DNA of 64,000 nt from an uncultured bacterium (GTDB taxonomy: Bacteria; Bacillota_I; Bacilli_A; RFN20; CAG-826): positions 4,924 to 68,923 of the forward strand of contig CASFSG010000027.1 of the NCBI GenBank assembly GCA_949297305.1. The letters run 5' to 3'. The position numbers and the translations under genes are program-made. Shown in pieces: positions 1 through 64,000 of the stretch (the first letter of the stretch is position 1; each line of letters begins with the position of its first letter). A model generated the notes under the pieces. The model was given only the letters and a program-made list of their open reading frames with translations. It was not told where the DNA came from and ran no database searches.

Positions 1-366
1 TTTCCCGGATAAGGCATTAAGATAAACCGCCATCGTGGCTGTTAAAGTTTTACCTTCACCAGTCTTCATCTCCGCCACATCGCCATCATGAAGAACTAAA
101 GCACCCATAATCTGTACTTTGAACGGGAACTGACCTAAAGTTCGTCGAGCGGCCTCTCTAGCCACTGCGAATGCTTCATATTTAATATCATCAAGAGTCG
201 CTCCGTTAATAAGCGCGTCTTTAAAAAATGCGGTTTTGCTTTTTAATTCTTCGTCGCTAAGAGAATGCATTTCATCTTCAAACGCAATGACATGATCTGC
301 CATTCTTGCGTATTTTTTAATTGCTCGTTCGTCGAAACGAAATAATTTTTCAATAAAATTTGACAT
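1..366 (-). CDS. secA: Preprotein translocase subunit SecA, 5' part (runs off the window edge; absent from the ORF track)
   Basis: Manual translation from ATG at 366 gives [26 protein letters not shown]...[35 protein letters not shown], with the SecA Walker A motif [16 protein letters not shown] upstream. Confidence 0.97.
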
Positions 367-430
367 TAATATAACCTCGTTTTTATCTAACTGTTGATTA
401 ATTTATTAAATTAAACAACAACTGTCATTA

Positions 431-459
431 ATAGTATTCATTTTGGCCTTTTAAGTCAA
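431..459 (-). promoter_or_regulatory. Sigma-A-type promoter for secA
   Basis: Minus strand TTGACT (454-459), 17-nt spacer, TACTAT (431-436). Confidence 0.5.
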
Positions 460-472
460 CATATAGACAATA

Positions 473-1147
473 TCATTTTACTTGGAACGATTCTTTTCTA
501 TTCTCGTTTCGATATGACAAAAGAAGGATTTTTATCTTTTTTGGTTGAAACTTCTCAATTATCTTAATCATCGCTCTAATTGTTGAGCCAGTTGTATAAA
601 CATCGTCCACCAACAAAATTTTTTTATTCTTTAAATTCTCCTTACCAACATACATTAATTTCTCAATGATTTCTTCGCGTTGCTTTTTGTGTAAGTCGGA
701 TTGCTTGAAACGATGTTTTTTTAAAATGGGGTGATGAACTTCTAAGCCAGCAGTTTTAAATATTTCTACATTTTGATTAAAACCGCGTTCGAGAAAATCG
801 TCAGGATGATATGGGCCTCCTATAACATAATAACCAAAATATTTTAGTTTTATAAAAATGCGAAAATAATCTAAAAAGATTGGGGCTAATTCGATGTCTT
901 TACACCCCTTTAGTAAATATAATTTTTCTTTAATAAAATTGTCATATTCATAAACGGCTAAAGCTCGATATTTATCTATTTTAAAGTTGTAAAATATCGG
1001 ATTACTTTCATAAAAGCATTTAATACAAATGTGTTGTTCGCGATAAATTAAAGAATGAAAAGATTCGCCTTTAATTTCTTGAAAGCAACATTTACAAAAA
1101 GAGGTTTTTGTCGCGAATTTCTTCAATAGATTTTTCAATATCTTCAT
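473..1147 (-). CDS. comFC: ComFC/ComF-family phosphoribosyltransferase-fold competence protein
   Basis: N-terminal Cys motifs (CKCC, CIKC) and PRTase loop ILLVDDVYTTGSTI; follows comFA. Start placed at the ATG at 1147; the ORF track extends to 1189. Confidence 0.88.
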   Translation of the reverse strand: MKILKNLLKKFATKTSFCKCCFQEIKGESFHSLIYREQHICIKCFYESNPIFYNFKIDKYRALAVYEYDNFIKEKLYLLKGCKDIELAPIFLDYFRIFIKLKYFGYYVIGGPYHPDDFLERGFNQNVEIFKTAGLEVHHPILKKHRFKQSDLHKKQREEIIEKLMYVGKENLKNKKILLVDDVYTTGSTIRAMIKIIEKFQPKKIKILLLSYRNENRKESFQVK

Positions 1148-2237
1148 TGACTCTATCAACGAGGAATATGACATCACCACTAGGAGCACTTAGTTTACGC
1201 CCTACTCTCCCAGCAATTTGAATTAGTGTTCTCTTATCATATAAGGAATGATCGGCTTGATAAATAATCACTTGTAAATTAGCTATAGTCACACCCCTTT
1301 CTAAAACCGCTGTTGTAACTAAATATAAATAGCGATTATTCTTAAAATTATCTATGATTTGCGGTCTATTTTCTCTTTTTGAATGCACATATTCGCCGTT
1401 TTTAACAAATAATTTAATTATTTTATAAATGCCCTCACATAACGCAATTGTTGGAACAAAAACGAAAGTAGGTTTATTTTCGTGTTGATATCGTTTTAAT
1501 AATTGAATTAATCGAAATATTTTACTAATTCCTAAATATCTTTCAACCTTAGGAACGGGGAGAGGGTGTTTATGATAACGAGTATTAAGCATTAATATTG
1601 CTTTTGTTTTATCTATTTTAAATTTATTAATTATCGAATCGCTAGGAGTGGCTGACATCATGACATAATGACCTTTTAAAGCGCGAAAAAACATTTTTTC
1701 TAATAACGGATTATCACGATAAGGAAAAGCATCGATTTCATCGATTATTAACAAATCAAAATATTTATTATATCGATATAATTGATGAGTCGTTAAAATA
1801 ATCAAATCGCCGATTAAATCTTCATTATTCCCTCCATAAACCGCTATAACCTTTTCTTTTGGAAAAATGTTTTTAAAACGATGATAAAGTTCAATTACGA
1901 CATCTTTTCTAGGAAGAGCAAAAGCAACATTTTTTCCTAATGATAAGCAATAACTAATTACATCAAAAACAATTTCGGTTTTCCCTGCGCCACAAACTGC
2001 CCACACTAAAGTATCAATGTTGTTTTTATAGTTCGTAGTGATTTTATTTGCTAAATCTTTTTGTTCTTCGCTTAACGAATAATTGATAGATATATTTACT
2101 AAACTAGGTGTTCGTTTATATTCACTGGCTTCTTTGCCATTAAAAGAAATACAATAACGACAATAAGGTTTACCATTTAGATAACCAATATATTTAGGAT
2201 TGCTATTTTGACAAATCGGACAAATAAAATCACCCAT
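1092..2237 (-). CDS. comFA: ComFA-family SF2 helicase/ATPase
   Basis: Zn finger CPIC...CRYC, Walker A AVCGAGKT, DEID, SAT, TTAVLERGVT and QIAGRVGRK motifs. Confidence 0.92.
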   Translation of the reverse strand: MGDFICPICQNSNPKYIGYLNGKPYCRYCISFNGKEASEYKRTPSLVNISINYSLSEEQKDLANKITTNYKNNIDTLVWAVCGAGKTEIVFDVISYCLSLGKNVAFALPRKDVVIELYHRFKNIFPKEKVIAVYGGNNEDLIGDLIILTTHQLYRYNKYFDLLIIDEIDAFPYRDNPLLEKMFFRALKGHYVMMSATPSDSIINKFKIDKTKAILMLNTRYHKHPLPVPKVERYLGISKIFRLIQLLKRYQHENKPTFVFVPTIALCEGIYKIIKLFVKNGEYVHSKRENRPQIIDNFKNNRYLYLVTTAVLERGVTIANLQVIIYQADHSLYDKRTLIQIAGRVGRKLSAPSGDVIFLVDRVNEDIEKSIEEIRDKNLFL

Positions 2238-2289
2238 ACTATTTATATAGGTGATAATGAATTAAAATGTCCGCAAAAATATAATTTTT

Positions 2290-2715
2290 TTATTCGAAAA
2301 GGTCGATACGTCTTTGGTGACGCCCGCCATCAAAAGTAGCTTCTAGAAAAATATCGATGCGACGAATAATATCTTCGAGTTCCATAAAATCAGCCCCAAA
2401 CGAAATCATATTAGCGTCGTTATGATGACGCATTAAAGAGGAAACCTTATCGTTATAAGCTAGGCCACATCTAACGCCCTTTACTTTATTTGCAACCATC
2501 ATAACACCTTCGCCGCTCGAGCAAATTAAAATACCGAAGTCGAATTCTTTGCTAGCGACTTTTTGAGCCGCGTTCTTAGCGTAAATTGGATAATCACACG
2601 AGGCATCGGAATAAGTGCCTTCGTCATGAACGATATGTCCTCGATCTTCGAGGTGTTTAATAATTGCTGGTTTAATTAAATAACCATGATTGTCGCTCGC
2701 TATAATAATTTTCAT
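2290..2715 (-). CDS. rpiB: Ribose-5-phosphate isomerase B (RpiB/LacA/LacB family)
   Basis: IIIASDNHG, DYP, GILICSSGEG, ANKVKGVRC, HNDANM, FDGGRHQRRI motifs; Bacilli synteny after prmC and tsaC. Confidence 0.93.
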   Translation of the reverse strand: MKIIIASDNHGYLIKPAIIKHLEDRGHIVHDEGTYSDASCDYPIYAKNAAQKVASKEFDFGILICSSGEGVMMVANKVKGVRCGLAYNDKVSSLMRHHNDANMISFGADFMELEDIIRRIDIFLEATFDGGRHQRRIDLFE

Positions 2716-3341
2716 CTCTCTAATTTCCTCCCAATAACGTTTTCAATATCAGCTTTTTTTATTTTGCCTTCCCTTAATATTTTTATTTTATCATAGGCTT
2801 GTAAAATAGTTGTTGGAGTTTGTGTCATTACTTCATTCTTTTTAATAATATAAGTAACTTCATTAGCAAATTCGTTTTCTAGTTCAGTTTCATTATTTAT
2901 TGGAGCTTGACCATGTCGGTTAGCAGAGGGCACTAATAAGGGCTTACCTAAATCATTAATAATTTGCCTAGTCAACAAAGTAGATGGAATTCTAATACCA
3001 ATCGAACCATCAGTCTCGTTTTTAGCCCAGCTTGGAAGATTATCTTTACCTTTTAAAATAATTGTCAATTGACCTGGCAAAATATTTTGAACAATTTTTT
3101 TTGCATCATCATTTAAAAAAGCAAATTTCTCAATTTCATTAACGCTCCCTAACATTAAAGAATAGGGTTGTTTAGGAGGTCTTCTTTTAATTTTATTTAA
3201 TTTTTCATATGCTTGAAAATTATCATAAACGATTGCTAGACCATAAACCGTCTCGGTAGGTATGGCAATAACCTCGCCTTTTTTAAAAGAATTTATGACA
3301 TCTTCTTTTTCTGAATTATATTCGACTATTTTACTCATCAA
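2712..3341 (-). CDS. tsaC: L-threonylcarbamoyladenylate synthase (YrdC/TsaC domain only, no SUA5 C-terminal domain)
   Basis: IPTETVYGL, KRRP, GIRIP and PSANRHG motifs; 209 aa. Confidence 0.93.
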   Translation of the reverse strand: MMSKIVEYNSEKEDVINSFKKGEVIAIPTETVYGLAIVYDNFQAYEKLNKIKRRPPKQPYSLMLGSVNEIEKFAFLNDDAKKIVQNILPGQLTIILKGKDNLPSWAKNETDGSIGIRIPSTLLTRQIINDLGKPLLVPSANRHGQAPINNETELENEFANEVTYIIKKNEVMTQTPTTILQAYDKIKILREGKIKKADIENVIGRKLER

Positions 3342-4176
3342 TTCTCACCACCAATATGCGATCTTTTTTATTGATATCTTGTAAGAAAATATAAGAAAAA
3401 TTTGGATAATTTTCTATTAGCATTTTCCTTAATAACTCCTTCGTATCATAGCCAATTTCCATCACAATTAATAATTTATTCTTTTTTATTTTTAAAGCAT
3501 TATCAAAAATTTTTTTATAAACATATAATGGTTCTCTATCAATTAAAAAATGTCTTTTTTCATAGTTAATAACACTCTGGTCAATTTCGTTTTCATGCAA
3601 AATATAAGGCGGATTAGATAAAATAAGGTCAACTTTTCTTCGATTATTAATCAATGGACCTAATACATCACCTTGATAAAATGTTGCTGTTATAGAATTT
3701 TTTTTGGCATTAATTCTTGCGACATCTAATGTCTTAGCATCAATATCAATCATCACGATATCTTGAGTAGGATAAAGTTTAGAAAAAGCGATTGATAATG
3801 CACCTGATCCAGAACAAATATCAGCAATTTCAATGGGTCTATTTTTAAAAATTTCTTTAGCGAATTTGACAGCAATTAAGACTACCTCTTCACTTTCAAC
3901 TCGCGGAATTAAAACGCGATTATCCACATAATATTTCTCTCCTAAAAACGGACATTCGTTAAGAATATATTCTAGCGGTTCGCCTTGTAAGAATCGATTA
4001 AAATATGAAGTAAATAACCGCAAATCAGCAATATTTTCATCTGCTCGAAGATAAAACTCAGCATCTGAATTTATTCCATTAATATGCATTAAAATTTTGC
4101 GAATATAGTAGGCACAGTTATCCTTATGGTGCAAACTATTAATAGTATTATTGTATATGTCAATCAAAGTTGCCAT
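3331..4176 (-). CDS. prmC: Release factor glutamine methyltransferase PrmC/HemK
   Basis: GEPLEYI, VLIPRVESE, DICSGSGA and SNPPY motifs; directly after prfA. Confidence 0.95.
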   Translation of the reverse strand: MATLIDIYNNTINSLHHKDNCAYYIRKILMHINGINSDAEFYLRADENIADLRLFTSYFNRFLQGEPLEYILNECPFLGEKYYVDNRVLIPRVESEEVVLIAVKFAKEIFKNRPIEIADICSGSGALSIAFSKLYPTQDIVMIDIDAKTLDVARINAKKNSITATFYQGDVLGPLINNRRKVDLILSNPPYILHENEIDQSVINYEKRHFLIDREPLYVYKKIFDNALKIKKNKLLIVMEIGYDTKELLRKMLIENYPNFSYIFLQDINKKDRILVVRIDE

Positions 4177-5240
4177 TATTCTTGGCCTAACATTTTCTGC
4201 TCTTGATCATAGTGAATCAAAGCGTCGATAACTTCATCTAAATCCCCTTCCATAATTCCTTCTAGATTATGAGAAGTAAAACCAACGCGATGATCAGTTA
4301 CACGTTTTTGAGGATAATTATAAGTTCGAATTTTTTCGCTGCGTTCACCGGTGCCAACTTTTAGTTTTCTTTCACTTCCAACTTTTTCATTTTGTTCTTC
4401 TAAAAGTTTTTGATAAATCTTAGCTCTTAACATTTGCAAACAAATTTCACGATTTTGGATTTGGGATTTTTCAGTTTGACAAGAGACGACAATACCAGTT
4501 GGGATATGAGTCATTCTCACAGCCGACTCCGTCTTATTAACATTTTGACCACCCGCTCCTTGTGAACGATATGTATCAACTGAAATGTCATCCATTTTTA
4601 AGTCCACCTCAATCGCATCGACTTCCGGCATGGTTAATACTGTTGCAACCGATGTATGAATGCGCCCACCAGCTTCGGTTTTAGGAACTCTTTGAACGCG
4701 ATGACCACCGCTTTCAAATTTTAAGCGCGAATAAACATTATCGCCTTTAATTGAGAATGCAACAAAGGAAAAACCACCTGCGCTAGAAGGACTTTCATCA
4801 AGCAATTTAACTTTCCATCCTTGTCGTTCAGCGTATTTGATATACATCCTAAATAAATCACCAGCGAAAATATTGGCTTCATCGCCGCCAACCGCACCAC
4901 GAATTTCAACGATGATATTTTTTTCATCGTTAGGATCCTTGGGGAGAAGTAGAATTTTCAGTTCGTCTAAAATTCGATTAATCTCTTGTTCGAGGCGATG
5001 ATGTTCTTCTTTTGCTAGCGAAGCAATTTCTTCATCGTCATCTTGACTCATCAAAATCGCTTCTTCTAATTCGTCTTTTAATTTTAGATATATATCATAA
5101 TTATGCACGATGGGTTCAAGATTAGATTGTTCTTTGCTCAAAGCGCGAAATTTATTCATGTCTTTCGTGACACTTTCTTCTAATAATTCTTTTTCAATTT
5201 CTTGATAACGTTCCTTGGTTACTTCCAAGCGTGAAAGCAT
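4176..5240 (-). CDS. prfA: Peptide chain release factor 1
   Basis: GGQ motif (GAGGQNVNKTESAVR), HRVQRVPKT (PxT specificity motif), RTYNYPQKRVTDHR. Start at 5240 has GGAG upstream; an alternative ATG lies at 5252. Confidence 0.98.
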   Translation of the reverse strand: MLSRLEVTKERYQEIEKELLEESVTKDMNKFRALSKEQSNLEPIVHNYDIYLKLKDELEEAILMSQDDDEEIASLAKEEHHRLEQEINRILDELKILLLPKDPNDEKNIIVEIRGAVGGDEANIFAGDLFRMYIKYAERQGWKVKLLDESPSSAGGFSFVAFSIKGDNVYSRLKFESGGHRVQRVPKTEAGGRIHTSVATVLTMPEVDAIEVDLKMDDISVDTYRSQGAGGQNVNKTESAVRMTHIPTGIVVSCQTEKSQIQNREICLQMLRAKIYQKLLEEQNEKVGSERKLKVGTGERSEKIRTYNYPQKRVTDHRVGFTSHNLEGIMEGDLDEVIDALIHYDQEQKMLGQE

Positions 5241-5408
5241 ACTATTCTCCATATGTAAAAATATTAGCACATTTTTCTACATTGTGCTCTTAACTCTCTA
5301 CTAAATTCTAACTTTATAAATATTTATTCGATTAATTCTTAATTCAAAAATTTTTTCGCTACTCGCTCTTTATAGAGCGCCTTAAAAAAGCTATAATCAC
5401 ATTTAGTT

Positions 5409-7130
5409 ATGGCATACAAAGCATTATATCGGACATATCGTCCTAAAACTTTCCTAGAAGTTGCTGGTCAAGAACATATTGTTAAAACATTAACAAATGC
5501 TTTAAAAACTAACAAGATTGCCCACGCTTATCTTTTCAGCGGACCGCGTGGAACAGGCAAAACGACAATGGCAAGGCTCTTTGCCAAGGCTCTCAATTGT
5601 TTAGAAGGCGTTGGACATCAATGCAATCATTGTTCTAACTGCAACGAAATCGATGAAGGAATACATCCTGATGTTGTCGAAATAGACGCTGCAAGCAATA
5701 ATGGAATTGATCAAGTTAGAGATTTAATCGAAAAAGTAAACTATTCTCCAATCGAGGGTCGCTATAAAGTTTATATAATTGACGAAGTTCATAACATGTC
5801 AGATAACGCTTTTAACGCCCTATTAAAAACGCTAGAGGAACCTCCGGAACATGTCGTATTTATTTTAGCTACTACCGAGCCATACAACATCCTCCCAACA
5901 ATCATTTCGCGTTGCCAAAGATATGATTTTTCAAAAGTTAGTGATGAAAATATTTACCGTAAACTTACCGAGATTTTAGAAAAAGAAGGTGTCGATTATG
6001 ACGATGAGGCGGTTAAAGCATTAGTCTCTTTAGCCGATGGCGGGCTGCGCGACGCCTTATCAATGCTAGACCAAATTTTAGCCTATTCTAACAAGACATT
6101 AATCGAGGAAGATGTCTATATGTTATTCGGATTAGCAAGCAAAGAAGAAAAGATTGATTTTCTTAAAGCTATCCAAAAACATGACACCATTTTAACGATT
6201 TCTAAAATTGAAAATTTCTCATTATTAGGAATTGATTTTAAAAGATTGGTTGGTGATTTGCTGGAGATTTTAAAAGATATCTTGATTTATAAAAATTCTA
6301 AATCGAACGATTATTTAACAATTTTAAATGATGGAGAGGCTCGTGATTTATCTAAACTATTCTCTCATAAGGATATCAATTTTTTAATTAGTGAATTATT
6401 AAAAGAGCAGGCACAATTTAGATTTGTTAGTAATGTTAAAACATTCTTTGAACTAGTCGCTTTAAAACTATGCAATAATGATGATAAATCTCTTAAAGAG
6501 GAGCTAGTTATAAAAGAGGAACAAGATAACATTAGCTCAACAATTGATAAACCAAAAGAAACAATAATTGTTAAAGAAGAAACTAAGATGGATGTTATAA
6601 CCAAAGAGGAGAAAACTGAAGAAAAACCTTTGTCGACTAAAGAAGAAAATACTATCGCACCTCCTAGTTGGTTATTTGAAGATAATGATGATACATCAAT
6701 CGTTGATAATTTAAGCGATGAAAAGAATGTCTTAAATGATGAAGATATTTTAACTATTATGGTTCATGCCTCAAAAGACGAACGTCTAAAGTTAGAAACT
6801 GAGTGGAAGAAATTGTCTTCATTTATTGCCGATCCTAAAATCGGACGCGCGGCAGCTTTATTAAACGATGGCCACCCCTTCATTCTTTCAAAAGATGTTT
6901 TAGTTCTCATTTACGATTTCCCTAAACTCGCTGATAAAGTTAATTTAGTTTCCAATCAAAAAAGTTTAAATACTATTTTAAAGAAAATGTTGGGGCACTC
7001 TTTGGGGGTTTATGCCATTTCGCGTAGCGAATCAATTCGCTTAAGAAAAGTCTTTTTTAATCTAAGGCAAATTAATCAATTACCTGACATAAATAAGGTA
7101 AAGTTCGATAAAAATAAATTGAAAGGATAA
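5409..7130 (+). CDS. dnaX: DNA polymerase III subunit gamma/tau
   Basis: LYRTYRP, GPRGTGKTT, four-Cys Zn module, EIDAASNNG, DEVH, ALLKTLEEPP, SRCQ. Confidence 0.98.
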   Translation: MAYKALYRTYRPKTFLEVAGQEHIVKTLTNALKTNKIAHAYLFSGPRGTGKTTMARLFAKALNCLEGVGHQCNHCSNCNEIDEGIHPDVVEIDAASNNGIDQVRDLIEKVNYSPIEGRYKVYIIDEVHNMSDNAFNALLKTLEEPPEHVVFILATTEPYNILPTIISRCQRYDFSKVSDENIYRKLTEILEKEGVDYDDEAVKALVSLADGGLRDALSMLDQILAYSNKTLIEEDVYMLFGLASKEEKIDFLKAIQKHDTILTISKIENFSLLGIDFKRLVGDLLEILKDILIYKNSKSNDYLTILNDGEARDLSKLFSHKDINFLISELLKEQAQFRFVSNVKTFFELVALKLCNNDDKSLKEELVIKEEQDNISSTIDKPKETIIVKEETKMDVITKEEKTEEKPLSTKEENTIAPPSWLFEDNDDTSIVDNLSDEKNVLNDEDILTIMVHASKDERLKLETEWKKLSSFIADPKIGRAAALLNDGHPFILSKDVLVLIYDFPKLADKVNLVSNQKSLNTILKKMLGHSLGVYAISRSESIRLRKVFFNLRQINQLPDINKVKFDKNKLKG

Positions 7131-7135
7131 TCAAA

Positions 7136-7435
7136 ATGAATTTACAACAAATGATGATGCAAGCACAAAAAATGCAACGTGAACTTAAAAAGGCTAATGA
7201 TGCTTTAGCAACCGAAGAGTTTGCCATCACTAAAGGTGGCGCAGTTATGGTCAAAATGCTTGGCAATAAAAGAGTTTTAGAAGTAAACATCGATAAAGAT
7301 GCTTTAAGCGAAGACAATAAAGAGATGCTCGAAGAATTAATTATGATGGCCATAAATGAATTAATTGAAGAAATATCGCAAAAAGAAACTGAAATGCAAG
7401 AAAGGATAACTGGTCGTGCTGGACCATTGTTTTAA
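7136..7435 (+). CDS. ybaB: Nucleoid-associated protein, YbaB/EbfC family
   Basis: MNLQQMMMQAQKMQ...GGAVMVKMLG; lies between dnaX and recR. Confidence 0.93.
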   Translation: MNLQQMMMQAQKMQRELKKANDALATEEFAITKGGAVMVKMLGNKRVLEVNIDKDALSEDNKEMLEELIMMAINELIEEISQKETEMQERITGRAGPLF

Positions 7436-8034
7436 TGGAAGATTTAAAAAGTGTTGAAAAATTAATTGAATATTTCCACCGCTTGCCTTCGATCGGGCGA
7501 AAAAGCGCTGAAAGGCTCGCGTATGCGATTTTAGAAATGGACGAAGAAAGCGTCAATAATTTCGCTGATGCTTTAATTGAGGTTAAGAATAAAGTCCATC
7601 ATTGTCCAAAGTGTGGCTTATATACCGAAGACAAAATTTGTGAAATATGTTCAGATAACAATCGCTCTAGTCAGGAATTAATTGTCGTTAGTAATCCTAA
7701 TGACATTATTCCTTTTGAAAAACTCCAAACTTTTAATGGAAGATATCATTCTTTAAATGGAGTAATTTCGCCTAGTAAAGATATTGGTCCAGAAAAGTTA
7801 AACATCGATTCGTTAATAGAAAGAATAAAAAACGAGGGTGTCGAAGAAATTATTTTAGCAACCGACCCAACAATTGAAGGAGAAACAACAGCCTTATATC
7901 TAGCGAAATTAATCGCTCCATTAAATAAAAAAGTATCACGCCTAGCTTATGGCTTACCAATGGGAGGCTCTTTAGAATACGCTGATCCCTTAACATTAAT
8001 AAAATCGCTCGAAGGAAGAAAGAAGGTGGAATGA
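7435..8034 (+). CDS. recR: Recombination mediator RecR
   Basis: HhH motif LPSIGRKSAERLA, C4 Zn finger CPKC...CEIC, Toprim ATDPTIEGETTA, RLAYGLPMGG. Confidence 0.98.
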   Translation: MEDLKSVEKLIEYFHRLPSIGRKSAERLAYAILEMDEESVNNFADALIEVKNKVHHCPKCGLYTEDKICEICSDNNRSSQELIVVSNPNDIIPFEKLQTFNGRYHSLNGVISPSKDIGPEKLNIDSLIERIKNEGVEEIILATDPTIEGETTALYLAKLIAPLNKKVSRLAYGLPMGGSLEYADPLTLIKSLEGRKKVE

Positions 8035-8654
8035 TGTTTGTAACATTTGAAGGACCAGAAGGAAGCGGTAAATCGACGGTCGCTAAATACTTATATCAAA
8101 GATTTTTCAATGAAGGAAAATCGGTCATCTTAACAAGAGAACCAGGCGGCACTCCTATCGCCGAAGAGATTCGCAATGTTATTCTCGATAAAAATAATAT
8201 TCAAATGGATCCAATTACGGAAGCCTTATTATATGCCGCTAGTCGAAGACAACATCTAGTGGAAAAAGTATGGCCGGCCTTAAAAGAAAATAAACTCGTT
8301 CTTTGCGATCGTTTTTTAGATTCGTCGCTAGCCTATCAAGGCGGAGCAAGAGATTTAGGAGTAGAAAAAGTTTTAAATATCAATCTAGCGGCCACAGAAG
8401 GCTTTTTTCCAGACTTAACCCTTTATTTTGATATCAATCCAGAACTAGGGCTAAATCGCATCAAGAAAAACGTAACGCGCGAAGTGAATCGCTTAGATTT
8501 AGAAAAGTTGGAATTTCATCAAAAAGTCCGCAAAACCTTTCTTTTTTTAGCGGAACAATATAAAGATAGATATGTAATTATCGACGCTAGTAAGCCTTTA
8601 GAAGAAGTAGAAACACTCGCCTATAATACAATTATCAAGCGCTTAAAGAAGTGA
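8031..8654 (+). CDS. tmk: Thymidylate kinase
   Basis: FEGPEGSGKST, TREPGGT, DRFLDSSLAYQG. Confidence 0.98.
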   Translation: MMFVTFEGPEGSGKSTVAKYLYQRFFNEGKSVILTREPGGTPIAEEIRNVILDKNNIQMDPITEALLYAASRRQHLVEKVWPALKENKLVLCDRFLDSSLAYQGGARDLGVEKVLNINLAATEGFFPDLTLYFDINPELGLNRIKKNVTREVNRLDLEKLEFHQKVRKTFLFLAEQYKDRYVIIDASKPLEEVETLAYNTIIKRLKK

Positions 8655-9619
8655 ATATTAAGGACAATTTAATTAAATATCAACCAAGCGTTTATCAAAC
8701 ATTGCTAAACGCTAAAAAGAATAATCGTTTTTCGCACGCTTATTTATTAAGTGCTTCTTACGGCATGCCTTTAATTGATTTTGCTATCTATATCGCTCAA
8801 TCAATTTTATGTGATAATGGTAACCCTCTCGCTTGTTTAAATTGTATAACCTGCTTAAGAATCGCAGAAAAAAATTACGCTGATTTGCTCATCGAAGATG
8901 GCAGTAAAGAAAAAATTAAAAAGCAACAGATTGATAATATTGAACGTGCTTTTGTTAAAACAGCTTTAGAAAATAAGGGTAAAATGATTTATATCCTTCA
9001 CTTAGTTGAAAACGCAACTCCGATTGCTTTAAATTCCTTATTAAAGTTTTTAGAAGAGCCAAACCAAAATGTTTATGCCATCTTAACGACATATAACGAG
9101 AATAAAGTTTTACCGACGATTTTATCGAGGACACAAATTTTACATTTATCCCCAATCCCACGCTTAGATGTCATTAATCATGCCATAAATAACGGTGTCG
9201 CTATTGAAGACGCTGAACTACTTTCTAGCATCTATAACGATGATGAAAATTTAAAAGACTTTTCCTCTAGCGAAACATATAAAAAAATAAAAAGTTTATT
9301 GCTCGAATTTTTGGAAGAGTTTATTAGTAATAAAGACTATGGCAATTTCATCATGGAAAAGAAGATTATTCCTCAGATTAAAAGTTATGAACAAGTGGAA
9401 ATATTTTTCGACTTATTATTAGACTTTCTTTATAATCTAATGCTTAAAAAAATTTATCAAGAAATTGTTTTAAAAAGTTATGTTAAAATTATAGATGGTT
9501 TAGAAAATACAATTATTAACCCACAAAAAACTTTTTTAGAAATCTTAGAGGCAAAAAAGGCAATTGATATCAATATCAATATTCCTCTCTTGTTTGATCA
9601 TCTATTAAAAATACTTTAG
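8651..9619 (+). CDS. holB: DNA polymerase III delta' subunit
   Basis: SHAYL, Cys cluster (C...CLNCITC), NSLLKFLEEP, LPTILSR; tmk-holB-ricT synteny. GTG start. Confidence 0.92.
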   Translation: MNIKDNLIKYQPSVYQTLLNAKKNNRFSHAYLLSASYGMPLIDFAIYIAQSILCDNGNPLACLNCITCLRIAEKNYADLLIEDGSKEKIKKQQIDNIERAFVKTALENKGKMIYILHLVENATPIALNSLLKFLEEPNQNVYAILTTYNENKVLPTILSRTQILHLSPIPRLDVINHAINNGVAIEDAELLSSIYNDDENLKDFSSSETYKKIKSLLLEFLEEFISNKDYGNFIMEKKIIPQIKSYEQVEIFFDLLLDFLYNLMLKKIYQEIVLKSYVKIIDGLENTIINPQKTFLEILEAKKAIDININIPLLFDHLLKIL

Positions 9620-9627
9620 GAGAAAAT

Positions 9628-10458
9628 ATGGACAAAGAACAATATTATATTGGAATTAAATTCTATAACAATACATTCAACTATTTTTTTATGACCGAAG
9701 ATCCATCGATTAAAAAGGGCGATAATGTCGTCGTTGAAACATCGCGAGGCTTAGAGGTGGGTGTCGTCTCTTTTGATCCTATATCAATATCAACATATAA
9801 ACATTCCTTTGAGCTTAAACCGATTTTGCGAAAAGCAGACGCGAACGATATGATGGTCCATAAAGCAAATATTGAACGCGATAAAGAAGTAATTACAACC
9901 GCGAAGAAATTTGTCAAAGAATTGAATTTAGATATGCATATTTTAAACGCTGTCTTTTCATTAGATGGCACGAAATTGACAATTACATTTGTCTCGGATG
10001 ATCGCGTTGATTTTCGTGAATTAGTTAAAATGCTCGCATCTAAATATCGTTGCCGAATCGAATTAAAACAAATTGGACCACGCGATAAAGCTAAAACTAA
10101 TGGGGGGATAGGTGTTTGTGGCTTGCCCATCTGTTGTTCTAATTTTCTTAACGAAATTGAAACTATTTCAATCAATAAGGCGAAGAATCAAATGTTGTCT
10201 TTAAATATCTCAAAATTATCTGGTCCATGCGGCAAATTGCTTTGTTGTTTAAGCTATGAGGACGAATCATACACAAACGAGAAGAAGAAATTCCCTCCTT
10301 TAGGCGAAACTATTTCAATCGATGGCGTAATCTTTAAAGTCAATTCATTTAATATATTTTCAAAAGATATCAAAATTGAAAACGCGGATGAAGTGCGAAT
10401 TATCTCTTTAGAGGAGTATCAAAAGATAAGAAGGGGAAATCATAAAGACAACAAATGA
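9628..10458 (+). CDS. ricT: PSP1-domain protein RicT/YaaT
   Basis: VVVETSRGLEVG, DRVDFRELVK, IELKQIGPRD, GVCGLPICC, GPCGKLLCCL. Confidence 0.95.
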   Translation: MDKEQYYIGIKFYNNTFNYFFMTEDPSIKKGDNVVVETSRGLEVGVVSFDPISISTYKHSFELKPILRKADANDMMVHKANIERDKEVITTAKKFVKELNLDMHILNAVFSLDGTKLTITFVSDDRVDFRELVKMLASKYRCRIELKQIGPRDKAKTNGGIGVCGLPICCSNFLNEIETISINKAKNQMLSLNISKLSGPCGKLLCCLSYEDESYTNEKKKFPPLGETISIDGVIFKVNSFNIFSKDIKIENADEVRIISLEEYQKIRRGNHKDNK

Positions 10459-11309
10459 AACGCTCATTAAATTTTATTAGTGAAAAACCTTTACTCTATT
10501 TAGTCGCTACCCCAATTGGTAATTTAGACGATGTTTCAAAACGCACAATAGATGTATTAAATAGTGTCGATTTAATCGTCGCAGAAGATACACGGATAAC
10601 AAATAAACTTCTGCAAAAATTAAATATTAAAAAACCGCTTATCTATATGGAAAAGCATAATGAAAACATTGTTAGTAGAAAAATTGTCGATGAAATCAAC
10701 TCCCAAAATCGTTTAGTCGCTTATGTTAGTGACGCCGGATATCCTTGCATCTCTGATCCGGGTTCCTTTTTGGTGAAAGAAGCTTTGTCGAATAATATAA
10801 ATATTTCGGTAATTCCTGGTCCATCTGCATTTTTAAGCGCTTTAGTAGGATCGGGTTTATCAACTGATCATTTCTACTTTCATGGCTTTTTAGATTCAAA
10901 ACAAAAAGTAAAAAAAGAGGAATTGAGACAATTACAAAAAAGATCTGAAACACTTATTTTTTATGAATCGCCTTACCGCATTAAAAAAACAATAACTTCA
11001 ATGTTAGAAATTTTTGGTAATCGCAAAGCTTGCATTGCGCGCGAGTTAACAAAAAAACATGAAGAATACATCCGTGGAAATATCGAAGAATTGCTCGCGC
11101 TTGATTTAGATGCCTTAAAAGGTGAAATGGTGATAATAGTCGAAGGTTATAATGAGGAAATCAAACCTTCGCTAGATCGAAACACCATTCGCCTATTGGT
11201 TGAACAATTAACTGATATTGGAGTTTCGGCAAAAGATGCAATTAAACAAGTTGCCAAACAACATAAGTTAACTAAAAATTACGTTTATAAAACCTATCAC
11301 GAAAATTAA
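10455..11309 (+). CDS. rsmI: 16S rRNA C1402 2'-O-methyltransferase RsmI
   Basis: LYLVATPIGNL, AEDTR, VSDAGYPCISDPG, FYESPYRI, RELTKKHEE, KGEMVII. Confidence 0.97.
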   Translation: MKRSLNFISEKPLLYLVATPIGNLDDVSKRTIDVLNSVDLIVAEDTRITNKLLQKLNIKKPLIYMEKHNENIVSRKIVDEINSQNRLVAYVSDAGYPCISDPGSFLVKEALSNNINISVIPGPSAFLSALVGSGLSTDHFYFHGFLDSKQKVKKEELRQLQKRSETLIFYESPYRIKKTITSMLEIFGNRKACIARELTKKHEEYIRGNIEELLALDLDALKGEMVIIVEGYNEEIKPSLDRNTIRLLVEQLTDIGVSAKDAIKQVAKQHKLTKNYVYKTYHEN

Positions 11310-14300
11310 TTTTTGTTGCTTAGCTTTCTCTTTTGATAAAAGAAGATAATTATACTACCACTAATTAAAATTGCTGTCGCTACAAGTGAAATAATTAAAC
11401 CTTCTTGATATAAAGGTGTAATATATGTCATTTCATATACCAAATGACCATCTGACGGGGTCACAAAACCCACAAATCCTCCTTGTGAATTATATGTGTT
11501 TAAATGATAAATATTCCCGTTATCATCCTTGGCTTTAACTTGCCAATTTTTGGAATAGGCAACCTGAGTAATCATAAAGCGGATTGAATCATAATTACTT
11601 TCAAATGAAAAATAATCGACATCTTGAATGACATTATATACGCTATACTGTCTAAGGTTATCAATGCGATTTAAAGTAGTAGCAATATCTTCATAATATA
11701 AAGAAACATTAGTCCTTACTTCATCGCCACGCGGTCGCATTAAAATTTTTGTGACTGGAATAGTAGGATAAAAACCTCTTAAATATTTATAACCATCGCT
11801 ATCTGTGTTCATATACCGATCGAATAAAGAAACATATGATTGGCCGTTTTCATCTTCACTAATAAAGAAAATATCAATCGCTGTTTTGGAAGTGATTGGG
11901 TAGTATATTAAATAATACATCCCTTCTTCACTCATTGGAAAAGTTTCTTCGTAAGTTGGTTTAAATTCGATTAAAAGTTCTGTTTTCTTATAATTTGCTA
12001 AATCGCTAGAACTTATTTTAGTGCCACTCTCTAAATATAAGTTCGGTTTGGTGGGATTAAAGATATCTTTGTAATGATAAAAAGAAACGCTAGTAGGTTC
12101 TTGATAATGTTTCATTTCTCGTTTTGGTGCGTTCTCATAAGTAAAAATATCACCATATTTTTGGCGCAACAAAAAAGCGTCTTCAGAATTTAAAATTGCT
12201 CCTTTAAGATAGGCTTCTTCGTTACGCATAACATCAGTCAAGTGTGAGCCAGAATGAAAATTATTATAAATAGAAGAGGCACAGTTGCCTTTATCGTAAA
12301 TTGTTTTATAAGAACTAGCAAAATTAATATGATGATCATTGCGATATAAAGCATAGCCATCACCATCACTAGCGTTATCAATTCGCGTATAACCTAAAGG
12401 AACATTAATCGGTAAATGAGCAGTTATCCATTCGTTATTTTCTTGATAAGAATAATCAAAATATTCTTCCATTTGTAGATAATATTTAACGCCTAAAAAA
12501 GCATCTAAATTGATGCGCTTTTCACTAGCGGAACCAATCCAAGTATTATCGCTTTTTAAAATGTGCGACATCCTTTGAAAATCATCGACTTCCGTGTTAT
12601 AAAAAGAGTGAAAAGTAGATGCTCCATTATAATTTTCAATCATCATAATATTATCGTTACCAGAATAAGCGCGATTAGATTGAATGCGATAAAAAGATTG
12701 GTCTATTGCGGTGATTTTATTAACAATGTCACTTTCAATGCGAATAGAAGAAAAGCCACCGGAGGCGCTATTTAAATAATTGCTTAAACCATGGACGTTC
12801 GCTATTATTGTTCCCATGACAATTATTTCAACTGAAATGATACCTGTGATAATTTTATTTATTTTCACATCCTTATAGTACTTAGCTAAAAGAGCAGTAG
12901 TAACAATTGCCACCACCACTTCATAAATTAACAAAAAGATAATTCCGCTATAATTATCGACGCGAATAAATTTAGTTTCTAAATATTGGCCATATAGATA
13001 GGCTAAAACCATTAAAATTGAAGTGATAACGCCGCTAACAATAATTACCCATCTTTTTAACATCTCACGTTTATCAAACTGAATTGCAACATAAGCTAAA
13101 GCGCATAAAGGAACGATAATCTCCCAACGTCCATAACCAATCGACATTGCTCCACATAAGTAATATAAGAAAGGAATAAATAGCGAAAGCGTCAATAAAG
13201 TAGCAGCTATAAAATGCGATGGTTTTCTTTCTTTAAAAGAAATATATAAACTTGAAAAAAGCATGATGATTGATGGAGTAAAAATGAAGATTGATGAGCC
13301 AAAATTATCAAAATATATATCGCGGACAACCGTCACGAAGCGATTAGAAATAGTTGGAAATAAAAAGGATGCTAATGGATAGAAGGAACGATACCCATTA
13401 TTATCGCCGTCCCAATATAGAAAGATATATTTGAATGCTTCTTTATATTTATCATTTTCAAAGGCATAAACAATATCGCTCCAATAAGTGGAATTTTCAT
13501 ATCTTGCGATATTAAAGGAAGAAATAATCGCTGGTAATGTACAAAAACCACTCATCAAAATCCCTAAGGCAAAGCCTGCTATACCTAAAAGAATTACTGT
13601 CAAATGTTCAATACCATGACGCTGTTTGATAGTTTGTAAATATCTAAACAAGGCATAAATGACACCAAAAATTCCCGCCGTTAGAAAGAAAAAATAATTA
13701 GAGATACCTAATAGAAAAAATCCTAGAGAAACCGACCAGATAATTTTATCTTTTAAAACTCTTTCAATGCCATAAAGAATTAAGGGGAAGAATGTTGCTA
13801 CTTCATAAAAACTATTAAACCAAAGATGGTAAGCGGTCCACCCCATAAAGGCATAGGCTAAAGAAAAAATCCTAGCGGTTGATTCTTTAACATTGAATGT
13901 TTTCAAATATAAACGGAATAATAATCCTCCTACAACCATTCTTGCAATCGACATTAAGGCCATCGACTGCGCGATCATTTCTCGAGGCAAAAATAAAATA
14001 GGGAAGGTAAAAGGAGAAAACACGCCATAAAAAGTATTAGCCTCAATATTGTCAGCACCTAAAAACACATTATGGTCCCAGTTAGGAAAATTTAATGTTT
14101 TAAAAAAAGTCCACCAGGTATCATAAAAGTTAAAGGCAAAAGGAATTCCTTGCTGTGAATAATCGCCAGTAAAAGGTGTGGTAAAGCATTGAGTAATTAA
14201 CGCAAAAAAGAAAAAACCAAAACCAATTAAAATTAAAAATAAAACATAATAAAAAAATGAATGAAAATTCTTTAATCCCTGGAGTTTAGGGTAGATATAT

Positions 14301-14341
14301 TCTCGATAAAACGCTTTGTGTGATAAACAAAGAATTTGCAT
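11306..14341 (-). CDS. YfhO-family multi-pass membrane protein (GT-C-fold glycosyltransferase-like)
   Basis: 1011 aa. N-terminal GDYSQQ, FSPF and YGIERVL segments, about 12-13 hydrophobic spans, a large extracellular domain with FYRI and STFHSFYN, and a terminal TM after YSKNWQV...GFVG. Confidence 0.8.
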   Translation of the reverse strand: MQILCLSHKAFYREYIYPKLQGLKNFHSFFYYVLFLILIGFGFFFFALITQCFTTPFTGDYSQQGIPFAFNFYDTWWTFFKTLNFPNWDHNVFLGADNIEANTFYGVFSPFTFPILFLPREMIAQSMALMSIARMVVGGLLFRLYLKTFNVKESTARIFSLAYAFMGWTAYHLWFNSFYEVATFFPLILYGIERVLKDKIIWSVSLGFFLLGISNYFFFLTAGIFGVIYALFRYLQTIKQRHGIEHLTVILLGIAGFALGILMSGFCTLPAIISSFNIARYENSTYWSDIVYAFENDKYKEAFKYIFLYWDGDNNGYRSFYPLASFLFPTISNRFVTVVRDIYFDNFGSSIFIFTPSIIMLFSSLYISFKERKPSHFIAATLLTLSLFIPFLYYLCGAMSIGYGRWEIIVPLCALAYVAIQFDKREMLKRWVIIVSGVITSILMVLAYLYGQYLETKFIRVDNYSGIIFLLIYEVVVAIVTTALLAKYYKDVKINKIITGIISVEIIVMGTIIANVHGLSNYLNSASGGFSSIRIESDIVNKITAIDQSFYRIQSNRAYSGNDNIMMIENYNGASTFHSFYNTEVDDFQRMSHILKSDNTWIGSASEKRINLDAFLGVKYYLQMEEYFDYSYQENNEWITAHLPINVPLGYTRIDNASDGDGYALYRNDHHINFASSYKTIYDKGNCASSIYNNFHSGSHLTDVMRNEEAYLKGAILNSEDAFLLRQKYGDIFTYENAPKREMKHYQEPTSVSFYHYKDIFNPTKPNLYLESGTKISSSDLANYKKTELLIEFKPTYEETFPMSEEGMYYLIYYPITSKTAIDIFFISEDENGQSYVSLFDRYMNTDSDGYKYLRGFYPTIPVTKILMRPRGDEVRTNVSLYYEDIATTLNRIDNLRQYSVYNVIQDVDYFSFESNYDSIRFMITQVAYSKNWQVKAKDDNGNIYHLNTYNSQGGFVGFVTPSDGHLVYEMTYITPLYQEGLIISLVATAILISGSIIIFFYQKRKLSNKN

Positions 14342-14344
14342 AAA

Positions 14345-14371
14345 AATAGTCTATCATAAAAATAGACTATT
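14345..14371 (-). terminator. Hairpin ending the DUF1538/PII transcript
   Basis: Perfect 10-bp stem AATAGTCTAT-7 nt loop-ATAGACTATT, followed by a T-run on the minus strand, just downstream of the 14386 stop. Confidence 0.6.
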
Positions 14372-14385
14372 GTATTATTACTTTT

Positions 14386-14754
14386 TTAGATTGTGGCTCC
14401 AATAACATCACTAACAGGCAAAGAAAAAGCGATGCCTTGGCCATTAGTGTCTAACCCAGCGTCTTTATAAACTTCCTTTAAAATATCGTCTCGCAATTCC
14501 TTATTTACTAAAATGAGAACAATTTCTTTTTCGGGCGAAATAATTACACCAAAGAACTTCTCCATTTCCTTTGTGCCAGTTCCTCTAGCGTGCAAGATTG
14601 TCCCACCTCTTGCCCCTTTTCTTTTGGCAGCTTCCATTACCAAATCAGCAAAACCGCCATTGACAATAACAACGATTAATTCTGCCTCTAATGGTGCATC
14701 TAACATCTCTTTTTTTAATTCATTTAATTCTTCATTCATTTTTATTTTCCTCAT
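14386..14754 (-). CDS. PII-like (GlnB superfamily) protein
   Basis: LIVVIV...GARGGTILHARGTG...EKEIVLILV...GQGIAFSLPVSDVIG, the PII beta-alpha-beta pattern with an RGxG motif. Confidence 0.88.
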   Translation of the reverse strand: MRKIKMNEELNELKKEMLDAPLEAELIVVIVNGGFADLVMEAAKRKGARGGTILHARGTGTKEMEKFFGVIISPEKEIVLILVNKELRDDILKEVYKDAGLDTNGQGIAFSLPVSDVIGATI

Positions 14755-15202
14755 CCTTTTCCTTTAAAAAACGCATATTGGCTAAATAGCGATACATCAC
14801 CACTCCAACAATTGAGGTCATCTTAATTGAGAAAGCAACCCCTTTAGCAGCCCGCGAAACTTTAAAACGATTCTCTAATAAATCTTTAATTTTTGCGGTG
14901 TTTTCCTCTTTAGCGATTGTTAAAATAACTTGTTTTTTAGTATCTGTTAAACCAATTACTTCATAAATATCCTTTGAGCCCGTGCCTTGACCAGCAATAG
15001 TAAAAGAGGCTCCAATTTCTGCGCTTTCTAGCTTTTTAATTATTGCATCAGCTTGGCCATAATTAACAATAATAATAAACAATTTTAATTTGCTCAAAGA
15101 ATGTTTGCTTTCAAATGTCGTCGTACCTAAATCGTTTCGATCATTTTTCTTTCGCGAAACATTTCTTTTTAATCTTTTAATAATTCTTTTAACTTCACCC
15201 AT
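14732..15202 (-). CDS. PII-like protein with a basic N-terminal extension
   Basis: LFIIIV...GASFTIAGQGTG...KKQVILTI...AKGVAFSIKMTSIVG; paralog of the next gene. Confidence 0.8.
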   Translation of the reverse strand: MGEVKRIIKRLKRNVSRKKNDRNDLGTTTFESKHSLSKLKLFIIIVNYGQADAIIKKLESAEIGASFTIAGQGTGSKDIYEVIGLTDTKKQVILTIAKEENTAKIKDLLENRFKVSRAAKGVAFSIKMTSIVGVVMYRYLANMRFLKEKDEENKNE

Positions 15203-15207
15203 ATTTC

Positions 15208-16740
15208 TTACTCAAAATGTATAACTTGCAAGTCAAATTCATCGCGGATGCTTTCGCGCGCTTTATGATAGATAAATTTCTTCCTAAAGATCGCTATTAA
15301 ACCAACCATTTGTAAAGTAATTAAAGGCATCATAGCTACTAAAGCTATCATCCCAAAAGCGTACTTCATTACATCGACACCATCGATGCCAATAGAAAGC
15401 GCTACACCAGTAGCAAACGGCACCAAAAATGTCGAATTCATTGGGCCACTAACAACGCCTCCACTATCAAAAGCAATGCCATTATAGATATCGGGGACAA
15501 TAAACGCTAAGACAAACGCTAAAGTATAGCCAGGGATAATATAATATAAAAGAGGAAACTGATATTTTATGCGAATAAGCGCAAGGGTAATTGCTAAGCC
15601 GTTGCCAAGAGCTAAAGCAATTAAGACTAAACCTTTATGAATGGTTCCATCACTAACAGTTTCAATCTCGGAAGTTAAAATATGGACAGCTGGCTCAGCA
15701 AAAATAGCGGCAACGCCTAAGAAAATACCAACTAAAATTAAAATCCAAAAATTGCTTTGGTTAATACCTAGCACAGTTCCTAATTTCGTTCCCATATTCA
15801 TAAACCCGGCCTCTACCGCCCCTAGGAATAATACTAAACCAACATAGGTATACACTAAAGCAATCAAAATTTTAAGCAAAGTCTTCTTAGGCAGTTTAAT
15901 AAAAATGAAATTAAAGATGAGAAAAAAGATAGCAATTGGAGATAAAGAAATTAAAACATTTAAAGATGAATCGGCAAAAGCGTGCCCTAATGGACCTAAA
16001 ACACCCGACATTGACTCGTTAGCAGAAGAAATTAAATCGATATTATTATGTTGCAAAACTAGCGATAAAATCATTACCATTAAAATCGGACCAATCGAAG
16101 CAAAAGCAACTAAGCCAAAGGAATCTGAATTAGTCTTTTTACCACCGCGACTTGTTGCTACACCAATCCCTAAAGCCAAAATAAACGGGACAGTAATTGG
16201 GCCGGTTGTGACACCACCACTATCTAAAGAAATTGGTAGATATTGTTCATCAAGCAAACAAGCGAAAGCAAACATTAAAGCATAAAAAGCGAGCAACCAA
16301 ACTTTCAAGCTCTTTTGAAAAATAATACGAAGAACACCAACAACTAAAAACGCACCCACGCCAACGCCAATTGTAATAATTAAAACATAGTTGTTGATTG
16401 GAACTTGGTTGGCTAAAGCCGATAAATCTGGTTCAGCAACAGTAATTAAAACACCTACTAAAAATACAATAATCACCAGCAAAACGATACTTTTTTTCTT
16501 TGTCAAGGTCGCACCAACATATTCGCCTAACTTCGCAGTGCTAGCTTCTGCCCCAACATTAAATAACCACATTCCTATCGTTAATAAAACCGCTGAAATA
16601 ACAAATAAAATAATGTCATCGTTAGTCAAAGTCTTTTCCAAGGCAAAACGATCGACGAGAAAAATAATCAAAACAATCATTACCACCGGCAAGGTAGATA
16701 AGACTGATTCTTTTAATTTTTTTAGCCACTCTAAAACCAT
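15208..16740 (-). CDS. DUF1538-like membrane protein, two internal repeats
   Basis: The repeats each carry AEP (TVAEPDL / FAEPAV) and DSGGV (LDSGGVTTGPITVPF / FDSGGVVSGPMNSTF); about 14 TM spans. Confidence 0.88.
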   Translation of the reverse strand: MVLEWLKKLKESVLSTLPVVMIVLIIFLVDRFALEKTLTNDDIILFVISAVLLTIGMWLFNVGAEASTAKLGEYVGATLTKKKSIVLLVIIVFLVGVLITVAEPDLSALANQVPINNYVLIITIGVGVGAFLVVGVLRIIFQKSLKVWLLAFYALMFAFACLLDEQYLPISLDSGGVTTGPITVPFILALGIGVATSRGGKKTNSDSFGLVAFASIGPILMVMILSLVLQHNNIDLISSANESMSGVLGPLGHAFADSSLNVLISLSPIAIFFLIFNFIFIKLPKKTLLKILIALVYTYVGLVLFLGAVEAGFMNMGTKLGTVLGINQSNFWILILVGIFLGVAAIFAEPAVHILTSEIETVSDGTIHKGLVLIALALGNGLAITLALIRIKYQFPLLYYIIPGYTLAFVLAFIVPDIYNGIAFDSGGVVSGPMNSTFLVPFATGVALSIGIDGVDVMKYAFGMIALVAMMPLITLQMVGLIAIFRKKFIYHKARESIRDEFDLQVIHFE

Positions 16741-16770
16741 GATTTTCTTGCCTTAACGCTCACTGAAAAT

Positions 16771-16799
16771 ATTATGATTAATAAATAATATTTTTACAA
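16771..16799 (-). promoter_or_regulatory. Sigma-A-type promoter for the DUF1538-PII-PII unit
   Basis: Minus strand TTGTAA (16794-16799), 17-nt spacer, CATAAT (16771-16776). Confidence 0.5.
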
Positions 16800-16825
16800 C
16801 CTTAAATTAGCTTAATTGACAAATC

Positions 16826-17746
16826 TTATCTTTTAAATAAAGTAAGAAATTCCTTTGGCATTTTAGATCGAAATTTCATTAGTTTATGTGTGAAGGGATG
16901 AACAATATCTAGTTCATAGGCATGCAAACCGAGACGATTAATAGGGTTAGAAGGATTACCATATTTATCATCGCCAACAACATAGTGATTTAGATGACCT
17001 AATTGAACGCGAATTTGATTTTTACGTCCTGTTTCAATATTTACATCGAGTAAAGAATATGATTCATTCTCGCGAATTACTTGATAATTAGTAATACATT
17101 TTTTTCCATGGATCTTGTCGTCGGTGATATACATCAAGTTCAATTTATTTTCTTTTAGATAATTTACTATACTTCCACTTTTCTCTTTAAAAGTTCCTTC
17201 AACCAAAGCATAATAACCTCTTTTTTTAACTAATGTTGGCCAATCTTTTTGTAAGGCGTCTTTAATTCGGCTATTTTTGGAAAATAACAAAATTCCCGAA
17301 GTATCTTCATCGAGGCGATGCGTTACATAAATGCGGTTATGTTTATCTTTTGCTTGTAAATAGTCATTTACCAAACGAAAAGCAGTCGCTCTTTTTTCTT
17401 TATCGTTTTCGACGCTTAATAATCCTGCCGGTTTATCAATTACAATAATCTCCTCATCTTCATAAATAACTGGTAAGCGCGATGGTCTAATTGCTTGACG
17501 AATTGGATGATCAAAGACGACAACTACATCTTCTTTATTAAGTTCTAAATTGAACTGGGTAACTATCGCCCCACTAACAGAAACATAGCGACCAGAAAGC
17601 AAATGCTTAACATTATTTCGCGATAAAGAAGGATATTTGGAAAGGAGAAAATCTAAAAGTAAGCAATCCTCTTTGACTTTAAATTCCTTAAATTTTAAAG
17701 GAGCTTTTTTATTATATTTTTTTCTTTTATTATCGTTTTTATTCAT
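16826..17746 (-). CDS. RluA/RluD-family pseudouridine synthase
   Basis: S4-like N-terminus, VIDKPAGLL, catalytic HRLDEDTSG, ETGRKNQIRV, LGLHA. Confidence 0.95.
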   Translation of the reverse strand: MNKNDNKRKKYNKKAPLKFKEFKVKEDCLLLDFLLSKYPSLSRNNVKHLLSGRYVSVSGAIVTQFNLELNKEDVVVVFDHPIRQAIRPSRLPVIYEDEEIIVIDKPAGLLSVENDKEKRATAFRLVNDYLQAKDKHNRIYVTHRLDEDTSGILLFSKNSRIKDALQKDWPTLVKKRGYYALVEGTFKEKSGSIVNYLKENKLNLMYITDDKIHGKKCITNYQVIRENESYSLLDVNIETGRKNQIRVQLGHLNHYVVGDDKYGNPSNPINRLGLHAYELDIVHPFTHKLMKFRSKMPKEFLTLFKR

Positions 17747-18611
17747 TGATGAATTTCTTAATCTCCTCTAAATGGTTCAATGCATAATTTCTACCATCTA
17801 AATATAATTTTTCTATTTTAGAAATATCTTTTTCTGTTACCTTTACATCATAAGTTGTAAAAGGGGCAATGATATAAGCCTTATCTTTTGGTAAGGATTC
17901 AATATAATCAAGTTGACGATTATATGATAAATATTCTTCGCGGATGGCCTTACGAATATTTTGATATTTATGGCCATAAAAGATCGGTGATTTAGCAATA
18001 ATTTTATCGCGGAGATTCTTTTCCTTTCTTTTGCCTAAAGGGCGAGAAAGAATGATAACAACCTTCTTATAACCATCCTTAAAAACTTGTTCGACCGGCA
18101 AAGGGGTTTTAAGACCACCATCGAGATATTCGTGCTGATTAATAATAATTTTCTTTGATAATAGAGGCAATGAGGCGCTTGCGACACAAGCTTCTTTTAA
18201 AAAGCGTTCTGGTCCCATTTGACTTTTATAAAACGGTTCATACTCCCCTGTTTCTAAATTAGTAGCAATTGCTACAATCTCTTGATCACTATGAACAAAA
18301 ACATCTTCAGAAAAATGCAATTCGTTTTTTAAATCGTTCATTAAAAATTCAAAATTGAAAAAGGATCCGCTTGTTTTGCGGGCTTTTTTGCCAAAAAAGC
18401 GTTCGTCGTTCATATATTTTGTACAGACGACAAATGAACGCCCAACATCTTTAGAAACATAGTTGCAGGCATTTAAGACACCGCTAGAAACGCCTAAAAT
18501 ATAAGGAAAATATATACCCTCTTCAATTAAGACATCGATCACTCCGCTAGAGAAAGCGCCTCGAACGCCACCTCCTTGAATCGCTAATGCAACCTCTTTA
18601 TTCTTCACCAT
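17739..18611 (-). CDS. Patatin-like phospholipase family protein
   Basis: QGGGVRG, GVSSG nucleophile elbow, YLDGG. Confidence 0.92.
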   Translation of the reverse strand: MVKNKEVALAIQGGGVRGAFSSGVIDVLIEEGIYFPYILGVSSGVLNACNYVSKDVGRSFVVCTKYMNDERFFGKKARKTSGSFFNFEFLMNDLKNELHFSEDVFVHSDQEIVAIATNLETGEYEPFYKSQMGPERFLKEACVASASLPLLSKKIIINQHEYLDGGLKTPLPVEQVFKDGYKKVVIILSRPLGKRKEKNLRDKIIAKSPIFYGHKYQNIRKAIREEYLSYNRQLDYIESLPKDKAYIIAPFTTYDVKVTEKDISKIEKLYLDGRNYALNHLEEIKKFINE

Positions 18612-19458
18612 TTTTTAATAACTCATGATAAGAATCAATTCGACGATCGCGAAATACGCCCCATGAAATTCTCTCTTTATTTATCTCATCAAAATCAAAC
18701 TCATAGAGGCGATAACCTTCTTCTAGACGATTCATTTGCTCTACCACTTCGCCGTGCTGATTGGCGATAAAGGAATAGCCACCAAAGACCATCGATGAAT
18801 CTTTTGCCATCTCAATACCAACGCGATTACTGGCAATAACAGGAATCAAATTAGCGGAGGCATGACCTCTCATCGTATTTTGCCAATGAATCATCGAATC
18901 GCGTTCTAAAACCGGCTCGCTACCAATTGCTGTTGGATATACAATTAACTCAGCTCCTTTTAATGTTAAAATTCTAGCAACTTCGGGAAACCATTGATCC
19001 CAACAGATCCCTACACCAATTTTTCCATATTTAGTGTTAAAAACTTTATAACCTAAATCACCAGGAGTGAAATAGAATTTTTCTTCATAGCATTGTCCTG
19101 TTGGGATATGCATTTTGCGATATAGACCCAAAACGGTACCATCAGCATCAATCATCGCTAAAGAATTAAAATAATTAACTCCACTCTTTTCAAAAAACGA
19201 AATAGGCAAAACGACTTGATATTTTTTTGCTACTTCCTGAAAATGTTTAATTAAAGATGAATTTTTAAATGTTTCAGCTTTACTAAAATTATCATAGTCT
19301 TCAATTTGGCAAAAATATAAGTCAGAAAATAATTCTTGTAAAAGAATAATTTGAGCACCCGCGAGTTTTGCCTCTTCAATCATCTTATCAGCTTTTAAAA
19401 TATTATCTTCTTTTTTAGAGCTGATTTTCATCTGGGTGATTGCTACTTTGACTCTCAT
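18598..19458 (-). CDS. aguB: N-carbamoylputrescine amidase (nitrilase superfamily)
   Basis: LLQELF, YRKMHIP...YEEKFYFTPGD, GICWDQWFPE, YPTAIGSEP; adjacent to an agmatine deiminase domain. Confidence 0.93.
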   Translation of the reverse strand: MRVKVAITQMKISSKKEDNILKADKMIEEAKLAGAQIILLQELFSDLYFCQIEDYDNFSKAETFKNSSLIKHFQEVAKKYQVVLPISFFEKSGVNYFNSLAMIDADGTVLGLYRKMHIPTGQCYEEKFYFTPGDLGYKVFNTKYGKIGVGICWDQWFPEVARILTLKGAELIVYPTAIGSEPVLERDSMIHWQNTMRGHASANLIPVIASNRVGIEMAKDSSMVFGGYSFIANQHGEVVEQMNRLEEGYRLYEFDFDEINKERISWGVFRDRRIDSYHELLKNGEE

Positions 19459-22072
19459 CTATTTTTTCCTCCTTTAAAGGTATTTGCATAGTAATACAAT
19501 GGATGTTTCCACCGCCTAAAAGTATCTCGCGACTCTCAATTTGGATGACATCTTTATCAGGATATTGCTTTTTTATTTTTTTATAAGCAATTTCATCTTC
19601 TAAAACATTAAACTTAGGCACAATTACAAATTTTTCTCCTTGATAAAAATTAATGTAACTAGCCGCTAGGCGATTCCCTTCAATGCGTTCAATTGCACCA
19701 TAACGGTCGCTTTTAATGCCAGAAGATTCTTCTTTCGACATAAATAAGGGTTTGGGCAATGGTATTTTAATAATTTTAAAAGGATTGCCTAAAGCATCTG
19801 TTTCTTTTTTTAAGATGTTATAACAAGATAAAGAATAATTATATTGCGGATCCGCTTTATCCATGCACCACCCTAAAGCGATGACGCCTGGCCGCATAAA
19901 ACAAGCAATATTATCAACATGTTCATTTGTCTCATCTAAGTAAATACCATGTTTTAACCAAATAACTTTCGAAACATTTAAATAAATTTTCAAAGTTTCT
20001 TCAATTTCCTGTTTAGTTAAGGTAGGATTGCGACCCTTAGATAATAAACAAGCTTCAGTGACTAGACAAGTTCCTTGACCGTCGACATGAATACTACCGC
20101 CCTCTAAAACAAAATTATCGAGGTAATATCGATCGACATTAAAATATTTAGCAAGCGTCTTCTTTAACTGGTTATCTTCCTTATAATTCGAATACAAACC
20201 ATCAACATCGCCACCCCAAGCATTAAATCTAAAATCGATACATCGCAGCATGCCCTGTTTATTTTTTACAAAAATTGGTGAGGTATCGCGCGCCCAAGAA
20301 TCATCGTATTTAATTTTTATCGGAATAACATTAGGAATATTCTCATATTCAACAATAACTTTGTTATAGATGCTTGGATCAATACCAACATAAACTTTTT
20401 CATAATTTTTAATGGCCATAATAACATTTTTAAAGGCTTCACGAGCTGGGACGGCGTTATTTCGCCAGGTGTCTTTACGATATGGCAAAAAGATAATTGT
20501 TCCTTGATGCTTATCGCCTTCAAAGGGCATAAAATAATCATCGCCGCGCGGCGTAGTAATTTTCTTTAATAAATAATCATCTAAGCGATGACGATATAGG
20601 TGAAATTGTGGCCATTTCTCTTTATCGATAACCGACACATAATCAGTCCTTTTATATTGCGAAAGAATTGTACATTTGCTTTTTTTATACGCTAAAATGC
20701 GATTGACGAGTTCTTTAGTAAAAACTTCGCCTGGCACAATTAAAGGGATGCCCGGCGGATAAATCATCAATTGTTCTTTGCTAACTTCATTAATTGCTTC
20801 TTCTAAAGGCACTTTTTTACCAAAAGCGTGGTAGGCTAGACGCGGACGCATTAACATATAGGGAAAATCAATCCCAAATGTATGTTCAATCCTCGCGTTC
20901 GATTTCTTATAGTGTTTCTTAGAAATATCTTTCAAAGCCTTAATTAACGCTAGAATGTGTTTCTTTTTCGTGCCAATTGACAAAACGCACATCACAACAT
21001 ATGTTTCCGCTAATTCAACTTGAATGTTATACTCGCTTTTTAAAATTTTATATAATTCAAAACCATTAATGTCTAAGTGATCGATTGCAATAACTAATTT
21101 CGTTAAGTCATAATCAAAAGAGCCGTACTTAATAAAATGTTCTCTATCTACTGTTTTAAAACCTTTGATTTTATTGATTTGTTCACGCGCGAACAAAGAA
21201 TATTCTAATGTTCGGTTCATATATTCTTGGCCATGAAGAGCAACGAATTCACGCGCGGTATCTAAACTCGCTAATAAAAGTGTTGAGGGAGAAGTCGTAT
21301 TGATGATATTTAAAGTTTTTTGAATATCTTCTTTAAAGAAAATGCCTTCATTTAATAATAAAACGCTCGATTGGGTTAATGAGCCAGCAGTTTTATGGAA
21401 AGATACGCTCGCCATGTCCGCTCCCGCTTCCATCGCGCTTATTGGACCGTTTTTATTAAAATAGTAATGCGCACCATGAGCTTCATCAACTAAAACTGCC
21501 ATTTGACGTTTATGCGCTTCCTCAACCAAAGTTTTTAAATCTGTTACCGAACCAAAATAAGTTGGATTAATGATAAAAATTGCTTTTGCTGACGGATAGC
21601 GATTCATCGCTTTTATATATTCATCAACCGATGGTTGGTTAGCAATCTCAATTTCAGGATCAAGCTTAGGCATGATATAAATCGGTGTTGCCCCGCTAAG
21701 AACTAAAGAACTGACAATCGATTTATGCACATTCCTCGGTAGAATAATTTTATCGTTAGCCTTACAAGCAGTCATAATCATGGCAATAATGCCGCTAGTT
21801 GTGCCATTAATCAAAAAATAAGCACGATCAGCTTTAGCAAAATTTGCCATCAATCTAGATGCATCAAGCAAAACGCCAGTTGGTGATGCTAAATTATCTA
21901 AACCAATCGGAGCGTTCACATCCGCTTTAAAAACCATTTCTCCTAAAAAGGATTTTAATTTATTTGGAACACTGCCCATATGATGTCCAGGAACATCAAA
22001 AGGTGACACATCATCTAAGACATATTTTTTTAAGGCATCGAAATAAGGGGTTCTATGTTGTGATTTTTTCAT
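19415..22072 (-). CDS. Fusion protein: fold-type I Arg/Lys/Orn decarboxylase (aa ~1-485) plus agmatine deiminase (aa ~505-860)
   Basis: N-terminal half has FDVPGH, NGTTSG, PRNVHKS, VDEAHGAH, SFHKT (PLP Lys227) and YPPGIP. C-terminal half has MPFEGDKH, SWARD, LEGGSIHVDG, NEHVDN and GGGNIHCITMQ (catalytic Cys). One uninterrupted 885-codon ORF. Confidence 0.93.
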   Translation of the reverse strand: MKKSQHRTPYFDALKKYVLDDVSPFDVPGHHMGSVPNKLKSFLGEMVFKADVNAPIGLDNLASPTGVLLDASRLMANFAKADRAYFLINGTTSGIIAMIMTACKANDKIILPRNVHKSIVSSLVLSGATPIYIMPKLDPEIEIANQPSVDEYIKAMNRYPSAKAIFIINPTYFGSVTDLKTLVEEAHKRQMAVLVDEAHGAHYYFNKNGPISAMEAGADMASVSFHKTAGSLTQSSVLLLNEGIFFKEDIQKTLNIINTTSPSTLLLASLDTAREFVALHGQEYMNRTLEYSLFAREQINKIKGFKTVDREHFIKYGSFDYDLTKLVIAIDHLDINGFELYKILKSEYNIQVELAETYVVMCVLSIGTKKKHILALIKALKDISKKHYKKSNARIEHTFGIDFPYMLMRPRLAYHAFGKKVPLEEAINEVSKEQLMIYPPGIPLIVPGEVFTKELVNRILAYKKSKCTILSQYKRTDYVSVIDKEKWPQFHLYRHRLDDYLLKKITTPRGDDYFMPFEGDKHQGTIIFLPYRKDTWRNNAVPAREAFKNVIMAIKNYEKVYVGIDPSIYNKVIVEYENIPNVIPIKIKYDDSWARDTSPIFVKNKQGMLRCIDFRFNAWGGDVDGLYSNYKEDNQLKKTLAKYFNVDRYYLDNFVLEGGSIHVDGQGTCLVTEACLLSKGRNPTLTKQEIEETLKIYLNVSKVIWLKHGIYLDETNEHVDNIACFMRPGVIALGWCMDKADPQYNYSLSCYNILKKETDALGNPFKIIKIPLPKPLFMSKEESSGIKSDRYGAIERIEGNRLAASYINFYQGEKFVIVPKFNVLEDEIAYKKIKKQYPDKDVIQIESREILLGGGNIHCITMQIPLKEEKIDESQSSNHPDENQL

Positions 22073-22118
22073 TGCTCTTATTATAAATAAATTTATAACT
22101 TCTTCAATTGTTGCTTGA

Positions 22119-23054
22119 TTAATTCATTTTGCAAGAACATTTCTTAATAAAAAAATGAACAATCTCTAAATTGATTGTTTGGACTTCTTTTAAATCAAAA
22201 TTAAAATGATTATAAATATGGCCAAGTTTCTTATCCACGCTTTTTTCATAATGATAAATATGTTCGGCGCTTCTTTTACTTAAATCGAGATGTAATTTAA
22301 TTGTTTCTTCTTTAAAGAAATCATTAATTGAAGTAATGATAAATAGGGGCGGTAGATGAATATTTAAATCGTTTATATATGTTTTTGGTGAATTATTTTT
22401 TAAATATTCGGAATCATTAAGATATTTCGAAAATATTTTACTAATTCCACTCCGATATAAATACTTATTAGCGAGTTTCCGTAAACCTTCATAATCATAC
22501 ATTGAAGAAGATAAATGAACAGCTTTAAAACAGACGGGGGCTAAATATGGTATTTGATAATATTGCGACAATTGATGATTTAAAAAGATGATTGCAATCA
22601 TTAAAGCTAAATGCCCGCCTGCCGAATCGCCCATCAAACATAGTTTATCTACATTTATATTATATTTATGGCGATTATCATAAATGAAATTAATTGCCAT
22701 CACTAAGGAATAAATCTGCGTGCGAATATCGATATTTTCAAAATTATCAATGAGAGGATAATTCAAATTGATAACTTGAAAACCTTCATTAACAAAATAA
22801 GAACAATATATTTCACTATAGTCTTTATCACCTTGAAAATATCCCCCTCCATGAATATTAAAAATCGTTATGCCATTATAGCCATCAACTGGCGAATAGA
22901 TGTCTAAATAATGACTTCGCGAGTAAAGATTTTCACCTAAATAGCTCAAATTTCTCGTCGTGTTATAAACGCCAAAAGTTTGATGTGACTTAAGATATTT
23001 TTTATCACCTTTGTCCATTAAATGTTTAAATAGGGAAACAGGTATTTTGATCAC
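22119..23054 (-). CDS. Alpha/beta hydrolase (HSL/esterase family)
   Basis: IHGGG oxyanion motif, GDSAGG nucleophile elbow, D and H (LGHIY) candidates for the catalytic triad. Confidence 0.9.
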   Translation of the reverse strand: MIKIPVSLFKHLMDKGDKKYLKSHQTFGVYNTTRNLSYLGENLYSRSHYLDIYSPVDGYNGITIFNIHGGGYFQGDKDYSEIYCSYFVNEGFQVINLNYPLIDNFENIDIRTQIYSLVMAINFIYDNRHKYNINVDKLCLMGDSAGGHLALMIAIIFLNHQLSQYYQIPYLAPVCFKAVHLSSSMYDYEGLRKLANKYLYRSGISKIFSKYLNDSEYLKNNSPKTYINDLNIHLPPLFIITSINDFFKEETIKLHLDLSKRSAEHIYHYEKSVDKKLGHIYNHFNFDLKEVQTINLEIVHFFIKKCSCKMN

Positions 23055-23124
23055 TTCTTTATTTTACACCACCACAAAAAGAAAGTATCTTTTTAATAAA
23101 AAGAGTTTGATTTAAAATTATAAT

Positions 23125-24156
23125 ATGGAGAAAGAAATATTTTATATCACAGGGGCAACTGGTTGGGTTGGTTATAATGTCGTTAACGAACTTTTAAAAC
23201 GCAATAAAGAAATTGTAATTTTCGTTTTAGAAAACGATAAATTTAAAGATATTTTTAATGATCATTTAGATAAAATAACGGTGATTTACGGCGATATTAC
23301 AAATATCGATGATGTGAGACGCTTTTTGAATGCTAAAAAAGAAGATAAGATAATTCAAAAAGTAATTCATTCAGCTGGCATTGTAACCGTCGAACAAAAG
23401 TTCAATCAAAAAGTATACGATGTCAATGTCAAAGGTACCCAAAACATTGTTGACATTTCTTATGAAAACCATGTTGATCATTTCGTATATGTTTCGACAA
23501 CACATGTGTTTATTGATCGACCTAAAAATCATCAAATGGTGGAAGTAAAAGAATTCCAAAATAATCCTAAGGCCGGCTTATACGCCATCACAAAAGCCGA
23601 AGCTACTAGATATGTTTTAAAAAAGGCGGACGAAGGTTTAAATGCCTCGATCATTCATCCTAGTGCGATTATTGGGCCACGCGATTATATGGAAGGCTTA
23701 ATGACTTCAATGATTTTAATGTTTTTAAGAGGTAAGTTACCAGCAAGCGTTAATGGCGCGTACGACCTAGTAGATGTTCGCGATGTCGCACATGCTTTAA
23801 TTGCGGCTACTTATTTAGGTGAAAAAGGTGAAAATTATATCATCAGTGGCCACCAAAAAAAGATTACCGATTTAATTAATGAAGTCGCAAAATTAACTAA
23901 TAAAAAGAAAATAAGATTAACATTACCTTATTGGTTTGTTGCTAGTGTAACACCGATATATGAATGGTACTGTAAGAAAAAGCATCAAAAAGTTCTATAC
24001 ACCAAAAATGCCTTAATTGCCGTGAGAAATAATTCTAATTTTTCCCATCAAAAAGCCACTGATGTTTTAAATTATCATCCGCGACCACTCTTAGAGACTT
24101 TAAATGATGTCATCGATGATTTATATAAACGTTATCCAGAAATTAAAGACAAATAA
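23125..24156 (+). CDS. Extended SDR, NAD-dependent epimerase/dehydratase (3-beta-HSD/DFR-like)
   Basis: TGATGWVG, HSAG, NVKGT, catalytic YAITK, IIHPSAIIGP. Confidence 0.9.
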   Translation: MEKEIFYITGATGWVGYNVVNELLKRNKEIVIFVLENDKFKDIFNDHLDKITVIYGDITNIDDVRRFLNAKKEDKIIQKVIHSAGIVTVEQKFNQKVYDVNVKGTQNIVDISYENHVDHFVYVSTTHVFIDRPKNHQMVEVKEFQNNPKAGLYAITKAEATRYVLKKADEGLNASIIHPSAIIGPRDYMEGLMTSMILMFLRGKLPASVNGAYDLVDVRDVAHALIAATYLGEKGENYIISGHQKKITDLINEVAKLTNKKKIRLTLPYWFVASVTPIYEWYCKKKHQKVLYTKNALIAVRNNSNFSHQKATDVLNYHPRPLLETLNDVIDDLYKRYPEIKDK

Positions 24157-25311
24157 ATGCCAGCATATAAAAAGAAATTTTGGATTAATCTAAGTGTCTT
24201 AATTTTATTAATAATTTTATTAATTGTATTTTTGTTATTAAGACAAAATGTACAGGTTGCTGAATTTATTACAAACACCTTTGGCCGTTATTATCAATTT
24301 ATTGCTACTTATTTATTTTCTTATATTCCAATATCGCTTTTAGGCGTTGGTATTTTAGCTTTAATAATTTATTTAATTGTCTGGTTAGTGCATTATATTA
24401 GACATTTAAAAAGAAACGGCAAAAGGTTTAGCAGTCAATATTGGTTTAAATTAGGATATATTTCTTTATCACTAGGTTTAATTTATTTATTAACCGCTGG
24501 TATGGCGTATAATCGCCTACCACTAAATAGCCCCACTTATAGTGTTAAAGAAGTTGATGAAAGTGAATATATGGATATCGCTAACTATTTTTTAGATGAT
24601 TATAACGAGGTAACCAATAAATTAACTTTTAATGAAGATACTGGTGAAGTTATAAATCCATATTCTTTAAAAGAAATAAACGAAATATTAAAACGCGAGT
24701 TTTCTAAATTAGATCAAAACTATTTTTATCAAGCGATTCCTCAAATAAAAGAATTTCATCTCTTATCTTACTTTTATCGTGAATTGCAAATTATTGGTGT
24801 CACCTTCGTGCCACTAGCGGAAGCCAATCTAAATAATTTAATGACTAAAAGTGAATATCCTTTTACTGCCGCACATGAAATTGCCCACACCTTAGGTGTT
24901 ATGCGCGAAGAGGACGCTAATCTAGTTGCCTTCTATATTTGTTACACTAGTAACGACCCCTACTTTAGATATTCAGCCTATCAAAGAACCTTCTCTAGTC
25001 TTTATCCTTTTGTCTTAACGCGTCTAGGACTAAATGGTTATCAGGATTTTGTTAATAAATTAGATGAAAAGATCATTAATAATATGCGTTATGACCAACA
25101 ATATTGGTCTAATTATCATCTATTAGATGATGTAGGAAATTTCTTCAATAATATCTACTTATTTTTATCAGGGAATAAGGGCACTTCTTCTTATAACGAT
25201 AATCTTGATACTGATATTAATCAAAACCCGGACGGAACAATAAAATATACCATCGGTTCTTTTTCTAGGTATCAAAACTTATATTTATATTTTTATTTTA
25301 ATAATTTATAA
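24157..25311 (+). CDS. DUF3810-like membrane-anchored zincin protein
   Basis: Three N-terminal TM spans, EANLN, AAHEIAHTLG...REEDAN (HExxH plus E). Confidence 0.78.
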   Translation: MPAYKKKFWINLSVLILLIILLIVFLLLRQNVQVAEFITNTFGRYYQFIATYLFSYIPISLLGVGILALIIYLIVWLVHYIRHLKRNGKRFSSQYWFKLGYISLSLGLIYLLTAGMAYNRLPLNSPTYSVKEVDESEYMDIANYFLDDYNEVTNKLTFNEDTGEVINPYSLKEINEILKREFSKLDQNYFYQAIPQIKEFHLLSYFYRELQIIGVTFVPLAEANLNNLMTKSEYPFTAAHEIAHTLGVMREEDANLVAFYICYTSNDPYFRYSAYQRTFSSLYPFVLTRLGLNGYQDFVNKLDEKIINNMRYDQQYWSNYHLLDDVGNFFNNIYLFLSGNKGTSSYNDNLDTDINQNPDGTIKYTIGSFSRYQNLYLYFYFNNL

Positions 25312-26109
25312 ATCTTCAACGACGAATCTTTGTGATTCTTCAAAAGGGGTTGGAAAGATAATCTTATCTTCTATTTCATAATATTCTAATGAAATTGTAT
25401 ATGAGCTTTCGATATCAACATAATATTTTGTTTGGCCTTCGATGATGACATCTCGCTCATATATTTCAAAAAAGGAGAAAGAGAATTCAAAATTATTTGC
25501 AATGATAAAATCTAAAGGAATTAAAAACTCTTCGTTATAATGAAAGGTGTTAAAAAATCTCTCTGCTACTCGTATTTTATATTCTTGATAAGCGATTTCT
25601 TTATAAGTATCAACGAGATATTTATCGTCTAACGCTTCTTCAACACTCAATTCTTGGACTATCAAATAGTTTTGTTTAAATAGCGATAAATCATCGATAT
25701 TACCATCAAAAGGATTACTATTGCTTATTTTTTGACCAAAGCAGATAACGGCAGATAATGGTGTTAGTCCTTCTTCATTAGCAAAAGCCGTATTACTAAA
25801 ATTATAATATTCTTCACTTCTTAATCCGTAAGAAATATCGCAAATTAGACCACCAGATTCTTTTATATTTTGATTTTCATGCGGGGCTAAAAAACCGATT
25901 AACACATTAGTAGAAGAATTTCCGCCGCCTCGAGGATCGGTATAATCGATAATGTGATTAATTTGGAATTTATCATAGATAAAATAATATTCGGTTCTTA
26001 AATTTGGATCATAAGGAAAAGGATTAAAAAAATCACAAGATGATAAAGCAAGAACACTTGGAAAAATCAAGGCTATAGTATTTACTTTTTTAATTAATTT
26101 ATTGGCCAT
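25306..26109 (-). CDS. Uncharacterised lipoprotein A (island)
   Basis: Lipobox LALSSC after a basic and hydrophobic signal; acidic/aromatic body; overlaps the upstream ORF by 11 nt. Confidence 0.75.
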   Translation of the reverse strand: MANKLIKKVNTIALIFPSVLALSSCDFFNPFPYDPNLRTEYYFIYDKFQINHIIDYTDPRGGGNSSTNVLIGFLAPHENQNIKESGGLICDISYGLRSEEYYNFSNTAFANEEGLTPLSAVICFGQKISNSNPFDGNIDDLSLFKQNYLIVQELSVEEALDDKYLVDTYKEIAYQEYKIRVAERFFNTFHYNEEFLIPLDFIIANNFEFSFSFFEIYERDVIIEGQTKYYVDIESSYTISLEYYEIEDKIIFPTPFEESQRFVVEDL

Positions 26110-28717
26110 AATTAAACATCCCTTTCGCTGTGATTTTATGAATGGAAATTCTTCCTTTATTTACATTACCGATTGGCTCGGTTTCAGCATATATTCTAAA
26201 TTTGTGTGTTGTTTCATCGATAAATCTGGCGTTTAAATGATTGGGATTTGTTCTATCGGTAGAAAGAACACAATCGGCAAGTAAATCAAATGAAGTAACC
26301 CAATCACCCACAAATTCATCATAATACTGAATATAAGCACTACTATCGGTTGATGTAAAATATTCAGAATCGCTCCAAAACGAAATATCAATATCAATTT
26401 CTCTTACAATGTCATCACCAAAATCAAATTCTAAATAAGCTAATCCTGCGCCCTCTCTTCTTGGTGATAAATTTATACATTCGTTTTGTATAAAACCAGC
26501 TCGAAGCCTCTTAGTAGAAACGGTGTATTCATCGAACAAAACCACATCTTCATTGATTTCTGCACTTGGATATCCATCATAAAATTCGGTCATTTCTGGA
26601 GTAATATCAACATTTATTTGAGGTATATATAAATCAACAAAATTTGAATAATATGGGCCAGTTTCTATTGAATCTCTTTCATTATAACCAGCAATCGCAA
26701 TGCTTACACGGCTAAATTCAGTTGCTAAACTCTTGATAATCGACCAAGTGGTTTCTGGTATTTTGTATGTGATTACACCATTTTCATCTGGTGTAAAATT
26801 TGTTATTAAATAAGAATCAATAAGTGTATAATTTTTAAACAAAGCTAACTTAAACTTATTCAATGGATTCTTTGATGAGCCATTTTCATTCCATTGTATT
26901 GTAGGAGAGGAATAAAAATCATAGTAACTGGTTATTGTTAGAGGACCAGGCCCAATTTTTGTTTTATTAAGTAAATCCCCTAGACCACCATAAAAACGAT
27001 AATCAGATTCGTATAAACTATCGATAAAATCAGAAAATGTATGTACGCCACTTGTTGTTAATAAATTCCAAACAATTTCATCGGTATATACATCTCCAAA
27101 ATCAAATTCTTTATTATAGAAATTCAATAGAAAAGTTGTGATAGCGTTTTCTTGCGTTTCACTAAATTCATGTCCACCATCTTTTATTTTTGGTCCATCT
27201 CCTTCTTCTTGACTTTGAGAATTTTCCTCGACATAGAAATTTAACGAATCATTATATAATGTGTTAAAGTTATCGAAACAAGTGCCAGAAATTAAATCAA
27301 AATATTCTTGATAAACCGCTAAAGGATAAAAATAGCCCCATCCTTCGGTCCATGCAATTCGCGTTGCTTTCTCCATACCATATGGAACATCATTCCATCC
27401 TAGATATTCCGCTAAATCTGCGCTACTACTATGCCTTACGCCGCCATTAATTAAATCTGTTAATTTTATTGAATAAATACCTAAATAATATTGCAAAAAA
27501 TGTGTATATTCATGAATAGCATTAAGCCAGTCGCCACAAATTTCAAAATCATATAGGCCATAATACATGTATGCAAAAGTAAGGTTTAATCCGCCGTCTC
27601 CATAATATGTATTATTAAGATCGTCTGAATCTGCTGGATATATGGCCATAAATCTCTCTGGCAAATTACTGCTTGTGATATTTTCTTTTTTATAATAGAA
27701 GCTTTGACCAAGGCTTAACGCAGCAGCAAGAGAAAAAGCACCATCAATCGCGCTATAGCCTTGATTTAAATTATAATCAATAACTATGTTTGTTGTGTAA
27801 GAGCGCCCTTCCTCTGCTAGAAGTAATCCACTTGTAATATAATAGCTTGGGGATTCAAAGAAATTCGCACTTAAAAATTTGCTAACAGTATTTACAGAAT
27901 ATGTTTCGTTTTCAGGATAAACAGCTACGTAAAAATAATCGGGTAAATATTCGTAAGGCACAAATTCTGCATAATAAAAACCATAAGGCATAGTTTCTGT
28001 TGTAAGAATAGGAGTGTCTTTTAAACAATCGTCTCCTTCTTTAAAAATTTTTACTGTAAATCCGTCTAAATATATATGTTTTTGTGCGTTTGGATCAAAT
28101 ACACTTATTTGTCCACCAATAGATACAATCTCATTTCTAATACCCATAGGGCTGATGCCTTGATTAGTAGAATTATCCACATAACTTGTTTCGGTTCTAA
28201 CATTTCTCATCATAAAAGACTCGAATAAATCGGTTTTATAGTCTTCTTGTATTTTTCCTAAAAGAATGCATTTATCCAACCATTTTTCAAATACATCCAA
28301 ATCTGAAACATAAGAAAATTCGGTTATTCCTAAATTAGAATAAATAAACAAATCAATTTTGCTACAATAATATTCATCTAAAAACACCGATAAATTTAGA
28401 CGGGAATAGTCTTCATTTATAAGGATAGAAACATTAAGGTTGTTCGTATTGAGTATAGATATATCAACATCGTCTAAGTTATAAGTTTTGTAAGAATATG
28501 TCGTTATAACTTTTTCATCAAAATCAAAAGAAAAATTATATTCATTTTCTATAATTAACGATTTATGAACTTTCTTTGGTAGAGTTTTTATTTCAATTAT
28601 GTTGTTTTCTTCATTTAATGCTTCAACTGGTTTGCTTATTTTTTGTTGACCATTAATGCCACACATTAAAAAAGCAACAATCATCGTAAGTGGAAATATT
28701 TTTTTAATTTTCATCAT
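26099..28717 (-). CDS. Large secreted multidomain protein, putative gluzincin metallopeptidase
   Basis: Signal peptide MKIKKIFPLTMIVAFLM..., AIHEYTHF followed by AWTEGWG, and beta-rich domains on both sides of the catalytic region; 872 aa. Confidence 0.7.
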   Translation of the reverse strand: MMKIKKIFPLTMIVAFLMCGINGQQKISKPVEALNEENNIIEIKTLPKKVHKSLIIENEYNFSFDFDEKVITTYSYKTYNLDDVDISILNTNNLNVSILINEDYSRLNLSVFLDEYYCSKIDLFIYSNLGITEFSYVSDLDVFEKWLDKCILLGKIQEDYKTDLFESFMMRNVRTETSYVDNSTNQGISPMGIRNEIVSIGGQISVFDPNAQKHIYLDGFTVKIFKEGDDCLKDTPILTTETMPYGFYYAEFVPYEYLPDYFYVAVYPENETYSVNTVSKFLSANFFESPSYYITSGLLLAEEGRSYTTNIVIDYNLNQGYSAIDGAFSLAAALSLGQSFYYKKENITSSNLPERFMAIYPADSDDLNNTYYGDGGLNLTFAYMYYGLYDFEICGDWLNAIHEYTHFLQYYLGIYSIKLTDLINGGVRHSSSADLAEYLGWNDVPYGMEKATRIAWTEGWGYFYPLAVYQEYFDLISGTCFDNFNTLYNDSLNFYVEENSQSQEEGDGPKIKDGGHEFSETQENAITTFLLNFYNKEFDFGDVYTDEIVWNLLTTSGVHTFSDFIDSLYESDYRFYGGLGDLLNKTKIGPGPLTITSYYDFYSSPTIQWNENGSSKNPLNKFKLALFKNYTLIDSYLITNFTPDENGVITYKIPETTWSIIKSLATEFSRVSIAIAGYNERDSIETGPYYSNFVDLYIPQINVDITPEMTEFYDGYPSAEINEDVVLFDEYTVSTKRLRAGFIQNECINLSPRREGAGLAYLEFDFGDDIVREIDIDISFWSDSEYFTSTDSSAYIQYYDEFVGDWVTSFDLLADCVLSTDRTNPNHLNARFIDETTHKFRIYAETEPIGNVNKGRISIHKITAKGMFNYGQ

Positions 28718-28846
28718 TTCTTCTACCTCTTTGATATTATTTTAAAATGTGGCTATTGTTATATTCAACATTTTTTATTTTTTTTATTTTTTGTATATTT
28801 TTTAATTCTTGCTTGCAAAAAAATTATCAAACTTTAAAATGAAAAT

Positions 28847-29578
28847 ATGAGAATAAACCTATACCTTTCTACAAAGCAACTTATTTCCTTACCAATTTTA
28901 TTTTTATTAACCGCATGTCATAAACCAACTATTGATGTTTATGATGAGCCATATTATTTTACCTATCCTGCGTCACAAATTGGTCACATCATCGATGTCA
29001 TGCAAAATGAAGAAGATATAGAATATCAAGGTTTTGAAGTACTAAATGAATGTAATGTTTTAATTGGGACAAAACTTAATTATGAAACAAAATATAATGA
29101 GGTTGAAGGTGCTTTTCCAATCGAAGTTTCTTTTGGAACAATGAATGCAACATATGACGCTTATTTAGAATTGCCTTTTTATGGTCCAAATGAGATTTTT
29201 AAACGCGCTTATATTGCTGCTAAAAAGGAATTCCCTGGTTCTACCATAAAATACCACGCATTAGAAGAATTCACCTACGATGCTTTTTCTAGCGAAGAAT
29301 ATCGCGTAGAAACAATTGTTGAAACACTATCTGTTGAATCAAAATTAGTTAAAAGGATTACTAATCTTTATCAACACACTTCGGTAAGTTATATTCCTGC
29401 TATATATTTTTTAAATTTCGACGAAATTCAAATATCATTTTGTTTGGAAACTAATCGACGAACTTATGAACTAGTCACTTCTGCCCCAATTAAATATATT
29501 TATAATCAAATCACAGACACTTTATATTTTGAGCCTGTGCTTGATTATCAAATTAAAAATTCTAATGAATTAAATTAA
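28847..29578 (+). CDS. Uncharacterised lipoprotein B (island), paralog of 25306..26109
   Basis: Lipobox LLTAC; shares YYFxYxxxQIxHIID and NVLIG with lipoprotein A. Confidence 0.75.
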   Translation: MRINLYLSTKQLISLPILFLLTACHKPTIDVYDEPYYFTYPASQIGHIIDVMQNEEDIEYQGFEVLNECNVLIGTKLNYETKYNEVEGAFPIEVSFGTMNATYDAYLELPFYGPNEIFKRAYIAAKKEFPGSTIKYHALEEFTYDAFSSEEYRVETIVETLSVESKLVKRITNLYQHTSVSYIPAIYFLNFDEIQISFCLETNRRTYELVTSAPIKYIYNQITDTLYFEPVLDYQIKNSNELN

Positions 29579-29583
29579 ATATC

Positions 29584-31038
29584 TCAATCAAATTTATTCG
29601 TCATATAGACATATTTAATCGCGCCTTCGATGCTTTGTTCTTTAGCTTCTAGGCCATATTTATCAACTTCTTTTTTATCTCTTACTTCGTGAGTTAAACA
29701 ACAAGGCCCACCAATACAACCATTCGTGCAAATCATCCCTTCGATGAAGTTATAAGGCTTTTCAGCGCCTTGCGATTTCACCAATAATTGACGGCACATA
29801 TCTAAACCATCACCAATTCCAGCGTTTAATTCAAAGTTGATATTTTGTTCTTTTAACGCTTCATTCACCGCATCATGGAGACCTCCACTACGCGCGAAGA
29901 TACGGCCAAAATAAGAAGCGTTATCTAACGGAGACTCTTCTAATTTTGAAGCGTCAATATCGCGACTATCGATTAAAGCCTGCAATTCTTCAAATGTTAA
30001 AACAGAATCGATGTATTGAGAAACTTTCGGACGTTTTATTTCTTGTTTTTTAGCAACGCATGGTCCAATAAATACAATTTTAGATGTTGGATCAACGGTT
30101 TTAATATATTGGGCAATCGTCGCCATCGGAGAAAGGTTTTCGGAAATATTCTCTTTTAATTTAGGAAATTTCTTTTCCACAAAACTAACAAAGGCTGGAC
30201 AACAACTTGATAGTAAAAAACCTTTTTCAGATAATTCTTTCGCTTCTTTATAAGCGACCATATCAGCCCCTAAAGCCGCTTCGACGACATTGTGGAAGCC
30301 TAATACTTCAATCGCTTTAATAATTTGCCCTAATGTTGCATATTTAAATTGTGAAGAAATCGAAGGGGCAATAATCGCGTATAAATGATATTTTCTAGAG
30401 AAATCGCTATCTTTAATCATATCGATGACATCGGTGATATAAGACACATCCATAATCGCACCGAAAGGACATTGATAGACACACTGACCGCATTGGATAC
30501 ATTTTTCGTCGTCGATTTCGGCAGCGAAGTTAGCGTCCGGTTTAATCGCTCCCATCTTGCAAGAGGCTTCGCAAGGGCGGGTATAATTAGTAATCGCATT
30601 ATATTGACAGGCTTTCGCACATAAACCGCAGTTGATACATTTGGTTTTATCAATATGGGCGGTACGAGTTTGTTGATCGAAAGTAATGGCTTTTCTAGGA
30701 CAAGCTTTTTCACAGCGATGAGCGATACAACCGCGACAATTGCGAGTGACTTCATAACCGCCTAAAGGACATTCGTCACAAGCAATTTTTAAAACTTGCA
30801 CGACATTATTGCGTGAGCGATCACCACCTAAAGCCATTCGCATTCTTTCTTGAACGATTGCTCTTTCTTTATAAACGCAGCAGCGAAATGTCGACTTTGG
30901 TCCAGGTGAAATAATTTCAGGAATTTTATTATAATCTTCTAGCAAGGTACCATTAAAATAGGCTTTCGCAACTTCTTTAAGGACACTGTATTTTAATTCT
31001 TGAACCCGGGTATCAAATTTAGCTTTAATCTCTTCCAT
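29584..31038 (-). CDS. Monomeric ferredoxin-type [FeFe]-hydrogenase (group B, HfsD/HydA2-like)
   Basis: H-cluster motifs SSCCPAF, GPCVAKKQE and EGMICTNGCIGG; N-terminal CCVYKER/CDEC and three CxxCxxCxxxC ferredoxin motifs. Confidence 0.93.
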   Translation of the reverse strand: MEEIKAKFDTRVQELKYSVLKEVAKAYFNGTLLEDYNKIPEIISPGPKSTFRCCVYKERAIVQERMRMALGGDRSRNNVVQVLKIACDECPLGGYEVTRNCRGCIAHRCEKACPRKAITFDQQTRTAHIDKTKCINCGLCAKACQYNAITNYTRPCEASCKMGAIKPDANFAAEIDDEKCIQCGQCVYQCPFGAIMDVSYITDVIDMIKDSDFSRKYHLYAIIAPSISSQFKYATLGQIIKAIEVLGFHNVVEAALGADMVAYKEAKELSEKGFLLSSCCPAFVSFVEKKFPKLKENISENLSPMATIAQYIKTVDPTSKIVFIGPCVAKKQEIKRPKVSQYIDSVLTFEELQALIDSRDIDASKLEESPLDNASYFGRIFARSGGLHDAVNEALKEQNINFELNAGIGDGLDMCRQLLVKSQGAEKPYNFIEGMICTNGCIGGPCCLTHEVRDKKEVDKYGLEAKEQSIEGAIKYVYMTNKFD

Positions 31039-31055
31039 AATAAAAACTCCAATCT

Positions 31056-32237
31056 TTAAAAATAACTTACTTTGATGGACTTATTCATCTTTTTAAGAGC
31101 TTTTGAGAGTTCATCCACCAGTTGCATTTTAGTATTAAAATTAATCGCTAAGCCTTCTTGCTGATGAGCGGGATTAATCGCGCAGCCAACAAAGAAATTT
31201 ATATCGGTGGCTTCTTCAAATAGTAAGCGAGCAATTTGTGAAGCGCCATCTTGTTTAAATGACCAGGTAAAATAATCTTTGTTATCACCAAAAACATTAT
31301 TAGCGTATTGTAAGACTTTATTAATTGTAATAACACCTTCAGTAACTAAATCTACCCCTTCAATATGAGCGGTAGGAGGTACTTCAGGATCAATATAATC
31401 TAAAGGAAATTCTAATTCTTTTTTCAAATATCTTGAAACGACACTTGAAGTTGTTCCGCCACAAACGATGTGTTTACCTTCTTTAGCGAAAAATAAAGAT
31501 AACATTTTACTATCGTCTTCGCGATTAGAAGCTGGACCAATCATTAAATTTACTTGTTTGCGGGGACGAATTTTAATCACCGCGCAGGTCGCGTCATCGC
31601 CCGGCTTGTTTTCATATAGGTCATTGACATGACTAACGATATAGGTGGCAAGGGATTTTGCCGAATATTTTTTGTCAAATAATCCTTCAGCATAATCGAT
31701 GACATCCATTAGTTCCCAACCAAAGTTCAGCGTCGCACCAATCCCAGCATGAATTACCCCATCACTCATCAAAAAGAAACTATCGTTTTCTAATAAATAT
31801 GTCGAGGCATATGAAATTGTTTTACCATCGATTATTTGGCTTCGCCAATCAAGAGGCGAATATTTTCCATTTCTTAATAAAAATGGTTGTGGATTATCAT
31901 AATTATAAACGACCGCTCGACGACTATTTGTTACATGAATAATTGTAAAAGTCGAATAAGCGACATTCCGCACTTTACAAACAGGCAAAGTCTCCATGAT
32001 AGTTCGAATGCTTTCTTCTAAGGGAATATCATGTGAAATTAAAGTTGATAAAATTTCGCTTGTTAAGGTGCTTAAAATATTAGCCTTAACCCCACTACCA
32101 AGACCATCGGCTAAAACGAGAGTAACCGTATTCTTGTTGGGATCAGATACTACTTGGACACAATCGCCACAAAGTTCTTCTTTGTCGTGATTAATTGATA
32201 AATAACCGATCTCAGTAATGAGATTACTCACCATCAT
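31056..32237 (-). CDS. SpoIIE/PP2C-family Ser/Thr phosphatase (HfsC-like)
   Basis: LCGD, LADGLGSGVKANILS, YSTFT, MSDGV, PGDDAT, plus the C-terminal HIVCGGTT...LVTEG domain. Confidence 0.92.
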   Translation of the reverse strand: MMVSNLITEIGYLSINHDKEELCGDCVQVVSDPNKNTVTLVLADGLGSGVKANILSTLTSEILSTLISHDIPLEESIRTIMETLPVCKVRNVAYSTFTIIHVTNSRRAVVYNYDNPQPFLLRNGKYSPLDWRSQIIDGKTISYASTYLLENDSFFLMSDGVIHAGIGATLNFGWELMDVIDYAEGLFDKKYSAKSLATYIVSHVNDLYENKPGDDATCAVIKIRPRKQVNLMIGPASNREDDSKMLSLFFAKEGKHIVCGGTTSSVVSRYLKKELEFPLDYIDPEVPPTAHIEGVDLVTEGVITINKVLQYANNVFGDNKDYFTWSFKQDGASQIARLLFEEATDINFFVGCAINPAHQQEGLAINFNTKMQLVDELSKALKKMNKSIKVSYF

Positions 32238-33912
32238 TTTTAATCGTATCCTTTAATGAAGAAAGAGCAATTTTGGTTTCCGCTGCGCTTTCACCAAGCA
32301 AAGAGGCAATTTCTTGAACAACGCGCATATTCTTTTCAATAACCGCATCAGCAATATCCACTGATTTATTGACAAATTCTTCTTTCTTTAAGACTTTCTT
32401 TTGCTCATCACTAATATCGCGGAAAATAGAAATAATAACATGATATTTTTCATCAAAGACAACCGTAGCTTCAACATATTTATCATATTCTGATAGATAT
32501 TCGCGACGATTGTGAATTTGTTCACCTGCTAAAGCCATCGCAAACATCCCTGGATCGAGAATTGTAGAGACATTTTTACCGATGACTTCGCGCGCATGCG
32601 TCACACCAACAATTTTACGCATCGCTGGATTAATTAATTGAATATTTAAATTTTCATCTAAGGCCATTAAACCATTTGGCACATTGAAGATAACTTTATC
32701 GGAGAAACTTTGAGCTTTTTGCATCAAGAAAGGTAGACACATTTCTTTAACGGCTTTACCTTCTAAAATGGCAATTGCTTTGTCGCGGCAAGAATCATAG
32801 CCACAAGAACCACAATTTAATTCATCTTGTTTAGTGTATTTACCCATTTCCAACAATTCTTTTTGAATATCGATATCGCTGGGGCGAGCTTTCGAAACAC
32901 CAGTGGAACTAAATTTAGTAACAATATCCTTGTAGCCATTATTTTTCACATTAAAATCTTCTTTGCCAGCTACTTTATGAACTTTTAAATATCCAGTTAA
33001 TAATGATCTAGCATTACCCTCGATGGCCGGACCATTGATGCAAGAACCAGCGCAGGCACTCATTTCAATAAAACAACGATGAACTTTGCCTTGACGAATA
33101 TCTTCTAAAGCCTCCATAACATTTGCCATTCCATCAATTGCTAAGTAGTCGTAATCAGGATTAGACTTTTCCATCGTGTTTAAAACACCACCGGTCGTCG
33201 GGAATAGGCGAGCTTTAGATTTTGTTAATTCTTTGGTTCCACCATCTTCAGTAAGTTCAAGACGTTCGCCTTTTAGCCATTCATTTAACTCGATGAAAGT
33301 CAAAACGGCGTCGACAAAATGATTTTTGTCACTATCAACTTCGTCTTTTTTAGCAATGCAAGGACCAATAAATACAACATAAGCATCGGGATATCTTTCT
33401 TTAATATCCTTACCGTGCGCTAGCATTGGTGACAAAACATCCGCTAAACAAGGGATTAAATCGGGATAATGCTTTTGAATGAGGAGGTTAATACTATGGC
33501 AACAAGTTGAAATAATCACATCGCGGTCATTGCTATTGACCATTTCATCATAAACTTTTTTAACTATCGTCGCCCCGATAGCGGTTTCTTCTACATCGTA
33601 AAAGCCTAATTTGATGAGATTTTCTCTTAGTTCATCAAACGAAACATTTAAGTAAGCCGAAACATAACTCGGGGCGAGCGATACAATCACTTTTTTGCCA
33701 CTACGAAGAAGAGTTTTTACTTTATTGACATCGTTGCGAATTTCTTTACAAGATTGTGGGCAAAGCAAGAAACAATGACCGCAAAGGACACAATCATCAT
33801 GAATAATACTTGCTTGATTGTCACTAAAAGAAATTGATTTAACTGGGCAACCGCGAATGCATTTATAGCAATTGCGACAATCGTTTTTGCGACTTTCTAA
33901 AGCGTAAATCAT
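32224..33912 (-). CDS. PAS-domain sensory [FeFe]-hydrogenase-like protein (group C, HydS/HfsB-like)
   Basis: Two N-terminal 4Fe-4S motifs; altered H-cluster motifs STCCHS, GPCIAKKDE and EMSACAGSCING; FeS motif NCGSCGYDSC...C; C-terminal PAS (VPNGLMALDENLNIQLINPAM) and coiled coil. Confidence 0.92.
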   Translation of the reverse strand: MIYALESRKNDCRNCYKCIRGCPVKSISFSDNQASIIHDDCVLCGHCFLLCPQSCKEIRNDVNKVKTLLRSGKKVIVSLAPSYVSAYLNVSFDELRENLIKLGFYDVEETAIGATIVKKVYDEMVNSNDRDVIISTCCHSINLLIQKHYPDLIPCLADVLSPMLAHGKDIKERYPDAYVVFIGPCIAKKDEVDSDKNHFVDAVLTFIELNEWLKGERLELTEDGGTKELTKSKARLFPTTGGVLNTMEKSNPDYDYLAIDGMANVMEALEDIRQGKVHRCFIEMSACAGSCINGPAIEGNARSLLTGYLKVHKVAGKEDFNVKNNGYKDIVTKFSSTGVSKARPSDIDIQKELLEMGKYTKQDELNCGSCGYDSCRDKAIAILEGKAVKEMCLPFLMQKAQSFSDKVIFNVPNGLMALDENLNIQLINPAMRKIVGVTHAREVIGKNVSTILDPGMFAMALAGEQIHNRREYLSEYDKYVEATVVFDEKYHVIISIFRDISDEQKKVLKKEEFVNKSVDIADAVIEKNMRVVQEIASLLGESAAETKIALSSLKDTIKNDGE

Positions 33913-33938
33913 AGTGGCCTCCTATTTAAAAAGTAAAA

Positions 33939-34187
33939 TTAATTTAATTTGTCTAAAATGTTCGCCTTAAATACTTCTTCGAAGTTATTTTTAGTAACAC
34001 CTGTGATAATTTCATCATCAACTTTGATGCAAACGCCACTGACTGCGCATTTACCTAAGCAGAATGTCGCTTTTAAAGCAACTTTTTCTTCTAAATGATG
34101 ATCGGCGATAGCCTTTTTCATCAAATCAATAATGTCATGACTACCTTTGAGGTGACATGAACTACCAACACAAACTAAAACTGTCAT
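33939..34187 (-). CDS. Thioredoxin-like [2Fe-2S] ferredoxin (NuoE-like, HfsA-like)
   Basis: VCVGSSCHLKGS...FCLGKC; 82 aa. Confidence 0.9.
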   Translation of the reverse strand: MTVLVCVGSSCHLKGSHDIIDLMKKAIADHHLEEKVALKATFCLGKCAVSGVCIKVDDEIITGVTKNNFEEVFKANILDKLN

Positions 34188-36805
34188 TAATCGATACCTT
34201 TATAAGCCTTTCTTAAAATTTCCATCATATCTTTAACAAGAGGAACTCTTGGGTTAGCGGGTGAGCATTGATCTTCATAAGCTAAAACAGCCATTTCTTC
34301 AATCTTAGCGTTCCAATCTTTTTCATCAATACCAAGTTTTTCAAAACCAGTTTCTAGTCCTATTTCAATCGCTAAATCTTTGACGGCTTTCGCTAAAGAT
34401 TCAGTGCCTTCTGCTGGAGTGGAGGCAGGTAAGCCTAATAGTTTTGCAATTTCTTGATACTTCTTATCGGCCTTATAAACATTATATTTCGGCCAAACCG
34501 ATAATTTGGTTGGAACTTGACCATTATAACGAATAACATAAGGAAGAACGATCGAGCAAGTATAACCATGAACTGTATGGAATTCCGCACCAATCTTATG
34601 AGCGAGAGCATGTGCCATACCTAAGAAAGCGTTTGCAAAAGCCATACCAGCGATGGTGGCAGCATTATGCATCTTTTCACGGGCTTCTAAATCGTGAGGA
34701 CCATCTTTAACGCAACGCGGTAAATATTCAAAAACTAATTTGATCGCTTGAAGTGCCAAACCATCAGTGTAATCATTCGCTAACACTGAAGCATAGGCTT
34801 CAATCGCGTGAGTTAAAACATCCATACCAGTCATTGCGGTTGGTTTTGGCGGTAAGGTAGTAACAAATTCAGGATCGACAATTGCGACAGTTGGAGTTAA
34901 TGAATAGTCAGTTAATGGATATTTTTTGTTATTTTTCTTATCGGAAATAACTGCGAATGGAGTAACTTCTGAGCCAGTACCAGAAGTCGTTGGAATACAA
35001 ATTAATTTGGATTTAATTCCAAGTTCAGGATATTTAAAGGCGCGCTTGCGAATATCCATGAATTTTTGTTTTAAATCATCGAAATTAACTTCGGGATGTT
35101 CATAGAATAACCACATACCCTTTGCAGCATCCATTGGAGAGCCACCACCAATTGCGATAATCGTGTCTGGACGGAAAGCTTCCATTAATTTAACGCCGCG
35201 ACGAACTGTCTCAATATCTGGATCTGGTTCAACATCGCAGAATAATTGAATTTGAACTTTGTTACGACGCATATTAAGTTGATCGGTTACGCGATTAACA
35301 TAACCAAAATCAACCATCGAACGGTCGGTGACAATAAAGACTTTATCTATGTCGCGGCAAGATTGTAAATATTGAATGGAATTACGTTCAAAATAAATCT
35401 TGCGAGGAACTTTAAACCATTGCATAGTGTTTCTCCTTTTACCAACTCTCTTAATATTTAATAAATTGACAGCGCTGACATTCCCACCGATTGAGTTGCG
35501 ACCATAAGAACCACAACCAAGAGTCATCGAAGGCAAGAATGAATTGTAAATATTACCAATACCACCAAAAGTGGAAGGCGAATTCCAAATAATGCGCATG
35601 GCTTTACATTTTTCACCATAAGCATCGGCCATCGCTTGTTCTTTACAATGAATAGCTGCACTATGACCTAAACCATTAAATTCAACACACTTGCTTGCGA
35701 CATCAAAACCTTCTTTATCGTTTTTGACTTTATAAACTGCTAGAACCGGTGAAAGTTTTTCTCTAGAAAGAGGTTCTTCAACCCCAACACTTTGGCACTT
35801 AACAGCGATGATGCAAGTGTCTTCTGGCACCGTAAAGCCGGCTTGTTCAGCAATATAAGAAGCCGACATACCAACAACTTTAGGATTTAAACGCGAGAGC
35901 TCAATATTCTTATCACCTTTAGCAAATCCAAACATATATTTTTCCAGTTTGGTCTTTTCGGCAGGCGTAGCAAAATATACTTTGAATCTCTTGAAGATTT
36001 CAATCGCTTCATCATAAACATCTTCGTCGATGATAACTGATTGCTCACTAGCGCAAACCATCCCATTATCAAAGGCTTTAGAAGAAACAATATCATTAAC
36101 AGCTTGCTCAACATTCGCGCTTTTATTAATGTAGGCAGGAACATTACCAGCACCAACGCCCATCGCCGGCTTACCACAACTATAGGCGGCTTTAACCATC
36201 GAATTACCACCAGTAGCTAAAATAGTTGCGACTCCTGTGTGATTCATTAAAGCGGTCGTTGCATCCATTGAAATTTGTTCAATCCATTGAATGCAATTTT
36301 TTGGCGCGCCTGCTGCTACAGCCGTATCTAACATAATTTGAGCAGCCATCTTCGAACATTGATGAGCGCTTGGGTGAAAGGAAAAGATGATTGGGTTACG
36401 AGTTTTTAAAGCAATTAAGCATTTAAAAATGACGGTACTAGTTGGATTAGTAACAGGTGTAATACCACAAATAACACCCATCGGATCAGCAATTTCTGTA
36501 ATCCCAGTTACTGGATCATCTTTAATGATGCCTACAGTTTTAAGATGTCGCATGTTATTGACGACATATTCGCAGGCAAATAAGTTTTTGGTCGCCTTGT
36601 CTTCAAATATACCACGTTTGGTTTCCTCGATTGCTGCGCGCGCTAATCGACCATGGTTATCAAGACCAGCAACCGAACATTTTGCGACTATATAGTCGAC
36701 TTGTTCTTGATTTAGTTTCAAAAATTCTTCGAGAGCTTTTTGACCATTCTTTACGAGACGATCAACTTCTTCAAAGGCATCAATAGAAACTATTTGTCCT
36801 TGCAT
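34187..36805 (-). CDS. adhE: Bifunctional acetaldehyde-CoA/alcohol dehydrogenase
   Basis: ALDH half has PVTNPTST, GVGAGN and GMVCASEQ. Fe-ADH half has GGGSPMD, PTTSGTGSE, DVLTHAIE and HALAHK. Confidence 0.98.
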   Translation of the reverse strand: MQGQIVSIDAFEEVDRLVKNGQKALEEFLKLNQEQVDYIVAKCSVAGLDNHGRLARAAIEETKRGIFEDKATKNLFACEYVVNNMRHLKTVGIIKDDPVTGITEIADPMGVICGITPVTNPTSTVIFKCLIALKTRNPIIFSFHPSAHQCSKMAAQIMLDTAVAAGAPKNCIQWIEQISMDATTALMNHTGVATILATGGNSMVKAAYSCGKPAMGVGAGNVPAYINKSANVEQAVNDIVSSKAFDNGMVCASEQSVIIDEDVYDEAIEIFKRFKVYFATPAEKTKLEKYMFGFAKGDKNIELSRLNPKVVGMSASYIAEQAGFTVPEDTCIIAVKCQSVGVEEPLSREKLSPVLAVYKVKNDKEGFDVASKCVEFNGLGHSAAIHCKEQAMADAYGEKCKAMRIIWNSPSTFGGIGNIYNSFLPSMTLGCGSYGRNSIGGNVSAVNLLNIKRVGKRRNTMQWFKVPRKIYFERNSIQYLQSCRDIDKVFIVTDRSMVDFGYVNRVTDQLNMRRNKVQIQLFCDVEPDPDIETVRRGVKLMEAFRPDTIIAIGGGSPMDAAKGMWLFYEHPEVNFDDLKQKFMDIRKRAFKYPELGIKSKLICIPTTSGTGSEVTPFAVISDKKNNKKYPLTDYSLTPTVAIVDPEFVTTLPPKPTAMTGMDVLTHAIEAYASVLANDYTDGLALQAIKLVFEYLPRCVKDGPHDLEAREKMHNAATIAGMAFANAFLGMAHALAHKIGAEFHTVHGYTCSIVLPYVIRYNGQVPTKLSVWPKYNVYKADKKYQEIAKLLGLPASTPAEGTESLAKAVKDLAIEIGLETGFEKLGIDEKDWNAKIEEMAVLAYEDQCSPANPRVPLVKDMMEILRKAYKGID

Positions 36806-37450
36806 TTAACAATTCTCCTTTTCTTTTAATAATTGTAAACGATGAGAAAATTTAGCAAGAGAGCTCGCTAAATTCATATCTTCAATAACTACGCCGCTAG
36901 TAGCATAAATAAAAGCACCGGTGAAATTCCAGATACCTTTAATCCCACAATTAATTAAAAGATTGCTAACTTCTTGAGCCGCCTCAAGCGGAGTAGTTAA
37001 AATAGCAATTTTAATATTGTGTCTTGCAAGTATAGCCGACATGTCATCGATATTATAAATCGGCTTACCATTGATAGATTTCCCAAATAAATCAGGATTA
37101 CAATCAAAACCCATTACAATATCGAGGCCATAGTTATTGAAACCTTTAAAATTCATAAATGCTTGGCCTAAATGACCAACACCTACAACAATTGCTAGAC
37201 TCGACGAATTATAGCCTAAAAAAGATTTTAAGTCAGAAATTAATTCATCAATTTCGCGACCAAATTTTGGACGGCCTACTTTCGAAGAAATAGCTTGTAA
37301 ATCCTTACGAACCTGTTCGACGTTTAAACCTAAGGCGCGAGCAATTTTAGGAGCGCTAGTCATCACTTCACCGCTTTCCTTTAAACCAAATAAATGATTT
37401 AAGTACATCGGGTAGCGTTCAAGTTGTCGCTTAGAAATGTTGCTTTGCAT
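36806..37450 (-). CDS. rex: Redox-sensing transcriptional repressor Rex
   Basis: Winged HTH (ERYPMY...VRKDL...GRPKFG), Rossmann fold VVGVGHLG, GIKGIWNFT. Start at ATG 37450 has a GGAGG RBS; the ORF track starts at TTG 37468. Confidence 0.93.
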   Translation of the reverse strand: MQSNISKRQLERYPMYLNHLFGLKESGEVMTSAPKIARALGLNVEQVRKDLQAISSKVGRPKFGREIDELISDLKSFLGYNSSSLAIVVGVGHLGQAFMNFKGFNNYGLDIVMGFDCNPDLFGKSINGKPIYNIDDMSAILARHNIKIAILTTPLEAAQEVSNLLINCGIKGIWNFTGAFIYATSGVVIEDMNLASSLAKFSHRLQLLKEKENC

Positions 37451-37463
37451 TTTTTCCTCCATC

Positions 37464-37478
37464 GTCAACTATGTTGAC
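37464..37478. promoter_or_regulatory. Palindromic candidate operator upstream of rex
   Basis: Perfect inverted repeat GTCAAC-TAT-GTTGAC between a TG-extended -10 (TGCTATCTT, minus strand) and the RBS. Confidence 0.5.
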
Positions 37479-37544
37479 ACATATAAGATAGCACCAAAAA
37501 ATAAAATATACTATATTTTTTTACTGATAACGCTTACATTTTTA

Positions 37545-39128
37545 TTAGTGTTGGCTTATAGAATTTATATAAGCAATTTCTTCGTCCTTTTTTAGGCGCG
37601 GGAAAAGCGGGTTACCTTTACTAATTTTTGTCCCTGCTAAATGGTTGAATTCTTTAACAAACTCATAAGAGTGTTGTTTTTTAGATAAACCAAATTGTTG
37701 ATAGATTTTAGGCGCGGTTTCAACTAGGCAACATTCTAACATCATCGTTGCATTAATAATGACATTAGCTAAGGACGCCATTACATTTTCTAATCCTGAA
37801 ATATCACTAGCTTTAGCCAAAGTCCAAGGTTCGCTTTCTTCGATGTATTTATTAGCTGCACCAAGTAACTCCATAACTTTTGCTAAACTTTCGGTTATTT
37901 TTAAATCATCCATCAACGATTCATATTCATCGACAGTTTTTACCAGCAAATCCCCAAGATTTTTATCTAAATCTCGCATATTTTGATTATGAGATGGAAT
38001 GATTCCATCAAAATATTTATTAATCATAGTCAAGGTGCGATTAACTAAATTTCCTAAATTGTTTGCCAAATCTAAATTAATTCTTTCAACAAATAGTTCA
38101 GGGGTAAAACGTCCATCTGATCCAAACGAAAATTCACGCGCTAAAAACCACCTTAAGGCGTCAACACCATATCGCTCAATCAGCGGCAAAGGAGAAACGA
38201 CATTTCCGCGCGATTTAGACATCTTTTCACCATTTAAATCTAATAGGCCATGTACAAAAATGCGATCGGGAAAACGAAGATTAAGACCTTTTAAAAACAT
38301 CGGCCAATAAATAATATGGAAACGCGAAATATCTGCTCCAACTACATGAATAATTTCTGTTTCTTCGTCTAACCAAAATTTCTTAAATAAAGAATCATTC
38401 TCGTTTAAATAGCCTAAGGCACTTATATAGTTAGTCAAAGCATCCATCCAAACATAGGTCACATGTTTAGGGTTTTCTAAAATTGGAACACCCCAATCAA
38501 AAGACGTTCGCGAAATACATAAATCTTCAAGACCCGGTTTGATGAATGTATTCATCATTTCATTTTTACGAGTAATAGGCGTAATAAATTTAGGGTGTTC
38601 GTCCATAAAACGAAGCAAGTCAGGTAGATATTTTTTGGTATTAAAGAAATAGGCTTCTTCTTTATCTTTGTGAACTGGACGATGGCAATCGGGGCAAAGG
38701 TGTTCTTCACCTACTTGTGTTTCCGTCCAAAAAGATTCACAAGGGGTACAATACCAGCCTTCATAATTACCTAAATAGATGTCGCCGTTTTGATATAAAT
38801 GCGAAAACACTTGTTGTACGACTTTGATGTGTCTTTCTTCGGTTGTCCGAATAAAGTCATCATTAGATATTTTGAGAGTTCGCCATAAATTCTGGAAATT
38901 ATTCGCGATTTCGTCAACGAATTCTTGTGGTGTCTTATTAACTTTTTCGGCGTTTTTTTGGATTTTTTCTCCGTGCTCATCAGTGCCGGTTAAAAAATAT
39001 GTTTCATAACCTCTAATTCTTTTATTGCGCGCGAAAATATCGCACATTGTTGTACAATAGGCGTGCCCGATATGCGCATTTGCGCTTGGATAATAAATTG
39101 GTGTGGTAATATAAAATTTCTTTTTCAT
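37545..39128 (-). CDS. metG: Methionine--tRNA ligase (short form, no C-terminal tRNA-binding domain)
   Basis: FYITTPIYYP, HIGH, LTGTDEHG, CTPC/CPDC knuckle, KMSKS. ATG at 39128 overlaps the upstream TGA. Confidence 0.98.
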   Translation of the reverse strand: MKKKFYITTPIYYPSANAHIGHAYCTTMCDIFARNKRIRGYETYFLTGTDEHGEKIQKNAEKVNKTPQEFVDEIANNFQNLWRTLKISNDDFIRTTEERHIKVVQQVFSHLYQNGDIYLGNYEGWYCTPCESFWTETQVGEEHLCPDCHRPVHKDKEEAYFFNTKKYLPDLLRFMDEHPKFITPITRKNEMMNTFIKPGLEDLCISRTSFDWGVPILENPKHVTYVWMDALTNYISALGYLNENDSLFKKFWLDEETEIIHVVGADISRFHIIYWPMFLKGLNLRFPDRIFVHGLLDLNGEKMSKSRGNVVSPLPLIERYGVDALRWFLAREFSFGSDGRFTPELFVERINLDLANNLGNLVNRTLTMINKYFDGIIPSHNQNMRDLDKNLGDLLVKTVDEYESLMDDLKITESLAKVMELLGAANKYIEESEPWTLAKASDISGLENVMASLANVIINATMMLECCLVETAPKIYQQFGLSKKQHSYEFVKEFNHLAGTKISKGNPLFPRLKKDEEIAYINSISQH

Positions 39129-40096
39129 ATTAACCCCCAAATAAGTTCGGCAAATTCAGGATAATCAATAAAAGGATTTCGATTTCCTTGATAGGAATAA
39201 GCACCGTTATTGCGATTAATTTCTTCTTCTGAAACAGGATCTAATTCGTGCCAAGAAAGCAACAAATCAAATGCTTCTTGTTTTGAACCATCAATCACTT
39301 CAGTAATAGGTAAATTACCAGAACCACTTGAAGATAATGTTCCAATTTTACTTGCGGTTTCTAAATTATTACTTCCTAGACCGCTAGGAGTGTTATAGTG
39401 CACAAACATGTACATAATGATGCGCGCGCAATCGCCTTTAGCAAAGTCCGTTGGTTCAAAAATATTTAAACTGTTGCTATAAGTGCCTCCCACATAGCGC
39501 GTCCCTTTATAAGTATAGGAAGATTCGGTGCCGTTAGTTAATTCACCAAAGAGTTTATTGCCACGATCTGAATTAATTGGATTAAATGTTGGTCTAATAT
39601 GATGCATATCTGAACCACCATTGCTTTCATTCCATAAGCCTTTACTTAAACTTTTTGGCCAAACATGTTCACGATTATATGTATTACCACTATCCCACAT
39701 ATTTTCAATCGAGGCATGAGAATAGAACATGTATAAACGACTGGGATTATTAGGATCATAATCGATATCAATTAAATCGCCAGAAGAACCACCGCGAAGT
39801 TGACCATAATCTGTATATGTTTTATGAGTGTCGACAATTAAATCATGAATTTCGCCTAATAAAGCAGTCCCACTAGTGTCACTAATATCAGAATAATATC
39901 CATTTGCAATATTGGCCCAAGGCGTGTCGCCTTGATTAGTTGAAGAACTTTCGCCACCATTAATAGAAGACGAATTATTCGATGACTCATCGACTGAATT
40001 TAATGAGGAACTATCTTCGCTCATTTTAAAAGTGCACGAAGAGACACTTACTAATGTGATAAATAGGATTGAAGTTAATCTAATTATATTTTTCAT
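39125..40096 (-). CDS. Lipoprotein extracellular nuclease, endonuclease I (Bsn/YurI-like) family
   Basis: Lipobox VSSC, Ser-rich linker, YNREHVWPKS, DMHHIRP, NSDRGN, GNRNPFIDYPE. Start probably at ATG 40096. Confidence 0.9.
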   Translation of the reverse strand: MKNIIRLTSILFITLVSVSSCTFKMSEDSSSLNSVDESSNNSSSINGGESSSTNQGDTPWANIANGYYSDISDTSGTALLGEIHDLIVDTHKTYTDYGQLRGGSSGDLIDIDYDPNNPSRLYMFYSHASIENMWDSGNTYNREHVWPKSLSKGLWNESNGGSDMHHIRPTFNPINSDRGNKLFGELTNGTESSYTYKGTRYVGGTYSNSLNIFEPTDFAKGDCARIIMYMFVHYNTPSGLGSNNLETASKIGTLSSSGSGNLPITEVIDGSKQEAFDLLLSWHELDPVSEEEINRNNGAYSYQGNRNPFIDYPEFAELIWGLI

Positions 40097-40120
40097 AATG
40101 TTTATTCTAGACATCTAAAA

Positions 40121-40146
40121 GAAAAAAATCCACAACGGGATTTTTC
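40121..40146 (-). terminator. Intrinsic terminator of rpmE
   Basis: Minus strand AAAAATCC-CGTTGT-GGATTTTTTT, about 20 nt past the rpmE stop. Confidence 0.75.
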
Positions 40147-40164
40147 TTATTTAATTTTGAATAA

Positions 40165-40368
40165 CTATTTTAGACCGTATTTTTTATTGAAGCGATCCAC
40201 GCGACCATCAGCTTGGGTAAAGCGTTGTTTGCCAGTATAATAAGGATGGCAATTTGAACAAGTATCAACGCGAATTTCTTTAAGAGTGGAACTTGTTTCA
40301 AAAGTCGTACCACAAGTTAAGCAAGTAACTGTAACTTTTTGGGTTTTTGGATGAATACCTTTTTTCAT
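40165..40368 (-). CDS. rpmE: 50S ribosomal protein L31 (Zn-binding type, CxxC...CxxC)
   Basis: MKKGIHP...CLTCG...[14 protein letters not shown]...[10 protein letters not shown]. Confidence 0.98.
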
Positions 40369-40542
40369 ATTTTTAACTCCTTCCGCCTTGGATTATCTTA
40401 TCCAAAGAAAGTTTGCTTGATAAATATATCATTCTTTTAAATGATAAGCAATCATTATTTTATTAAAATAATTTTACTTTCTTAGCGATAAATTTAATCA
40501 TTTCTTTCCTACAAAATACGGCGGTTTTGCTGGAGGTTTATT

Positions 40543-41178
40543 TTAAATATTATCTTTTTGCGGTCTTTTTGTATTATATTCAGTCAAACTATTTAAATAA
40601 TTGTTGCGGTATTCTTCAACACAATAATTTAAAGGTAGATAGATGATTTCATTAGAAATGTCTTGCTTAGCGATAACGATGTTTAGACCTAGTTTAACAT
40701 TTGGAAGATGATTTTTTCTAAGATAGGCAAAAGACAAATAAACAAGATGTCCTTCACTCAATTCTGCGTCTAATTCTAAATAACGCGGCTCGCTTAATTC
40801 TAATGTCAAAGCATCATATAATTTGCGGTTTCTTTTCTTATTTTCCTTATCGCTAATAAACTTGAGAATATTATCGTTTATTTTTTGATAAATTTCTGGA
40901 TTAGTGTCAAAAACGGATTCGGGTGAGAAAATTAGCCACGACGAAATAGCATCTTCTTGACTTAAAGAGCTACGATAAATCCTAATAATGTAAGCATAAT
41001 AAATATTGCCTTCTAAAATTAATTTCTTTTTTCGGAAATAGCGAAATGAAAATAAATCAATAAAAGAGGAGCGAAAATCACTCCTCCCACACAAATATCT
41101 AATTTCGTTCTTGCTTAAATTATTCTTACTAGCGTTAAAAGATTCCCGCGTCTTATTGATAAGAGTCAAATAATTCAT
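40543..41178 (-). CDS. Hypothetical protein
   Basis: 211-codon ORF whose start shares a base with the degV stop; no recognised motif. Confidence 0.65.
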   Translation of the reverse strand: MNYLTLINKTRESFNASKNNLSKNEIRYLCGRSDFRSSFIDLFSFRYFRKKKLILEGNIYYAYIIRIYRSSLSQEDAISSWLIFSPESVFDTNPEIYQKINDNILKFISDKENKKRNRKLYDALTLELSEPRYLELDAELSEGHLVYLSFAYLRKNHLPNVKLGLNIVIAKQDISNEIIYLPLNYCVEEYRNNYLNSLTEYNTKRPQKDNI

Positions 41179-42035
41179 TATTTCTTAATGTATAAAATGC
41201 CAATGGTGTTTGGACCACAGTGGCTAGAAACCACACACCCGGCGCGCGTTTCCATAATATTAACATCTTCACCCATAACTTCTTTTACTAAACCGCGAAC
41301 CCTGTCGATATCTTCTCTTGCACACCCCGAATGCGTCACCATAATGTGATCGGTGTCAATATTAGGATAATCGTTCTTTAAATCCTCAATTAAAACATCT
41401 AAACATTTAGAAAATTTACCGCGAGGTTTTTTATAAACAACCATCGCGCCATCAACGACTTTGATATTTGGATGAATTGATAAAAGATGTCCAAATAATT
41501 TCGTTGCTCCACTACAACGTCCGCCTCGATGTAAATAATCTAATTTATCAATGACAAATTGAGCATTGACGTTTTTTACTAATGCGTTAACTAAGTTAAA
41601 AATTTCTTCAGCACTTTTGCCTTCGTCGCGATATTTGCACATTTTAAGCACTAATAAGCCAGTGCCAGTTGATAAGCTAGCGCTATCAACTACAAAAACA
41701 TGATTATCAAAATCTTTTGCAACTATGCAGGCGGTTTTATACGACGTGGACATTTTTCCACCGATACCGGTGTAGATTACATCATAACCTTGATCAACCC
41801 ATTTTCTAAAAACATTTTCAAAACGCGAAGGAGAAGCCGCGCTTGTTTTTGGAAATAAATTTTCCTTACTTTCTTCAACACGTCGATAAACTTGATCGGG
41901 TGTAATATCGACACCATCTAAAAAGGATTCTTCACCAAAATTCACTTCTAGCGGTAAAACTTCAATATTGTATTGTTCGTAGTCTTTAGGATTTAAATCA
42001 GCAGTCGAATCGCAGATAACTTTAACTTTTCTCAT
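41178..42035 (-). CDS. DegV-family fatty-acid-binding protein (FakB-like)
   Basis: ICDSTADL, PKTSAAS, VDSASLSTGTG, LDYLHRGGRC, SSHCGPNTIGI. RBS GAGGAG before ATG 42035. Confidence 0.93.
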   Translation of the reverse strand: MRKVKVICDSTADLNPKDYEQYNIEVLPLEVNFGEESFLDGVDITPDQVYRRVEESKENLFPKTSAASPSRFENVFRKWVDQGYDVIYTGIGGKMSTSYKTACIVAKDFDNHVFVVDSASLSTGTGLLVLKMCKYRDEGKSAEEIFNLVNALVKNVNAQFVIDKLDYLHRGGRCSGATKLFGHLLSIHPNIKVVDGAMVVYKKPRGKFSKCLDVLIEDLKNDYPNIDTDHIMVTHSGCAREDIDRVRGLVKEVMGEDVNIMETRAGCVVSSHCGPNTIGILYIKK

Positions 42036-42122
42036 TTTTGCTCCTCTCATTAATCTTTAAATATTTTACTATATTTAGAATTTATAGTAAGCATTTTTTA
42101 AATTTATGATATAATACCAAAT

Positions 42123-42833
42123 ATGGAAACAAGACAAACCAAAAAAGAAAAAAAGACCAAAGTTGTCAAAGGTTGGTGGGAAGATTTTAAGAAATTTATC
42201 TCTCGTGGTAATGTCATCGATATGGCTGTTGGTGTCGTTATTGGCGGTGCGTTCTCAGCCATTGTTACAGCTGTTACAAACATTTTACTCAGCGTTTGTA
42301 CCTGGGCTGTTCCTGGTGGATTAAATGGTTTAATTACTATTTTACCAGCTGCTAGCGCAAATCAAAGAGGTCTCAATGAAAGCTTAGGCTTAGGTCAATC
42401 ATTTGCAAAAGGTGATTTACAATCGCTTGCCCAGGCTTTGGCTGAAAAGACTTATGGAGCAGATGTTGCCGATAATTTAGTGGAAAGCGCCAAAGCAACA
42501 ATTACTAGCAACTACACTCTTTATGGTGGTGTTTACGCTTATAACCAAGCCGCTATCATTAACTGGGGTGCGGTAATTAACGCGATAATTTCTTTCTTAA
42601 TTATTGCTTTAACCTTATTCATCATTTTAAAGGTTTATAATGCTTTAAAGAAAAAACGTCTTGCCTTCATCGCTGCCGAAAAAGAAAAATATTATCAAAA
42701 GCACCCTGAAGAAAGACCGGTTGTTGTTAAAGAAGAAAAGAAACCAACTGAAGCTGAATTATTAACTGAAATTCGCGATTTGTTAAAAGCAAACGCCGCT
42801 GCTAGTCAAATAACAAAACAAAATGAAAATTAA
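42123..42833 (+). CDS. mscL: Large-conductance mechanosensitive channel with an extended extracellular loop
   Basis: DFKKFISRGNVIDMAVGVVIGGAF (S1/TM1), NWGAVINAIISFLIIA (TM2), C-terminal AELLTEIRDLL. Confidence 0.92.
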   Translation: METRQTKKEKKTKVVKGWWEDFKKFISRGNVIDMAVGVVIGGAFSAIVTAVTNILLSVCTWAVPGGLNGLITILPAASANQRGLNESLGLGQSFAKGDLQSLAQALAEKTYGADVADNLVESAKATITSNYTLYGGVYAYNQAAIINWGAVINAIISFLIIALTLFIILKVYNALKKKRLAFIAAEKEKYYQKHPEERPVVVKEEKKPTEAELLTEIRDLLKANAAASQITKQNEN

Positions 42834-43200
42834 CCAAAAAATTGAGTATTTAAAGACTTACTATCATTTAAACGATCGAAAAATTCGTCGCATTTTAGGT
42901 GTTAAAAAAAATGTTTATGAAGCGATAATGCGCGATGAAATTATTCCGCCAATCGATCAAATTAGACCACTGTGTGAATATTTCAAACTTAATGCTTTCT
43001 ATTTTATGATGGAAAATGTCGATTTAAAAACGACGCGCGAATTAAAAACTAGCGATATTGTTTTAGATGACATGACTTATAAAATGCAAGAGGAACGCAT
43101 TAATCGCGCTTTAGAACAAACATCTAATAATCCCGAATTAGAAAAAATAGTCCGCGAGGAAGAACCTCACGAAGACTATTTTAGATACGAAGAAGAATAA
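42823..43200 (+). CDS. XRE-like HTH domain protein
   Basis: KIEYLK...IRRILGVKKNVYEAI...P...QIRPLCEYFKL pattern; acidic C-terminus. Confidence 0.55.
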   Translation: MKINQKIEYLKTYYHLNDRKIRRILGVKKNVYEAIMRDEIIPPIDQIRPLCEYFKLNAFYFMMENVDLKTTRELKTSDIVLDDMTYKMQEERINRALEQTSNNPELEKIVREEEPHEDYFRYEEE

Positions 43201-43205
43201 TTGAT

Positions 43206-44324
43206 TTAGTCATGAGACAAATCCCAATCAGGATGAGCCTCTAACACTTTATTTAAAGCTTCTTTGTATAATTGTTTCTCGGCTTCGGCCCTAGAACTAA
43301 TAGCCCTTTTTAGGGCTTTTTGTTTGCGAGAATTTACATATTGAACTTCACCTTTTGATTCTTCAATTAGGCCGGCAATTAAAACATAAGCCCTAACCGA
43401 TTCCATAGAAACATCGTTTGAGATGAAGCGTTTAAGCGAATCGCTTAAAGTTTCATAATATTTTTTTGCTTCCTCTATTGGCTTAGTCATTAATTGAATG
43501 TAGAGTTTCTGGGCGACGAGGCGATTATATGTCGAGGTGGAAATAGCCTTTGGATTGATGATAATTAAATCAATTTTTTCTTCAGCTTCTTGATACTCTT
43601 TTTTGCTTAAACATTCATAAACATAAGACAAATTTAAAGAAGCAGTAAAATCGGTTATTTCCTCAAAGAACGGGATGCTTTGAATTTCTTTACCTTCTAA
43701 TTGCATCTCTTCAACGCGCATCAATTCATTAAAAGCTTTAATATTAATAGGTTTAGAAAACAAAACGAGACGATAACCATCATTCATCGAATCCAAACGA
43801 GCCGGAAACAAATTATATACCGCAATCATCGCTCCTAAAGCGAGGAAAATTACACCGCCTAATCCTAAAATGACAAGCGCTTCGCTTGCGATGTTTTGTT
43901 GAGCTAAAACATAAAAAGTAGTCGTTAACGCTAGTTCTATAACAAAGAACAAAATTGGAAATAAAACATATGGTTTAGGATTTGCTTTATCGCTTTTAGG
44001 CGCGACGCGCGTTTCGCCAACTAGACCATCAAAATTTTTAAAACCAAAATGCCATTTGCCTTTGTCTTTATAGATGCACATCCATAAGACATTAAAAGAG
44101 GTGATTTTATATTTTCCAATTAAAGCACCTAACACATGTCCAATTTCTAAAAACAAAACGTTGACAAATAATCCAATAACAATCGCTAAAATAACAAACA
44201 AATACGGATTGAGAGGCAGAGTCATTTCTGCAAAAAGTGGTCTTAAAATAACTAGCCCGACAATTAATGCGATAGCAATCATTAAAAAATACGCTACTAG
44301 AGATAATAAATCTTCTTTTTTCAT
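43206..44324 (-). CDS. M50 peptidase-like membrane protein with a degenerate zinc motif and helical C-terminal domain
   Basis: FLEIGH in place of HExxH, NLFP...NDG motif, about five TM spans. Start placed at ATG 44324; the ORF track extends to 44375. Confidence 0.7.
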   Translation of the reverse strand: MKKEDLLSLVAYFLMIAIALIVGLVILRPLFAEMTLPLNPYLFVILAIVIGLFVNVLFLEIGHVLGALIGKYKITSFNVLWMCIYKDKGKWHFGFKNFDGLVGETRVAPKSDKANPKPYVLFPILFFVIELALTTTFYVLAQQNIASEALVILGLGGVIFLALGAMIAVYNLFPARLDSMNDGYRLVLFSKPINIKAFNELMRVEEMQLEGKEIQSIPFFEEITDFTASLNLSYVYECLSKKEYQEAEEKIDLIIINPKAISTSTYNRLVAQKLYIQLMTKPIEEAKKYYETLSDSLKRFISNDVSMESVRAYVLIAGLIEESKGEVQYVNSRKQKALKRAISSRAEAEKQLYKEALNKVLEAHPDWDLSHD

Positions 44325-44486
44325 CTTGTATTTTTTCCCTTCTAGACTAAGTCTATTGTTTAGTGATTTGACCAATCACACGTGTGTCAACTTCTAAACG
44401 ATGGGTTATAATCATTTGTCATTTCTTGACGTAGAAATATGATAACATGACACATTATTTTTTCAATCAATTACATTTTTTTATTC

Positions 44487-45032
44487 TCATAAATGATCAA
44501 TTTTCGCTTCTTCGATGTGCTTGTTCATAAAATAATTCCAAATGCTTTTAAGCCTTTTTTTAAATTTGGTCGCACCTTCTTTTTTACTTGAAGAAACATA
44601 ATAAGAAAATTCTAACGCAAGAACATTTGATAAGCATCTTTCTAAAGCAAGGATAAAAGTTTTAGACACGTTAGTTTGAATGTTTAAACGAAAGTATTGT
44701 TGTAACTTTTCATAAATAAAAGAACTAAAAAAATTATCGATTAAATCCCCGGCATAAGACTTTTTAACTTCTTGCAAAAAGTGTAAATTTTGATTGATAT
44801 AACGATTGATGGCTTCATAAATATTATCAAAATTAATTTCGCTTTTAGTAAAAACAATTTGTTCACGAAGCATCGTTGCCGCTAAAAGGTCATAGATATC
44901 ACGGAAATGATAATAAAATGTTTGACGATTGCTCCCAACATATTTACATAAAGAAACGACGCTGATATCTTCTAAAGAAGATTTTTCAATTAGTTCTTTA
45001 ATTCCCTTTTTAAAAATTGCTTCTTTCTTCAT
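44487..45032 (-). CDS. TetR/AcrR-family regulator (DhaS-like)
   Basis: ISVVSLCKYVGSNRQTFYYHFRDIYDL. Confidence 0.88.
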   Translation of the reverse strand: MKKEAIFKKGIKELIEKSSLEDISVVSLCKYVGSNRQTFYYHFRDIYDLLAATMLREQIVFTKSEINFDNIYEAINRYINQNLHFLQEVKKSYAGDLIDNFFSSFIYEKLQQYFRLNIQTNVSKTFILALERCLSNVLALEFSYYVSSSKKEGATKFKKRLKSIWNYFMNKHIEEAKIDHL

Positions 45033-45931
45033 CTTAATTTTATTAATTCTCGTGCGACTTTCGCACCCAAAGAGGCGTTATTTAAGACTAACTTAATATT
45101 TGCTTCTAAAGATTCGCCGCCGGTTTTTTTAACGATGCTTTTTAACAAATACGGCGTTATATCTTTGCCTTTAATATGATCTTTATCCGCTTCAAAAAGA
45201 GCTTCATTAATTACCTGATTCATCATTGTTTCATCCATAGAAAATTCTTCAGGAATTGGGTTAGCCACTAAAATTCCACCTTTTAGATTAAAATCCCTTT
45301 TTGCTTTAATAATCTCGGCAATTTCATAAGGTGAGGAAACAACATTTTCGGCTTTAATATGTGAATGACGCGTATAGAAATCAGCAATATCGTCGCTTTG
45401 ATAGGACAAGACAGTGACACCTTTGGTTTCTAAAATTTCTAAAGTTAGAGGAATATCTAGAATCGCTTTAATGCCACTAGAAATAACGGTTACATCAGTG
45501 TTTTCTAATTCTTCTAAATCGGCAGAAATATCAAATGTTTCTTGCGCTTTTCGGTGCGCTCCACCAATTCCACCAGTGACAAAAACTTCTATTTTGGCTT
45601 TTGCGGCCAAAATCATTGTAGTCGCAACCGTCGTCGCGCCCCATTCTTTTTTAGCGATGACAATCGGCAAATCTTTGCGAGAGACTTTTTTGATGTTTTT
45701 GCGGTGTCCAAATTCTTCAATTTCTTCCTTGCTCATTCCAATAATTGGTTCACCATCAATAATTCCAATTGTCGCTGGTACAGCCCCCTCTTTTTCAATC
45801 ACTTCTTCAACCATCAAGGCGGTTTCAACATTGCGAGGATAGGGCATACCGTGCGAAATAATAGTCGATTCTAATGCGACAACCGGCCGCTTATTATTCA
45901 AAGCTTCAATAACCTTCTTTGCTATTCGCAT
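45029..45931 (-). CDS. psuG: Pseudouridine-5'-phosphate glycosidase
   Basis: VALESTIISHGMPYP, KVSRKD, GATTVATTM, TGGIGGAHR, DISADL, KDITPYLL, NIKLVLNNA. Confidence 0.97.
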   Translation of the reverse strand: MRIAKKVIEALNNKRPVVALESTIISHGMPYPRNVETALMVEEVIEKEGAVPATIGIIDGEPIIGMSKEEIEEFGHRKNIKKVSRKDLPIVIAKKEWGATTVATTMILAAKAKIEVFVTGGIGGAHRKAQETFDISADLEELENTDVTVISSGIKAILDIPLTLEILETKGVTVLSYQSDDIADFYTRHSHIKAENVVSSPYEIAEIIKAKRDFNLKGGILVANPIPEEFSMDETMMNQVINEALFEADKDHIKGKDITPYLLKSIVKKTGGESLEANIKLVLNNASLGAKVARELIKLR

Positions 45932-48359
45932 TTTTCTTCTTTCTCCTTATCAAATAAAGTGTTAACTTAACGATTGCATAAATTAAGACAATTGCACTAA
46001 CAAAAATAAATAAATAATAAAAATTATCCTTTGTTAAAGAATCATAATTTATCGAGAGAACGAGACCACCACTTTGAAAAAACTTGTCGATCAAAAACAT
46101 TATAACAATGATTATTCCGGTGCCTATCGCTAAAACGATACGATAAATGCTATAAGGGAAGGAGATTAATAACAAATATAAATAAGCTAAAATAGTAAAC
46201 GTTAAAATAGAAAGAGTTGTCGCCGCATCTTTAGAAAGAATCCCGTTAGCGGCTAAAATATAATAAATAATAATTGCAAAACTAATTGCAAATGAAGCTG
46301 GCAACGCTTTAAATAAAACATTTTTCAAAAAAGAAGATTTTATTCTTTCATCGTTGGGTTCTAGAGTTAAGAAGAACGAAGCTAACCCAATAATAGCAAT
46401 TTCCCACACATATAAATTTGCAGGCACAAACGGATACATTACCTGCGGATTAATAATAGACCAAACATAGAAAAAGATTGATAAAATTACCGCAAAACCC
46501 GTTTTTACTAAAAAAAGCGAAGCGGTTCTTTGTAAATTATTAATTACGCGTCTGCCTTCTTTAACAACATCGGGCAATTTATTAAAGTCTGAGTCTAAAG
46601 ATACAAGATTTGCGGTGTTTTTGGTTGCTTGTGAGCCGCTAGCCATCGCGATTGAACAATCAGCTTTCTTTAAAGCCAATAAATCATTAACGCCATCTCC
46701 AGTCATCGCAACAACATGTCCATTTTTTCTTAATGAGTCAATAATAATTTCTTTTTGTTCAGGCGAAACGCGACCAAAAACATTATACTCTTCAACCAAA
46801 CTTGCTAATTCTTCTAAAGATGTGTTTTCTAGCGAAATAAATTTATCCGCGCCTTCTACCCCTACGTGCTGAGCAATATTTGCAGTCGTGATTACATTAT
46901 CGCCGCTGATAATTTTAATTTTTACATTATTATTCTTAAACCACTCAATAGTTGGTATAGCGTCCTCTTTAATGTGATCAATTAAAACTATTAACGCTAG
47001 CGGATGTGTATCAATAATTTTTTCACCTTTTTTAATCGCTTTATCTAATGAGGCAACAACTAAAACGCGAAGCCCTTTCTCTTCATATTTTTTTGCCTTA
47101 AGTGATATGTCACTTTCCTTATCTAACAAAAATTCTTTCGCGCCTAAAACAATATTCTTCCCGCCTTCAATCATAACGGCTGAATATTTTGTCTTGCTCA
47201 TAAAAGGAATATAGGAAGTGTAATTTAAAGAGGAGCAATCTTTAAAATATGTTATAAGAGCCTTAGCGGTCGCGTTTTCATCTTTTGTTGCTTCAACAAG
47301 AGTCTTTAAATAATTCCCAATTTCCTCTTTGGTAAATCTTTTATCTAAAACAACAACATCTTTGACATTCATGCTACCATCGGTAATTGTCCCTGTCTTA
47401 TCTAGGCAAAGCGTATCGACGCGCGATAACATTTCAATACTATATAGTTGTTGAACTGACATCCTTCTTTTTGCTAAACGTATAATGCCAACAGTTAAAG
47501 TCAACGATGTTAATAAATATAATCCAGAAGGTATCATTCCAATTAAAGATCCAGCGATATTAGCGATTGATCCTGCATAATTTTCGTTATTTAGTAAACC
47601 TCGTACGCCATAAAGAACAAACATCGCTGTTCCGATGATAATGACAAAGGCACCAATAAATCTAAATAACAAATTTAAAGAACGAAGAATCTCAGATTTT
47701 GGTGGGTTAAAGGAGCGGGCTTTTTCACCGAGAGTTTCAACATAACTAGCATACCCCACTTTTGTAACAATCATTTTACCTTGCCCACCTAAAACTACTG
47801 TTCCAGATAAAATTAGATCGTTTTTCTTTTTGGTGACGTTGATCGATTCTCCAGTTAATAAAGATTCATCTATTTCGACTTCGCCAGCTAATAAAACACC
47901 ATCCGCACATATCTGATCACCTTGTTTGATAATTACGATGTCACTTAAAACAACTTCGTCAGTTGAAATTTCTACTTCTTGTCCTTCGCGAACCACAAAT
48001 GCTTTAGGGTTGGTAATTAACCTTAATTTTTCACTCATTTTGCGGGCCTTGATGTCTTGGGCAATTCCTATGATTGTATTTAGTAACAAAATACCCATAA
48101 AAAATAAGTTATTGAAAGATCGCGCGGCGCATAGTAATACAAAAATACAAATCAACAAAATGTTAAAGAAGTTAAACACATTATCATAAAAGATTTTCCA
48201 ATATGATTTAGTGACATTCTTCTTTGTACGATTAGTTAATTTGTTTTCGACTCTGCTCTTTACTTCTTTGTCGGTTAACCCAAAAGAAATGTCTGGAGAA
48301 AAAACTTCGGCGTTTTTAATCCTTTCTAAAGTTTTTTCTGTCCGTGAAATCTTTCTCAT
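45906..48359 (-). CDS. P-type ATPase (HAD-IC, CtpE-like) with atypical M4 motif
   Basis: DESLLTGES, DKTGT, ISGDN, FGRVSP, TGDGVND; M4 reads IPSGL. Start placed at ATG 48359. Confidence 0.93.
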   Translation of the reverse strand: MRKISRTEKTLERIKNAEVFSPDISFGLTDKEVKSRVENKLTNRTKKNVTKSYWKIFYDNVFNFFNILLICIFVLLCAARSFNNLFFMGILLLNTIIGIAQDIKARKMSEKLRLITNPKAFVVREGQEVEISTDEVVLSDIVIIKQGDQICADGVLLAGEVEIDESLLTGESINVTKKKNDLILSGTVVLGGQGKMIVTKVGYASYVETLGEKARSFNPPKSEILRSLNLLFRFIGAFVIIIGTAMFVLYGVRGLLNNENYAGSIANIAGSLIGMIPSGLYLLTSLTLTVGIIRLAKRRMSVQQLYSIEMLSRVDTLCLDKTGTITDGSMNVKDVVVLDKRFTKEEIGNYLKTLVEATKDENATAKALITYFKDCSSLNYTSYIPFMSKTKYSAVMIEGGKNIVLGAKEFLLDKESDISLKAKKYEEKGLRVLVVASLDKAIKKGEKIIDTHPLALIVLIDHIKEDAIPTIEWFKNNNVKIKIISGDNVITTANIAQHVGVEGADKFISLENTSLEELASLVEEYNVFGRVSPEQKEIIIDSLRKNGHVVAMTGDGVNDLLALKKADCSIAMASGSQATKNTANLVSLDSDFNKLPDVVKEGRRVINNLQRTASLFLVKTGFAVILSIFFYVWSIINPQVMYPFVPANLYVWEIAIIGLASFFLTLEPNDERIKSSFLKNVLFKALPASFAISFAIIIYYILAANGILSKDAATTLSILTFTILAYLYLLLISFPYSIYRIVLAIGTGIIIVIMFLIDKFFQSGGLVLSINYDSLTKDNFYYLFIFVSAIVLIYAIVKLTLYLIRRKKKNANSKEGY

Positions 48360-48401
48360 TGCTATTAGTATAGCAATTTTTAGCAATTTTCCAAAAGATA
48401 A

Positions 48402-48857
48402 TTATCTTTTCTTTTGAAAATACTTTTGGAGTATTATTTCCGATTCTTTTTTAAATAAGCCGCCTTCACAAATTGGGTAATAAGACAAGTTAGGATTTAG
48501 TAAAAAATTATCTAAATCTCCGTAAATCTCCGCTTTTTTATATTTTGTTGCATAAACTATGCGTTTAATTCTTGATAAATATATTGCGCCTAAACACATA
48601 TAACAAGGTTCTAAAGTTACATAAATTGTCGCGTCATTTAAATAAGCAGATTTGATAATTTGGTTTGCTTCTTCGATAACATTAATTTCCGCGTGTCTAG
48701 TTATGGTGCTGTTTTTAAAGTTTTTATTATGACTTTTAGCAATTATTTTATTATCAATAACCAAAACAGCTCCAACGGGAACTTCGTCTTCTTGGTAGGC
48801 GTCTTCCGCTTCTTTTAATGCCACCATCATAAAACTTTTATCTAATTCATTAAACAT
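48402..48857 (-). CDS. tadA: tRNA adenosine(34) deaminase
   Basis: EVPVGAV, HAEINVI, TLEPCYMC. Confidence 0.92.
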   Translation of the reverse strand: MFNELDKSFMMVALKEAEDAYQEDEVPVGAVLVIDNKIIAKSHNKNFKNSTITRHAEINVIEEANQIIKSAYLNDATIYVTLEPCYMCLGAIYLSRIKRIVYATKYKKAEIYGDLDNFLLNPNLSYYPICEGGLFKKESEIILQKYFQKKR

Positions 48858-48868
48858 CTCTAATTAAA

Positions 48869-48949
48869 AACCGTCACACATGTCTTCGTTACTTAAGGCT
48901 GCTATATTCCTATCCTGACCTGGTTCATAAGTCCAACATTGTAACGGCT
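48869..48949 (-). ncRNA. ffs: Signal recognition particle RNA, small (4.5S-like) type
   Basis: Minus strand GAACCAGGUCAGG-AUA-GGAA-UAU-AGCAGC helix-8 signature; terminal stem GCCGUUACA/UGUGACGGU followed by a U-tract; TATAAT at 48955-48960. Confidence 0.92.
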
Positions 48950-48969
48950 TTATTATTATAATTTATTTC

Positions 48970-50250
48970 TTATTTTTTAGGAGATATTTTTTCTAATCCA
49001 CCCATAAATGGTCTTAAAACTTCCGGGATTGTTACGCTGCCATCGCTGTTTTGATATTGTTCTAAAATGGCCGGAAAAACGCGAGAAGTAGCAAGTCCTG
49101 ACCCGTTTAAGGTATGAACAAATTTGACTTTGCTAGTATTTTTATCTTTATATCTAATTTTGCCGCGACGAGCTTGATAATCGTGAGCGGTAGATACCGA
49201 AGACACTTCTTTAAAAATATTCATGCTTGGAAAATACACTTCAATATCATATGTCCTAGCCATCGATGCTGAAATGTCCTCGCTAGCTAATTTAGAAACG
49301 CGAAACTTGAGCCCAAGCTTCTTCATTAATGAAATGGCTTTATTTACTAATTCTTCAAAAGCTGCCATATCCCCTTCTTCGCTCGTATATTGAAACATTT
49401 CGATTTTATTAAATTGATATCCGCGAATCATACCTCTTTCTTCTGTGCGATAAGCACCTGCTTCTTTACGATAACAAGGTGAGTAGGCAAAATATTTTTT
49501 CGGAAGTTCTTCTTCCTTTAAAATTTCGTCACGATGAAAATTAACTAAAGCAGTTTCAGCAGTTGGAAGAAGGAATTTTTTTGGTGATATGCCTTCCATA
49601 ATAAAAACATCGTTTTCAAATTTGGGAAATTGGCCGGCAACATAACCAGATTCATAATTTAATAAATGAGGAACGAGCATAAATTGATATCCATCATTGA
49701 GATGCTCATTAATAAAAAAATTTAATAACGCCCATTCGAGTCTCGCTCCTAAATCGGTATATACCCAAGCACCATGACCAGCAATTTTCGCCCCTCTAGT
49801 ATAGTCAATTAATCCTAAAGATTCCGCTAATTCGACATGATCTTTAATTTTAAAATCAAATACCTTGTCTTGATTAAATTCAGCTATTACTTCGTTGTTC
49901 TCTTTGCCACCCGAGAGTAAATCATCATCGGGTAAATTTGGTAAAGGTTTCAAAAAGTTAACAATTTCTTCTTCTATTTTATCTAAATGTTTTTTCTCTT
50001 CTTCAATATTGTTGTTGATATTTTTTACTTTAACAAAAAGTTCTTGAACATCCTTCCCTTCTTTTTTATATTGTGGCACTAAAGAGGAAAGTTTATTTCT
50101 TTCAGCGTTCGCACTTTCAACTTTTAATAAAAGTTCTTTTCTTTCTTTAACAAGATTTAAAAAAGACGAGAAATCAACATCTAATCCTTTTTTCAATAAT
50201 TTATCGTGAATTAATTGAGGATTATCAATAATTAATTTTTGATCTAACAT
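48970..50250 (-). CDS. serS: Serine--tRNA ligase
   Basis: N-terminal coiled coil, LLPTAET, CYRKEAG, QFNKIEM, YDIEVY, HTLNGSGLATSR. Confidence 0.98.
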   Translation of the reverse strand: MLDQKLIIDNPQLIHDKLLKKGLDVDFSSFLNLVKERKELLLKVESANAERNKLSSLVPQYKKEGKDVQELFVKVKNINNNIEEEKKHLDKIEEEIVNFLKPLPNLPDDDLLSGGKENNEVIAEFNQDKVFDFKIKDHVELAESLGLIDYTRGAKIAGHGAWVYTDLGARLEWALLNFFINEHLNDGYQFMLVPHLLNYESGYVAGQFPKFENDVFIMEGISPKKFLLPTAETALVNFHRDEILKEEELPKKYFAYSPCYRKEAGAYRTEERGMIRGYQFNKIEMFQYTSEEGDMAAFEELVNKAISLMKKLGLKFRVSKLASEDISASMARTYDIEVYFPSMNIFKEVSSVSTAHDYQARRGKIRYKDKNTSKVKFVHTLNGSGLATSRVFPAILEQYQNSDGSVTIPEVLRPFMGGLEKISPKK

Positions 50251-50251
50251 T

Positions 50252-51256
50252 TTATATATCTCCTTCTAATAACTTTCCGTAGACGATTTTTAAATTATTG
50301 CCAAAAACTTTCAGCGAATGTCTACAAGCGTAATTATACGCTTTATTTATTGTAGAAATAATATTTCCTTCCATATATAAATTGATTTTGGTTGCCAAAT
50401 CATTAAGATCTTTAGCAATTAGGGAACCTAGGTCGCTTAATAAAGAACCATTATTACCAAGGGGCTCAACCGTTATAATTTGCGTTTTTGAGCTAGCAGC
50501 ATCAAATAAAGCAATAGAGGTAAATTTCTTTTTATCGAAAGAAAAATACATTTGAGCATTTTTCATCATCGAGCAATATATCTCATCGCTCATAACAGGA
50601 CATAATTTTAAATTAGGAGGCACTTTCTTTTTGAGGCGATATAGAGCCGAAACTGAATATTTTCCTTTTGTTTGTCCAAAAAAGAAAAAGATATATTTTG
50701 GACATAAAGCAGCAACGGAACTTAAAGTCTCAATCGTCTTATCATTAGTGTAATCACCTACGGTACAAACATATTTTATCGATTTATCAATTTGAAAATA
50801 ATTAAAAAAGAGTTCTTCATCTAATCGATTATTGATTTGAAAGCGTTCTTTACTCACTGATAAAGGAACGATTTTAATTGGCACTAAAACACCTTCGTTA
50901 ATCAAAAACTTTTTCGCTTCACTTGTTGGAACCATGATTAAATCAAGGCGATTAAAAATTCTCCGTGCCTTATCTAATAACCTAATTTCTTCGTTTTTTT
51001 CATAGGTACATTTAGTCGTTTTGTCATCTTCACAATATAAGGCACTAAAAACAACTTTTTTACCAGATTCTAAAGCGTCATTGATTTTAGCTTCATCGTT
51101 TAACGAGATAAAATGAATAATTTCATAATTATCAATCGTTCTAGAAGTATAGGGAACATTGGTAAGTTCCAATGCTCCCTTAATCGTTTTTCTTAATCTA
51201 GTTCCTTCAAAATTATCGTTCTCAATGCGTGGATTAAAATAAACGCATATTTTCAT
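50252..51256 (-). CDS. Glycosyltransferase family 4-like (GT-B) protein with a degenerate donor-binding motif
   Basis: CpoA-like N-terminus (MKICVYF...YEIIHF), MVPTSEAK, VSKERF; the ExxxxxxxE region reads KKFTSIALFDA. Confidence 0.65.
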   Translation of the reverse strand: MKICVYFNPRIENDNFEGTRLRKTIKGALELTNVPYTSRTIDNYEIIHFISLNDEAKINDALESGKKVVFSALYCEDDKTTKCTYEKNEEIRLLDKARRIFNRLDLIMVPTSEAKKFLINEGVLVPIKIVPLSVSKERFQINNRLDEELFFNYFQIDKSIKYVCTVGDYTNDKTIETLSSVAALCPKYIFFFFGQTKGKYSVSALYRLKKKVPPNLKLCPVMSDEIYCSMMKNAQMYFSFDKKKFTSIALFDAASSKTQIITVEPLGNNGSLLSDLGSLIAKDLNDLATKINLYMEGNIISTINKAYNYACRHSLKVFGNNLKIVYGKLLEGDI

Positions 51257-51258
51257 AA

Positions 51259-53829
51259 TTATTCAGTTTTTGCGGTGTTTTCTTCGCTATTTGCAGGATT
51301 TTCTTCATTTAAATTATCGTTATTTTCTTCGATAGTTTCTTCTTCGTGTTCAACAACAGAAACGCTCGACACGCGTTGTTTATCATCGACGCGAATCACT
51401 TTGACGCCCTGCGTATTTCTGCCTGCAATTTTGACTTGTTCTAAAGGTATTCTAATCATTACACCAGCGGAGGTAATAATCATTAAATCTTCATCGCCGT
51501 TGACGGCTTTTAAAGCAACTAATTTACCATTCTTCGATGTTGCATTTAAAGTGATCACGCCTTTTGAACCTCGTTTAGTCAAACGATAATCTTCGATTGG
51601 CGACATCTTCCCATAACCTTTTTGGGTGACGGCAAGAATGTATTTTCCTTCGTTAGAAGTAGCAACATCAACTAAGTATGAACCGTCGACATTCATCCCT
51701 TTAACACCGGCAGCGCCTCTACCCATTGCACGAACATCGCTCTCATTAAATTTAACCAATTTACCCTTGCTACTAGCGAGGCAAATTAAGCAATTTCCAT
51801 CAGTGTGTTTAACATCTAATAATTGATCGTCTTCTTTCAAAGAAATAGCGATTTTTCCGTTTTTACGAATGGAGGCAAACTCTTCAATTGCCGTCTTTTT
51901 AACTAAGCCCTGACGAGTGATAAAGAACAAATATGAGTTATCGTCATAAGTATCCAAATTGATCATCGCCATAACTTTTTCACCTTTTTGTATATCGATC
52001 AATTGTTGAATTGGTACACCTTTAGCAATTCTACTGCCTTCTGGTACCATATAACCGCGTAGACGATATACTTTACCTAGCGAGGTGAAGAACAAAATGT
52101 CGGTATGCGTATTCGTATTAATCATTAAAGCGACTTCGTCTTCGCTATAAGTTGACATACCTCTAACCCCGCGACCACCACGATTTTGAGTTCTAAAGGT
52201 ATCAATCGGAGTTCTCTTTATATAATTATTATTAGTTAAGGTAATAGCAACTTGTTCGACAGGAATTAATGATTCGTCGTTAATCTCTGACCCGGAATCA
52301 CTAATCTCCGTACGACGTTCATCGCCAAATTTACGCTTAATTTCTAACAACTCTTCCACGACAACTTCAATGAGATTGTCTCTAGAAGAAAGGATGTGAT
52401 TATATTTTTCAATATTGGCTTCAAGTTCAGCTTTTTCGTTTTCGAGTTTACCTTCTTCTAAACCAGTTAAACGACGTAATGTCATCGCTAGAATAGCTTC
52501 GGTTTGATCATTGGTAAAACCAAAACGATCCTTGAGATTTTGACTTGCATCTTCCGGAGTTTCACTAGCCTTAATAATGTCAACGATTTCGTCAATATTT
52601 TGAATGGCGTTTAATAGCCCAAGAACAATGTGGTGACGCGCTTCATCCTTACTCTTTAAGAAAATAGTTCTACGACGAATAATTTCAATCTGATATTCTA
52701 AATAATATTTTAAAAACTCATTGATTGGTAAAATTTTTGGTGCTCCATCAACTAAGCAGAGCATAATAATTCCAATAGACGTTTGCAATTGTGTGTTTTT
52801 ATACAATTGATTTAAGATGACTTCAGGAATTGCGTCGCGACGAACATCAATCACTACTCTAATGCCTTTGTTAGACGATTCATCGCGAATGTCAGTAATG
52901 CCATCGATAACTTTATCATGGACCAGGTGAGCAATGTTTTCAATCATTGTCGCTTTATTTACTTGATAAGGAATTTCGGTAACAATAATTTGTTTTTTAC
53001 CCGTGTGTTCATTCTCATGAACTTCTGCCCTTGAACGAATCGAGATATTTCCTGTCCCGGTTTCAAAGGCGTTTTTAATACCTTCTCTACCTAAAATAAT
53101 TGCTCCTGTAGGAAAGTCTGGCCCAAAGATATATTTTTGCATTAATTCTAAAGGAGTGATATCAGGATTATGTGCCACAGCAATTACGGCATCAATCGTT
53201 TCAGAAAGATTATGAGGAGGTATCGAAGTCGCCATACCAACCGCAATACCATTGCTACCATTTACTAACAAATTTGGAAAGCGCGATGGTAAAACAACCG
53301 GTTCTCTTTCGGTGCCATCGTAGTTATCTGTAAAATCAACTGTGTCACATTTAATATCGCGAACCATCTCCATCGCTAAACGTGTCATGCGAGCTTCGGT
53401 ATAACGCATCGCTGCGGGACTATCACCATCAACCGAACCAAAGTTCCCTTGACCATCGACTAAACAATATCGCATCGAGAATGGTTGAGCCATTCTGACG
53501 AGTGTCGAATAGATTGCGGCATCGCCATGCGGATGATATTTACCCATAACATCACCAACAATTCTGGCACATTTGCGGTGTTTTTGATCGGGTGTGGTTC
53601 CAGAATCATACATACCATAAATTACACGACGATGAACTGGTTTACATCCGTCACGAACATCCGGAATTGCCCTAGATACAATCACCGACATGGCATAATC
53701 TAAGAAAGAGGAGCGAACTTCTTTAGCTAAATCTGCGTTAGTTAATCCAGGAACAATACCATCTTCAATTTCCTGCAATTCTTTATCTTTTTCTGTTAAT
53801 TCTTCGTTATTTTTCTTATTTTCGTCCAT
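51259..53829 (-). CDS. gyrA: DNA gyrase subunit A
   Basis: SFLDYAMSVI, YHPHGD, AAMRYTEAR (catalytic Tyr), GyrA-box QNRGGRG, C-terminal beta-pinwheel. Confidence 0.99.
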   Translation of the reverse strand: MDENKKNNEELTEKDKELQEIEDGIVPGLTNADLAKEVRSSFLDYAMSVIVSRAIPDVRDGCKPVHRRVIYGMYDSGTTPDQKHRKCARIVGDVMGKYHPHGDAAIYSTLVRMAQPFSMRYCLVDGQGNFGSVDGDSPAAMRYTEARMTRLAMEMVRDIKCDTVDFTDNYDGTEREPVVLPSRFPNLLVNGSNGIAVGMATSIPPHNLSETIDAVIAVAHNPDITPLELMQKYIFGPDFPTGAIILGREGIKNAFETGTGNISIRSRAEVHENEHTGKKQIIVTEIPYQVNKATMIENIAHLVHDKVIDGITDIRDESSNKGIRVVIDVRRDAIPEVILNQLYKNTQLQTSIGIIMLCLVDGAPKILPINEFLKYYLEYQIEIIRRRTIFLKSKDEARHHIVLGLLNAIQNIDEIVDIIKASETPEDASQNLKDRFGFTNDQTEAILAMTLRRLTGLEEGKLENEKAELEANIEKYNHILSSRDNLIEVVVEELLEIKRKFGDERRTEISDSGSEINDESLIPVEQVAITLTNNNYIKRTPIDTFRTQNRGGRGVRGMSTYSEDEVALMINTNTHTDILFFTSLGKVYRLRGYMVPEGSRIAKGVPIQQLIDIQKGEKVMAMINLDTYDDNSYLFFITRQGLVKKTAIEEFASIRKNGKIAISLKEDDQLLDVKHTDGNCLICLASSKGKLVKFNESDVRAMGRGAAGVKGMNVDGSYLVDVATSNEGKYILAVTQKGYGKMSPIEDYRLTKRGSKGVITLNATSKNGKLVALKAVNGDEDLMIITSAGVMIRIPLEQVKIAGRNTQGVKVIRVDDKQRVSSVSVVEHEEETIEENNDNLNEENPANSEENTAKTE

Positions 53830-53847
53830 TTTAACTACCTCCTTCTA

Positions 53848-55839
53848 TTAAATATCTAAGTTCTTAACAAACTTCGCGTTTTTATAAATGAAATCTTTTC
53901 TTGGTTGCACCTCATCGCCCATTAAATCAGTGAAGACTTGTTCGGCTTCAATCGCGTCACTTAATGTGACACGTAACATTTTTCTAGTTTTAGGGTTTAA
54001 GGTAGTGTCCCAAAGTTGAACATCGTTCATTTCACCTAAACCTTTATAACGTTGGAAAGGATAGCCAGGTTTAAGTTCTAATTGCTTCTTAAGAACTTCT
54101 AGTTGTTCATCGTTATATGCATAATAAGCTTTTCCTTTGACCTCAACTTTATATAGTGGAGGTTGAGCAATATAAACATAACCTTGGGTGATTAAATCGC
54201 GCATATAACGATAAAAGAATGTCAATAACAAGATGCGGATATGACTACCATCAACATCGGCATCAGTCATAATAACAATTTTGTGATAGCGGATTTTTAA
54301 AACATCAAATTCTGGATCGACCCCACCGCCAATCGCAACGATCATATTGCCTATTTCGGCATTATCAAAAACTTTTTCATGACGAGCTTTTTCAACATTT
54401 AAAATCTTACCTCTAAGTGGTAAAACCGCTTGAGTGTCGCGGTCGCGACCGCTTTTAGCTGAACCGCCAGCCGAATCACCCTCAACAATATATAGTTCAC
54501 ATTCAGCAGGATTTTTTGATGAACAGTCTGCTAATTTACCAGGTAATGTTGTAAATTCAAGACCGCTTTTTCGGCGAACGTTTTCTTGGGCGGTACGCGC
54601 AGCCATACGAGCCTTTGAAGCCATTGAAATCTTATCCAAAATTAAATTAGCAACTTTTGGATTTTCATAGAAGAAACGTTTGAGTGCTTCCCCTACTACT
54701 TGCGAAACAATTTTTCGCACTTCGGTGTTGCCTAATTTCGTTTTTGTTTGACCTTCATATTGAGGATTTGGATGCTTAATCGAGATGATAGCAACCATCC
54801 CTTCTTGAATGTCGTCAACGGTGTATTTTTCTTCGCCTTCTTTAAGATATTTTTTCTCTAAAGCATAATTATTTACCACGCGCTGAATTGCCATTCTAAA
54901 ACCTTCTTCGTGCGTTCCGCCTTCGTGAGTGTGGATGTTGTTACAGAACGAAAAAACGGTCTTCGAATAAGATTCATTATATTGAATGGCGGCTTCACAA
55001 TATATTTTACCTTTCTTTTCAGGCAAATATTCAATCTCTTCATAACCTTCACAATAAATGACATCTTCCATAATCGGACCTTTATTTGCGTTGATATTTT
55101 TAACATATTCGATGATTCCGCCTTCATAACAAAATGTTTCTTGGACCGGCGTGTCTAATCGATCATCAATAACAATTAATTTAACTCCGCGATTAAGATA
55201 GGCCATTTGACGGACTCTATCTCTTATCGTGTCGTAGCTAAAGATAACAGTATCTAGGAAAATTTTTGGATCAGGTTTAAAGGTGACGGTGGTTCCGCTA
55301 GTTGTCGTTTCACCGATTTTCTTTAAATGTTCTACTGGTTTTCCACCGTCGACAAATTTGATGTAATAAACGCCGCCGTTTTTATTGACGGTTACTTCCA
55401 TCCACTCCGACAAGGCATTAACGACCGAAGCCCCAACACCATGCAAACCTCCGGATACTTTGTATCCGCTCGTTTCACCGAATTTACCACCAGCGTGCAA
55501 AATAGTAAAAACTGTTTCAACGCCAGATAAACCAGATTTTGAAACGATATCAACCGGTACACCACGCCCGTTATCTTTAACGGTAATAGTATCACCCTTA
55601 TTAATTTGAACAACGATTTCTGTGCAATATCCGGCTAATGCTTCGTCAATTGCGTTATCAATAATTTCCCAAACGAGATGGTGTAAACCATTTGGCCCAG
55701 TAGTACCAATGTACATGCCTGGTCTTTTTCTAACAGCTTCTAAACCTTCAAGAACTTGAATATCACTAGCGTTATATTCTTTATCGCCTTTTTCAAGCGA
55801 TTCACTTTCTTGAATATGCATTACTTTTTCTTCTTCCAT
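53848..55839 (-). CDS. gyrB: DNA gyrase subunit B
   Basis: LEAVRKRPGMYIG, DNGRG, GGLHGVG, VEGDSAGG, DADVDG, RYKGLGEM. Confidence 0.99.
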   Translation of the reverse strand: MEEEKVMHIQESESLEKGDKEYNASDIQVLEGLEAVRKRPGMYIGTTGPNGLHHLVWEIIDNAIDEALAGYCTEIVVQINKGDTITVKDNGRGVPVDIVSKSGLSGVETVFTILHAGGKFGETSGYKVSGGLHGVGASVVNALSEWMEVTVNKNGGVYYIKFVDGGKPVEHLKKIGETTTSGTTVTFKPDPKIFLDTVIFSYDTIRDRVRQMAYLNRGVKLIVIDDRLDTPVQETFCYEGGIIEYVKNINANKGPIMEDVIYCEGYEEIEYLPEKKGKIYCEAAIQYNESYSKTVFSFCNNIHTHEGGTHEEGFRMAIQRVVNNYALEKKYLKEGEEKYTVDDIQEGMVAIISIKHPNPQYEGQTKTKLGNTEVRKIVSQVVGEALKRFFYENPKVANLILDKISMASKARMAARTAQENVRRKSGLEFTTLPGKLADCSSKNPAECELYIVEGDSAGGSAKSGRDRDTQAVLPLRGKILNVEKARHEKVFDNAEIGNMIVAIGGGVDPEFDVLKIRYHKIVIMTDADVDGSHIRILLLTFFYRYMRDLITQGYVYIAQPPLYKVEVKGKAYYAYNDEQLEVLKKQLELKPGYPFQRYKGLGEMNDVQLWDTTLNPKTRKMLRVTLSDAIEAEQVFTDLMGDEVQPRKDFIYKNAKFVKNLDI

Positions 55840-55841
55840 TT

Positions 55842-56909
55842 TTACCTCCGTTTTATTTGGTTGTTTTTTATTTCGTAAGTTATAGCATCTCTTTCTTTTG
55901 ATGAGACGGTTGTTACAAACACTTGGCCTAATTTGAGTAGAAATTGATATAAATTAATTTGATGTTTTTTATCAAGTTCACTCATTACATCGTCTAAAAT
56001 GACGATTGGTCGATTCTTTTTATTTTCAACTAAGAAATAAGGGGTTAATTTCAAAGATATTGAGGCGAGACGATTTTCACCCTGCGAGCCATGAAGTGCG
56101 ATATCTTTGCCATTAAGTAAAAGGGTAAAGTCTTCTCTTTGGATTCCGATAGTTGTCATCTTCTTTTTTAAATCGTTCACAAGACTTTTTTCATAACAAG
56201 TTCTAAGATTCTCTTCGCTTAGTTCTATATTCCCACTAAAAGGGATATAAACAAGCGTTAAGCGTTCATTTTCACCTTTGATGTGGGTTATTACTTTCGA
56301 AATAATTTCGTTTATTTTTAAAGCGATTTTTTGTCGATAATTAATAATCTTAATTGCGTAACCTATCAGTTGAGAAGTTATAACATCAAGCATCACCAAA
56401 TCGACATCATCGTTTTTTAATAGAAAATTTCTTTCTTTTAGAATTTTTTCATAGTTAATTAATAATTCAATATACTCGGGGTATTGTTTCATTAATGTAA
56501 CATCTAAAAAATTTCTTCTCCTAGACGGTGAATCAACAAACAAAAAAGCATCTTTCGGCTCAAAAGAGATAATGTTGATAATTCTTGAAAGAGCAGATAT
56601 CTTTTCGATTCTTTTGCCGTTAACCGTTATTTTCTTACTATTTGGCTCAATCAAACAATCGATATCACTTTTAACTCCTTCTGAAATGATTTCAGCATGA
56701 ATAAAAGCTCTTTTTTCACCATATCTAATGAGTTCGCCTCCACTTATTTCTTTGAAAGATCGAGCGAGGTTTAAATAATAAATCGCTTCTACCAAATTAG
56801 TTTTTCCTACCCCGTTATCTCCGACTATCACATTGACTTTCTCAGAAAATTCAACATCCAGTTTTCGATAATTGCGGTAGTCTTTTAGGCTTATTTTTTT
56901 AACAAACAT
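55842..56909 (-). CDS. recF: DNA replication/repair protein RecF
   Basis: GDNGVGKTN, RRNFLD, GSQGENR, LDDVMSELD. Confidence 0.97.
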   Translation of the reverse strand: MFVKKISLKDYRNYRKLDVEFSEKVNVIVGDNGVGKTNLVEAIYYLNLARSFKEISGGELIRYGEKRAFIHAEIISEGVKSDIDCLIEPNSKKITVNGKRIEKISALSRIINIISFEPKDAFLFVDSPSRRRNFLDVTLMKQYPEYIELLINYEKILKERNFLLKNDDVDLVMLDVITSQLIGYAIKIINYRQKIALKINEIISKVITHIKGENERLTLVYIPFSGNIELSEENLRTCYEKSLVNDLKKKMTTIGIQREDFTLLLNGKDIALHGSQGENRLASISLKLTPYFLVENKKNRPIVILDDVMSELDKKHQINLYQFLLKLGQVFVTTVSSKERDAITYEIKNNQIKRR

Positions 56910-57126
56910 TTTTGATTAAGATAATTTCATCATCGATCGCAATTTCATCACCAGGATAGAGTTTCCTTCCACGGCGATTCTCTTCGATTTTGTTCACTTT
57001 GATAACGTGATCTAAGAGGTAAGCTTTCGCATCGCCTCCGTTACCAATAGCGTGAACAAATTTTAACAAGGCCCCTAATCTAATAAATGGGGTCTCGATG
57101 ACAATTTCTCGCACTTTCTTGTTCAT
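56899..57126 (-). CDS. yaaA: S4-domain RNA-binding protein YaaA
   Basis: IRLGALLK...GGDAK...VN...RRGRKLYPGD; lies between dnaN and recF. Confidence 0.92.
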   Translation of the reverse strand: MNKKVREIVIETPFIRLGALLKFVHAIGNGGDAKAYLLDHVIKVNKIEENRRGRKLYPGDEIAIDDEIILIKNVC

Positions 57127-57177
57127 TAATTTTCGCTTTTTTAAACCTGCGCTTTAGTTTAACATAAAAAAAATAAA

Positions 57178-57197
57178 AAGGGAATAATTATTCCCTT
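57178..57197 (-). terminator. Terminator downstream of dnaN
   Basis: Perfect 20-bp palindrome AAGGGAATAATTATTCCCTT flanked by A- and T-tracts. Confidence 0.75.
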
Positions 57198-57283
57198 ATT
57201 TTTTTGGAAAATTTTCGACGAAATTTTTCTTCTCGATATATTTCCTTACTTAATTATTTTCGTCTCTTAAATCGCTTGTTATC

Positions 57284-58405
57284 CTATTGTGCTCTTAAAG
57301 GAGTAATTAACATATCAATAGTGGCATCTTTTACATTCTTAACAACGAATGGTTTCATTTCGCCAACAAAGGCGATTGTAATATCTTCACATTTAAGTGC
57401 TTTAATGGCATCAGCAACAAAGGCGGATTTAAAGCTAACCTCTAGTCTTTCGCCATTAAACATGCAAGTATTAATTTTTTCATTTGCTGAACCGACACTT
57501 AAAGAACGCGACATAATTTCTACTTCATCTTCCGACATGACCAATTTAACAACCCCGTCGTGTTCGCTACTTAAAATTGCAACGCGATCCATCGCAGCCA
57601 AGAATTCTTTCGCGCTTACTTCTAAAGTGTAATTAAAGGATTTAGGAACAATGTTTCTAGTGTTTGGGTAATCAATATTAATCAAACGAATAGAAATGGT
57701 CGTAAAACCAAATGCGAAAATAGCTTTTTTGTCTGAAATAGCAATTGTTACCATTTCTTCATTTTCGAAAGAATGAACAATATCAACGAATTTCTTTGCT
57801 AAAATATTGACCGAAAACGTCACATTGCTATCTAAATCAATTCTTTTTCTTGCAAGACGAGCAGTATCAGTTGCGGTGGTGGTTAAAACATTTTCGCGCG
57901 CTTCAAAATTAATGGCGGTTAAGACCGGACGTCCTTCCTTGGTTGAAGAGGCAAAAGCAGTCGATTCAACTAATTCAGCTAAATCGCTGGTTCTCATGTC
58001 GAAGATATTTCCAATCATATCAAGACTAATGTCAGGATATTCGTCTGGATTAATGCAATTTAATTTAAAATTAGACTTACCATCATCAATTCTTAAAATT
58101 ATCGAATCAATTACTTCCAAAGTGACATTTTCACCTTCTAATCGACGAATAACCTCAGAAAAATATTTATAATTCACTAAGGTACTGCCCGGTTTAGAAT
58201 TGGAGATAATTTGTTTATCCGTAATCATATAAGGAACAATTGTCTGAATGACAAAATCGTTATCACTTGCTAAAAGCATTAAACCTTTTTCATTAAGTGT
58301 CATTTTGACGTTAACTAAAATTGGCAAGGCTGTTTTACTTGGGATTGCTTTAGCAACCATCCCTAAGCCTTTTATTAATTCAGTTCTATTAATAGTTAAT
58401 CTCAT
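57284..58405 (-). CDS. dnaN: DNA polymerase III beta sliding clamp
   Basis: LPIL, DEYP, ATDTARLA, YPNTRNIVP, FKSAFVADA, C-terminal MLITPLR; follows dnaA. Confidence 0.97.
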   Translation of the reverse strand: MRLTINRTELIKGLGMVAKAIPSKTALPILVNVKMTLNEKGLMLLASDNDFVIQTIVPYMITDKQIISNSKPGSTLVNYKYFSEVIRRLEGENVTLEVIDSIILRIDDGKSNFKLNCINPDEYPDISLDMIGNIFDMRTSDLAELVESTAFASSTKEGRPVLTAINFEARENVLTTTATDTARLARKRIDLDSNVTFSVNILAKKFVDIVHSFENEEMVTIAISDKKAIFAFGFTTISIRLINIDYPNTRNIVPKSFNYTLEVSAKEFLAAMDRVAILSSEHDGVVKLVMSEDEVEIMSRSLSVGSANEKINTCMFNGERLEVSFKSAFVADAIKALKCEDITIAFVGEMKPFVVKNVKDATIDMLITPLRAQ

Positions 58406-58423
58406 TTTTATTTCTCCTATTTT

Positions 58424-58460
58424 TATTAATATTATTATACATTGTGGAAACGGTGGAAAA
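58424..58460 (-). promoter_or_regulatory. oriC element between dnaA and dnaN: two abutting DnaA boxes plus DnaA-trio-like repeats
   Basis: Minus strand TTTTCCACC (58452-58460) and GTTTCCACA (58443-58451), then ATA ATA ATA TTA ATA (58424-58438). Confidence 0.7.
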
Positions 58461-58529
58461 CTTTTGTTTTATTAAGACAACTGCTTTTATTATAAACGTT
58501 ATTTTTGAAAGTTGTTATTATAAATAACA

Positions 58530-59891
58530 TTATCTTTTTAAATTAGTTTTAATTGTTTCGATTGCGCTTTGCATTGCGGTGTTGTTTTTCAACTCTTTTT
58601 CCACTTTTTCTACACCGTGCATTACGGTCGTGTGATCTTTACCTCCAAAAATATACCCAATTTTTGTGTAAGGAACACCTAACATGTCTCTGATTAAAAA
58701 CATCGCGATGTGTCTAGGAAGAGCGATTTCGCTTTGACGGGCTGTGCCGGTTAATTGGCTAGGCGTTAAAGAATAATATTCAGCGACCGCCGAAATAATT
58801 CGATCTTCATTGATTTTGTTTTTAGCTTCGCGAATGTCGATTAAATTTTGAAGCGCTTCCATAGCTATTTCCATCGTGATTTGTTTTGTTGGTTTAAAAC
58901 TAGTTGTGTAAAAAATAATTCGGTTTAAAGCTTCGTCTAAACTGCGAACGCTTTTAGAAAACTTTTCCGCGATAAAATTTAAAACAGATTCGTCGAAAGT
59001 ATTGATATCAAGTGGACCAGAATTGATTTTAGATTTTAAAATTTCGACGCAAGTTTTAACATCTGGAGCATCGATGTTCATTACTAAACCAGAGGCAAAG
59101 CGAGATGTTAGTCTCTCTTCAAAACCGTTTAAATCGTTCGGATGTTTGTCGCTAGTTATAACGATTTGTTTTTTGGCATTTTGCATTCTTTGAAACACTT
59201 GGAAAAAGAATGTTTCCGTTTGTGATTTTCCAGAGAAAAATTGGATATCATCGATTAGTAAGACGTCAAATTGACCAATGTAATTTTTCATAGCGTCTTG
59301 CCCCTTTTCCCCTCTTACTACACGAATATATTCGGTAAAAAAATCATCAGCGGAACAATATAAAACTTTTAGGGAAGATGTATCTTTAATATAGTTTGCA
59401 ATCGCGTGCAACAAATGAGTTTTTCCTAAGCCGGATTGCGAATATATAAATAAAGGATTATACACCTTACCTGGGTTAGAGGCGATATATAAAGCAGCCT
59501 GTTTTGCTTGGCGATTAAAATGGCCAACAATAAAATTATCGAAAGTTAAAGATGAATTAACTTGCGAGTGCAAGAAGAAATCTCCTTGGTTTAAAACCTC
59601 TTCTTCTTTTTCCTCGTCAATTTTTAAAGAATTACTACTAATAATTTTCGCAACGATGTTTTCGTTTGAATGTTTCTTTAAAAAATTATTAATCGATTTC
59701 AAATAATCTTTTTCAATAATTAATTGAGCGGTATCGGAATTAACAACAATTACAGCGTTAGAGCCGCTTATTTTATGTATATATGAGTCTTCTAAAAAGG
59801 CAGAATACATAATGTTATTGTTAATTTCCCCTTTTAAATCGTCGAGAACCTTGTGCCATAAATTCGCATATTCAGATGTACTTATTGGCAT
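58530..59891 (-). CDS. dnaA: Chromosomal replication initiator DnaA
   Basis: YNPLFIYSQSGLGKTHL, LLIDDIQF, RLTSRF, domain IV PRHIAM...GGKDHTTVMH. Confidence 0.99.
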   Translation of the reverse strand: MPISTSEYANLWHKVLDDLKGEINNNIMYSAFLEDSYIHKISGSNAVIVVNSDTAQLIIEKDYLKSINNFLKKHSNENIVAKIISSNSLKIDEEKEEEVLNQGDFFLHSQVNSSLTFDNFIVGHFNRQAKQAALYIASNPGKVYNPLFIYSQSGLGKTHLLHAIANYIKDTSSLKVLYCSADDFFTEYIRVVRGEKGQDAMKNYIGQFDVLLIDDIQFFSGKSQTETFFFQVFQRMQNAKKQIVITSDKHPNDLNGFEERLTSRFASGLVMNIDAPDVKTCVEILKSKINSGPLDINTFDESVLNFIAEKFSKSVRSLDEALNRIIFYTTSFKPTKQITMEIAMEALQNLIDIREAKNKINEDRIISAVAEYYSLTPSQLTGTARQSEIALPRHIAMFLIRDMLGVPYTKIGYIFGGKDHTTVMHGVEKVEKELKNNTAMQSAIETIKTNLKR

Positions 59892-60400
59892 AAATTATCC
59901 CCTTTCTCAGCCATTATTATAAGTGAAAAAGTATAAATAAAAAGTATAAATTAACATCATCAAAAGTTTTCCACATTTCTTCGAGCGAAAAACTATCGAT
60001 TTTCACTAAAAGAAAATGAGTTTTCCACAATTTGCATTTTGTGGATAAAATGTTAGTTGATTGTGCCTTAAATAAAACTTGTTAATAGAATGTGAATTAA
60101 TAAATGTTTTACACATAATAAAAATTTTAAAAAATAGATATAATCGATAAAATACCTATTTATTCACCGTTTTCACATCGTTTAATTCACACCTATGTTG
60201 ATTTGTGTAAATCTATGTGGAAAAGATGTTAATTAGTTCATTTGATATTTAGGATATATAACCTAGTTTTCCACAATAAAATAGTTTCACCATAATAAAT
60301 GCGGGAAATCTGTTGAAAATTAATCGATATTATCGTATAAATTTACTAATTTAGTTAAAATTCTTATTTTCGTTATTAGTTCCCATGTTATCTTACCCAA
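59892..60400. other. oriC DnaA-box cluster upstream of dnaA
   Basis: TTTTCCACA at 59967, 60021, 60267 (+) and 60216 (-); TTATCCACA at 60040 (-); one-mismatch boxes at 60106, 60160 and 60169. AT-rich, and gene orientation flips here. Confidence 0.92.
59926..59951. repeat. Perfect tandem 13-mer (AAAAAGTATAAAT x2) in the dnaA promoter region
   Basis: 59926-59938 and 59939-59951 are identical. Confidence 0.85.
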
Positions 60401-60408
60401 AATAATTA

Positions 60409-60437
60409 TTGATTATTTTAGGCGTTAAGAATATAAT
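60409..60437 (+). promoter_or_regulatory. Sigma-A-type promoter for the rpmH operon
   Basis: TTGATT (60409-60414), 17-nt spacer, TATAAT (60432-60437). Confidence 0.65.
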
Positions 60438-60476
60438 TGCAACGCGTCTATAAAATTTAGTTAGGAGAATGCATGA

Positions 60477-60611
60477 ATGAAAAGAACATATCAACCAAGT
60501 AAAAAACATCAACAACACGTTCACGGTTTTCGCAAGCGTATGTCGACTAAAAATGGTCGTAAAGTTTTAAGTGCGCGTCGCCAAAAAGGTCGCAAAAGAT
60601 TGTCTCATTAA
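60477..60611 (+). CDS. rpmH: 50S ribosomal protein L34 (absent from the ORF track, 44 aa)
   Basis: [44 protein letters not shown]; AGGAG RBS. Confidence 0.98.
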
Positions 60612-60617
60612 TTAAGG

Positions 60618-60962
60618 ATGAAAATTCTTAACCGGATTAAAAGAAACGAAGATTTTAATAAGATTATTCATCATGGTTTAAATTTTCGCTCCTATCCGTT
60701 TTCTTTGTTTATCTTACCCAATAACTTAAATTATTCTCGCATTGGAATTTCTGTTCAAAAAAAATTAGGAAACGCTGTTTGTCGCAACAAAGCCAAACGT
60801 CAAGTAAATGCGATGCTTCGAGAAATAGTCGACTTAAATGTCGGAAAAGACTATGTCTTAGTTATTTATAAGGGTTATGATATAAATGAGTTTAAGAAAA
60901 ACAAATCTTTGCTTGAAGAATTATATTTAAAAGGAAATAACAATAGTGAAAAAATCGCTTAA
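60618..60962 (+). CDS. rnpA: Ribonuclease P protein component
   Basis: RIKRNEDF, RIGISVQKKLGNAVCRNKAKR. Confidence 0.96.
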   Translation: MKILNRIKRNEDFNKIIHHGLNFRSYPFSLFILPNNLNYSRIGISVQKKLGNAVCRNKAKRQVNAMLREIVDLNVGKDYVLVIYKGYDINEFKKNKSLLEELYLKGNNNSEKIA

Positions 60963-62529
60963 ATTAGGTATTGGTATCACCTCACTTCTATTAGGAGTGA
61001 TGTTAATTTCAAGTTGTACTGCAACGTTTTGTTCAACGGTAGAAACAGCTAGAATGATGTATGCGGGTGAGCCGGGTGTCAGCCAATATGTGACACAAGA
61101 AGAGGCTCAAAACACTACAACTTCAGGTTTAGTGAGTGTTGAACAAGTTTTTGCTGATAATAGTGACCTCTATCGCGTTGTTAGCAAAGATGAAAATGGT
61201 GGTTTCACTAATTCCCAAATGTTAACTTCAATTATTAGTAGCGCAAAGCAAAATGGTATTTATGTGCCTACTGATGATTATTTTAAAAAGATGGACACCA
61301 AGTTTTTAGAATTAGCCATCTCAATTTATAATAATGAAGTTGCTGAATCAACACCGACAACGGCCGTTAGAACTAAAGAAGTCGATGGTGAAATTACTTA
61401 TTTACCGGTTTCAACCTCGGATATAACAAGTGTAGAGACTAACACTCTATTAAAAAATTATGGTTATTTAAAATTTTATGGCACGGATGAATTGCTTTGG
61501 GTTAATTATGAAGTAATGGATGCCTCAGTTAAACAAGAAATTGGTATCGAGAATAGCGCGACGACCGATTTTATGAATCTATACACTTCGACGATGACGC
61601 AGAATTTTGCTAATTCCCGTTCTTGTATTGCGACTATAACTGGCGAATATGGCTCTTACGGAGAAAACGGAGAACCGATTTTAATTCAAGAAAAAACATG
61701 GAAATATGCGTGGGGTAGAGGACCCATCGAAGGTTTATTAGTGTATCCAGTCGCTTATTTACTCGATACTTTAACTATGTCTTTTGGCGGCGTTGATCAA
61801 AATGGTTGGATTCAATTAGCTGCTCTATTTGTGGTTACAATCATTATTCGCACAGTTCTTCTGTTAGCGACTTTCTGGTCGACTATTGGACAACAAAAAA
61901 TGCAAGCTTTGCAACCCGAAATTGCTAAAATTCAAGCTAAGTATCCAAACGCGAATACCAATCAAAGCGAAAGGATGCGCATGTCACAAGAAACGAGTAT
62001 GCTTTATAAGAAAAATAAAGTTAGACCATTCGTGTCTTTGCTTGTTATGATTATTCAATTCCCGATCTTTATTGGTGTTTGGGGTGCAATTTCTGGTGCG
62101 GCTGTTCTTTCGACTGGTACTTTGCTTAATTTACAGATGTCGACTTCGCTTTCAACCGCCTTCTTTAATTTTAGTGAAGGGTGGGCAACTAATATTTATG
62201 GTTTCTGGACAGCGATAATTATTTTCATAATTATGGCCGCGACACAATTTGTTTCGATGAAGTTACCACAATGGCTTAACGCTAAAAAGAATAAGAAGAT
62301 TCAACGTTTGACTAAAAACCCAACACAAGATCAACAAAATAAAACAATGAAGATAGTTTCTTGGGTTATGTTGATTATGATTATTGTCATGGGTGTTACA
62401 TTACCTGCCGCTATGGCGATTTATTGGATTTTCGGTGCAATTTATTCAATTATTCAAACATTAATTATTCAATTGCTCGTTATGCCAAAACTTATGGAAA
62501 GAGAAAAAAGAAAAAAACAAAATCGTTAG
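60946..62529 (+). CDS. yidC: Membrane protein insertase YidC/Oxa1, lipoprotein with a large extracytoplasmic domain
   Basis: Lipobox ISSC; core TIIIRTVLL...MQALQPEIAKIQAKY, IIQFPIF and LPAAMAIYW. GTG start; no yidD upstream. Confidence 0.93.
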   Translation: MKKSLKLGIGITSLLLGVMLISSCTATFCSTVETARMMYAGEPGVSQYVTQEEAQNTTTSGLVSVEQVFADNSDLYRVVSKDENGGFTNSQMLTSIISSAKQNGIYVPTDDYFKKMDTKFLELAISIYNNEVAESTPTTAVRTKEVDGEITYLPVSTSDITSVETNTLLKNYGYLKFYGTDELLWVNYEVMDASVKQEIGIENSATTDFMNLYTSTMTQNFANSRSCIATITGEYGSYGENGEPILIQEKTWKYAWGRGPIEGLLVYPVAYLLDTLTMSFGGVDQNGWIQLAALFVVTIIIRTVLLLATFWSTIGQQKMQALQPEIAKIQAKYPNANTNQSERMRMSQETSMLYKKNKVRPFVSLLVMIIQFPIFIGVWGAISGAAVLSTGTLLNLQMSTSLSTAFFNFSEGWATNIYGFWTAIIIFIIMAATQFVSMKLPQWLNAKKNKKIQRLTKNPTQDQQNKTMKIVSWVMLIMIIVMGVTLPAAMAIYWIFGAIYSIIQTLIIQLLVMPKLMEREKRKKQNR

Positions 62530-62538
62530 AAAGGAATA

Positions 62539-63144
62539 TTGATGAAAACATATACTGCAAAAACGGTTGACGACGCTTTAGAATTAGCTAGCACTGAATT
62601 AGGTGTAGATGTCGACCAATTAATTTACGAAATCAAAGAAGAAAAAAGAACATTATTATCAAAAAAAGCTGTCATTGAGGTCTATGAACTTAGTGATGCG
62701 ATTAGCTATGCTGAAGATTATCTTAAAAAAGTCGTTGAAAGTTTAGGTATTGATGAAGTTAAAACTAATGCCTCTTTAAGCGATGATGTCATTCGCATCG
62801 AAATTAATACTAACCACAACCCAATCATCATCGGTAAAAATGGTATCACTTTACAAGCTTTAAACGAATTATGCCGTCTTGCTGTTTCAAGCAAATTTAA
62901 AAGAAAATTTAGAATATTATTAGATGTCGGTAATTATAAGGGCGCAAAATATTCTCGCATTGCCCGTTTAGCTAGAAATAGCGCTAAGCAAGTTCAAAAA
63001 ACCCATATTGATGTTACATTAGAACCAATGCCTGGCGATGAAAGAAGAGTCGTTCATAACGCCTTAAATAACTTTTCTCACATCAAGACCGAATCGAGCG
63101 GGGAAGGTAAATTAAGAGCCGTAAGCATTAAATATGTTGAATAA
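62539..63144 (+). CDS. jag: Jag/EloR (KhpB) RNA-binding protein with KH and R3H domains
   Basis: Jag_N (AKTVDDAL), IIGKNGITLQAL, LEPMPGDERRVVHNAL, SSGEG. Confidence 0.95.
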   Translation: MMKTYTAKTVDDALELASTELGVDVDQLIYEIKEEKRTLLSKKAVIEVYELSDAISYAEDYLKKVVESLGIDEVKTNASLSDDVIRIEINTNHNPIIIGKNGITLQALNELCRLAVSSKFKRKFRILLDVGNYKGAKYSRIARLARNSAKQVQKTHIDVTLEPMPGDERRVVHNALNNFSHIKTESSGEGKLRAVSIKYVE

Positions 63145-63166
63145 TAGAGCCTCGGCTCTATTTTTC
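63143..63166 (+). terminator. Intrinsic terminator after jag
   Basis: AATAGAGC-CTCG-GCTCTATT followed by TTT. Confidence 0.8.
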
Positions 63167-63182
63167 TTATATAATTAATTAT

Positions 63183-64000
63183 ATGGAAACGATTGTTGCT
63201 TTAGCGAGCGGTCAAATAAAAAGCGCTTTAAGTATCATTAGATTATCAGGCGACGATGTTTTTGATATTGTTCAAAAAATCTTTACCAAGCGTTTTGATC
63301 TAAAAAAGAAAAAGGAACTTCTTTTTGGCTATATTGTTGACAAAGAAAAAACAATTGACCAAGTCGTTTTACTTAAATATCTTTCGCCCCATTCTTTTAC
63401 CGGTGAAAATGCAATTGAAATTATTTGTCATGGTTCGATGCTCATCGCTCGTGAAATTATTGATTTGTGTTTAAAACACGGCGCGCGTTTAGCGCATAAC
63501 GGCGAATTTTCTTCGCGTGCCTACTTAAACAACAAAATAGATTTAATTCAAGCCGAAGCAATCAATGATTTAATTAATGCCTTATCTAAAGAAAGTCAAG
63601 AGATTGCCCTAAGCGCTTTAAAAGGAGAGGTTTCCAAGGAATTTTATCCATTAAAAACTGCTTTAGCTGATCTTTTAAGTAACATTGAAGTAAATATTGA
63701 TTTTCCAGAATATCAAGATATCGAAGAAGTTAATCGAGAAAAAATAATCGCAGTTGTAACGAAAATAAAGGCTGATTTGCGGCCGTTTTTACTAAACGCA
63801 AAAGAAGCAATTAAAATTAAAGACGGCGTTAATGTTGCTTTGGTTGGGAAGCCTAATGTTGGAAAATCATCATTACTTAATGCGTTAATTAATGAAGATA
63901 AAGCAATTGTTACCGATATCGAAGGAACAACTCGCGACATCGTTGAAGGAACATTTGTTTTAAATGGTATTCCGATTCATTTGTTTGATACAGCCGGCCT
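63183..64000 (+). CDS. mnmE: tRNA modification GTPase MnmE/TrmE, 5' part (runs off the window edge; absent from the ORF track)
   Basis: METIVALAS...IIRLSG, SFTGENAIEIICHG, GEFSSRAYLNNKIDLIQAE, GKPNVGKSSL, TDIEGTTRD, DTAGL. Confidence 0.97.
   Translation, partial: METIVALASGQIKSALSIIRLSGDDVFDIVQKIFTKRFDLKKKKELLFGYIVDKEKTIDQVVLLKYLSPHSFTGENAIEIICHGSMLIAREIIDLCLKHGARLAHNGEFSSRAYLNNKIDLIQAEAINDLINALSKESQEIALSALKGEVSKEFYPLKTALADLLSNIEVNIDFPEYQDIEEVNREKIIAVVTKIKADLRPFLLNAKEAIKIKDGVNVALVGKPNVGKSSLLNALINEDKAIVTDIEGTTRDIVEGTFVLNGIPIHLFDTAG

Follow-up and report, generated by a model that had tools for sequence, protein, structure and literature searches.

A decarboxylase-agmatine deiminase fusion adjoining aguB in uncultured gut-associated Bacilli: a probable two-gene route from arginine to putrescine

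In S. pneumoniae, a member of the class Bacilli, arginine is converted to putrescine by SP_0916 (SpeA), AguA and AguB (PMC7531197; PMC8503589), which are a short-form OKR_DC_1 arginine decarboxylase (ADC), a PAD_porph agmatine deiminase and a CN_hydrolase N-carbamoylputrescine amidase, respectively. These are three separate polypeptides, whereas in the 64-kb stretch of DNA analysed here (the window), where the same families occur and the same three reactions are proposed, the first two form one chain of 885 amino acids and the gene for the third overlaps it. A fusion involving a short-form decarboxylase has been described in F. nucleatum, whose 783-residue protein joins an aODC to an arginase/agmatinase-like domain (Li et al. 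2021, PMC8503589). Both this protein and the window fusion combine an N-terminal short-form AAT-fold decarboxylase with a C-terminal guanidino-group hydrolase of the polyamine pathway. However, the F. nucleatum decarboxylase is an ODC and its partner has the arginase fold and is predicted to be inactive (PMC8503589), while the partner in the window is a PAD-fold agmatine deiminase that has all its catalytic residues and is followed by aguB. A representative of the Fusobacterium family (P0156) was recovered among our homologues, and by sequence comparison the two kinds of fusion are independent events. We consider it probable that the window protein is a natural bifunctional enzyme of single origin in which ADC and agmatine deiminase act consecutively, with AguB supplying the third step.

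The ORF listing of the window contains one intact 885-aa ORF at 19415..22072 on the minus strand, which starts with ATG and comprises a decarboxylase, a connector, an agmatine deiminase and a short tail. A sequence-only reading of this DNA had proposed that a single ORF joins two complete catalytic modules, and the ORF listing, Pfam and NCBIfam bear this out: OKR_DC_1 matches residues 8-371 (E 2e-69), OKR_DC_1_C residues 393-462 and PAD_porph residues 515-865 (E 7e-105). All the motifs quoted in that reading were found, namely SFHKT (224-228) in the first module and WARD (593-596), EGGS (657-660), HVDG (662-665), NEHVDN (716-721) and HCIT (858-861) in the second. The linker it had singled out, KEKWPQFHLYRHRLDDYLLKK, corresponds to residues 484-504 (nt 20561-20623), and the last 44 nt of the ORF are indeed shared with aguB (19415-19458).

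Could the long ORF be an assembly or sequencing artefact that merges two neighbouring genes? Contigs of three further assemblies (ENA ERZ16268138, Logan ERR10610526 and ENA ERZ17292902) carry genes for exactly this 885-aa protein, each copy lying 1 synonymous nucleotide apart from the window gene, and four data sources (NCBI, ENA, JGI and Logan) contain at least 155 full-length homologues, each in its own cluster at 90% identity. Because of these identical copies and full-length homologues, the junction is no assembly artefact, and the fusion is real and conserved within its clade. The ORF stands unchanged in four independent records, and the connector is itself conserved, with its borders W487, P508 and D511 invariant even in a lineage whose deiminase is dead (see below). 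A merging artefact is thus a practically negligible explanation. The sole homopolymer-sensitive spot is an A-run just ahead of the aguB start, which affects the 20-residue tail alone.

Judged by sequence and fold comparison, residues 1-487 (20612..22072, minus strand) are a short-form ("ancestral") fold-type I (AAT-fold) Orn/Lys/Arg decarboxylase, putatively an ADC. OKR_DC_1 and OKR_DC_1_C score 234.6 and 38.1 bits against Pfam gathering scores of 27 and 24.2, and PDB entry 2x3l matches the module with an E-value of 4e-38 and a Foldseek TM-score of 0.78-0.80. An N-terminal REC/wing domain is absent, the OKR_DC_1 match beginning at residue 8, and free-standing homologues of 480-500 aa align to residues 2-487 of the fusion. 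Residues H30, G90, D196, H199, S224, H226 and K227 are invariant in all 155 family members. The stretches S224-F-H-K227 and D196-E-A-H199 align with 2x3l; the codon of Lys227, the lysine of the S-x-H-K motif (SFHKT in both proteins), lies at 21392..21394 on the minus strand. By analogy with fold-type I enzymes in general, K227 should bind PLP and D196 of the D-E-A-H stretch should pair with the pyridine nitrogen.

Residues 511-865 (19478..20542, minus strand) match agmatine deiminase (AguA/AIH), with 436.3 bits on NCBIfam TIGR03380 (EC 3.5.3.12; cut-off 381.8) and an E-value of 3e-95 for the A. thaliana AIH (1vkp/3h7c). The module is predicted to adopt the five-bladed α/β-propeller (PAD/GME) fold: Foldseek aligns its model with 3h7c and 1vkp at a TM-score of 0.95 and an rmsd of 1.5 Å, and the identity to the plant enzyme across this structural alignment is 43%. 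D596, E714, H718, D720 and C859 are equivalent to D96, E214, H218, D220 and C357 of the E. faecalis AgDI (2jer), respectively, together supplying the catalytic Cys, the His/Asp pair and the guanidinium-binding Asp/Glu, and are retained in 150-151 of the 155 family members. Cys859 (codon 19496..19498, minus strand), the catalytic nucleophile by its alignment with Cys357 of 2jer, is kept in 151 members, and the four with a dead AIH have Glu or Asp at this position.

Alignments with free-standing decarboxylases extend to about residue 487, those with free-standing AIHs begin at about residue 504-513, and these limits define a fusion-specific connector of 23 residues (488-510; 20543..20611, minus strand), for which AF2 predicts a helix at residues 488-503. 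Residues 866-885 and the stop codon (19415..19477, minus strand) form a C-terminal tail that is specific to the lineage, shares 44 nt with aguB and is disordered in the model (pLDDT <50 at 870-885); most relatives have 868-876 aa and end about 10 residues sooner. The AF2 model of the whole fusion has a mean pLDDT of 83.7 and a pTM of 0.60, at which the relative placement of the modules is not confidently predicted and neither a tunnel nor facing active sites are supported. The fusion would provide stoichiometric co-expression of the two modules, and agmatine might in addition be channelled from one active site to the other.

The variants, at least 155 of them, all fall within one clade of low-GC, uncultured Bacilli. 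Neighbor-joining (NJ) trees of the decarboxylase domain recover the fusions as a monophyletic group in 200/200 bootstraps, which shows a single origin of the fusion. Across 151 of the 155 members there is little or no variation at the catalytic positions of either domain. Both modules are under strong purifying selection: against a 92%-identical homologue, dN/dS is 0.026 for the decarboxylase, 0.059 for the connector and 0.041 for the AIH, and 0.51 for the C-terminal tail, where the sites are few. The closest free-standing AIH (P0128, 54% identity) lies within an aguA-aguB pair. The gene is no rarity in the databases, where a whole family is present; the labels there cover half of the function, "agmatine deiminase" at NCBI and "lysine decarboxylase" at JGI.

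A nested lineage of the family (P0122, P0271, P0272 and P0273), the sole one to have given up AIH catalysis, has lost C859, D720, W593 and R595, and H718 is gone in three of the four; these members score 46 bits on TIGR03380 and still retain the dead AIH domain. In L036 and L037, the only two of these loci with readable downstream DNA, aguB is absent after the fusion, and this co-loss suggests that AIH catalysis and aguB are functionally linked. Such degeneration within the same family, which is paralleled by the predicted-inactive C-terminal domain of the Fusobacterium aODC-arginase-like fusion (PMC8503589), raises the alternative that the window protein, too, has one pseudoenzyme module and is monofunctional. 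However, no catalytic residue checked is missing from the window protein, both modules have a dN/dS of 0.03-0.04, the TIGR03380 score is 436 bits as opposed to 46 bits in the dead lineage, and aguB is kept beside the fusion; we regard a monofunctional protein as very improbable.

The substrate of the decarboxylase cannot be read from its relatives. The module is 39% identical to SpeA of the B. subtilis group (P0305) and 38% identical to the Fusobacterium-type aODC, while these two are 47% identical to one another, and therefore neither orthology nor identity can assign the substrate. An assignment as the B. subtilis SpeA orthologue was rejected on the 39% identity and on the NJ tree, in which SpeA and the fusions belong to separate clades; in this tree B. 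subtilis SpeA represents the characterised aADCs, those of S. pneumoniae, C. difficile and Selenomonas not being included. L-arginine is the putative substrate from context, that is, from the fusion to AIH, the downstream aguB and an agmatinase-paired candidate sister. The latter, P0126, is one of two candidate sister decarboxylases (44% identity), and its gene overlaps by 8 nt a TIGR01230 agmatinase gene (277.7 bits, cut-off 174.3), with which it forms a speA-speB-type pair.

Alternatively, the modules may not be consecutive: the decarboxylase would act on ornithine or lysine or have a YaaO-like role, AIH and AguB would use agmatine from the gut, and the protein would join two parallel routes to a diamine. 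The failure of identity to tell ADC from ODC leaves room for this, and the short-form family does include ODC, LDC, YaaO-type and other non-polyamine members, with the Fusobacterium ODC even fused to an arginase-like domain (PMC8503589). Moreover, in L036 and L037 at least, the dead-AIH lineage still has the decarboxylase but no aguB, and hence the decarboxylase can be useful alone. On the other hand, the short-form Bacilli enzymes tested by Li et al. 2021 showed only ADC activity, and the YaaO-type gene, which serves EF-P modification, sits immediately upstream of tmk (PMC8503589). In the window, tmk (8031-8654, plus strand) is preceded by recR and there is no yaaO-like gene beside it; the fusion lies 11 kb off on the opposite strand, and a YaaO-type homologue was rejected since the fusion does not adjoin tmk. 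The pairing of one of the two candidate sisters with a bona fide agmatinase and the independent origin of an AR-fold SpeA-like-AIH fusion also argue for arginine, and fusing consecutive steps is more parsimonious. Two parallel routes therefore seem rather improbable to us, and we favor consecutive action.

The gene at 18598..19458 (minus strand) encodes the 286-aa AguB, a probable N-carbamoylputrescine amidase of the CN_hydrolase family (Pfam E 1e-52). Its score on TIGR03381 is 405.9 bits, about 4 bits under the cut-off of 410.25, and the next best family reaches 122.7 bits; the Glu-Lys-Cys triad of the nitrilase superfamily is present (E42, K115 and C152). A strong Shine-Dalgarno sequence read from the DNA, AAAGGAGG (19468..19475, minus strand), is located inside the fusion ORF 9 nt upstream of the aguB ATG, and translational coupling of aguB to the fusion is likely. 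The proposed association of the two genes is borne out, aguB lying immediately downstream of the fusion in 11/11 species genomes fetched (55-92% identity). As the sequence-only reading had noted for speE and CASDH, a Pfam scan of 49 window ORFs detected no speE, speD, CASDH, CANSDC or pot genes. The scan took in a 122-aa P-II-like ORF and, out of 49 ORFs with 150 aa or more, 48; the remaining one (9681-10175, minus strand) is antisense within another.

This lack of spermidine-synthesis genes in the 64-kb window would also fit a mainly catabolic or protective role, in which arginine is turned into putrescine, 2 CO2 and 2 NH3 in an acidic, arginine-rich gut niche, protons are consumed, ammonia is released and putrescine is exported. 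One decarboxylation and two deaminating hydrolyses are net alkalinising, and the organism, which has [FeFe]-hydrogenase-like genes, AdhE and Rex, is a fermentative anaerobe. Nevertheless, spermidine genes could sit elsewhere in the genome, beyond the window. The ATP-yielding agmatine deiminase pathway uses putrescine carbamoyltransferase and carbamate kinase (pathway variants in PMC12283126), whereas an amidase, AguB, takes their place here, and this is the biosynthetic configuration. Neither of these nor an agmatine/putrescine antiporter was detected among the window ORFs scanned with Pfam, and a catabolic agmatine deiminase system was rejected, as the amidase stands in instead; no arginine/agmatine or agmatine/putrescine antiporter adjoins the locus. 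We consider a mainly catabolic role unlikely and infer a biosynthetic one.

In the biosynthetic route that we propose, the N-terminal PLP-dependent module would, most likely, convert L-arginine to agmatine and CO2, and the C-terminal Cys/His/Asp module would convert agmatine to N-carbamoylputrescine and NH3. AguB, from the overlapping and probably translationally coupled gene, would then release putrescine, CO2 and NH3. With two steps covered by the fusion and the third by AguB, two genes would encode every step from arginine to putrescine. The fusion probably arose in a single event, in the common ancestor of a clade of low-GC Bacilli that are uncultured, anaerobic and gut-associated, when a decarboxylase was placed ahead of aguA, perhaps inside an existing aguA-aguB pair as one unfused relative suggests, and would since have been passed on vertically.

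Bacterial fusions of consecutive or cooperating polyamine enzymes have precedents in an AdoMetDC-aminopropyltransferase (Green et al. 2011, cited by PMC6356823) and a SpeD-SpeD(ODC) protein (Li et al. 2023, PMC10407285), and the published examples were shown to be bifunctional. In comparison to the window fusion, however, these are other enzymes catalyzing other steps, and neither joins ADC to AIH. The A. thaliana AIH (1vkp, 3h7c and 3h7k) has the same catalytic Cys/His/Asp set as the AIH module, but in the ADC/AIH/NCPAH pathway of plants and most bacteria the ADC is a separate protein of the AR fold. An uncharacterised metagenomic protein of 1051 aa (P0194; TIGR03380 445 bits) resembles the window fusion in having a decarboxylase N-terminal to an AIH of the same family; its SpeA-like decarboxylase is of the unrelated alanine-racemase fold, and its gene neighbors are an F420 ligase and a GNAT, with no adjoining aguB. 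Since this fusion is independent, the joining of ADC to AIH would have been selected more than once. In line with the sequence-only reading, which knew of no characterised example, the searchable literature yielded neither such an example nor a description of the window architecture. It is apparently a new domain architecture built from well-known enzymes, and consecutive arginine-to-putrescine enzymes on one protein, with the gene for the third step adjoining, have apparently been undescribed so far.

The DNA of the window, with a G+C content of about 33%, was read with the standard bacterial code. On its minus strand lies an uninterrupted open reading frame of 885 amino acids (19415-22072), followed on the same strand by one of 286 amino acids (aguB, 18598-19458) with which it has 44 nt in common. 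According to Pfam, the longer product consists of an OKR_DC_1 domain (residues 8-371, E 2e-69), an OKR_DC_1_C domain (residues 393-462) and a PAD_porph domain (residues 515-865, E 7e-105), and its C-terminal part scores 436.3 bits on the NCBIfam agmatine deiminase (AIH) equivalog TIGR03380 (cut-off 381.8). The sequence-only reading had described a decarboxylase-AIH fusion overlapping aguB, and ORF listing, Pfam, NCBIfam and motif positions bear it out in every detail: all the motifs it named lie where it placed them, and its linker corresponds to residues 484-504 (nt 20561-20623).

The same 885-residue protein and the 44-nt overlap occur on contigs of ENA ERZ16268138, Logan ERR10610526 and ENA ERZ17292902, each copy being one synonymous nucleotide away from the window gene. 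When 5.8 billion proteins were searched, more than 120 clusters (at 90% identity) came up whose members have 868-900 residues, the same three Pfam domains and 64-92% identity; after a second search the full-length members numbered 155. Given the three assembly copies and these relatives, the connector contains neither a stop nor a frameshift, as far as assemblies can show. We conclude that the fusion gene exists and is conserved, and that its product is very probably a bifunctional arginine decarboxylase-agmatine deiminase partnered with AguB. Full-length fusions account for only two (P0121 and P0122) of the 1.84 billion representatives at 50% identity; the family is narrow in sequence space, yet has many variants.

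Free-standing short-form decarboxylases (480-500 residues) align with residues 2-487 of the fusion and free-standing agmatine deiminases from residues 504-513 onwards, so that only about 20 residues are fusion-specific. An AlphaFold2 model, computed from a 55-sequence family alignment, has a mean pLDDT of 83.7 and a pTM of 0.60, a value that supports no statement on the mutual orientation of the two modules; it predicts a helix at residues 488-503 and disorder at residues 870-885. Since Trp-487, Pro-508 and Asp-511 are invariant in the whole family, including the members with an inactive AIH domain described below, the junction seems to be a connector under constraint, not a floppy linker. In a Foldseek comparison of the predicted model, the C-terminal module matches Arabidopsis thaliana agmatine deiminase (3h7c, 1vkp) with a TM-score of 0.95 and an r.m.s.d. 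of 1.5 Å, and the N-terminal module matches the Staphylococcus aureus short-form decarboxylase 2x3l with a TM-score of 0.78-0.80; Foldseek found no PDB entry spanning both. Each module derives from a family of obligate oligomers.

The active sites of both modules appear complete. The decarboxylase carries the PLP site S224-x-H-K227 and the motif D196-E-A-H199, and its signature (His-30, Gly-90, Asp-196, His-199, Ser-224, His-226 and Lys-227) is identical in 155 of 155 members. In the AIH module, Asp-596, Glu-714, His-718, Asp-720 and Cys-859 align with Asp-96, Glu-214, His-218, Asp-220 and Cys-357 of Enterococcus faecalis AgDI (2jer). A ten-residue AIH signature is identical in 147 of the 155 members, and four further members vary at one position (His-662 in three, Asp-596 in one). 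Compared with the 92%-identical homologue in locus L001, the dN/dS ratios (Nei-Gojobori) are 0.026 for the decarboxylase, 0.059 for the connector and 0.041 for the AIH module, and the ratio of C-domain to N-domain identity among active pairs is 1.01. Purifying selection is strong, and equally so on both modules.

The product of aguB reaches 405.9 bits (cut-off 410.25) with TIGR03381, the NCBIfam equivalog for N-carbamoylputrescine amidase, and carries Glu-42, Lys-115 and Cys-152, the nitrilase-superfamily triad. A strong Shine-Dalgarno sequence, AAAGGAGG (19468-19475, minus strand), can be read 9 nt 5' of the aguB ATG within the last codons of the fusion, and this site likely couples translation of AguB to that of the fusion. 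The 20-residue C-terminal tail that creates the overlap (19415-19477) is lineage-specific, most relatives having 868-876 residues. The window fusion reads 44 nt into aguB and the L001 fusion 35 nt (L001:12615-12649); in L002 (12595-12619) and most relatives the fusion ends before aguB. A run of A residues (19462-19467) lies just 5' of the aguB ATG, and a change in homopolymer length there could explain the differing tails. A promoter and terminator scan was uninformative (34 promoter-like sites vs. 32 expected by chance); we gave no weight to a TTGAAG-16-TATAAT site ending 8 nt 5' of the fusion ATG. The Rfam scan of the window gave no match near the fusion locus.

On what substrate does the decarboxylase module act? 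The short-form family includes arginine, ornithine and lysine decarboxylases (ADC, ODC and LDC), bifunctional O/LDC, YaaO-type proteins and polyamine-unrelated clades, and the short forms from the class Bacilli tested by Li et al. had ADC activity only (Li et al. 2021, PMC8503589). We compared database proteins only, the B. subtilis-group reference P0305 (490 residues, “arginine decarboxylase”) having been retrieved with a B. subtilis SpeA sequence as probe. The window module shares 39% identity with P0305 and 38% with P0156, a Fusobacterium-type short-form ODC (aODC), these two being 47% identical to each other. Such near-equal identities are uninformative on the substrate, and we rejected a call by sequence identity; in a neighbor-joining (NJ) tree the fusion clade lies apart from both the SpeA and the aODC clades. 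The genomic and family context, on the other hand, makes arginine the probable substrate. This is argued by the fused AIH partner, by aguB invariably downstream, by the joint loss of AIH catalysis and aguB in one sub-lineage (aguB in the two loci that can be read), by an independent fusion of a SpeA-like decarboxylase of the alanine-racemase (AR) fold to AIH (P0194), by the restriction to ADC among the tested Bacilli enzymes (PMC8503589), and by a candidate sister, P0126, that is paired with an agmatinase gene. P0126 (L038:637-2977) is free-standing and 44% identical to the window module, and its gene overlaps by 8 nt the next one, whose product scores 277.7 bits on the agmatinase equivalog (cut-off 174.3). 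The two form a speA-speB-type pair, the alternative route to putrescine with two genes.

In many Firmicutes a yaaO-type decarboxylase paralogue precedes tmk (PMC8503589). We rejected the assignment of the fusion to this type, as it does not adjoin tmk, and count this as a further argument for arginine; no yaaO precedes tmk in this genome, where recR lies directly before it. The genes dnaX, recR, tmk, holB, PSP1/yaaT and rsmI form a block at 5409-11309 on the plus strand.

A sub-lineage of four proteins (P0122, P0271, P0272 and P0273; genes at L031:8001-10592, L036:10001-12601 and L037:3994-6594) has lost the AIH catalytic residues. Identity of its members to P0122 is 64-75%, and to the window fusion 43-44%. 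Their decarboxylase residues are intact; in the AIH domain, Cys-859 is replaced by Glu or Asp, Asp-720 by Ser, His-718 by Lys (in three of four) and both Trp-593 and Arg-595 are exchanged. P0122 reaches no more than 45.8 bits with TIGR03380, and 28.8 bits with PAD_porph of Pfam. The sub-lineage is monophyletic in 200 of 200 NJ bootstraps and always falls within the fusion clade, and the active fusions by themselves are monophyletic in 0 of 200; this nesting indicates that it descends from an active fusion. In L036 (a 227-kb contig) and L037, the two loci with readable downstream DNA, the fusion is followed not by aguB but by an HTH regulator. This loss of AIH catalysis, combined with the absence of aguB from both loci, is our strongest indication that in the main lineage the AIH module and AguB act jointly.

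Even so, the dead domain has stayed full-length and in frame. Identity within the four proteins is 51-67% for this domain vs. 73-80% for the decarboxylase modules, and only 23% between the dead and the active AIH domains. That it has been kept and conserved suggests a retained pseudoenzyme domain with a non-catalytic role. It resembles in this respect the arginase-like domain, predicted to be inactive, of the aODC fusion in Fusobacterium (PMC8503589).

When one genome for each GTDB species was scanned, 11 species-level genomes, all of them metagenome-assembled (MAGs), proved to have the full-length fusion, and aguB (64-90% identity) lies directly 3' of it in 11 of 11. Host taxonomy was taken from MAG titles, several of which are evidently wrong: beside “Bacilli bacterium”, “Bacillales bacterium UBA6865” and horse faeces, the titles “Roseburia hominis” and “Bacteroidaceae” look mis-named. 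The bins of L003, L004, L006, L009 and L028 are titled Coriobacteriaceae, Bacteroidaceae, Staphylococcaceae, Lachnospiraceae and “Roseburia hominis”; the locus in them is syntenic with the window neighbourhood, just as in the bins titled Bacilli, and these taxon names look wrong. Wider synteny among the relatives includes a pseudouridine synthase, a DUF1538 membrane protein with two P-II-like genes and a YfhO-like protein, and this shared neighbourhood indicates that the fusion was inherited vertically. In the window, the DUF1538 protein (510 residues) and the two small P-II-like proteins occupy 14386-16740 on the minus strand, a trio syntenic in most related genomes. Two neighbours were rejected as partners: an upstream BD-FAE hydrolase, syntenic in the closer relatives only (L001-L006), and a patatin-like gene that directly follows aguB only in L001 and L002, is absent from L003-L006 and lies 0.7-2.6 kb past aguB in L007-L010 and L028.

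All fusion proteins form one clade in 200 of 200 bootstraps of the NJ tree of the decarboxylase module; its sister is P0125 in 114 and P0126 in 64 of the 200. The nearest free-standing AIH, P0128 (54% identity), sits in an aguA-aguB pair without a decarboxylase. In the simplest history, a decarboxylase gene would have come to lie in frame 5' of aguA just once, perhaps in an existing aguA-aguB pair.

Elsewhere in the window, the replication-origin region (51259-63144) contains dnaA (58530-59891), dnaN, recF, gyrB and gyrA on the minus strand and, from 60946 onwards, yidC and jag on the plus strand; the sign of the GC skew switches at about 60 kb. About 37-40 kb separate the fusion from dnaA, and it has the same orientation as the genes that lead away from the origin on this side. 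A SpoIIE-type phosphatase lies between two [FeFe]-hydrogenase-like genes (29584-33912, minus strand); one of these two has a PAS domain and looks like a sensory hydrogenase module, and AdhE (34187-36805) and Rex (36806-37468) adjoin them. Two adjacent ORFs of 267 and 872 residues (25306-28717, minus strand) have no Pfam match; with a signal-like N-terminal segment and an HEYTH (HExxH-type) motif, the larger may encode a secreted metalloprotease-like protein. The small SRP RNA (48858-48955, minus strand; RF00169, 60.2 bits) is the sole Rfam match in the window at the gathering threshold.

In the proposed pathway, L-arginine would be converted to agmatine and CO2 with PLP at Lys-227, agmatine and water to N-carbamoylputrescine and NH3 through a thiouronium intermediate on Cys-859, and N-carbamoylputrescine and water by AguB to putrescine, CO2 and NH3. 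Fusion would ensure 1:1 synthesis of the first two activities. Because the third enzyme is an amidase and not a putrescine carbamoyltransferase with carbamate kinase, the configuration would be biosynthetic and not ATP-yielding. A Pfam scan of the ORFs found no spermidine-synthesis or polyamine-transport genes within the 64-kb window, and a role in pH or nitrogen balance is possible.

Could the modules depend on each other physically? We think it rather doubtful that their link goes beyond co-expression to an obligate assembly, with agmatine handed over from the PLP site to the deiminase site before it can equilibrate with the cytosol, and with a deiminase that has become structurally indispensable to the decarboxylase. 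Such indispensability would explain why the dead lineage keeps a full-length, in-frame AIH domain under purifying selection. If it were true, the family would be a natural series from a bifunctional enzyme to a pseudoenzyme-scaffolded decarboxylase, with a convergent AR-fold counterpart in P0194. The stable fusion would lend itself to tests of intermediate channelling and of stoichiometric coupling in polyamine synthesis, and the sub-lineage is a clean example of a catalytic domain turned into a retained pseudoenzyme with the next pathway gene also lost. Our analysis further provides context-based support for an ADC assignment in a so far unplaced short-form AAT-fold clade, where sequence alone cannot predict the substrate. 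It also corrects the annotation of more than 150 half-named proteins, which databases call “agmatine deiminase” (NCBI) or “lysine decarboxylase” (JGI). Under such names, the ADC step may be overlooked in metabolic reconstructions of these uncultured gut Bacilli, and the organisms may be scored as unable to make putrescine from arginine.

The route from arginine through agmatine and N-carbamoylputrescine to putrescine is textbook chemistry, with a separate protein for each of its three steps. The window fusion is a new domain architecture made of well-known enzymes, found in one clade of uncultured gut Bacilli only, and its chemistry is not new. P0194 (1051 residues; L034:1793-4948, L035:1893-5048) scores 445 bits on TIGR03380, and its best N-terminal match is to biosynthetic ADC models; its context is prokaryotic, with an F420 ligase and a GNAT gene nearby, and aguB is not adjacent. 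It is independent of the window fusion and convergent with it. Residues 395-690 of P0194, between its two domains, carry no domain assignment. Other composite proteins encountered join AIH to an unassigned 400-residue N-terminal region (P0237, 754 residues) or to a 5-formyltetrahydrofolate cyclo-ligase (P0171, 556 residues), and a short-form decarboxylase to an NNMT/PNMT-type methyltransferase (P0145, 734 residues); in P0268 (2469 residues) a short-form decarboxylase lies close to the N-terminus. The dead-AIH sub-lineage and the convergent AR-fold fusion enrich the story beyond a single gene and are relevant to specialists in polyamines and enzyme evolution.

Full-text searches under various names found no ADC-AIH fusion in the searchable literature, though one may have been mentioned elsewhere. 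Known polyamine fusions include AdoMetDC-aminopropyltransferase (PMC6356823) and SpeD-SpeD (PMC10407285). The closest characterised system is the unfused Streptococcus pneumoniae set of SP_0916 ADC, AguA and AguB (PMC7531197), and the closest characterised fusion is the aODC-arginase-like protein of Fusobacterium (PMC8503589).

Follow-up and report, generated by a model that had tools for sequence, protein, structure and literature searches.

In Tannerella forsythia, the KLIKK peptidases belong to disparate catalytic classes and have one common C-terminal domain, their genes being coupled to small lipoprotein genes that overlap them or are located a few bp away (PMC4404884; PMC9890683). The potempins encoded by these small genes have a length of 98-132 aa and an OB fold or an eight-stranded beta-barrel (PMC4404884; PMC9890683), with a mutual identity of 4-14% (PMC9890683), and the KLIKK loci are accessory, being missing from close relatives of T. 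forsythia (PMC4404884; PMC9890683). This oral Bacteroidota pathogen is the sole worked example so far of peptidases of many classes that have a C-terminal domain in common and lipoprotein inhibitors of their own, and our literature search found no paper on potempin-like systems in Firmicutes. In the AprA/AprI, Inh, SmaPI and protealysin/emfourin systems, a secreted zinc metalloprotease is associated with an adjacent exported inhibitor that shields the envelope of the producer. In the Gram-positive staphopain/staphostatin (scpAB, sspBC) and SpeB/Spi systems, a gene for a specific inhibitor comes after the protease gene in the same orientation. In Lactococcus, the envelope subtilase PrtP is accompanied by a divergently encoded lipoprotein maturase, PrtM, a PrsA-like PPIase, and the M60-like peptidases of Clostridium perfringens target glycoproteins and carry CBM32 or discoidin modules.

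The locus studied here is located in a 64-kb stretch of DNA from an uncultured bacterium (64,000 nt, hereafter the window), where the ORF calls delimit a three-gene block (25306-29578) encoding a secreted protein of 872 aa (26099..28717, minus strand) and two lipoproteins, of 267 aa (25306..26109, minus strand) and 243 aa (28847..29578, plus strand). The gene layout given in the original prediction is borne out, including the 11-nt overlap between the 3' end of the 872-aa gene and the 267-aa gene, both on the minus strand, and the divergent orientation of the 243-aa gene. The spacer between the divergent genes (28718..28846) is an AT-rich region of 129 bp with 17% GC, in which both strands have promoter-like hexamers and the protease gene has a GAGG ribosome-binding site, all of them consensus matches; promoter and terminator scans gave scores no higher than the shuffle expectation. 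The block is flanked by two convergent genes, DUF3810 (+) and a Fe-hydrogenase-like gene (-), overlapping one of them by 6 nt and being separated from the other by 5 nt. We propose, with a confidence that stays a little below even, that this block encodes a member of a new putative metalloprotease family and its cognate lipoprotein partners, likeliest inhibitors, in a KLIKK/potempin-like arrangement that has recently moved.

Searches with the 872-aa, 267-aa and 243-aa proteins in Pfam, NCBIfam, PADLOC and PDB sequences returned nothing significant. With the 872-aa protein, a word-indexed homolog search found protease copies from the same species only and an exhaustive HMMER search retrieved 385 relatives; no names or annotation were present in the ten relative clusters looked up, in agreement with the original view that these proteins are undescribed. 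The AF2 model of the large protein (pLDDT 82.5), taken together with its relatives, describes a multidomain protein of the HExxH family whose features are all encoded on the minus strand. The N-terminal signal MMKIKKIFPLTMIVAFLMCGINGQQ (28643..28717) would be a Sec type I signal or an uncleaved anchor: read from the sequence, it is K-rich then hydrophobic, as expected for the Sec-type signal predicted earlier, and has no canonical lipobox, while the signal peptides of the relatives are without Cys. In the model, a helix at aa 7-20 is followed by disorder at aa 20-56, and no wall or membrane anchor was recognisable in the protein besides this signal. The N-terminal domain (aa 53-181; 28175..28561), a beta-sandwich with two helices according to the AF2 secondary structure, is folded and conserved, with a family-specific HMM matching most full-length relatives, and is possibly a pro-domain. 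It is followed by a transthyretin-like beta-sandwich (aa 198-314; 27776..28126), seen as AF2 strands and matched in the relatives by the Pfam families TTR-52 (8/43) and CarboxypepD_reg (1/43). After the putative catalytic domain, an Fn3/Ig-like beta-sandwich (aa 606-696; 26630..26902) is recognised from AF2 strands and a family HMM, with no match in Pfam, and precedes a C-terminal beta-sandwich (aa 701-869; 26111..26617). The transthyretin-like segment, the Fn3-like segment and the distinct C-terminal module that had been proposed by eye all have their counterparts in this model. When the whole chain was compared with the PDB by Foldseek, the top 50 matches were beta-sandwich or CBM structures only, without any peptidase.

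The putative catalytic domain (aa 323-585; 26963..27751), mainly helical, was delimited from the AF2 models and the invariant residues. The HEYTH motif (aa 402-406; 27500..27514), identified in the translation and conserved in 43 sequences, is carried by the helix 397-412, and Glu458 of the TEGWG motif (27344..27346), a candidate gluzincin-type third ligand, falls 52 residues after H406 on the long AF2 helix 447-471. H402, E403, H406, H429 and E458 are invariant across the 43 aligned family members, whose identity to the 872-aa protein is 19-29%, so that the combination of HEYTH with a downstream TEGWG glutamate, which the original prediction had singled out, is a conserved signature of the family. 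His429 (27431..27433), which could be the third zinc ligand or have a catalytic role, was absent from that prediction and is equally invariant.

In the AF2 model, a long backing helix and short strands come before the HExxH helix and the helix carrying E458 comes after it, a topology compatible with that of a zincin, for which the match is not significant. When the catalytic domain was modelled separately (pLDDT 74.9) and compared with the PDB by Foldseek, the best E was 4.8 and nothing was significant, anthrax lethal factor appearing with an E of about 8 and a probability of 0.05; this comparison therefore confirms neither the zincin fold nor the gluzincin assignment proposed earlier. Snapalysin was rejected as a relative of the catalytic domain, the profile comparison with PDB sequences being non-significant (E 0.79). 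Among the curated peptidase families of Pfam and NCBIfam, none matched the 872-aa protein above the gathering threshold, and 32 catalytic-domain fragments gave scattered sub-threshold matches to zinc peptidases (Zn_peptidase, Reprolysin_5, DUF6782 and M60), the M60 match concerning a single member and being non-significant (E 0.83). With snapalysin and anthrax lethal factor, the matches below threshold thus fall among zinc peptidases, which speaks for a protease. Taken together, these data suggest that the 872-aa protein founds an undescribed putative zinc-metalloprotease family, and from the conserved residues we infer a proteolytic activity. A fold search without match would also suit a non-catalytic surface adhesin or glycan binder, with an HExxH of structural function or vestigial nature, and with lipoproteins that would act at the surface as further components of one adhesion locus; four of the five folded domains are beta-sandwiches, as is usual in adhesins, and the C-terminal module is CBM32/discoidin-like. 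We give little credence to this possibility, because the five putative active-site residues show no variation at all in a family whose overall identity is as low as about 20-25% and because bona fide peptidase domains hold the corresponding position in the same module architecture.

From HMMER, AF2 and Foldseek, the C-terminal module appears to be a discoidin/CBM32-like beta-sandwich. The Foldseek matches were CBM32, CBM51, CBM86 and neuropilin b1b2 (E 1e-4 to 1e-3), with TM-scores of 0.2-0.5 when normalised to the target, and 3 out of 28 module sequences matched F5_F8_type_C (PF00754) weakly, with a best E of 0.0025 that stays below the threshold. A lectin obtained by comparing the profile with PDB sequences was discarded as non-significant (E 0.42). 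The 872-aa protein ends with ...KGMFNYGQ where the family consensus is NKGRISIG plus a few residues. The search for the same module on different catalytic domains, which had been suggested as a check, found it with Peptidase_C39_2 (28 proteins), C10 (9), S8 (7), C92 (1) and trypsin-like domains. Judged from these architectures, the module is an accessory domain found in common on secreted peptidases that represent five catalytic types or more, and since it is fused to various peptidase domains, the HExxH domain occupies the peptidase slot. From its resemblance in fold, the module would most likely guide the enzyme towards a substrate or surface that bears glycans.

Both small flanking proteins have canonical lipoboxes, LSSC in the 267-aa protein and LTAC in the 243-aa protein, which agrees with their earlier description as lipoproteins. 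They are paralogs with 25% identity end to end, and this paralogy is visible in the nucleotide sequence as an inverted repeat (25945-25990 / 28951-28996), the sole notable repeat at the block. Their mature lengths are 219-243 aa, about twice those of the potempins. Between strains, the dN/dS of the lipoproteins (0.18-0.20) is higher than that of the protease (0.10) and of the flanking genes (0.00-0.10), making them the fastest-evolving genes at the locus, with values well below 1 and without sign of positive selection. The word-indexed search found homologs of the 267-aa lipoprotein in the same species only.

The linkage between lipoprotein genes and the large-protein family was then evaluated in metagenome loci, with a query for relatives built from a 12-sequence alignment. 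A lipoprotein gene on the same strand and within 60 nt was found in 11 of the 19 HExxH-family clusters and in 10 of the 25 clusters having the module only, versus 3 of 227 control genes from the same loci (Fisher P of 6e-12 and 3e-9, respectively), which corresponds to an enrichment of about 30- to 45-fold and bears out the co-occurrence that had been predicted; an adjoining lipoprotein is not present in 8 of the 19 HExxH clusters. Many of the linked genes overlap the protease gene or sit 10-12 nt off. In the 64-kb window itself, there are only about four lipoprotein-like ORFs, two of which flank the protease, again in favour of a partnership. The partner lipoproteins have 135-261 aa including the signal peptide and are encoded upstream or downstream. 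A six-member lipoprotein family, lp6, is found beside HExxH proteins that have the module and beside others that do not (L118 and L152), the C39-like proteins are accompanied by lipoprotein families other than lp6, and flanking lipoproteins are likewise seen with S8 subtilases that bear the C-terminal module (L093). The lipoprotein families thus follow the catalytic family rather than the C-terminal module. The HMM of the lp6 family did not match the 267-aa and 243-aa lipoproteins significantly. A homology of the block lipoproteins to the partners of the relatives, suggested by an hhalign probability of 74%, was not retained: it is not claimed because the probability dropped to 23% on the mature sequences, after removal of the signal peptides (score of 29.5 versus a shuffle maximum of 18.7).

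That the block lipoproteins have no detectable homology to the partners of the relatives is what would be expected if they were unrelated chance neighbours in a lipoprotein-rich genome. We strongly disfavour this explanation and regard it as very improbable, in view of the enrichment of the adjacency relative to the same-locus controls, the 11-nt overlap of the genes and the mutual paralogy of the two flanking lipoproteins.

The gene linkage fits equally well with a role of the lipoproteins as docking or maturation partners, ensuring the surface retention, folding or activation of the enzyme as PrtM does for lactococcal PrtP. Several points are in agreement with such a role: (i) the protease has an N-terminal signal only, without recognisable wall or membrane anchor; (ii) among named organisms, those closest to the host are Mollicutes-like, and the cell surface of Mollicutes is dominated by lipoproteins; and (iii) one of the lipoprotein genes is divergent, as prtM, which is transcribed divergently from prtP. 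However, neither PPIase, PrsA or rotamase nor any other Pfam domain was found in the two block lipoproteins and in ten partners of the relatives; folding helpers are usually conserved, whereas the partners here are extremely diverse and specific to a protease family; and the C-terminal module would be a natural docking handle, yet the lipoprotein families do not follow it. We therefore consider docking or maturation unlikely, while still a serious candidate.

The presence or absence of the block in related strains had been proposed earlier as a check. The block is accessory, being missing in L002, a related species in which its two flanking genes overlap each other. Identity profiles against the lineage L003 and against L001 delimit a recombination tract of about 6 kb (23700..29750) with a history unlike that of its flanks; it contains the 3' end of an epimerase gene, then DUF3810 with the three genes of the block, and lastly the 3' tip of the hydrogenase-like gene. 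The identity to L003 is 97-100% within the tract and 80-90% beyond, whereas the identity to L001 is 84-98% within the tract and 99-100% beyond. This mosaic identity indicates a recent recombination and the sharp boundaries of the tract indicate that the locus was exchanged between lineages, in agreement with the horizontal acquisition supposed in the original prediction; a chimera of metagenome assembly could in principle produce the same pattern. As for insertion signatures, neither flanking repeats, direct or inverted, nor tRNA genes nor an integrase were found around the block, and the neighbouring genes and the repeat scan agree with the reported lack of integrase and flanking repeats.

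The lower frequency of CG dinucleotides in the block, previously estimated by eye, was confirmed by computation, with 24.8 per kb versus 38.4 in the window and a CpG observed/expected ratio of 1.11 versus 1.36. The GC content is 30.0% in the block and 33.7% in the whole 64-kb window, and the composition of the block ranks in the lowest 2% among windows of equal size. The low GC and CpG are in line with an accessory, mobile block. The tetranucleotide distance of the block is not extreme (rank 7/120), and a low GC is also seen in the neighbouring 22-25 kb.

An accessory block of low GC that is exchanged by recombination, with duplicated and faster-evolving partner genes and a diverse repertoire of partners over the relatives, could also encode an interbacterial effector/immunity system, in which the large protein would be a toxin for competitors and the two lipoproteins would give immunity to the producer and its kin. 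This is improbable in our opinion for several reasons: export is of the ordinary Sec type, and T7SS, LXG, WXG, Rhs and CDI-type delivery domains were not found; the PADLOC and PHROGs searches with all three proteins gave no match; the variable catalytic domain precedes the conserved C-terminal module, the reverse of the polymorphic-toxin architecture; and no secretion-apparatus genes were found nearby. The original prediction had left the choice between effector/immunity and protease/inhibitor; the lipoprotein co-occurrence on which it relied is confirmed, and nothing specific for an interbacterial effector/immunity system was observed.

We favour a protease restrained by its lipoprotein partners. 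According to this proposal, the host, an uncultured low-GC gut bacterium of Bacilli/Mollicutes-like affiliation, would carry an accessory three-gene module lately transferred between lineages through recombination. The enzyme would be Sec-exported and composed, after its signal, of the N-terminal domain, the transthyretin-like sandwich, the HExxH domain, the Fn3-like sandwich and the discoidin/CBM32-like module, with zinc presumably bound by H402, H406 and either E458 or H429, and E403 acting as the general base. The two paralogous lipoproteins, exposed on the outside of the cytoplasmic membrane, would be its cognate partners and most likely specific inhibitors or guards restraining the enzyme at the surface of the producer, a specificity indirectly supported by the way in which the lipoprotein families follow the catalytic family; such binding or inhibition, which we infer from the gene association, would protect the surface proteins of the producer itself, as potempins do for KLIKK peptidases.

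A broader hypothesis could be issued, which we advance tentatively and as possible rather than probable: gut Bacillota/Mollicutes-like bacteria would have a widespread and unnamed counterpart of the KLIKK/potempin system, with at least five peptidase types, a discoidin-like module and cognate, fast-diverging lipoprotein inhibitors anchored in the cytoplasmic membrane, the pairs being exchanged by recombination. If true, the partner lipoproteins would make up several new families of proteinaceous protease inhibitors, and a common logic assembled from unrelated components in monoderm gut bacteria would point to a convergent evolution towards a general way of secreting aggressive proteases while sparing the own surface. 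If our reading of the locus is correct, it would add an unclassified metallopeptidase family of several hundred members from gut and anaerobic metagenomes, and the common C-terminal targeting module would mark the secreted-peptidase repertoire of poorly known uncultured gut Bacilli. It would also provide several new candidate families of lipoprotein protease inhibitors, with new specific inhibitors among them, and candidate factors of the interaction with the host (degradation of mucin, immunoglobulin or matrix).

Compared with the known systems, the block resembles the serralysin-type pairs (AprA/AprI, Inh, SmaPI) and protealysin/emfourin in having a protease gene beside a small gene for an exported partner, but the inhibitors of those systems are soluble in the periplasm, their proteases are M10B or M4, and there is no sequence or Pfam relation to the block. 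The likeness to staphopain and SpeB is that C10 (streptopain-type) and other cysteine peptidases carry the C-terminal module of the block protein, whereas staphostatins and Spi are cytoplasmic, without signal peptides, and the partners here are lipoproteins. As in PrtP/PrtM, a large secreted protease has a divergent lipoprotein gene, but unlike PrtM, no partner lipoprotein here has a rotamase/PrsA domain. As in the M60-like peptidases, an HExxH domain is joined to beta-sandwiches that resemble the galactose-binding-domain-like fold, but the M60 match is not significant and the module stays below the Pfam threshold for F5_F8_type_C. The differences from the KLIKK/potempin system concern the components. 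The host here appears to be a monoderm of the Bacillota/Mollicutes-like group, without T9SS, a secretion system that is not known to occur in this group; the C-terminal module, of about 165 aa, is discoidin-like and lacks the KLIKK tail, which in the KLIKK peptidases terminates a T9SS C-terminal domain; and the catalytic domain belongs to an unclassified HExxH family, whereas the KLIKK metallopeptidases are M10 or M43. The lipoproteins, at 135-261 aa versus 98-132 aa for the potempins, are encoded upstream or downstream of the protease and would be anchored in the cytoplasmic membrane, unlike potempins. The likenesses concern the organisation: one C-terminal domain, itself different from that of KLIKK peptidases, is found on HExxH, C39_2-like, C10, S8, C92 and trypsin-like enzymes; the three-gene block is accessory and missing in a close relative; the partner lipoproteins are extremely divergent among themselves; and a small lipoprotein gene is tightly linked to the peptidase gene, here with an 11-nt overlap.

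The block at window 25306-29578 comprises three genes, and the window ORFs confirmed the layout first described: an 872-aa ORF (26099-28717, minus strand), a 267-aa lipoprotein ORF (25306-26109, minus strand) overlapping the 3' end of the 872-aa gene by 11 nt, and a divergent 243-aa lipoprotein ORF (28847-29578, plus strand), separated from the 872-aa gene by a 129-bp spacer of 17% GC. The block is flanked by convergent core genes encoding a DUF3810 membrane protein (24157-25311, plus strand), with an overlap of 6 nt, and an Fe-hydrogenase-like protein (minus strand), at a distance of 5 nt. As first noted, no integrase or flanking repeats were found around the block, and no tRNA genes either. 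The paucity of CG dinucleotides first seen by eye was also confirmed, but the effect is small, with a CpG observed/expected ratio of 1.11 in the block versus 1.36 in the window and a GC content of 30.0% versus 33.7%, each among the 2% lowest values for windows of that size. Since the low GC extends to the adjoining 22-25 kb of the window and the tetranucleotide distance of the block ranks only 7 of 120, its compositional deviation is modest.

An HExxH motif (AAHEIAHTLG) is also present in the DUF3810 protein. On the other side of the block, a minus-strand cluster (29584-33912) encodes a 484-aa Fe-hydrogenase-like protein with ferredoxin domains, a 393-aa SpoIIE/PP2C phosphatase and a 562-aa Fe-hydrogenase-like protein with a faint PAS-domain match; its make-up suggests a regulatory module with a sensory [FeFe]-hydrogenase, and synteny of the first two genes extends to about 70 Bacillota MAG loci. 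Elsewhere, an 885-aa fusion of OKR_DC_1 (Orn/Lys/Arg decarboxylase) and PAD_porph (agmatine deiminase) is encoded at 19415-22072 (minus strand) and, followed by CN_hydrolase in the syntenic locus L001, looks like a compact arginine-to-putrescine route. A bacterial small SRP RNA (48858-48955, minus strand; RF00169, 60 bits) was the only Rfam match in the 64-kb window, which holds no tRNA genes.

The block was found in two other assemblies, L001 and L003, where its three proteins are respectively 92-98% and 99-100% identical to those of the window. In L002, from a related species whose hydrogenase-like protein is 86% identical to that of the window, the block is absent and the DUF3810 and hydrogenase-like genes are directly convergent with a 7-nt overlap; DUF3810 is thus core and not a block member. 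Compared with L003, the window is 80-90% identical in the flanks (dS 0.75-1.26) and 97-100% identical from about 23,700 to 29,750 (dS 0-0.05), while compared with L001 the flanks are 99-100% identical and this tract 84-98%. The tract edges are sharp, lying inside the epimerase and hydrogenase-like genes, and the DUF3810 gene falls within them. These complementary profiles imply that a tract of about 6 kb (DUF3810 plus block) was exchanged by recent homologous recombination between lineages about 15% divergent. An assembly chimera could in principle create such a mosaic, but the complementary patterns occur in three independent assemblies. Its absence in L002 shows the block to be accessory, and the mosaic bears out the horizontal acquisition originally proposed and is clear evidence of horizontal exchange of the locus. 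Between the window and L001, every dN/dS value indicates purifying selection, the highest being those of the lipoproteins (0.18-0.20); the putative protease has 0.10, and the flanking genes range from 0.00 to 0.10. An IS110-family transposase adjoins the protease-lipoprotein pair of the relative P0007 (L088, 4783-5943), a hint that mobile elements may transport some members of the family.

In agreement with the proposal of an undescribed protein, no curated family match was found for the 872-aa protein in Pfam or NCBIfam, nor any source annotation in the ten relative clusters examined. The AlphaFold2 prediction, which drew on 43 relatives (pLDDT 82.5, pTM 0.77), has a signal helix (aa 7-20) followed by a disordered linker, a beta-sandwich with two helices (53-181), another beta-sandwich (198-314; Pfam TTR-52 match in 8 of the 43 relatives), a mainly helical domain (323-585), an Fn3/Ig-like sandwich (606-696) and a C-terminal beta-sandwich (701-869). 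HEYTH (402-406) is carried by the modelled helix 397-412 and E458 of TEGWG by the long helix 447-471. The 43 aligned sequences share just 19-29% identity with the window protein, and their only invariant columns are H402, E403, H406, H429 and E458, a pattern that marks a conserved site for metal binding or catalysis, with E458 or H429 as the candidate third zinc ligand. The invariance of H402, E403 and H406 in HEYTH and of the TEGWG glutamate is compatible with the gluzincin arrangement first suggested. In the structural search, a separate catalytic-domain model (pLDDT 74.9) gave nothing significant with Foldseek against the PDB (best E 4.8; anthrax lethal factor only about 8). Profile and weak Pfam matches of this domain were scattered among zinc peptidases, all below significance. 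By topology, the modelled domain is compatible with a zincin fold, and we regard the protein as a putative metallopeptidase whose family is undescribed.

A word-indexed homolog search retrieved only the same-species copy, and an exhaustive HMMER search 385 proteins (E below 1e-3). Among the best 150 of these, about 40 have the HExxH domain in common and about 100 only the last ~165 residues. In a set of 99 module-only proteins, Pfam matches were to Peptidase_C39_2 (28 proteins), Peptidase_C10 (9), Peptidase_S8 (7), DUF6973 (3) and C92 (1), and the metagenome locus L143 encodes a trypsin-like protein with the module. The module homologs with different catalytic domains sought from the outset do exist, and the C-terminal module thus recurs as an accessory domain in secreted peptidases belonging to at least five catalytic types. 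This is indirect support for the HExxH domain being a peptidase. The fold of the module is similar to the sandwiches of discoidin, CBM32, CBM51 and CBM86 (Foldseek E 1e-4 to 1e-3), with a weak F5_F8_type_C match in 3 of 28 module sequences; a non-catalytic adhesin is a less likely reading of the whole protein.

Each small protein has a canonical lipoprotein signal at its N-terminus (...LALSSC in the 267-aa and ...LLTAC in the 243-aa protein). Their full-length alignment, with 25% identity, shows them to be paralogs, and a 46-nt inverted repeat (25945-25990 versus 28951-28996) is the nucleotide trace of this paralogy. Neighbours were surveyed with crude gene calling in 88 loci encoding relatives, focal proteins being classed by family HMMs and clustered at 60% identity before counting, and a partner being a lipoprotein gene on the same strand within 60 nt. 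Partners accompany 11/19 HExxH-family clusters (Fisher P 6e-12) and 10/25 module-only clusters (P 3e-9), against 3/227 control genes of the same loci, and chance adjacency is effectively excluded. Spacing is typically -29 to +23 nt; 12 partner genes are upstream of the focal gene and 13 downstream, and their products are mostly 135-260 aa long. Partners belong to many unrelated sequence families, which follow the catalytic family and not the C-terminal module: one six-member family goes with HExxH proteins with or without the module, and C39-like proteins have other families. Homology of the window lipoproteins to these partners was not demonstrable by hhalign of mature sequences (probability 23%; score 29.5 versus a maximum of 18.7 in 30 shuffled controls), and neither they nor the relatives' partners searched had a Pfam or PDB match.

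Other arrangements were also observed. A module-bearing S8 subtilase (L093-L096, 3194-8677) has lipoprotein genes on both sides, the upstream product being of 210-237 aa and the downstream one, with a 14-nt overlap, of 752 aa with weak Ig-like matches. The HExxH relative P0003 (L083/L084, 8789-10970) lacks a lipoprotein and is followed by two paralogous, apparently membrane proteins of ~360 aa without Pfam match, which may be an alternative partner type. Many module proteins, classed collectively as without HExxH domain (L099-L111, L115-L117, L125, L133, L136), have in place of a lipoprotein gene, overlapping or 9-20 nt upstream, a gene for a 200-370-aa protein with an N-terminal XRE-type HTH and an apparently hydrophobic C-terminal part, which may be a dedicated membrane-bound regulator.

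We propose that the 872-aa enzyme would be exported by Sec, that its beta-sandwich modules, chiefly the discoidin-like C-terminal one, would target it to a substrate or surface that bears glycans, that the HExxH domain would cleave protein substrates, and that lipoproteins anchored on the external face of the membrane would bind the enzyme. The lipoproteins could be docking or maturation partners, which is the main rival; we favour the model in which they would be inhibitors or guards of the putative protease because of the tight gene coupling, the extreme diversity of partners, the tracking of the catalytic domain by partner families and close formal similarity to the KLIKK peptidase/potempin system of Tannerella forsythia. 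The original interpretation is partly supported: its undescribed families, horizontal exchange and linked lipoproteins stand, and an interbacterial toxin/immunity system is less likely. Judging from sequence, the locus would encode a secreted protease and its cognate lipoprotein partner, a known system type made of undescribed families, and is part of a wider peptidase repertoire, so far unannotated, in gut Bacillota and Mollicutes-like bacteria.

In T. forsythia, six peptidases of disparate classes have a common C-terminal domain, each gene being overlapped or nearly abutted by a lipoprotein inhibitor gene, and the loci are absent from non-pathogenic relatives (PMC9890683; PMC4404884); potempins share only 4-14% identity with one another (PMC9890683). 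In contrast, the host of the block is a monoderm, its protein has no T9SS domain and belongs to a different catalytic family, and its partners are larger. Since the components are unrelated, the likeness between both systems is an analogy of design and not family membership.
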